Shown: piece after piece, positions 1 to 37,059 of the stretch
Position numbering within the stretch: the stretch's first letter is position 1
Layout: each line of letters opens with the position of its first letter
Origin: Dimargaris cristalligena
Lineage: Eukaryota
Direction of reading: 5' to 3'
DNA length: 37,059 nucleotides
NCBI GenBank assembly: GCA_003614675.1
Contig: ML002369.1
Span: 1 to 37,059 of the forward strand
The notes under the pieces: generated by a model
What the model was told of the DNA's origin: nothing
The model's input: the letters and a program-made list of their open reading frames with translations, nothing else
Database searches by the model: none
Made by a program: the position numbers and the translations under genes

Positions 1-186
1 AGCTCGCCCGGGCCATGGATACCTTCCGGGCCCGCCGGTTTAGCCACGGGGCCCTGGAGCTCGATAGTATGGAGGTGAAATTTCAATTCTCGGACCAGAA
101 GGTCCTGGAAAATGTCCAGACTAAAGAGGCCCTACCCATCCACCGTACCGTCGAGGAAGCAATGGTGTTGGCTAACCAGTTGGTGG
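1..186 (+). CDS. Internal RNB (RNase II catalytic domain) exon of a DIS3-like exoribonuclease, DIS3L1-type; partial at window edge and not continued in cis
   Basis: Open from position 3: LARAMDTFRARRFSHGALELDSMEVKFQFSDQKVLENVQTKEALPIHRTVEEAMVLANQLV, matching the RNB pattern R..R...GAL.L...EV.F...H..VEE.M.LAN. Ends at a consensus donor G|GTACGT (187-192, phase 1). Confidence 0.88.
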
Positions 187-272
187 GTACGTATTTAGTC
201 CAACACGCCCATAAAACTCGGTTCATTAAAAAAAAATAACACATTGGTCAGTGAAATGCCGGACTCGGTAGG

Positions 273-1929
273 TTAGGATCGGGAAATATCTACGACGCCG
301 AATAAATAGATATTCGTTGTGATTAGTACTAAACCTATAAACACTTGAACCATGCCGTCTCAATTTCAATTTCAATTTCAATACAAGCATATGAACTCAC
401 CATTTTCATCTTCGGATACTGACTCCGAATCAATATCGGACCCACTATCACTTGGTTCAGGGGTACTGTCGTCGAGTAACTTTATGGCCACGACGTCACC
501 ATGGACAGCCCGATTCTGAAGGGTTTGACTGGGAATCAGGACGGCCTGCTCGGATCCATCCGGCAAAATGATTCGCACCGTAGCATGATCGCGTCGATTT
601 TTTTTCACCACAAGGACTCCTTGGTATAAATCCCTGCGCTTCAGGCGAGTTTCTAATTCAGAGGTTGATAGGTAATTGGGGTAGAGCGTGGTGGACTTCT
701 TGGTTTTTAAATAACCGGACAGGTCACTCCCACAAAATTCGCCGTAGGAGGCGAATTTAACTGATTCGAAATGGTCCAACAAGTCGGAGCTATTGCCGAA
801 TTTTTCTTTAAGGTAGGATTCCAAATCGGTCACCGTGACACCCGTGTCATCCGATGCTATAAGATCCTGGTAGCGGGCCTGTTCGTCCTTTTCCGCTAAA
901 AGAATGATGGGTATGCTAGTGCGAAGGTGACGGCGGTACCACTGGGCGCAAGCCAATATAGCTCGCCAGTCGCGATCATACAGAGTTTCATGGGGCTGCC
1001 GGGCAACGTGGGTGCCTTGGAAATACCCATTGTAAAAAAAGACGGATTGGCGGGCCGGGGATTCAATGGCTTGACGTAAGGCCCGGGCCGTTTTGTTTCG
1101 CTCGTGATTGATTAGCTGTTGACGTATATAAAGGCGGGGCATTTACAGGCATGGAGTAGATAGGGAGTTTATACAAGTCTCGCCCAATTAGTTCAGTAAT
1201 ATAAGCTAGGGTGTCTGGCTGTTGGGACGTGGATTGGACGGGTCGGCATTTGTTCGTTTGCAGTTGGGGACTAAGCTAATTAATTAGGGGTCAGTAAAGT
1301 GGGATACCTACCGAATTGAACGAGGTCTGGTTGTATATCACATTAGTCAATTCCGACTGAATAAAAATCTCGGCGTAACGGGCCAGGGTCTGTTTGAATC
1401 AGTATGACATGTGGTTATAAGAGTGCTCCAGGTTAGAACTAGACATCGCAATGATGAAGCAGATTCGCATAGTTCGGAGCGTAAACCGGGTTGACCAAGG
1501 TGCGCCCCATTGGCACGGATGTTTATAATCGATATAGGGACCACAGTACCTTGGTGTCGGGTATAATGTAAGCGCTAGCATCCCCGGCTAACAATCCAGT
1601 ATGATGATGGGCCGGTACGCGTTCCTGGCAGGTCGGCCGGGTGGGACATAGCTCGGACAAGCACGGGATATCGGTTCGCAGGTAGTCTACGGTACAAAGT
1701 GGTTCAGAAATGGACCAGGTCCAGGCATGGGTTAGTGAACTCCTCCCAGTGAATAAGGCATGTCGAGCCTGGGCCCCTGGTTCCCGATAGTACCAATGCC
1801 CAGGCCAAGTGGGTAGGGTATAGGGTAGTTTCATTTCCAAACGGGTTCCTCTTGCTTACTTTCTCTGACTTGCTTCACCACATTATCCCGGGTCTTTCGA
1901 TAGCTTTTGTTTATAGTACGTTTCAACAT
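273..1929 (-). CDS. N-terminal half (CR3 motif, PIN domain, cold-shock domain 1) of a DIS3-like/DIS3L1 ribonuclease; truncated
   Basis: Exons 1929-1860, 1686-1550, 1389-1312, 1115-401 join in frame at GT-AG sites: MLKRTINKSYRKTRDNVVKQVRENYLRTDIPCLSELC...YIIPDTKTLARYAEIF...WYRRHL...QNRAVHGDVVAIKLL. Donor GTGAGT at 400-395, branch-like TACTAAT near 330-324 and acceptor AG at 291-290 give only DISRS-stop (289-273), about 338 aa in total. Confidence 0.88.
360..382. repeat. (TCAATT)~4 tandem hexamer within intron 4 of the DIS3-like gene
   Basis: tcaatttcaatttcaatttcaat read directly. Confidence 0.85.
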
Positions 1930-3279
1930 GGTGTCTTTGGGGCAGGCTGAATGGGCCGGTGCAACAATGTGGAGGGAATGGCTTTAGTATAGACTGGAGG
2001 ACAAATGGCTGGGGTCTAAAAAGTAAGAAAATAAGCCAAGGGGGACCTTCGAATGGGGGAATGTAGAGGTGGAAGATGGAGGTGGTTATGGTTCGAGACG
2101 CAGCAACAGGGGGACTGTCTCTATATATAAAGCAGCGCAGTATTGAAGACCAATCCTACAGCAATGCCGTGGTCCGATTATCCCGCGGCGTCCTTCAGGC
2201 CGAATTATTCGTACCATCCCACATTCCACTTTACAGTTGCTACAATCAAAGAAGCATTAACCGGTATCTTGGTATAATAATCAGTATAGCATTTAAAAGG
2301 AATAGACCGAGTTCTTGAAGTAGAGGCTATGTCCGTTCTCGACTTTGGGACAGGGTCGGTTGTTTAGACGTTTACCACGGCTAATTTAATCACCAACCAT
2401 CTAAATCCAAATTTCTAGCTGGATAGCAACCCCCTACTTAGGACATCCCTTATATGAGGCGATTGCTCTTTAATTCCTACCTCTATTACGCTCAAGATGA
2501 AAACATTTATTCATACGGCGCAGTGCCACATAGCACATAGCGCGACTACAGCCATCTTTGGGTGGGATATTGGGGCATTATTCATACAATTATAGTGCAA
2601 TTTCTCTGATGCGACCGTATTCGTCATGTTTTGGTGGCCACTATGGTTGCTAATATTACCAGATTGCTCAATGATTCATTAAGTGGGTAGGCGCGGCACT
2701 GACCACACATAAACACCGACTTGCTGTGGATGCAGCTTACTGGCAGTAGCCTGCCATATGGTAAGATTAAGGTAGCCACCCGCTTACAGTCGTATGTGCT
2801 CGGCCAGGCATTTCTTTAGGGGTACCAATTGCATTGCCTGTATTCTGGTTCGTGTATCGCGCATTAACTAGGGCGAAGCTTTTGAATAATAGATATGCAC
2901 CTTCTTCATAGAACTTAGCTTCCAATTCCTTGGATACATCTGTACTGTTTTTATTCTTTGACTCCGCCTGCCTCACTGCTGGTTTCTTCAGAAACTTTAA
3001 ACCGATGCATAGTTAAATTAGTTGACAATATTGTCTCCCTCGACAACCCTTATATAATCAGATGCCCCGATTATGAATCTGCATAACCCGCTTGATAACA
3101 ACTCTGTGGAACCCTGTGACAGTATTGGGGCGGTATTAATGGAGTTTGGGACTGCAAGGCTATCAACGGGATTGGTATCACGTGATCGTGTGTTTTCAAC
3201 CCCGACCCCAAGTCACCTGACCAAAGGTTTACCCTTATTTTTCTAGTGAAATTGGACAGGATGAGAAGTGAGAGAGAAT

Positions 3280-3282
<3 letters not shown>

Positions 3283-3338
<56 letters not shown>
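3283..3338. repeat. (AG)28 microsatellite upstream of eIF3h
   Basis: Perfect AG dinucleotide run; explains the spurious ER/SL-repeat ORFs at 3243-3561. Confidence 0.97.
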
Positions 3339-3341
<3 letters not shown>

Positions 3342-3786
3342 TATTGGGTCAGTACAGAGGAGGGTTTCGGTACAGTCGTTGACCGCAGGCCTCAAGGACA
3401 TTTCCAAGAAATTGGCAGCTAAACTGGCCGCAGAAAATGCCAACGTAAAATACCGCCCCCCTCCAATTATCGGGCCAGATCGCCCAAGGAGAGAGAGACC
3501 AGCACAACGTACCGCAAGAAAGGATTCCAAGTCAACGAAGGGGAGATTGATCGTACGGTAATAGTTTGGCTGAGACTGTACAGCGTAGATCCCGACCTCT
3601 TCTCCCTTTGCCCCCTCGGTCTGTTCTCCTATTGTTGCTTGTGGTTTTACCCGCTCTTGTTGGTTTCTTTCAAAGTAGTTTCATCATCCTAGGCCAGCCC
3701 CCTCCCTATACACACACATAGCGTCTTCTCTTCATTGTCTTCTTGACCCTTCCACATCCACACAAATACAGCCCAATACACATACC

Positions 3787-4956
3787 ATGGCCCAAACTAC
3801 TGCATCTGCCGTGCTCGGTGGCGGTTCCAAATCCTCCACCGCCTCGCTCGCTGCCGCCCTGGACATTGAGGGTAACATCCCGATCGAGTCGGTCCAAATC
3901 GAGGCCCTCGTGGTGATGAAGATCCTCAAGCACAGCCGTGAAGCCCAGCCCGCCACCGTATCGGGTCAGCTCCTCGGTCTGGATGTGGAAAAGACCCTCG
4001 AAATCACCCACTGCTACCCCGTCCCCACCGGGTCGGCGGAGGGGGCCGACGAGATCGCCCAGTACCAGGTCGATATGATGCAGTGCCTGCGGGAGGTCAA
4101 CGTCGACAGCAACGCCGTGGGCTGGTACCAGTCCGCGCACCTGGATTCGATCCTCGAGCCGTCCATCATCGAGATGCAGTACAATTACCAGAAGAACCTC
4201 AAGAAGAGCGTCCTCCTGGTCTACGACCTGTCGAGCACCACCCGCGGCAACGTGTCCCTGCGGGCGTTCCGGCTCACCCCGGAGTTCATGGAGCTGTACA
4301 AGAAGGGCGTGTTCACCACGCAGAGCTTCACCTTAGCGGGCGTTACCTTCGATAACATCATGACCGAACTCCCCGTGGTGATCCACAACTCGGCGGTCTT
4401 GAACATGTTGATGCACGAACTCAGCGAACCCGCTGCCACGGCCGACCCCGCTTCGATGCTCGATTCCCGCCGCCTCTTCAGCTCCCGCAACACCGGCGGT
4501 GGCCAGGTGGGTCTGGGTGCCGACGGCGAGTACGAAACCGAAGCCGGTTCGACTCTGGTGGACTCCGCCGTGGTCAACCCCGCTGCCCTGGACCTGTCCC
4601 TCAACGCCCCCCTGGAGAAGAACCTCGAGAGTCTGCTCGAAAGTGTCGACAAGTACAACTACAACCGCTACCAGTACCAGTACTGGCAACGCGGGGTCGC
4701 CCGGGAACAGAGCAAGATCCAGCAGTACATCCAGCGCCGCCGGCTCGAAAACGCCACCCGTATCGCCGCGGGTCTGGCCCCCCTCCCTGAGGAAACCGAA
4801 TCCCAGGTCGAGGCCATGTTCAACATGCCCAAGGAACCCTCGCGTCTGAACCACATTCTGGCCGCCGGAAAGGTCGACAACTACTGCAAGCAAATCAACC
4901 AGTTCAGTGGCCCCGCCCTTTCGAAAATCTTCACCATCCGGGAACTTCAGCAATAG
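3787..4956 (+). CDS. eIF3h: Eukaryotic translation initiation factor 3 subunit H (MPN domain)
   Basis: Intronless 389-aa ORF with strong GC3 bias; VQIEALVVMKILKH, GQLLGLD, LEITHCYP, YQVDMMQCLREVNVDSNAVGWYQS, LRAFRLTP and C-terminal EPSRL...YCKQI are typical of eIF3h. Confidence 0.95.
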   Translation: MAQTTASAVLGGGSKSSTASLAAALDIEGNIPIESVQIEALVVMKILKHSREAQPATVSGQLLGLDVEKTLEITHCYPVPTGSAEGADEIAQYQVDMMQCLREVNVDSNAVGWYQSAHLDSILEPSIIEMQYNYQKNLKKSVLLVYDLSSTTRGNVSLRAFRLTPEFMELYKKGVFTTQSFTLAGVTFDNIMTELPVVIHNSAVLNMLMHELSEPAATADPASMLDSRRLFSSRNTGGGQVGLGADGEYETEAGSTLVDSAVVNPAALDLSLNAPLEKNLESLLESVDKYNYNRYQYQYWQRGVAREQSKIQQYIQRRRLENATRIAAGLAPLPEETESQVEAMFNMPKEPSRLNHILAAGKVDNYCKQINQFSGPALSKIFTIRELQQ

Positions 4957-5882
4957 AGTAGGAGGGGATATGGCTATTACATATATCTAAGGCCCCTTGG
5001 TTGGCTGCTTGGCCCCCGAGTTCTTGGGTGTGTACGCCGTCGTGGGTGGCTTTTTAAGGTTCATTTACTACCACCACCGACTCGGTAGCCCATATGGGTG
5101 CCCCCGGCGGCGATGCATATGGTTTACGCCCTCTCCTGGGCCCTTCTTCTCTCGCATTATTACTGTCTTTCCTATCCACTATTTTTCATGGGGTTCGTTT
5201 ATCCAATGGGTTGTTTTCTTTTATTGGTTTCGGTTATCTACCATGACCCTGTTTCGTTTGTTTTCCCTATAAATACGTATATATTCGTAAAACTCTGGGG
5301 CACTATTTAGTAAAGTGGATGTGTCGCAACACCCGCTGTCCGTTTTAGTTGGCCTTCCAACCTTATATTTGGCGAAGCAACAGTGCATCCCTATTGTATT
5401 GGGCAAAATGTTTTTTTATAGACTAAACGAATCGGTCGCTTGATAATAACCAAAATGAAGGAAATGGAGGGTCGGTGGTGCGAATGAATGCTGATGATAA
5501 AGTGTGGACATGTATGACAAAAACAGTGTATAATGAAAAGTAGTCGAGTGGAGTGATAAATCGATGAAAGAAGTGCGAAGTGCCGGGAAACTAAACCCAG
5601 TAATTGTCCAAATCTGACGGAAAATAAATAGAATTTAAGTATATAAGAAAAAAGCAATGCGGACACAATAAGCCCATTAAAATTAACCACCGCTAAACGG
5701 GCAACTGCCCCATTACATTACTCGGCTGGTCGCTTATCCCACATGCTGAGATTAACGGAGAACCCACCATAGCCGATTGCATAGCGTAGTTGAAGCAGCA
5801 ACAAATAGTAAAAAAATGAATTATGTATAATGCGTTGGAGTGGGTTGTGTAATAGCCAATATTCGAGGTCGGCTAGACTCGA

Positions 5883-7010
5883 TTACGCCTGCATTTCGGG
5901 CTCCGTGAGGATCTTCTCTTGGGCTTTCCGCTTGCGCCCGGGGACCCAGTCGAGGTTGTACTCACGGATGCCGATGGGTTCCTTGTACACCATGTACTGC
6001 ACCACGCAGGCGATGATGATAAGGCCGAGCATACCACCTATCATGCCGTACACCTTTCCGTTCGTTTCGTACAGCAGCTTGTCGGCCTTGGCGGTGACCA
6101 CGAGGTACAGGATAAAGCGGAACCCCGTCTTGAAGAAACAGTCCAGACCAATAAACGTGGCGAGGGAACCGAAGAAGGCGGTACTCAAAATAACGATCCA
6201 CTTTTCGAGGACGAAGATGAGCACGATGGCCAGCACGATCATGCCCGCAATGAAGAAGCCCCGACCGATTGGGTTGGTGATAAGGGCCCCGTTTTTAAAG
6301 GATAGGATAACGGCGGCAATGGCCAAACCACCCAGCGAACCGACACCGGCCAACCCGAGCCACCAAATGGCAGCGAATAGGGCACCCCCGATAAGACCGA
6401 ACACGCCACTGGTGACCAAGTAACCGATGATATGACCCACGGAAGTACCCGGGGGGTGGATGCGGATGCAGAGAAGGAGCACCCCGAGGCCGAGGTAGAC
6501 GAAACCGGTCAGGAACATGACCAGGCGGAACAGTCGGTTGCCTAAGAAAGCAAATAGGATACCGAAGACTAGCATGATGACACCAATGACAATCTGAATA
6601 GTCCCGATTTTATCGGAAACTGGAGGACGGTGGTCGGAGGTGGGGCAGGTGGTTAAAAAAGGGGGGAGAGTTGTAGAGATTTAAAATTAGAATTCGAAAG
6701 TTATAGTTCGTATCCAATTGATACTAGGCCGCCCATTAGGGGAGACCAAGCTACAGTAGTTCATAGAATAATGAGATTATATACCTTCTTTCTGGGTGGA
6801 GTTATCACGTGTGACTTGGCGGCCCACGTTAGGGGCAGCGGACGTGGTCGGGACTGCTGGAGCCGGGTCATAGAAGTCCTTGATGTCATCATCCAAGTTT
6901 GGAAGAGCATGGGCCACGAGAACCGAAACGGCGAGGGCCAGGTAGGCGAATATAAGACTAAACCGTAGCAAACGATTCAGATAACTGGAGAAGCGGGGAA
7001 CCAACGACAT
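5883..7010 (-). CDS. DUF4203/TM7SF3-like multi-pass membrane protein with N-terminal signal sequence
   Basis: Exons 7010-6785 and 6619-5883 (donor GTATAT, acceptor CTCCAG) join in frame. About 7 Gly-rich hydrophobic helices; G.RLFR...FLTGF, ILSTAFFGS...GLDCF, G...Q pattern of DUF4203. Confidence 0.8.
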
Positions 7011-8405
7011 GGCTCTGTATAATCTTGAAAAATGGGGGGAAATGGATAAAAGCGGTACTAAAACGGCACGGATGAAAATAGAAACACCTGTAAATGTATT
7101 CAATGGGAAGGATATAGAATGAAGGGATGTGTCTAGGCGGGCTAGACTAAAATACGTGAATGTATAGATGAAAATGAGGGTTGAATGCACATATGAGACG
7201 TTGCGGACAGCCAGAAAGTGGAATTCGGGAAATGGGGCTGGGCGGTGTGCGGTTCTAGTTTTATATCCCTGCGACGACCGACCAGCAGACGGAGTGGAGA
7301 GGGCGGGAGGGGGGGGTCCCAGGACTCTTTCATTGTTACAGTTATACGCCTCACCGTTGTTAGTCCGATTGGCCGAATAGATAAACGGGCGGAAGACAGG
7401 GGAGGTGTGGTCGCCGTGGTTTCCGATCCCGAAGTGTCGCCTGTGTGGGGACATCTTTGGGCCAGAGGCAGGTAGTTCAAGCTCTGCTATTGATATTTTA
7501 GAGCTGAGATGCCGGAGGAGGAGGAGTTGGCGGTGGTTGAGCCAAGGAGGAGTTAGTGAGTGAGAGAAATACGAGGGAGGGGGAACAAAGACAGTCACGG
7601 TGATTGTTAGTCGGGTCCCGAACTCATCTAATCCAAGGGATACAATTAACCCTATGGCCCGAGCCCTTTTCTTTCACAACAGCCCTGTTTCACACACACA
7701 TACACACACTCTCTCTCCACGCCTATACTCATCCCCATATCCCATACCCTGCATCTCTTGCCTAGTCCCCACCTTGTGCGCCCAACTTCCTTTGTCTAGC
7801 TGGCAATAAACGATTGGCTTCTTCTCCAGCGTAGCCCGCCCTCATATTCATCGAGTGAGGGTTTATTCGGCTCTCGACCCCCGCCCCGATACCCCTGTAC
7901 AAGCCGGAGCTAACCAAGTCCCAGCCCCATTAATTGGTTTGGCCATGGGGCAGCTGGTCAGAGTAGCTGCGTAATTTACTTCAAAATACAGGCAAATCAA
8001 TATACATGGTCGTATAGCGGCTCTTCCTTGAGGTTTGCTGGCGGTCAAATTAAATATTATCAGGGACTGTGGCCGTGTGGAGCGCCACCGAATAGCGGTT
8101 TCAGGCACTACCACAAAAGTTGCTGTGGTCATTTCAGTACCGCTGCACATTTCCCAGTCCTCGGTAGCCCGGTGCATGGCCACCAGTGCCCTTTAGGGTT
8201 AATAAATAGAAATAGGATTATGTGCCACTGGAAACTGATTTCAAAAATTAGGTTTATATTTATAAGTGTAGACTACTAAATAGCCCCCCTGTAGATAATG
8301 TGAGTGATAGGGGGATATGGAACAAACTAGCGCTAGTCTCCGATCGTGAATAATTCGAATTTTCAGACTCAATTATGAAGACTACTGGACAAGACGGGCC
8401 CCTGT

Positions 8406-9734
8406 TTAGTGGTGACGCTTAGTCTCTTCAATCAGAGTAGCGTCGTCGTCAATTGAGGTGGCATCAAAAATAGCCTGGCCCTGACCCTGTCCCTGCTCCA
8501 GGTCAGCTTGCCGACGACCCGGGGTACCGTGACTAGGATTATCGTGGCCTGAGGGGTTGGACTCTGCAACGGGGGTATTGGGCTTAGGGGGTGACGAGGA
8601 GGCGGTACCGTACAAGTACGAGGCGTAAAGCACAGCGGCCGTACCAATAACAAACATGATGGTAATATGGAAATCGAAAATGAACACCGACATGACGCAG
8701 GATAGGATAATGGAAATACTAGTGGCGAACCCCTTGAGAATATTGTCAGCGAACTTAACGACCAGCGCCACGATGATACCGCCCAATGCCTGGCAGGCAA
8801 TGGCCCCCCAGGTCCACATGTTGTACCCGTACCAAAAGCCATGTTCACGCACACCGGCACCATCCTTGAGAATGACCCCCAGGAGCAGGGCGGGGAACAG
8901 CGAGAAGAACGAAAGCTGAATATTACGAATCCACAAGGACGTTTTGGAGCCCTTGAGAATTTTTTCGAAATAAACGCCCGCCAAGCCGGACATGATACAG
9001 GCCAGGGCCACGGTAATTAGGCCCAGGAATTTCTCCCAATTATCCCGCTTGGCCTTTTCCTTGGCCTCGTCGGGAGTATCGCCACCCTGGTCAGCCCCGG
9101 TGGAACTCATGGAGGGCAGTTGGACCAGAATCACACCCACGGTCAACACGAGCAGGGACACCCACTGCCACAGGTTTAGGGGTTTACGGAGGATAATAAC
9201 GAAGCACAGGGCGGTGGTGAGAATCTTCAATTGGTAGGTGACCTGGAAAGTGGCGGCATCGAGAAGGGAGACGGCGATGTACTGCAGGTTATTTTGGATG
9301 GTGTACAAGGCAGCGGGGATCATGAGTTTCCAGGCGTCGGCACCGAGTACTTCGCCGACGAGCCAGCGCACGGTAATGGGAGGTTCCCGCTGGGCCAGGG
9401 AACCACCAGCCGGATCCTCTTCGTCCCATTCGCCCCGGCTGCGACTGCGGTCGTCGTCACTGCGGGCCAGCTCGTATCCGCCGTCCCGACCGGAGGAGGA
9501 AGAGCCCAACGCCTTGCGCCGCTGGGTTTCCTCGTACAGGAACAGGCCGATGCTCATGATGAGCTTGGACAACTCGGCCAGCAGCACGGCGGTTGAAGTG
9601 TAGTACTTTTCGCCGGTTTGACCCGAGTGGAGCCGCGAGTAGCGCATGACCAGCACCAGGGCGCTGTTTTGGACGACGAGAGTCACCAGACTCACGTACT
9701 TCATGGGAATGCTGCGAAGATAATGGAGAACCAT
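8406..9734 (-). CDS. Nucleotide-sugar (UDP-galactose/UDP-GlcNAc-type) transporter, SLC35A/Gms1 family
   Basis: SLVTLVVQNSALVLVMRYSR, STAVLLAELSK, IPAALYTIQNNLQY, DAATFQVTYQLKILTTA, SGLAGVYFEKILK, KFADNILKGFATS; first ATG at 9734; intronless. Confidence 0.95.
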   Translation of the reverse strand: MVLHYLRSIPMKYVSLVTLVVQNSALVLVMRYSRLHSGQTGEKYYTSTAVLLAELSKLIMSIGLFLYEETQRRKALGSSSSGRDGGYELARSDDDRSRSRGEWDEEDPAGGSLAQREPPITVRWLVGEVLGADAWKLMIPAALYTIQNNLQYIAVSLLDAATFQVTYQLKILTTALCFVIILRKPLNLWQWVSLLVLTVGVILVQLPSMSSTGADQGGDTPDEAKEKAKRDNWEKFLGLITVALACIMSGLAGVYFEKILKGSKTSLWIRNIQLSFFSLFPALLLGVILKDGAGVREHGFWYGYNMWTWGAIACQALGGIIVALVVKFADNILKGFATSISIILSCVMSVFIFDFHITIMFVIGTAAVLYASYLYGTASSSPPKPNTPVAESNPSGHDNPSHGTPGRRQADLEQGQGQGQAIFDATSIDDDATLIEETKRHH

Positions 9735-10744
9735 GGTGGATAGAGTAAAGGGTATTGAATAAGAGGAAAAAGAAAGGGCGTAGATAGTATTATAAATAGA
9801 GTAGATAGGCCAGGGGAAGGGGAGGGGAGGCGGCCGCACGAGGTCTTTCGACTAGTGGAATGAGGTTCGTAGAGGTGCCCACTAGAACGAAACGCAGGAT
9901 AGGAAAAGGTCTCTCAAACACAGATAAAGCTATTCATACACCTCGGAGTTAGTGTGTATGTAAGAGCATATGTAGACCCAATAATATAATAAAAATGTCG
10001 AGCATGCAGCTACTAAACAGGCGTAACTCAGCTAGTGCAAGTAAAGGAACGAAGGAAAGAAAGAGAGGGAGAGAGGAATTAAGAAAGCCGAGGCATTAAC
10101 TATTCCTTAGGGTTAGGAACACAGTAACGACTCACGCAAGTATTAGTAGGAATCATCTGAATCGGCGCTTCATCATAATCCGGTTTTTCTTGAGTGTAAT
10201 CTGAGGGCGGCAATCCTTTCTTCCATAGGCCTCCCATTGTTCTTGCCTATATGCTATTTACAAGGGGGTGTGGGGAAGTCGAAGCGGGGGGTGGGCTTCA
10301 CAATCCACACGGCATTTTCCCAGACAATCCCCATCTATGCGCCGCCAATCCTTTATCGCCTGTCCAACCAATCCCCAGCACCCTTATGCTACTACGGGCG
10401 GGTAATAGAAAATATATGCGCATAGAGACTGGGAAAACGAAGTGCCAACCAACCTGCTCGCAGTAATAGCAACGCGGCCTCTGAAACCTGTTTTAGTTTA
10501 TAGAAGAACCAACCCAATCGATCGTCAACACCGGGGTTTAATTATGCGCTCGTGTATCTCCGACTGTTACTGCCTTCTCTCTCTCTCTATTATTATGCAT
10601 CAACCTACCCGAAACTTCCGATTTATTGAGCTTGCCAGAGCCAGTAAGTTTATAGAACAGTGGTCAACGCCGAAACCTCCATCCCCAGCAATATATGATA
10701 CCCCAGGTGCCTCTCCAAAACAAATACTCAGCTGCCGGTTCGGA

Positions 10745-13556
10745 CTACCAACCCAGCTGGGCATCACTGGACTTAGAAGTCCGGAATTTCCATCTCGAAT
10801 TGGCCGGCAGTGCCGTGCGGGCGAAATCGACCCGGAAGTTCAGCAGGTCCATAAACGGCTGCTTGCGGTACAAATTGTGCGTGGGCAGCCATACAATCAC
10901 TTCCTTTCCTTCGTGCTCCACGCATACCACCGGCAAGGCCGCCCGGGTCGTCACGGGGATCCGTTTCAGTTCGTTCAGTACCTGAAACGCGGGTTTGATG
11001 GCCTCTTGCTCCCGGCCATTCTTGATCAGATTGCGGCGCCGGGTATCCCAATAGGGCGGGCGGTAAGCAAAGAATTGGAGATGCTGGCGCAGTTCGGCCT
11101 GGTCCGTTTGCGTGAATTCGCGAACGTAGAACCGGGGGAGTTTGGTTAAAATGGTAGCGGGATCGGCCATCGACACCCCGGCGGGGTTTAGGCTAATGCG
11201 GAAATAGAACCGTTTGGTCCATAGTAATTCCTGACCCGGGGGCTCCTCCCACTGCACCTGGATGGGCCGTCGCGTTTCGCCCCATTCCGACCGGGAAAAC
11301 GGCTGCCGGGAAAATATCCAATACATGTACGAATCTGGGTCCCCAATGGGAGACGACGCCTGGTCTTTGCCCCGGCGAGTCCGTCGCATAGGGTCCGTAT
11401 TCCCTAGGCTTTGGCTTTTTCGGAGTTCTTTCCGTAGGACATCGCGGGCGGGCTCAAACCGGGACACCAATGTTCGGCCCATGACCCAGTTGGTATTAAT
11501 AGTTTCCTTATCGGTGTTGGGGGGTGTCTTTGATTGAGGATAGCCGCGGAGGCGGTCCTTCGGCCGACCGGGTGTCCACATCTCAGGTTGATCAGTCTGG
11601 CTAACTTGCTTAATCATTTCATATAGGCCCTCCAGTTGTTTCCGCCGAGGTGAGTGGGGAGTCGGACAAACCCAGTTGCATAGAGCGCTGTAGGTACGGG
11701 TGGCCAAGCTCGGGTTATGCCACCATTTCTCAACCTCGGGGTGGTCTGATGGATGGTACTGGTTTTTGTAGGGGATCCGGACCACCGCAACACCAATATC
11801 TGCCCGGAAAGTAACGTAATCCTGTAGAATCTGGCTGACTAAGCAAGGCGATGGAGTAAACCATAAGTATATATAGGTAAAGTGAACAACGGGGGATATT
11901 AGAAATCCGAAATAGACATTTAACGACCGAAATAACTTACTTGTCTGCCGGGGCAGTAAAGTCAAGCGCAAACCATGCATAATAGCTGTGAAAAGTTATG
12001 AACCACCCCCTTCCCCTCCAATCACCCGAACCATCCCTTGCCGAGATAAAAAGACGGGTAAATTAACTTACCATGGGACTCTACGTTCTCCCGGTGCTCC
12101 TGCATGCGCAGGTTTAAAGAACCGAGGGAAAGCTCCGATAGCGGAGACATCTCCCCGTCCGAATCCTTGCGGGATTTTCCAGTCTCTTCTTGAATTATCT
12201 GCCGGATGGCATTACGCTGGAATATGGTCGATTGATTACTTGGGTCTTCGACCCAGTGGATATTATGCACCTTACAAGTATCCAAGATGCGTTGCTATGG
12301 TTGGTGTGATTAAGTAATAATTCCGCCCAGAAGAACCGAAAAATGATACCCACGCCCCGCATAATAATAAAGTAAGCACGGTAGTATAAACAACAATGTA
12401 AGTTCCCAGGATCGGTTTGGTGAATAACAACTAATTCTAGTGTATTAAATCAGACCCCAACGCGGTTCAAGCTAAAGGGGATTGCCCATAAAAAATTTTG
12501 CAAGGCCCGCTTGAACATTACAATAATCAAGCCAAATAAAATGTACCTTAGAGAAGCCCAGCAGGGGTCGGGCCAGACGAAAATCCGACGAATTCATGTA
12601 AAAGGCTTCAGGGAAGAGGCGGAGAGCCGAGATACCGGCGATCCCGTCTATACCGCTCTGTTTGATAAACCGCGTGAAGGTCGTTTCTAGCTGGTCGTTC
12701 AAATGGTGCCCGGTAAACAACACCGGCAAACCATGGTTAGAGCAGGCCTGGCCCATCAGCCGGTACCGTTCATGGCGGCCCACTTCTTCCATTCGGTTCG
12801 GGGCGGGTAGATCAAGGGGTCCTTGCGAAGGGGGTGTCGACATGGCTTGCCCTTCGGGGCACCCCGGTCGATCGTCCTTGGCCTTGTCCTCGCCCAACCT
12901 GGCGGTACCTCCTGTAGCATCGGGTTTATTCCAGGGAATGGTCAATGTGTAGTGGTCCGCGCCTAGGTCGGTGGCCATTTGTTTCACTTTTTCGGCCTCC
13001 TCGGAACTCTCCGGCCGGAATTGGTGGTCGACCGTTAGGGCCACGATACGGGCTTTTGGTAAGGATTGGCGGAGAAGAGCCAAAAGGGCCATGCTGTCAG
13101 CCCCACCCGAAAGAGCCACGCCTAAAGGAGGTGGGGGAGGAGAAAATATTGGTCAAAAACAGCATCCTGGTTATCGTATTAGACCAGGAGCGGGAGGGGA
13201 ATTACTGACTACGTAACTTTTGCATTGCCCCAAATCACCTACTAATACCATACCATTCCGCTAGTAACAACAAGCCATTCCTATTCCTCCAATTTCGGGC
13301 TGCTTTTATCTAATATACGAGTTTCTCCTCCATCGAACAGGTAAGTAGAGTAATATGCACCTCGAAACTGCCGAAGCCCTTCCTACCCCAATTTTCATGG
13401 GGAAAGTGGTTGTAATAATTAAAACAGTGCCCCCTCCATTGGCGAAGATCCTGTAAGGGAATGTGGTTAATGCAAGGACCTACCGAGATGTTTCAGCTTA
13501 AGGAGCCCAAGTCCCTTTAGGGTTTTGGCGAACTCTCTGGCGGGAATCGGCCTCAT
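10745..13556 (-). CDS. tilS: tRNA(Ile)-lysidine synthase (TilS)-like PP-loop ATPase, probably mitochondrial
   Basis: Exons 13556-13484, 13121-12547, 12294-12072, 11838-10745 join in frame at GT-AG sites. Motifs GVALSGGADSMAL, VDHQFRPES, RHERY, TGHHLNDQLET, SGIDGIAGI, RPLL, WVEDPSN, RNAIR. Confidence 0.88.
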
Positions 13557-14187
13557 GGTAACGGTAAGGGTGCAACAAACAATCTAAAGAGCTAGTGCGT
13601 GGAAAAGGAAGGAGGCGTCTGGGATAAGGGGATCGGGACTGTGTAGGAAGGATACTTGGCCAGTCTCCCGACAAAGGTACAAGAGGAATGGGTAAATGAA
13701 GAATCCTCAGAATTGTCGCAATGTAGTCAAAGGGAATTCAGCGCATGTGCAAATCGATTTTAGAAAAAAAAAGCCCGACCAAGTCTAGTTATGATAATTC
13801 GCCACTGCGTGTGGCTTGATTAGTAGAATAGTACGGAAATTGGTGGTGGCTGGTATATTCCAGTAATTTGCGCTTTTTTTGTTTGTTTGGGAGAGGGGAT
13901 AGCCATGTTCATAACTCTAGCGTTGTTGTTTCAAGGAATGGTAGATAGCCTCAGCCCCACTCTTCCTATTATACCATCCAAACTCACATAGTTAAGGCGG
14001 CTTGGCCCTTCCTGAAAAATTAAAGCACCACTGGTTTATATACCATTCGTGATTAATTACAAAAATTTATTACGGATACCAAAATGCCAGTTGATGGATT
14101 CCCACTTCTGATGAGATTTGAAAAAATATTGAATACCTCTGTCACAAATAAGAGGGAGAAAGCGGGGGGAGGGGGATATCAGTTAAA

Positions 14188-15825
14188 TTATTCAATACCA
14201 CAGTCAAACTGACGCAATACACCCGCCAGTCGCTGCAACGCCGGTTCGAACTCCTCGGGTTTAGTAAAGGAAAAGGCGGCGCGCAGGTAGGGCGCGTTCA
14301 CCCGTTCGGTACGATCAATCTGACCGGCGAAGAAATAGCCGGGGATGAGCATGACGCGGGCCTCCACCATGGCATCAAGGACCTGGGGCATTATGGGTTT
14401 AGGGGAGGCGGCGGCCTCTGCTTCAGATTGTCCTTTGGAGCTGGGCGCGGGATCGGGATACGGCGCCAGTAAGGCCTGGGGGAAGCGCGGGCGCAGCCAC
14501 ACGAACATACCGGCTTCGGGCACGACATAGTCCGCCAGGCCGTCTAGGTACCGGTGAACCAGGTCCACGAACAGATTACGACGGCGGAAGTAATCGAACT
14601 GCAGTTGCTTGAGATAGTCGGACCAGCCCTTGTGGCTCCACACATTGGTGAGCAATTCGGTCAATAAAGCTTGGGAAAGGCCCGACGGTTGTTGCACGGT
14701 GGTCTCATTGTGGAATTCAATGTAGGGGAGGAATTGCTTGCTGGCGGTAATCCAGCCGGTTCGGGAGCCGGGGGCCAGGATCTTGGAGAACGAGTCCATA
14801 CGGATCACTCGGCCATCGACGTCTAGGGAAAGGAACGACGGGAGCAGTCCGCTGAGGCCGGGCTGGGCGTCCGGGTGGTCATTATCGCGGGTTTCGGGGG
14901 ATTGGTAGTCGGCGTACTGCAAATAATAATATGGGTCGTCTTCGAAAATGATCAAATTATGTTTCTGGGCCTGGGCGTAAATGGCTCGACGGCGCTCAAG
15001 GGGCATGGTCGCGCCCGTAGGATTCTGGCCCGTGGGCACCAAATATATCATTTTCGGGACCGGGCGGTCAGGGCCATAGGTGCTGGTCCAGTTCGTGAGC
15101 ACCTGGTCCAAGGCGTCGGGCAGCATTCCCTGTTCGTCCATGGAAACGGGTCCCAAACGAACATCGTGGCTCTGGGCCGTGTCCACGGCCGCGGGGTACG
15201 TCCACTCGTCCACCAGCATGGTATCGCCGGGGGACCCGATCAGCCCAATCGCCTTGGACAAAGCGTCCGTATTGCCCACCGTACCAATGACATCCCAGTC
15301 GGCATAGGGGGGCGCGTGGATTTCCTGGGTGTGTTGGCGCACAAAGGCCTGGTAGGCCGGGATACCACGTGTGGTACCATACTGCAAGGAGTGCGTCAGG
15401 GCGATGGTCTTATTGATGGCGTCGCTGTCGGCGGACGGCAGAAAGGGAATACTCATGGAGGTCAAAGGGCGACTCGACGGAGAGGAAGGACCATCCTCCT
15501 CCTGAGCGTTGCCCTCGGCCGGGGTTCCCCCGAACACGGGCACGCTGGCACTAAGCGACCGGAAGGCGAAAGTGGAAGGGTGTGGTAGCCCGGCCGAGAG
15601 ATTCAGCATGCCGGGCAGGAAGAAGAGATTGTACAATGACTTGATGGGGGTCTGGGTCCGGCGCTTAGCATCGCCCAGGAGGTTGGAGAAATCCAGGGCC
15701 TTCCGAGGTTCGTCGGGGGTGACTGTCGTCTTGGGCCGCTTAACTTCAACGGTCTCGGCCATGGCCACGGGACTCGTAGCAGGGTGAGTGGCTGCGACAG
15801 TTTCGTGGGCGTTAGCCAAAGTCAT
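14188..15825 (-). CDS. PLP-dependent class I/II aminotransferase, Aro8/2-aminoadipate transaminase-like
   Basis: LSAGLPHP, LQYG, YLVPTGQNPTGATM, IFEDDPYYYLQ, PLP-lysine motif MDSFSKILAPGSRTGW, PEAGMFVW; first ATG at 15825. Confidence 0.93.
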   Translation of the reverse strand: MTLANAHETVAATHPATSPVAMAETVEVKRPKTTVTPDEPRKALDFSNLLGDAKRRTQTPIKSLYNLFFLPGMLNLSAGLPHPSTFAFRSLSASVPVFGGTPAEGNAQEEDGPSSPSSRPLTSMSIPFLPSADSDAINKTIALTHSLQYGTTRGIPAYQAFVRQHTQEIHAPPYADWDVIGTVGNTDALSKAIGLIGSPGDTMLVDEWTYPAAVDTAQSHDVRLGPVSMDEQGMLPDALDQVLTNWTSTYGPDRPVPKMIYLVPTGQNPTGATMPLERRRAIYAQAQKHNLIIFEDDPYYYLQYADYQSPETRDNDHPDAQPGLSGLLPSFLSLDVDGRVIRMDSFSKILAPGSRTGWITASKQFLPYIEFHNETTVQQPSGLSQALLTELLTNVWSHKGWSDYLKQLQFDYFRRRNLFVDLVHRYLDGLADYVVPEAGMFVWLRPRFPQALLAPYPDPAPSSKGQSEAEAAASPKPIMPQVLDAMVEARVMLIPGYFFAGQIDRTERVNAPYLRAAFSFTKPEEFEPALQRLAGVLRQFDCGIE

Positions 15826-16400
15826 GCTAAATTGCGGGGGGTGCAGTAAGTAATAAGTCAAGAAAGAGTGTGGGGTAGGGTAGAATGGAGAAAGTATACC
15901 TGGACGAATATCCCTAGATAACCACCAAAAGCTCGGTTATTAAAAGAGGAATAGAGAAGTAAGGGGATGCAGAAATATGGATTATATAGAGCTATAGGTG
16001 GTAAAGGAGTCCTTTATATCTAAAGGACTGGGGACTGATTTCAAGAAAGTAGCGGGAGAGAACAGGGAGGGGATGTGATAGTTTCGTCATTTATATAGAA
16101 AAGCCGGGACAGGTCACCACAGACTAGCACAGCCATCTTATACGAAGAACAGTCACACAGATAAACAAAGCAATATGGGCTCAAGAATTCCCTTGCGAGT
16201 AGAGGACCTTTTCAGGCCTATTAAGCCGCTGTTCGTTCCGTAAGGCCTTTGGGGGGTTTCCATGCCGTTTGGTCCCGAATCCTATTGGTTCAAATGCTTT
16301 AAGGCCTATTATTAACCTAATGCCACCATTAGATAACGTACCTCCATTGCTGGCTATCATTTAAAATCACTAGGAATAAGTGACGCACCACCAATAGTAA

Positions 16401-16407
16401 TGAGTCA
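16401..16407. promoter_or_regulatory. Candidate Gcn4/CpcA (AP-1) site TGAGTCA upstream of the aminotransferase
   Basis: Exact TGAGTCA about 580 bp upstream of the ATG of an amino-acid metabolism gene. Confidence 0.4.
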
Positions 16408-18031
16408 GACCAGCCAAATAGCTCGCGTAATATAGACACTCACTCACTAGACCGAAGGATAAAGCTACAACCATAATAGCCCTAGTCTGCCCAACCAACC
16501 ATTACTTCCTCTATCCAATTGGCCCGATAAACCGTCCCTCTCCCTTCGGCCCACTCACACCATTGCAGCTTCGCATCGCCATTGTCCCAAGCCCCCTTGC
16601 CTGCAGATCTCTCTCTGTTTCAAATACCAGGGGGCGTTGGAGTCAGCGGGTTCTGCTGCGTGAGTTGGCGAGTAAAACCGCCGACCGGTCTAAGTAGTTC
16701 GCGGCCATGTGCGTGTGTGTGTTCAACTCCCTCCCGCCTTCTTCTCTATAAACCGTATTTGCCAACCCGATCAGCGAAAATTCCACGGGTTCGCTTGTAG
16801 GCAGGGGGCAAATGCGAGGGGTAAAAGTGGTAGGGCGGAATAAAACCGGTCTGGCCAACTGATCTCTGGGGATAATGGCTCTCTCGTCACCACTGGAGTG
16901 CCCACTGTAGCTATTCGAAAGATTATATATAGATGGATCAGATTACTTAGTGCACTCCCGTACTTCCATTGACGGGGTGGTGGGAGTCAGAGAAGTATAT
17001 GGTCACAAGACCAGTTCCGTGGCCTGACTGTTGAGCCAGCAGAGAATCAAGCCAAGTAATAGATGGGGGAATAACAGCCAGATTATAGAAGACTGCCGTA
17101 ATATTGCCACCAGGAAGATATGTCCGGGAAAAGACGACTAACAAATCCCGAACATAGCTTTCCAAACAAACAGGCCATGCAAAAAATCATGTGGTTGCCA
17201 CAAATGGGGCCCTACTCGCAGTGTCGTTGGATTTAATATATGACCAACGAACCCGACGGTAGGAGAACGGGGCGGAAAGGGTTGGTGGGTGGGGGGGAGG
17301 TGGGAATTGGGACGCAATAACATTTCAACCACACCGGCGGAAGGAGTGCGCCTCGATTCGCTTTCTACATTCAAACCCCCGCCATTAAGCCGCGTGGCCA
17401 TGGTTTTTGAATACCCTCCTCCTCTGAAGCCTCGACTCGCACATCTCGTCAATTTAACATTTAATTAATTGCGCAACTATCAGAAAAGTGCCATTAATTG
17501 GTATTGTTTCACCAACATCACTGTTAATCAGATTAAATGATGCCATTTAGTTTTAACGACTTTTAAATACCGCACCCACGCGTGCAATCAGCAAGTATAA
17601 CATGGTATAGGTATATAGATGATGTATAGATACAAGGGCCCGCGCATCTATTGTAGAGGGTTAGAGATGGAAACCGGTAGCCCTGAAGAGATATATATAA
17701 ATAAATAAAAATTAATTAATGGGTGTGGGGTGATGGTAATGAGTATAAAAGTAATTTAACGTAGGTTTTGCTAGTATTTGACATTTACGAAAGAAGATGA
17801 AGAAATAAGAAAAGAGAGAAAGTGGGTCCCGGGACTTGACTTCGATGGATTAAAACGTCCTAGCTCGGTCTCCGCTATTCCTGGGATCGGTGTACTGCAA
17901 TAAAGAATCCTAAAACAAATCGTGGCTCGTATGAAACTAGGTGACGAGACGACAACTATACTACTTAGTACCGACTCGCTCGTACCGAAAGACAGACCCA
18001 CCCACACACATACACTTACACCGGAAAAATA

Positions 18032-21000
18032 CTAGGTGGTCCGGAAACCTAAGGTAGACTGACCCGAGGTGGCTGGGCGGTTGGAGTTGGTGGGAGTGTC
18101 GCCGTTATCGTTGGGCGCAGACCCCGATGCTTTGACCGATTCGAGGAATCGCCGCGCCGAAATCCGGTGCCGGGCTCCACTGCTCGGCTTTCCGTCGGAA
18201 CCGCTGCTCCCGCCGTTGGTTTGATTTACCTTGGCCTGAGCCCTGCTATCACCACCACCATTGGCCGGAGGATAGTTCTCGTTTCCATTAATAGGGGCCA
18301 ATGCTGAGGAGAAAGAAGAAGAAGCAGTAGAGTTGGAGGAAACGGTGGATGTGGGGTTGGCCGGAGGACCCACTTTAGTACCGACGGGGTCAAAGGCCCG
18401 GCTTCGTCGCCGACTCGAACCACTGCGAATGGGTCCACCTAAACGAGCCCGGGATTGGGGTCCACTGGAGTTCCCTGAGACTAGCGAATGGGACTTGGAT
18501 GATGCCGTCGGTTTGGTGTAGCTCGGCTGCGGACGACTGGTCTTCAGAATCGAGCGAGACGGAATAGCATTGAGTGGTGGGGGTTCGTAGCGGGGGGACT
18601 GCTCCGAACCGGTAAACGAGCCATTGTCGGGTTGCGAACTACAGGACATGAACGAGCTAGAGGAAACGTCCGAGTTGGCCGGGGACGCTGGGGACTGCTG
18701 GCCCTTGTCCAAGTGTTGAATATCCCAGGGTCGGCGTTGCCTATTGGGTGACGATTGGATTACTTCGGTGCCATCAACGTCCATAGGACCAGGTACCGGG
18801 ACCGAAACTGAAGGAGGCGCAACTGCTACAGTTGGTGGTGGTGCCGGCATCGGTGCTTGTGAAATAGGAAGTGGTGGTTGTGGTGGTGGCGGTAGAGAGG
18901 ATGCTGGTGAAGGCGAGGCACCGATACCGGCACGCTTATTGGCCTTGAGATTCTCCAACGAAGGCTGAGAACTGAGCATGCCTCGGGGTCGCTTATTCCC
19001 CAGCGGATGAGCCGTGGAGTCCGCACTAGAATACGAATTCCGCGAACTTGGCGGCCGGGCGGGCCGTAATGGAGCCGTGCCCGCGGATAGAGAGCCCGAC
19101 CGACGGCTATTGGTCATACAAGGCTCGTCCCGGCCATTCGTCGTCAAGGAGCTCCGCGCCCGGCGGGGCGAGACGGTGGTCGTTCCCGAGCGCACCCGGC
19201 CGGCAGGTGGCGGACGAGCGGCACCCGAACCGGCTAGGGCCCGGTGACTAGGGGGACGGCGGGCATCCCCGGCTAGGCCGCTATGATTATTATTGTTATT
19301 ACCCAACAGGGGGGTCGACCGGGAGGCGGTACGAATATTCGGGGGATGGGGCACCAGAATATCGGCCAGTAACCGGGACGACAACTTGTCCGCGGAGAGG
19401 GGAGGCACCTGCCACTTAGCCGGTCCCGCCGCGGTGGCCAGTTTGATGGAGGCCGCCACACGTCCCGTCACGTCGTGCAGGGACTGGGTGGCCTGGTAGT
19501 GCAGTTGCCGGAGCGTTTGCGTGGCTAACTCCGCGCACTCCTCGGGGTTTTCCATGACGCCCTGGAGCCCCTGGTCCAGACCATGCAGCAACCGGGCATT
19601 GCCAGCCACCGTGTCATGCAGGACTTCGAGACACTCAAAAAGGAGGGTCTGGGAGAGTTCGAAGGATCGACTCAGGCGGGTGTTGGTACAGTTGAGCTCA
19701 AACGCCTTCTTTTCCAGATCCAGCCGGTATTTCTGATCCGACGTCAGTGCAGTCACGGCAGCGTTATTTTTCGTATAGTCTGCCCGTTTGGTATCGTGGC
19801 GGTAGCGAGACAGGAGCACGGAGGTGTGGTCCAGTTGGCGACTGAGCATCCCACTGTGGCCCTGCAGTTGGGAAATAAGGTCCTCCACGCTAGCCCGGGG
19901 CAGCCGCTGGGAGTCGGTGGCGTTCGGGCTACCCGGAGGGGTCTCCCCATTGCTTCCGGTCCCCCAATTGGATCGCCAGGCCTCTAGCATGGCCAAGTGG
20001 TGCTTGAAGACGTCCGCCACCACCGATACCGAGGCGTACTCCCATTCGCTGGATCGAACGGAATCAAACGCAATGGACATTTTATTGCGAATATCCTCAA
20101 CCAATTGAAGGGTCGCTGTGGGGCGGGCGGGGGCCGCGGCCGGAGTGAACAGTGGGGCAGCAGCAATGGCCTTGGCCCGACTTCCACCACCCCCGGCTAG
20201 TTGACTGCGCAGGTTGGCGTTCTCGGCCTGGAGGCGCTTGATGATCTCGGACTGCTCCTTGATTTGCTTGACGTATTGGGACACATGGGCCTTGACGTTC
20301 ACCGTGTTCTGCTCGACCTTGGTCTTGATGTTCTTGGCCCGGTTCGCGTATTTGAGGGTATTATAGGTTTCCTCAAAGTACGTACTGGCCGGACTACAGC
20401 AGACGATCATGACCGTTTTACAATTACCGCCCAGCGAAAACTTGAGCAACCGGGTGAGCTTACTGTCGCGGTACGGAATATGGCGTTTCTTTTTATCATC
20501 ACACAGGGCATTAATACAGTTGGCCAGCGCCAGTAGGGAGCGGTTGATGTTGGCCCCCTCCAGGAGCCGGTCGCCCCGGTTTTGGGTAACGGAGGCCCGC
20601 TCGCTACCGGCCAGATCGATGAGACTGAGCGTGGCGGAGGTCACGTCGGACGACAGTCCGCCGACCCGACTTTTACGACGAATGTGGACTTGCAGTACCG
20701 CATGGGAGCGGGACGAGGTAGCATTCGCCTCGGTGGGCGACTGGGTGCGGTTCTTGTTTCCCAGCAGCACCAGCTCCATGACATCCTCTACTTTAGTAGG
20801 AATGTGCTCGCTGAGTCCGGCCACAATCACGCCCTTCTTGGCATCCTCCCGGAGGGCCAACGGGGGCGAGGGCATGCCTTCACCGACTAATAAATCACGG
20901 ATGGTTTCGTTGTAAACTTCCAAGTAGGACATGGCCGCCTCGACAATCTGTTCGTGCTCAGACGCATTGATCTTTTCGAAGAGTTCCTTCATGGTCAAAA

Positions 21001-21562
21001 AAATGATACCCGGATCCGACGGGATACCGCTGATGGTATGGGTTTTACCGCACCCGGTAGCGCCGTAGGCAAAAACGGTGGCATTGAACCCGTTCAGTAC
21101 CGCGTCAATGAGCGACTGGGTGGTGCCCACGTACACTTCCTGTTGAGTGGCGTCTTCGTTGAAGACTCGATCGAACGCGAAACGAACGTCCTTGTGCCGC
21201 TTACCGGTCTGGGCCGGCGGGGCACTGCGGGCGAAACGGGCATTGGCTTGGTCCTCCGGTGGGTCGAACACCAGGATGCGTTCGTCGATCACATGGACCA
21301 CTTTGCGCATGGCCTTTTGATTCCCGCCGGTGGTGGTGGCGGCGGCGGGTTGGCTGCCGAAGGTAAAGCGACCCGTAGCCGGAGGGGCCATGAGGGCCAG
21401 CTCCTTGGCATTAAAAGGGCGCACGCGGACGGTGACTAGAATGGCCGCCTCATTGTTGGGGGGTGGGCCACTACCGGCGGCGGCCACTTCGGAACCAGCC
21501 GACCCCGTTAGCGGAACGAGACTCATCCCGGGGTCCAGGGTACTGGGCTCTTCAGCAAGCAT
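18032..21562 (-). CDS. Kinesin-8 family motor (Kip3/Klp5/6-like)
   Basis: VRVRP, FAFDRVF, P-loop AYGATGCGKTHT, NATSSRSHAVLQ, LIDLAGSERAS, RLLEGANINRSLLALANCINAL, HIPYRDSKLTRLLKFSLGGNCKTVMI, NTLKYANRAKNIK; coiled coil then long S/P-rich tail. Start codon uncertain (21562 is the first ATG). Confidence 0.95.
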   Translation of the reverse strand: MLAEEPSTLDPGMSLVPLTGSAGSEVAAAGSGPPPNNEAAILVTVRVRPFNAKELALMAPPATGRFTFGSQPAAATTTGGNQKAMRKVVHVIDERILVFDPPEDQANARFARSAPPAQTGKRHKDVRFAFDRVFNEDATQQEVYVGTTQSLIDAVLNGFNATVFAYGATGCGKTHTISGIPSDPGIIFLTMKELFEKINASEHEQIVEAAMSYLEVYNETIRDLLVGEGMPSPPLALREDAKKGVIVAGLSEHIPTKVEDVMELVLLGNKNRTQSPTEANATSSRSHAVLQVHIRRKSRVGGLSSDVTSATLSLIDLAGSERASVTQNRGDRLLEGANINRSLLALANCINALCDDKKKRHIPYRDSKLTRLLKFSLGGNCKTVMIVCCSPASTYFEETYNTLKYANRAKNIKTKVEQNTVNVKAHVSQYVKQIKEQSEIIKRLQAENANLRSQLAGGGGSRAKAIAAAPLFTPAAAPARPTATLQLVEDIRNKMSIAFDSVRSSEWEYASVSVVADVFKHHLAMLEAWRSNWGTGSNGETPPGSPNATDSQRLPRASVEDLISQLQGHSGMLSRQLDHTSVLLSRYRHDTKRADYTKNNAAVTALTSDQKYRLDLEKKAFELNCTNTRLSRSFELSQTLLFECLEVLHDTVAGNARLLHGLDQGLQGVMENPEECAELATQTLRQLHYQATQSLHDVTGRVAASIKLATAAGPAKWQVPPLSADKLSSRLLADILVPHPPNIRTASRSTPLLGNNNNNHSGLAGDARRPPSHRALAGSGAARPPPAGRVRSGTTTVSPRRARSSLTTNGRDEPCMTNSRRSGSLSAGTAPLRPARPPSSRNSYSSADSTAHPLGNKRPRGMLSSQPSLENLKANKRAGIGASPSPASSLPPPPQPPLPISQAPMPAPPPTVAVAPPSVSVPVPGPMDVDGTEVIQSSPNRQRRPWDIQHLDKGQQSPASPANSDVSSSSFMSCSSQPDNGSFTGSEQSPRYEPPPLNAIPSRSILKTSRPQPSYTKPTASSKSHSLVSGNSSGPQSRARLGGPIRSGSSRRRSRAFDPVGTKVGPPANPTSTVSSNSTASSSFSSALAPINGNENYPPANGGGDSRAQAKVNQTNGGSSGSDGKPSSGARHRISARRFLESVKASGSAPNDNGDTPTNSNRPATSGQSTLGFRTT

Positions 21563-22319
21563 CGGGCTGAAGGGACCCTGCGGGCTTTGGTTAGAACAGA
21601 GTAACGTAAGGACAGGCAAATAGAATAAAGGTCTACGGAAGTGGAAATGGCGAGACTGGGCTGACGGGACTGGTGGGGAAGTTCAAGGGTGGTGCGCAGG
21701 AGTAAGCCAAGTGGCAAGGTAAACGAGGGGGCGGAGAAGACCTGTCGTCGTCGTCGGAGTTCTGGGTATTATGTGGTATTGAATAAAGGGGAGGAGGGAG
21801 GGGACATCAATAGAAATCCGAAAAGTGGTCCAAAAGAGAAAGCAAGGACAGGTTGAATTAGCCGATAACCGAAAGCGAATCAGCCAGTCGACTTGACGAG
21901 TTCAATGGCATTAACCACAGCTGGGCATGTTGTCCCACTAAGTTAGAGGGTTGTTGCGGGGCGGAGTGTGGAACTATAGTGGCGGCTCCCATTCACGGAG
22001 GAAAGCGAAAAAAACAATAGAGTGTCCAGCGCCGTGCGGCATCCCCTTGTCCACGCGTTGCGACTCCTCTCTCCCCTGGCTGTGTTGATCTCCCCTGGTT
22101 ATCGGCTCTACACGGCCGCCCGATGACTGTAAAACCAAAACAAAAACACCCGCTCTCTATGTACACGTGATCACTTCTCCCCTTGCCAAGGAGCCACCCT
22201 AAACCTTGGTAACAATAAATTGGAGCTATAGTAGCCTACGTCATCGCTACTTCATCACCTAGTCACGCGGTCAAATTTAAGGTAGGTTGGTTGACCAGGC
22301 CCCTTTTAGAGAATTTGGT

Positions 22320-22339
22320 TATATATATATATATATATA
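22320..22339. repeat. (TA)10 microsatellite
   Basis: Read directly. Confidence 0.9.
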
Positions 22340-24183
22340 CCATCAGAAGGATAGATAGTACCACACTTATTTAACTACTGGATTCAAAAGGGCTGCCTTG
22401 AAAGAGATGAACTTAGACCCCGGATACCTTGGTTTTATTAACACTCAATCGGCTGTTTAGGACACCATTTAGTCCAACTGGGGCATACAAAAAATGAGCC
22501 ACAGTCTGCTTCTAAGGAAAGGGGGAGGGGGGTAACCAGAGAAAAGTCAGGGATAAATTAAACAGCCCAGAGCAGCCGAAAGATACGCGAATGGAGCAGA
22601 CCCATTAAGGTCAAAGGGAGGGTCTATGATGCTGGTTATAATGGGCTGGGGTCGTAGATGTTGGGCCGGAGGGTCCATGAGGATGGTCGAGTAGAGAGTA
22701 TTAATGTGGTAGTATAGACTGGAGATGGGCCTACGAGATGATGTCTTCTTTGTCAACCCATTAATTACTTTCATTCGATTAAAATTGGGCTTGCCGTAAT
22801 ATTAATATGGGAGAGGTTCAACCAGGCTGTATAACGAAAAATCCGTTGGATGAGGTAAAAATTACTGGTTAAAAATGAATCTCCCGCCTATTTTCTCATA
22901 CACATCATTTAAAACCTTGTACAGCTGGGTCGAATTTCACCCATATGTAACATGTAATATGTAATATCCATTACCTCTCAGTACCTCCACGAACCTGGGT
23001 TGTTTCTAGGGTAGCTAGCCATCTCCATTCTCACTCTGATGAGTAAAGTTGAAGTATAAACTCATCCATAATCTGAAATGGTTGTAGTTGAGCTTGGTGG
23101 TATCGGGTAGACCGGCGCCGCACTTTCCTACCTTCGACCGGAAATATGAAGTCCCACACGTAGTATTGTCACTTCCCATTCCAATGGATTCTATGGTGAA
23201 GAGTCAGCGAATGTCCCGGGTGATAGAACGATATGAGTGAGATGACCAAAAGACATAGCGGAATTACATGGCACAGTATAATACCCCGGAGTCAAAGATA
23301 TCCGTCCCATCCCAATACTGAACACAAGCTCAGTAAAGACGCCAAATCAAAATATATCGGGGGAGGGGTTGCTTGGGCCCATAGTAAGAGGGTTTGGATT
23401 AAGTTATCGACCATATACTACCCCCCCCCCTTGGACGAAGTCGTCGGGAAAATCGAGTGAGGGCCCACCATTGAGGGTTATTGATGAGACGGAGATGATA
23501 GACCCCGTAAGTCCCATTTAATATTAAATCTATATGATTGTAATGCTTCCGATTGACTTCCCTTCCCTCTCTTCCTCTGCCACCTACATCGCTCAGGCAT
23601 CTACTCCCGTAAGCTCAAAGTGAAGAGAGGGGTAGAGGAGACCGAGACACCCATTGGTATGAAGTGGTTTACGAGAGTTGCGTTAGGGGCCCAGGCGACT
23701 CTAGGTAGGGCGATTGTGTTGATTGACTCCGTCGATATAACACATTGTTCCAAAAATAACTACAATGGCCCCACCACGCAATTAGGCTTAGTCGAGAATC
23801 TAAAGGGCGGAGAGAGTAGCCGCCCGAGGCACTAGGTCAACCATCGAGCTTATAGACGGTGGTCTCCTAATTGAAGTGAGGTAGTAGGATCGGTAAAAAC
23901 CCACGGTGCACTGCCCTCCCCCTAATAATTGGTTTGAATGAACAAGGTATACAACCATTGCCTGAAACCCTGCCCTATTCTCTAAATATATAAATACCGT
24001 CGACTTCCATCTAGTTGCTTTCACTCCATCAGCCACATTGATTACATTGATTCCATTCTCCCATTCCCTTTCAAACACCTCTGTTCCATTTCTCCATTAT
24101 ACTGTACGTAGTTTACAAACGGCCAACATTTCCGCGCCTACCGACTTTGTGACCTCCCCTCTCACACTTTCAGTCTCATCAGT

Positions 24184-24561
24184 ATGCATTTTACCATTCT
24201 TGCTCTCGTTATACTGGCCGCTATTTCTCCGGCCCTCTCTCACTCGCTTGAAAGTCATGGCCATCGTGCTCTCCTTAGCCAGCATCTTGTGCGTCGCGCA
24301 GTCGAAAAGGATAGAGCGACTAACGGAACTTCTATTACACAACGCAAGTTAAAGCTAGCCAAAAGTGCGAACAAACCAACTACGAAAACCCCCGTAAATA
24401 TCAATACTAAGGAAGACAAGATTGTTGGTATCTCCAATAAAAAAGAGGGCCGGGTCAGTGTCGATACCAAACCAATCCCGTTGAAAGAGGCCAAGATGAG
24501 GGTGGGCGCTAAAATCGGTGACCCTATTCAAAAAGCCAACCTGGCAGCTTCCAAAAAATAG
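24184..24561 (+). CDS. Small secreted, Lys-rich protein of unknown family
   Basis: Signal peptide MHFTILALVILAAISPALS; TATATAAA at 23987-23994; plausible 5'UTR intron GTACGT...TTTCAG (24104-24173); no domain recognised. Confidence 0.62.
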   Translation: MHFTILALVILAAISPALSHSLESHGHRALLSQHLVRRAVEKDRATNGTSITQRKLKLAKSANKPTTKTPVNINTKEDKIVGISNKKEGRVSVDTKPIPLKEAKMRVGAKIGDPIQKANLAASKK

Positions 24562-27184
24562 GACAGTTAAAACGAATCAACTCCAGCGGGTCACGCCTGA
24601 CCGACCGAATCCATCGGTTGACTACGCCACTATTCCAACACCCATCAATGCTGACATCGCACTGCATTATCCACCGTTTGACCCCCCGTTTATTGACCAC
24701 TTTGGTTACGCCATTTCTATCTTCTCCCTATCTGATTTGACATTTCTCGTGTGTGGACCCAATAGATACATGTTCTTTTGCCCATTCTCCCCATACTGAA
24801 TTATGCCGACTTGGGTCATTATTAAACGGTCGACCAAAGTGCCTGCTTTAGTATTGAGATTTACCTCATGTTCCAATATGAGCCAACCCGGCTTATATAG
24901 TCTAGGACCCCAGTGCAGCACTCTATATTAGCATTGATATTAGTAGTATTTTTCGATTCATCTAATGGTATTTACCGATTACCTTGTATTTTAGACGGAA
25001 CGTCTTGCATCGGTACTGGTACGGTAAGAGTTCAAGGTAGTGTGGACTTCAGCGACGATGGACACTCTGGCAAATGAAGATTTAGGATAGAAATAATAGC
25101 AAGTTGGTGCACTTTGTGTCTTATGCATTAATGTTCTTAGTGTTGGAATTGCAAATCGAAAAGGAAACGCCAGGCCTTCCTAATGCAACTTAAAAGAATA
25201 TTAGAAGTGAGAGTATGAGCAATAAGTGGCAAAGTTAGGCGCCCGCGATCGGCTTTATTAAATTAGATGATATATATACACAATATAAATTGATATCTGG
25301 AGAACGGGGCGATTGGCCAAATATATAGGACAGGCGGGACGAGAAAAATGAATTCCAAACAGAACCATGGACTTGTAGACAGTATAGCCGACACCTAGTC
25401 CATTACCTACATTGGTCGGAACATAGTGTGACACCCCTACTTGGTATTGTTTATAGGGCATAGGTTAGGTGCAGAAGTTTAGAGGCGTGGATGAAATTTA
25501 AATAGATGACATGTAGGTGTGTTATAATAATCCAGATGGGCCCGGCACAAAAAATGGACTTAAGTGCAAGTTGGATGAAATTTGTCTGTATAGAGTTACT
25601 TGAATAACTTATACGGGTCTTACTTTTATATACAGATAAAGGCGAATTTGAAATACCCGAAATGCACCCAGAGATGTCCTATAAGGTCACTACTCTTTAT
25701 ATGTATTATAGAAGAAGCTCAGTTAGATATAGTTAAATGTTGCATCTGCGAAGTTAAGAAATGCCCAGACAGGCTCAGTATACATATCTATCTATTTATC
25801 TATATAGATAGCTAGATTATGCTAAATTCAGGCCGGACCTTCTAGCTTAAAAGCGTGGGCTTGGTCAGAAGAAACAGGACATGATTAGCGGTGGACTATA
25901 ACTGATTTAATCCGCGAAATAAAATTTACGTGTGGAGATTGGTAGGCCAACTAGTACTAGGAACTGCCCAGAGTGCCCTGGGGCGCCAGATGGCCCGAAC
26001 GCACTAGAGCGCGAGCCCCTGCGGGTCTCTTCTTATTGCGAGTTTAAAAGACATAGTAGGGGAAACGGGCCAGCTGAGAAGAAAGGGAGGCCTCATCCAT
26101 TCGGGAATGTTCTTGCGAAACCATGGGATGGTATTCGTCCATTTTCGCTCTCCGTGACTACCACCAGCATTTTCCTTTGGGCTGAGGACAACAGTTAAAC
26201 GTTGCGGCAATGCGGGCGGCCCAACGATGTACAGTGTGCGACGGATAATACCACACGTACGACCCGTTCGAAAGGGGCCCAAAATAAAACAATAAAAATA
26301 GGTACGGCCACCTACCTAGTCTAATATCTAGCCCGACGGGGAGGAGTCCGTCAGAGCCATACGGGCACGTGTAGGGCAGGCTCTCGATTATCTACAGCTT
26401 AAAGGTGTGCTACCCAACCTGTGGTCGCACTCGTACCGCCTGTGCAGCGCGACAGGTGCAACAGTTCGATTTTTTCTTCTCTTCGTCTACTCGCCCCCTC
26501 CTAGTCGTTCCTGCTTTTACTGCTTTTTTTTTGTACTTGTGCGGACAACCCCCGCCGTCCGCCGTTAGGCAGGCCCTACCAGCAGTGGAGCACAGCCCCA
26601 GTGGTCCACCGTATGACTCCGCCCAGCTTTCCCTCCCCCTCCACCGGATATTCTTTAGCCCCGCCCTCTTTCCCTGTGTGCGCCCATCGTCACTCCCTCA
26701 GGGCTGGGCGATATTGGATGTTTTGGGCACACGTATACCGCTTGTGCTCCGTTAGGGTGATACTCCAGCCAGCCTAAGAGTAACCTATCTTAGGCTGTGC
26801 CCACTCATCTTAACCCGTCCGACTATGTCCCCTCTCGCCCTGTACTCACCCCTGCTCATCCTTTGTGCTGCCTGCGCGCCTTGGTAGATGTTACTGCGTT
26901 TTACCTATGCATCACACACACCCGCTCGATACGAGTGCCCCGCTGTCTTTATATAAACCCCGAACGTGCGCTCCTAATTGTGAAGGCAGACAGCCTGAGG
27001 TAGAGCGCTTAATGAGTATCTCTGTATGATCTCCCCCCTCCCCTTTATTTCATAGTTCCCCTTTCACACAATTATATATCCTTTCGTTTACGACATTGCA
27101 TACCCCAACCCCCAAGGTTTGTCATAAACTTATAGATTAACACTCCTCTTTATATCGCACATTTTATTACATCGCCGATTAACT

Positions 27185-30100
27185 ATGCGTTTCTCCGAAT
27201 ATCTGGCAGCCGAGGCGGTGCCCGAATGGCATCGCAAGTACATCAATTATGAAGCCCTACTTAAGGCCCTCAACGAAATTCCCCGAGTACACGGCAGCCA
27301 TCTATCCATGAATCTGTCGGCCTTGATGGGTAAGCATAGGCACCGCCGGCGTCCTTCCAACGTATCGGCCCAAAGCATTGGCTCATCGGCGGGCCACATG
27401 CCTGGCCTTATTCCTGCCGGTCATAATCTACGGGGCGGGCGCCACGACCAGGCCCGTACCTCCATCGCCCTGTCCGTCCACACACCCACGGAGGCCAATT
27501 TCCCGGGATATATGGGCAGTCGGCGTCCTTCGGCGGTGAGTGCTCAGGTCACCCGGGGCATGCCCAATCGAGTTTCATTTCAAGAGCCTGCCCCCAGCAA
27601 CCCCGGTGAGGGATTACATACTCCCCCTAATTTCCATTCGCGCCGTCGGTCGTCCATTAACCCTCCTCCCATGGCGGCGAACACTTGGCGCCCCGAACCT
27701 GGCGATTCCGACCCAACTCTGCGCCAGAGTCCGTTGAACCCCCAGCTACTACACCCATCCCCGCAAATACCCGAACGACAGCTCTATAGCTCTGCCCCGG
27801 ATGTGCGATTGGAGGGGTACGAAGGCCAAGCTCCGTTCGACCCGTTCACCATCCACCAACAGCTGGAGCGGCGGGGTCCCGAGGAACGCTCCTTTTTTAC
27901 CCTGTTCGAAAAGGAACTCCAGAAGGTTTCCGATTTTTATAATGGTAAGTATACTATGAAGTATCTGAAGCCAGCAAATAACCCTCAGGGCTGTAGAGTG
28001 ACTGACCTTTGCTTATTTTAATATAGAACATGGTATCACAATCACATCATACAAAAACTCACCATCGAAACCCTTGTTATTATATTACCCTCTACGGAAC
28101 CCAGAACTGGAAACAAAACTCCAAACTCGGTTTAGTAAACTAAATGAGCAATGCGAACACCACCAGCAAATGCGACGAAACCTAAATCGTCGCTCTTCAC
28201 TACGCGCCGAGGTAGCCAAGCCCGTGCAAAAGTTTGTCACTGGTCTATTACCCGGCCGGCTTGGGGGTAGCAAATCGACCCCGAGCCAGAGTGCACGCAC
28301 TTACCGGGATGTCGGCGGGCCCAAGACCCCGCGGCCTAGCCTAGCCGACTCGCCTTCGGGGGGCTGGTCGAACCGTCGGGATTCTATGGACCCGTCCCAA
28401 CTACTGGACTTCAAGTACCGCTCGTCCAAGTCGAAACTAAAAAAAGCGACCTTGGAACTGTACCGAGGCATTGAATTGGCCCAGAATTACCGGATTTTGA
28501 ATTATACGGGGTTTATCAAGCTTCTCCAAAAATACGAACGGTTCGGTACTTGGACCGACGGTGTGCAGTTTTACCTCTTTACGGTGGAGAACCACCAGTT
28601 CATTCGGTCTGCTTCTTTGGACACCATGTACAAGGACGTTGAGGTATGTATTCAATGTAGTGTAACTTATAATCGCAACCATCGCATTGGTTGGTTTGGG
28701 TGCTTATCAAGCCATATCGCCGTGAACAAGACGGACCCAGCAATTAGGTAGCCGGTACCCCCCTGGGTTAACCTATCAATAGCCTACACCCTAACTAAAA
28801 GAAAATGTCTCTAATTTATACATACCTCCCTCCACACCATTATAGAATCTTTACATTACCAACTTCGCCGGTGGGTCCCGCAAAAAGGGACTGCGAAAGC
28901 TACATATTCCCGATAGTCGGTTTAGTGTAAGTAGATAGTACCATCCGGCCTTTTGAAAATCTGGCACGGCCGGCTCTGGAATGCGACTGCAATCGAATTA
29001 GGTATAATCGGTATTAATAACTCATACATGTTTTTTTATTGGTATTTTTCTGTATATTACCTTGGTTCTATTATCCAGACCTTCCACAGTTCGGCAGTTC
29101 GGTGCGGTATCTTTGGTGGCATGACGCTGCCAATGCTCGTTTACTTGATTTGGATGCGTAAGTTTCAACCCTTCAAGCAATGCTGATATTAGCCGTAGTA
29201 CCTTAAGTGTCCTCCGAAACCCCGACGTTTACATTAATAGATATGTATGGCTCAATGAAATAACTAACGCATTCATTTCCGATATACCTTTATTATGCCA
29301 ATACATTATATGAAATACTATCCGGCCATGCTCAATTCCGCCTTTTTCCAACCCTTGCAGTCCAAGTTCCGGAAGTGTGGATTGTGATCCCCTACCTCAC
29401 ATATATACTTAAGATCTTCAGCGGTGTCTACCTAGTCAACGCTCTACTGATTCTTATCGGTCTCGACATGTACATATGGGGCCGTAACCGCATCAACTAC
29501 AAGTTCATCTACGGTTTCAACCCACGGGACAACTTGAGTAATATCGAGTACCTCGAAATCCCGCTCTTCCTCTTCTTCCTTACCACGTTGTTCATGTGCA
29601 TCACCATCACCAACCCCTTCTATCCCACCATTAGCAGCTATCTCTTCCCAGGCATCTTAATTTTGCTCACCATTTTCATCTTCGTGCTGCCCCTCAAGCT
29701 ATTCCACTTTTCGGCTCGCCTGTGGTTCATGAATAACGTACGTCGACTGCTGTTAACCCCCCTACTCACGGTAAAGTTTAAGGACTTTTTTCTGGCGGAC
29801 CAGCTGAATAGCTTAACGTACAGCATCGGGGCCATGCACCTGGCGGGCTGCGCCTACGCCGAACATTGGGATAACCTATCGACCAAGTGTAATGTCTCGC
29901 ATACTTGGGTCTACCCCGCCGTGACCATGATGCCGTCCATGTGGCGGTGCCTCCAATGCCTCCGACGCGGTTTTTTGGCCGGCAATCCTAAACGGAATTT
30001 TTCCAACGCCCTCAAGTACTTCTTGGCAGCCCTGGTGCACTGGCTAGCCGCTTTGTACCGGATTCACCCTAGCCGAGCGACGCAGGTCAGCTGGCTGGTC

Positions 30101-30950
30101 ATTGCCTTTACCTCCACCACGTATTCGTACATTTGGGACGTATTCATGGACTGGAGTATGTTCGAGATGGAAAATGGACGGCCCCGACTTCGTAAAGAAC
30201 GCAAGTATTCTTGGACTTGGGTAAGTACCATCGAAGACTTACCTACCACTCTGTGTTTAAACGGCCTTGTGGTGATATGATTTCTTAAAGTCCAATAAGT
30301 TCCCCGCTAACCAGGATGCCTATATTCAATTATTCCACCACCCCCCTTCCCAATATTAGGCCTACTGGTTTGCCATCTTTACTAATTTTATCCTTCGGTA
30401 CGGCTGGGTCTCGTCGCTGACCCCCACGTACTTCTTCCTTCCCGACCGCAATCACTACGATCTCGTCGCCTTTATCACCGCATTCACCGACGTTTACCGC
30501 CGGTTCCAGTGGAACATCTTCCGCATGGAGAATGAACACGTCAACAACTGCGGTCAGTTCCGAGCCACCAAGGATATACCGCTCCCCTATGACTTACCCC
30601 CTAACCACCAGCGGGACCCCGGCCTTGACACCCAAGACAGCGACTTGAGCGGGTATACGGATTATGTGAATGTTTTCCATACCCGGCCCAATACTCCCAA
30701 TGGCGATAAGTCGGGGTCACCTAACGTGAACTGGACGATGGCACCGATGTTAGTCGAGAATGACAGTATCTCTCCGATCAAGGAGGCCAAAGACGGGGAG
30801 GTCCGGGACTACCACGAGTGGGCCACGGATGAGATTCACCACCGACCCGAGAGCCCAGCCGACTCCTTCACGGAAACGGTGGGTGGGCCTTCCCCTAAAC
30901 TAATCGCTAAACGGCCCAATAGCGTGGTCATTATCGTTCCCGAAAAATAA
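27185..30950 (+). CDS. SYG1: SPX-EXS domain phosphate exporter/signalling protein (Syg1/XPR1/PHO1 family)
   Basis: Exons 27185-27944, 28105-28643, 28846-28926, 29079-29157, 29361-30220, 30360-30950 all in frame with GT-AG. SPX: PEW..KYINY, FF..FEKELQKVSDFY, LNYTGFIK. EXS: INYKFIYGF, DFFLADQLNSL, RCLQCLRR, NALKY, WDVFMDW, RRFQWNIFRMENEHVNNCGQFRA. Confidence 0.95.
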
Positions 30951-31255
30951 TCCGTTGGCTCAGGCTTCCCTGAATATCCCGAAAGGAATTCCGCCGCGGA
31001 AGACTTAGTCGTTGATTCTGAATCGCAGTGGATTGGCCGACTGATCGGGCTTTTTTTACTACTTTAATAATGTTTGTGTATGTGTACATATAATAAGTAA
31101 TGTCAAGATGTTTAGACTGTAAAGAATGCGAAATAATATTTATACATATAATATATATATACCAATGGCACTGTACATAAAAAATACTCTATAGATATCG
31201 GTAAATATATTACTGGGTCTATTTTTGGGTAAATACTTTTCTTATTATGTCCAGT

Positions 31256-32272
31256 CTAGAGCTGGAAACGGCCTGTTAAAATAGTGACAGCCGAACCCGA
31301 AACCTGGAGGTAGTCACTGGTCCCGGGATTCAGAAGGGTATAAACCCTGCCCTTGCGCACTTTACCCTGAGTGAAAATTAATTCATGTTTGCCCAGGATT
31401 TTACTCCAATACGGGGCCACGGAAGTATAGGCCGACCCCGTGGCGGGATCCTCGTAGACCCCCACCCAAGGGGCGAAGACCCGCACCAACCCGTGGGTAC
31501 TGGGGTCCAACGGATCACTGGGATCGGTCGTCACAATCAAACTGGCGAGTTTACACGCGTGGCCCAGGGCCAGAACGGCGGGGGGGAATACGGGGTTCAG
31601 GTGGTCGAGGGTCGCCGGTCCACCCTGGATATGGACCAACAGATTGTGGTTTCTCGGGCCATATAGAACCGTGAGAATCTTCGGCGGGGCGGTCACCGTC
31701 GTCGGGGAAGGGTGTATGAACACCAGATCCACAATCTGGCGCAGTTGGGCCCGCCGTTCCGACGGTACCGACTGCAGAGCGGGGTCTTCATTCGTTTCGT
31801 CATCGGGTGCCGTGGAGGACAGACCCAAGTTCAGGGGCGCGTCGGTGGGGAGTAAGAGGGCCAGTCGGTCCGCGCGTGGTTGGGGGTCTTTGGTGACCCG
31901 CAATAACCCGCTCAGGCTCTCAAAGTGTAGCTCGTCGTGGGTGTTGTCCATTTCGTTGAACAGAACGTGGGCGGCGGCCAACGTACCGTGCCCACATAGG
32001 CGCACCTCAGTGGTGGGAGTAAACCACCGTAGAGAGTAGTGCCGTTGGGTACGGTACTCGGCCTGGCCGTCATTGGTAATGTGTACCCCGGGGGCTAGGA
32101 GGCATTGGACAAAGGCGGTTTCGGTTTGGTTCATTTCGGCGGCAATGCGGTAGAAGGTAGCCTCGTCCAGCTGGAGGTTGACGGGAACTAGACAGACGGC
32201 GGCCGCATTACCGGTGAAGGGCCGCTGGTCATTGGAAAAGGCGTCTACGATGAATATCTTGAGACTGGCCAT
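31256..32272 (-). CDS. PhzF/PBLD-family (diaminopimelate-epimerase-like fold) isomerase
   Basis: VDAF...FTGNAAAVC, IAAEMNQTETAF, LRWFTPTTEVRLCGHGTLAAAH, RVFAPWVGVYEDPATGSA; intronless. Confidence 0.93.
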   Translation of the reverse strand: MASLKIFIVDAFSNDQRPFTGNAAAVCLVPVNLQLDEATFYRIAAEMNQTETAFVQCLLAPGVHITNDGQAEYRTQRHYSLRWFTPTTEVRLCGHGTLAAAHVLFNEMDNTHDELHFESLSGLLRVTKDPQPRADRLALLLPTDAPLNLGLSSTAPDDETNEDPALQSVPSERRAQLRQIVDLVFIHPSPTTVTAPPKILTVLYGPRNHNLLVHIQGGPATLDHLNPVFPPAVLALGHACKLASLIVTTDPSDPLDPSTHGLVRVFAPWVGVYEDPATGSAYTSVAPYWSKILGKHELIFTQGKVRKGRVYTLLNPGTSDYLQVSGSAVTILTGRFQL

Positions 32273-33210
32273 GTTTAAGGTTGCGGGTATAATGAAATAA
32301 TGGGGGATCGAGATATTGGGATAAAGGAAAGGCGGGAGTGGAGTACAGGTAGATGGTTGAAGGATGACTGGTGGAGCTAAGCGGTGGATACAATCTTAAG
32401 GGTGATGAAGGGCGCGGGGTATGAATAATTGAGGATTTCAGGTGAAACCGGGTGGGTTAGGCGGCACCCTTTATACGAATCTGCCCCTGGTTTTAGATGG
32501 CGGAGTTGGGGTTGGCCTGCTACTGGCTCCCCGATTAATGTAAAGAGCTATACGTATGAATGTGAACGAGAGTACTAAATCGCCCCCCCCGTCCCCGTCG
32601 AGTGTACGAGAACAAATATTAAATAGCTTGTCATAATGATGTCACCATAATGATGGTAAAGGTCGTCTCTCCTTATCCTCATTAGATCCAGCGATGGTTC
32701 TCCGCACCAAATACCCCTGGACCCCATTGTGTATCGACGGGTTAAATAGGCACGGTTGGTACCACAAGGACAGGTCAACCAATCGATAATTGGCCGCAGG
32801 CCTATGTCATTAGGAGAAGTCCCAACGATTACCCGATGCCATCTTATACACCATAAGTTCATGAGCCGGAAAGGTGGTGGCTTGTGTACCAAGGGGTAAT
32901 GAAACCAACCAGCTTGCTTCAGCGTACAAAATCCCGATTAAATATTTTCTGCGAAGAGAAACAATACTCTCATGTCTCTCAAATGCCAACGAACCCCCCG
33001 GCATGTTGCTAAATAGCAAATATTGTGATGCAGTTTGGTCTGTTTGGTAGGATGACGGATAATATGATTTATATAAATGATACATTAGGGCCTATTTAGA
33101 ATAGCCGCCGTCGGGAAAACCTCCTGAAAGCTACAAGACAAAGTGGTATCGTCATTTACACACTCTCTTGGTACCTCCATTCCCGCCCTGGCGCTAGTTC
33201 TCCAGGCCCT

Positions 33211-34878
33211 CTACTTGCGCATGGCCACCGAATCATTGAGGGCCACGCTCATAATGGCCTTATTGTGCCCCTCAATGGTGCGGGACAATTCACCGCTCGA
33301 TACTTTCCAGACTCGGAGTTTCTGGTCCGAAGCGGCGGTGACCAAGTATTCCGAGTCATCCGAAAAGGCCAGATCCCACACCCAGCCTTCGTGGCCCATG
33401 AGCACGTGCACCAATTCCACATTGGGGCCATCGAGTTTCCAGATTTTGGCGGATGTGTCAGCCGAGCACGTGGCCAGGTACTGAAGGTTGCGACTGAGGC
33501 AGCACCGAATAGCGTATTTGGTGTGGGCGTCGATTTGGGTGAGTAGTTCCAGACGGGATCGCTGGCGGGGCTCGGGCCAGTGGTAGAGAAAACAGCGGCC
33601 CTTGTTGTTGGTTACGACGAGCAGGGAACAGTCCCGGGCGACAGCCACGGACCGTAAAGGGACCCCCTCCTCGGGCTGGACCTGGCATTCAATCGAATTG
33701 TCGCGTAGGTTGATGAGTTTCAAGAACCCCTTTTGGTCGATTGTGATAAGCATGTCTTGCTCGGGGTGGATTTTGAGATCATTGATGGCGGACTTGTTTT
33801 CAATGGTTCGTCGGAGATTGTTGGTTTTGCTGTTGCGGTGGTCGGGGGGTGAAAGTGAGGGGCAAGGGCAAATGTGAGCGGCGGAAAAGCATGCCCGTGT
33901 AAAGTCGGTGGTTAGGGGGGCAGTGAATTACGGGTGGATAGAAACTACTTCAGAGCTGGTCCCTCTCCTGCCAGAATGCGGGATGTCCTAAACGTATAGA
34001 GTAGACGTACTAATAGATAAGGGCGGCATTATTTCGAAGTTGCCAAGGAAAGGGTGCGTGCAATACTTACGGAAAGTCGTGAATTCGAATAACACCATCT
34101 TCACTAGCCAGCACAATCCACTTCATCTCCCTCTGGAATTCGGCCACCATAATATTACCGCCGGGCTTGTGGTTTTCAATCAATAGGCAGGGATTCTGGT
34201 TCATACCCGCAACTTCGAAGACTTTAGCATTCTGGCTACCGACGGCGACCACGAACCTTTTGTCGGGAGAAATGCACAGTCGGTTGATATGCTAGCGCGG
34301 TAATTTCGATTATACCGGTTAGTTTGGGTGGGGGAGGGGTTGATAAAAGGATAATTAATGGTGAGGTTCTTTTTGTTCAGTTTATGACATTCTGGGAAAG
34401 GGCCACAGTTACCTGCAAGTATACCCTCACTGAAACTAAAGCAGCAGTTTAGCACCGAGGTATTAGTATCAAAGAGTCCACTTACACTTTCGGCAAAGGG
34501 TATGGTCCGAATGCAGGTACCGTGCTGAGCGTCCCAAAACTTGATACAGTGGTCGAAACCTCCGGTCACTAAAACAACGGCACTGGAGTCGGGCTGGCTG
34601 TGGTGTCCGTAGGCCGAGTTAGCTTGGTTGCCCTGGTAAGCCTGAGCTTGTCCCTGGGAGGCACCGTGGCCACCGCCCCCTCCTTGTTGGCCAGCAGTGG
34701 CTTGGTGGTGCCGTCCACCCGTTCCCCGATTGGTATTATAGGCCTGGCCGGCGGCTCCACGGTAACCGCCTCCTGCCTGGGTATGGTTGCCCCCATCGGT
34801 TTTGGGCTGGCCCTTGGCGGCATTCGGGTTGTAATTGTAGGGCGCCCCCTCTCGGACATGCCCGCCGGTGGTATGCAT
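33211..34878 (-). CDS. LST8: LST8/GbetaL-like WD40 subunit of TOR complexes, with G/Q/N-rich N-terminal extension
   Basis: Exons 34878-34486, 34291-34071, 33829-33211 in frame. VVLVTGGFDHCIKFW, HINRLCISPDK, SEDG, IHPEQ, LATCSADTSAKIW, GHEGWVWDLAFS.DS.YLVTAASD, GHNKAIMSVALND follow LST8. Confidence 0.88.
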
Positions 34879-36136
34879 GGTGGGGTAGTCCTAGTATACG
34901 AAGAACTGGAAAGAAAGGCGGTTGGGGTGATATTGTAGAGGCCAATGCAGCTGGAGAAGTTAACAGAATGGGGAAAATACGTCGGGTCGAATCAAACTAG
35001 TCGGAGAAAAAAGACCATCCGTTGTAACGGACGAGAAAGTAGTAATAGTAGTAGATATTGAAGTATGGAACTGGGCATGGGAACTGCCTGCTTTCGGGCT
35101 GTGGCTGGATTCAAATACTGGCCACGAATGGGAAGTTTGGGTCTGCTGTCGGGTAAAAGGGATAAGTACCACGCCAACGCCTAGCAGTGTGGTCCTGCCA
35201 GCCGTTTCCCCTCACATGAGAAACATGGGGGTTGGATTTATCAGTAAGCCTGACCACTGGCTAGTGATGTTGAAATGGCCACTGGTCAATAGTTAACCTC
35301 CCATTTTAAGGTCCCTGAACAAGGTTGAAGTCCCTGTAATATATAGAGTGATCAGGATTTGGTGGAATACCGACATACTAATATTAATATTCGTATTCTT
35401 TGTATACAATGTAGGAAGGTGTCTGTTAAATGTCTTCTTTGATTATCGATGGCTGGCTAATTCCCGCAATAATACCAGAGAACTTGGAGTCCCACGATAC
35501 CTTTTAGACTGTCTGCTGTGTAGCTATTTCATTGCCCCCATAGTCTTGTTAGGTTAGTCGTGGCTAGGTGTCTCTATTACTTAGGACAGTGTTAAGTGCG
35601 ATTAAGCTCTGTGTAAAGCGCGCCTGTCAACCAACCCCTTTGATGGCCGTCAAACTACAGCTGTGGATATAGTAGAGGGAGGGCAACAAGCCGTTCTCAT
35701 TAGTGGCCCTGAGGTATGGGAAATTCCAGGGTCAGAAAAAGTACCATCTGGGCAGTTGTTTACATTATCTGAACAGACGGGCGATTGGCGAGTAAACAAG
35801 GGGCGCTCTTCATATCACTCAAGGAGTCTTTGCTCAGTGTGGTATTGGAATAACCGCAAACCACCCAAAACAAACCGCGTTAGCTGAAGAAAGGAATCTA
35901 GACATAGTCCGTGTGTCTTTAAACCCCCACCAAGAACAACGTTTTACTCAGCCTGTCTGTTTATTTACATTGCTGCCCTTGCATGTTTAACTCTCTTTCA
36001 AACATCGACCTTTTCCTGCTTATTACTCCGATAGTTGATCTATCCCACCCCAGCCCAGTCCGGTCTGCCGACCTTCCACTAATCCTTTAACTACACAGAC
36101 CGCCCACAGATCCACCACTCCCTTTTTACTATTATA

Positions 36137-37059
36137 ATGGCGTCGCTTAAAGCCATTCCCGCCCCCGTCCAATACGCCTCGGAAATTGGTAAGTAATTCT
36201 CTGAACTCAACCCCATTGCCCTAAAAACCACTTCCCTGGCTGACCCTTTCGAATAACCCATTTAACCGGCCTGCTGTCTTAATGTCACTTGTTTACCAAC
36301 TGCGCTCTCAACTCCCCTTCCAGACCGCGTTAAGACCTTTATCTCCAAGTTCACTGCCGAAGTCGGTGGCGGAAAGGAGGGCTTTGAGGCCTCCCAAAGC
36401 CAGACGGGTACCCCCGCCACCAAGTACCTAGATCAATTGCAGGCCATTGCTGACCGTCGCCAACAGGCACTGACCATTGATTTGGCCGATGTGGGCAAAT
36501 TCGACCAACAGGACGGTAGCCTATTGCGCAATATCATGGCCAACACCAAACGGTACGTGGATCTGTTCAGCCAGGCCATCGACTCCCTCATGCCCGCCCC
36601 CACCGTGGACATTAGTTACGAAGACGACGTGATTGATGTGATTCTGTACCAGCGGCGCCAGCGCGAATTAGTGGCCCAGTCCAACGCCGCGGCCACCGGC
36701 AGCATGTACGAGTCAGGCGCGGCTGATACACAGTATCCGCCCATGTTGACGCGCCGGTACGCCGTCTACTTCCAACCCCCCGCGAACCAAAAAGCCCTGG
36801 CCGTGCGCGACGTGTCGGGCCGCCAAATGGGTCACCTCGTCACGGTCCGCGGGATCGTGACCCGCGTAACCGACGTCAAACCCTTCATGGTAGTGTGCGC
36901 CTACAGCTGCGACCAGTGCGGTTACGAGATTTTCCAGGAAGTCACCCAAAAACAGTTTACCCCGCTCACCGAATGCCAGTCCCAACTGTGTAAGAAAAAC
37001 GACGTCAGGGGCCGCTTGTACATGCAAACCCGCGCCAGCAAATTCTACGGCTCTGAGAG
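36137..37059 (+). CDS. MCM7: DNA replication licensing factor MCM7, 5' part (runs off window; missed by the ORF track)
   Basis: Exon 36137-36188, intron GTAAGT..CCAG, exon from 36324: KYLDQLQAIADR, NTKRYVDLFS, YPPMLTRRY, GHLVTVRGIVTRVTDVKP, zinc finger AYSCDQCGYEIFQEV...CQSQLC, LYMQTRASKF. Confidence 0.95.

Follow-up and report, generated by a model that had tools for sequence, protein, structure and literature searches.

How can one gene come to lie on both strands of the same short stretch of DNA? The window (the whole stretch that was analysed, 37,059 nt) begins with two pieces of a DIS3L-type ribonuclease gene: exons for the N-terminal part run on the minus strand, an exon for the middle of the catalytic RNB domain runs on the plus strand, and the splice donors of the two pieces face each other. 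The original prediction had read the middle part of the gene as inverted, and had offered three explanations: a true or switchable inversion, a split gene joined by trans-splicing between opposite strands, or an inversion chimera from amplification or misassembly. All the features that it described are present in the window's sequence, but the window cannot be taken to follow the true genome at 210/211. The data do not support a two-strand split of the gene in the genome itself. The left end of the window is very probably a chimeric inverted tail on an assembled contig, the gene itself being colinear in the genome. Coordinates are collected in Table 1.

Table 1. Features of the window, and placement of its left end on two contigs of other assemblies (X1, X3).
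Feature	Position	Strand	Basis or remark
RNB exon: mid-RNB, 62 residues read from base 3; 3′ end of the predicted large exon 5; in the window, oriented opposite to the remainder of the gene	1-186	plus	Pfam, homologs, X1/X3 contigs
First part of the true intron that follows the RNB exon; its donor is GTACGT	187-217	plus	boundary scan; X1/X3 contigs
Probable chimeric junction, 7 nt (ATAAAAC) common to both pieces (microhomology)	211-217		overlap of 1-217 and 211-2400
Intron 4, first 190 nt; donor GTGAGT at 400-395	211-400	minus	boundary scan, X5 contig
Exon 4: PIN C-terminal part and CSD1	1115-401	minus	Pfam, homolog alignment, PDB matches, boundary scan
Exon 3: PIN N-terminal part	1389-1312	minus	homolog alignment, boundary scan
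Exon 2: CR3 cysteine motif and PIN start (…IIPDTK)	1686-1550	minus	homolog alignment, boundary scan
Exon 1 with start codon (ATG at 1929)	1929-1860	minus	GT/AG boundary scan, open frame
eIF3h	3679-4953	plus	Pfam
Nucleotide-sugar transporter	8409-9851	minus	Pfam
Class I/II aminotransferase	14191-15936	minus	Pfam
Kinesin, 1216 residues, one open frame	18035-21682	minus	Pfam
SPX and EXS domains, consecutive frames	27128-30277	plus	Pfam
MCM-family gene (MCM_N, MCM_OB), cut by the right window edge	36266-37057		Pfam
X1 record 1 (4898 nt, depth 49)	window 211-2400, reverse complement, at record 900-3089; window 1-217, forward, at record 3976-4192		gap 886 nt
X3 record 2 (28883 nt, depth 209)	window 1-217 at record 5205-5421; window 211-2400 at record 6308-8490		mirror layout; gap 886 nt

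On the minus strand, a scan around the expected sites left exactly one combination of GT/AG boundaries that keeps the frame open. The four exons defined in this way total 1000 nt and end in phase 1, and introns 1-3 measure 173, 160 and 196 nt. Their product aligns with fungal DIS3-like exonucleases over the CR3 cysteine motif (YLRTDIPC...), the PIN domain and CSD1; in tblastn, exons 2-4 match the homologs P0001 and P0002 from residues 26-90 onward. A CR3 motif followed by a PIN domain, as in DIS3 and DIS3L, was recovered both by tblastn and by PDB matches to the N-terminal halves of DIS3 and DIS3L1. The Pfam scan gave no match to PIN on exon 4, and on the same exon Rrp44_CSD1 passed its cut-off (E = 6.3e-5, 23.2 bits vs 22). 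Boundary scan and homolog alignments agree on what had been predicted here, namely four clean exons encoding CR3-PIN-CSD1 up to the donor GTGAGT (400).

On the plus strand, the translation of 3-188 passes the Pfam RNB cut-off (E = 1.7e-9, 37.9 bits vs 29.3) at profile positions 155-211 of 326, and the piece is 47% identical to residues 614-675 of P0001 and 53% identical to P0004. Homology with P0001 and P0002 ends at the last residue before GTACGT (187), and the exon end is at 186, in phase 1; the Pfam match and this stop of homology bear out the predicted mid-RNB exon and its donor. The BLAST match of the RNB piece to P0006 extends five residues beyond that point. Reading through the donor (…VGTYLVQHAHKTRFIKKK, then a stop) was considered as true coding and ruled out, since the homologs differ after VG.

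The surroundings of the two donors were also described correctly. The computed exon ends, at 401 and 186, place both donors in phase 1, and early stops behind both of them are seen in the reading frames of the window. The roughly 200 bp between the donors are without the missing parts of the gene: with the homologs, tblastn gave no further match to CSD2 or RNB, and no minus-strand frame within 1-400 carries one.

For both pieces, the best-ranking named relatives are 'DIS3-like exonuclease 1' (from Mucor and Sporodiniella for the N-terminal piece, from Coemansia for the RNB piece). The closest relatives in a homologous-protein search reached 34% (N-terminal) and 53% (RNB), and the search with each piece found no near-identical full-length protein from the same organism, nor any ORF that contains the 886 nt described below. 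Against the PDB, the RNB piece matched human DIS3L1 at the top (7.5e-7), with DIS3L2 and RNase R much lower, while for the N-terminal piece yeast DIS3 (9.5e-13) and human DIS3L1 (9.7e-12) were nearly level. Pfam thus finds both CSD1 and the RNB catalytic domain, the latter in the window only over the profile positions given above. The shared best relatives, together with the colinearity of the X1 and X3 contigs described below, uphold the claim that the two pieces are complementary parts of a single DIS3L-type gene and do not duplicate each other. Judged from its sequence, the underlying gene is an ordinary DIS3L-type exosome nuclease gene, predicted to have its 3′ half outside the window.

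The shortness of the RNB piece, 62 residues and too few for a firm placement in a tree, leaves room for another origin, in which the exon would come from a different RNase II-family paralog converging on the DIS3L gene; the PDB matches do include DIS3L2 and RNase R, although with weaker E-values. However, the best matches of the piece are DIS3-like exonuclease 1, as for the N-terminal piece, and in X1 and X3 the RNB exon follows intron 4 downstream at a distance of 886 nt, with strand, order and phase all in agreement. A paralog is therefore extremely improbable.

The arrangement of the locus was examined in contigs from four public runs of the same organism (X1, X3, X4 and X5), aligned to positions 1-2400 of the window; five runs match. 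X1 shows 0 differences from the window and possibly represents its source sample, while X3 comes from another study and another strain, so that only X3 is fully independent. It differs from the window by 6 substitutions and 2 small deletions. In X1 as in X3, window positions 1-217 and 211-2400 lie on one contig, on opposite strands relative to the window, and are separated by 886 nt that are the same in both contigs and missing from the window. Read along the coding strand, each contig gives exons 1-4, the start of intron 4, the 886 nt, the RNB exon and further sequence, all on a single strand and with the domains ordered as in the family. In these other assemblies of the organism, the gene has a normal, single-strand layout.

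All four runs leave the path of the window at the join. The X1 and X3 contigs match the window to 217 and continue with other sequence; X5 departs at 211 into 139 nt of other sequence, and X4 record 3 departs there too. X4 and X5, whose cover lacks 1-160, are uninformative on that side. A record that spans 210/211 in the window's arrangement was found in 0 of the 4 runs, as judged from contigs, in which rare forms can be missed. A search of the 37-kb window found neither of the two flanking loose ends, which places the true neighbours outside it. When 40 nt of exon 4 were searched against metagenome contigs, there were 0 matches.

With the gene colinear in X1 and X3 and the window's join in none of the four runs, it is the third of the proposed explanations, an inversion chimera from amplification or misassembly, that holds. 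The predicted inversion of the gene's middle part stands for the window as given, where this part is on the plus strand, and falls for the genome, where it is on the minus strand like the rest. The other two explanations, a true or switchable inversion and opposite-strand trans-splicing, have lost their premise.

The loose end of X5 gives a view into the 886 nt. In reverse complement it continues the T-rich end of intron 4, reaches an AG four bases in, and then stays open in the phase of exon 4. With that acceptor, intron 4 measures 194 nt, vs 160-196 nt in introns 1-3. The count 1 + 882 + 2 gives 885 nt, or 295 codons, and meets the reading frame of the RNB exon exactly; a phase match would arise by chance one time in three. 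Between the two aligned pieces the homologs have 290 residues (P0001, 323 to 614) and 299 residues (P0002, 317 to 617), which 295 fits. Size, phase and the 30 loose-end letters of this one run suggest that the 886 nt form a single exon, one that encodes the missing end of CSD1 together with CSD2 and the N-terminal half of RNB. Size and phase, taken with the length of the intron, are consistent with one large exon of about 1068 nt; window positions 1-186 would be its final 186 nt. The equal phase of the two donors is then explained, because both are donors of one colinear gene and the exon between them is divisible by three (1068 nt).

Two phase-1 donors facing each other are also what would be seen if the gene were truly split over two strands, with its full mRNA made by opposite-strand trans-splicing in the style of Drosophila mod(mdg4). 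But equal phase is expected simply from one colinear gene, and the opposite-strand arrangement that such splicing presupposes in the genome is contradicted by the X1 and X3 contigs. Exons of one mRNA on opposite strands were found in neither of these two assemblies, where the gene is colinear, and we regard trans-splicing as next to impossible.

A comparison of the window with X3 points to the same colinear gene. The coding differences lie at 104, 450, 1324 and 1670, that is, in both pieces, and 4 of 4 are synonymous third positions; this synonymous-only pattern is as expected for one working gene. One non-synonymous difference, at 872, comes from an X5 contig of low depth, where it sits 38 nt from the end; it may be an error. 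Intron 4 carries a (CAATTT)n microsatellite at about 361-382 whose length differs between strains, the X3 contig being 6 nt (one unit) shorter at 360. It also carries a run of nine A (220-229) that is one base shorter in X3; the difference is harmless, being intronic in the colinear gene.

We then considered the join itself. The points that it links, in inverted orientation, lie about 1.1 kb from each other, with the 886 nt between them skipped, and the inverted piece, of about 210 nt, sits at the extreme edge of the window. The marks of a chimera are present: inverted orientation, points less than 10 kb apart with a deletion, short complementarity, and a join that is not reproduced in the contigs of four runs. 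For chimeras formed in multiple displacement amplification (MDA), PMC1855051 gives 406 of 475 as inverted with an intervening deletion; the points were less than 10 kb apart in 337 of the 406, and the joins were mostly primed at 2-21 nt of complementarity.

These elements can be put together as follows. In the genome, exons 1-4 (1929-401), an intron of about 194 nt and an exon of about 1068 nt would all lie on the minus strand of the window, and the gene would then continue to the left. From the intron after the large exon, the assembly of the window would have jumped, via the 7-nt microhomology, to the opposite strand about 1.1 kb off in intron 4, a jump that would skip the 886 nt and flip the orientation. 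The chimera may have arisen in whole-genome amplification or in library preparation and then been taken up by the assembler. Base 1 of the window is probably the end of the contig and the window probably the whole contig, as its odd length and the MCM gene cut at the other end suggest.

Further small opposite-strand joins were seen in the same 2.4 kb in X4, in its records 3 and 5 (depths 7 and 3). The pieces joined are 1013-1042 (minus) with 1152-1176 (plus), and 211-1042 (minus) with 1504-1533 (plus), at depths of 3-7. These extra joins suggest that the libraries of that study hold inverted chimeras.

The same junction could have another source. Suppose that the segment made up of 1-217 and the 886 nt, about 1.1 kb in all, were truly inverted in a minority or polymorphic allele of the source sample, the event having taken place at the 7-nt inverted microhomology. 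Exactly the junction 217/218 would result; the assembler of the window would have happened onto the inverted allele, and the gene would be disrupted in those nuclei. Contigs leave room for rare inverted forms: Logan contigs omit rare variants, and the absence of the inverted form from the source sample is unprovable from them. However, the X1 and X3 contigs are unbroken through both would-be breakpoints, so any inverted form is rare there, and among the runs neither the window's junction nor a reciprocal breakpoint was seen. The homology is only 7 nt, and inverted repeats of at least 30 nt are absent near 1-2400, the whole window holding one 31-nt, 77% pair, at 6214 and 24246. The Pfam scan of the window found no recombinase among 10 large reading frames. 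These last two observations bear equally on an invertible DNA switch, for which both inverted repeats and recombinase were looked for. Finally, the position of the inverted 210 nt or so at the window edge resembles a read-length chimeric overhang. A real inversion in the source sample is very unlikely on this evidence. Somatic or heterokaryotic variation, in which a 1.1-kb microhomology-mediated inversion breaks the DIS3L-type gene in a minority of nuclei or cells, is to be judged highly unlikely. A chimeric contig end remains the reading that we adopt.

The other genes found in the window by the Pfam scan are ordinary eukaryotic housekeeping genes (Table 1), and a PhzF-like protein is also encoded. 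The SPX and EXS frames probably form a single SYG1/PHO1-like gene, interrupted between 28018 and 29264 by an intron or a change of frame. Two long reading frames on the minus strand, 10748-11995 and 6780-7673, had no Pfam match.

The result is first of all a matter of quality control: with the left contig end chimeric, any gene model that relied on it would leave an RNA-decay nuclease of an essential type truncated or wrongly joined. Neither trans-splicing nor a DNA switch is supported at this locus. As a worked example, it also illustrates how in-phase splice donors that face each other at the edge of a contig can give the look of a split gene.

Three known systems can be set beside this locus. 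The first is that of the DIS3L and DIS3 (Rrp44) exosome ribonucleases, with which it shares the CR3 motif, PIN, CSD1 and RNB in family order; unlike a complete DIS3L or DIS3, its CSD2, most of its RNB and its S1 would fall outside the window. DIS3L is told from DIS3 by a PIN domain without the full set of catalytic acidic residues and by orthology to DIS3L1. For the N-terminal piece, yeast DIS3 ranks slightly ahead of human DIS3L1, which does not settle DIS3L against DIS3. The second is mod(mdg4) of Drosophila, where exons from opposite strands are joined by trans-splicing. The likeness is one of appearance, and in the window only, where exons for one protein are found on both strands; the arrangement is absent in two other assemblies, and there is nothing for trans-splicing to repair. 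The third is the inverted chimera of MDA. The library type is not on record here, and a ligation or assembler artefact would look identical in contigs. In the other respects the join of the window is like the MDA chimeras that Lasken and Stockwell (2007, PMC1855051) describe: nearby points, inversion, skipped DNA, a complementarity of 7 nt, and a join that is absent elsewhere.
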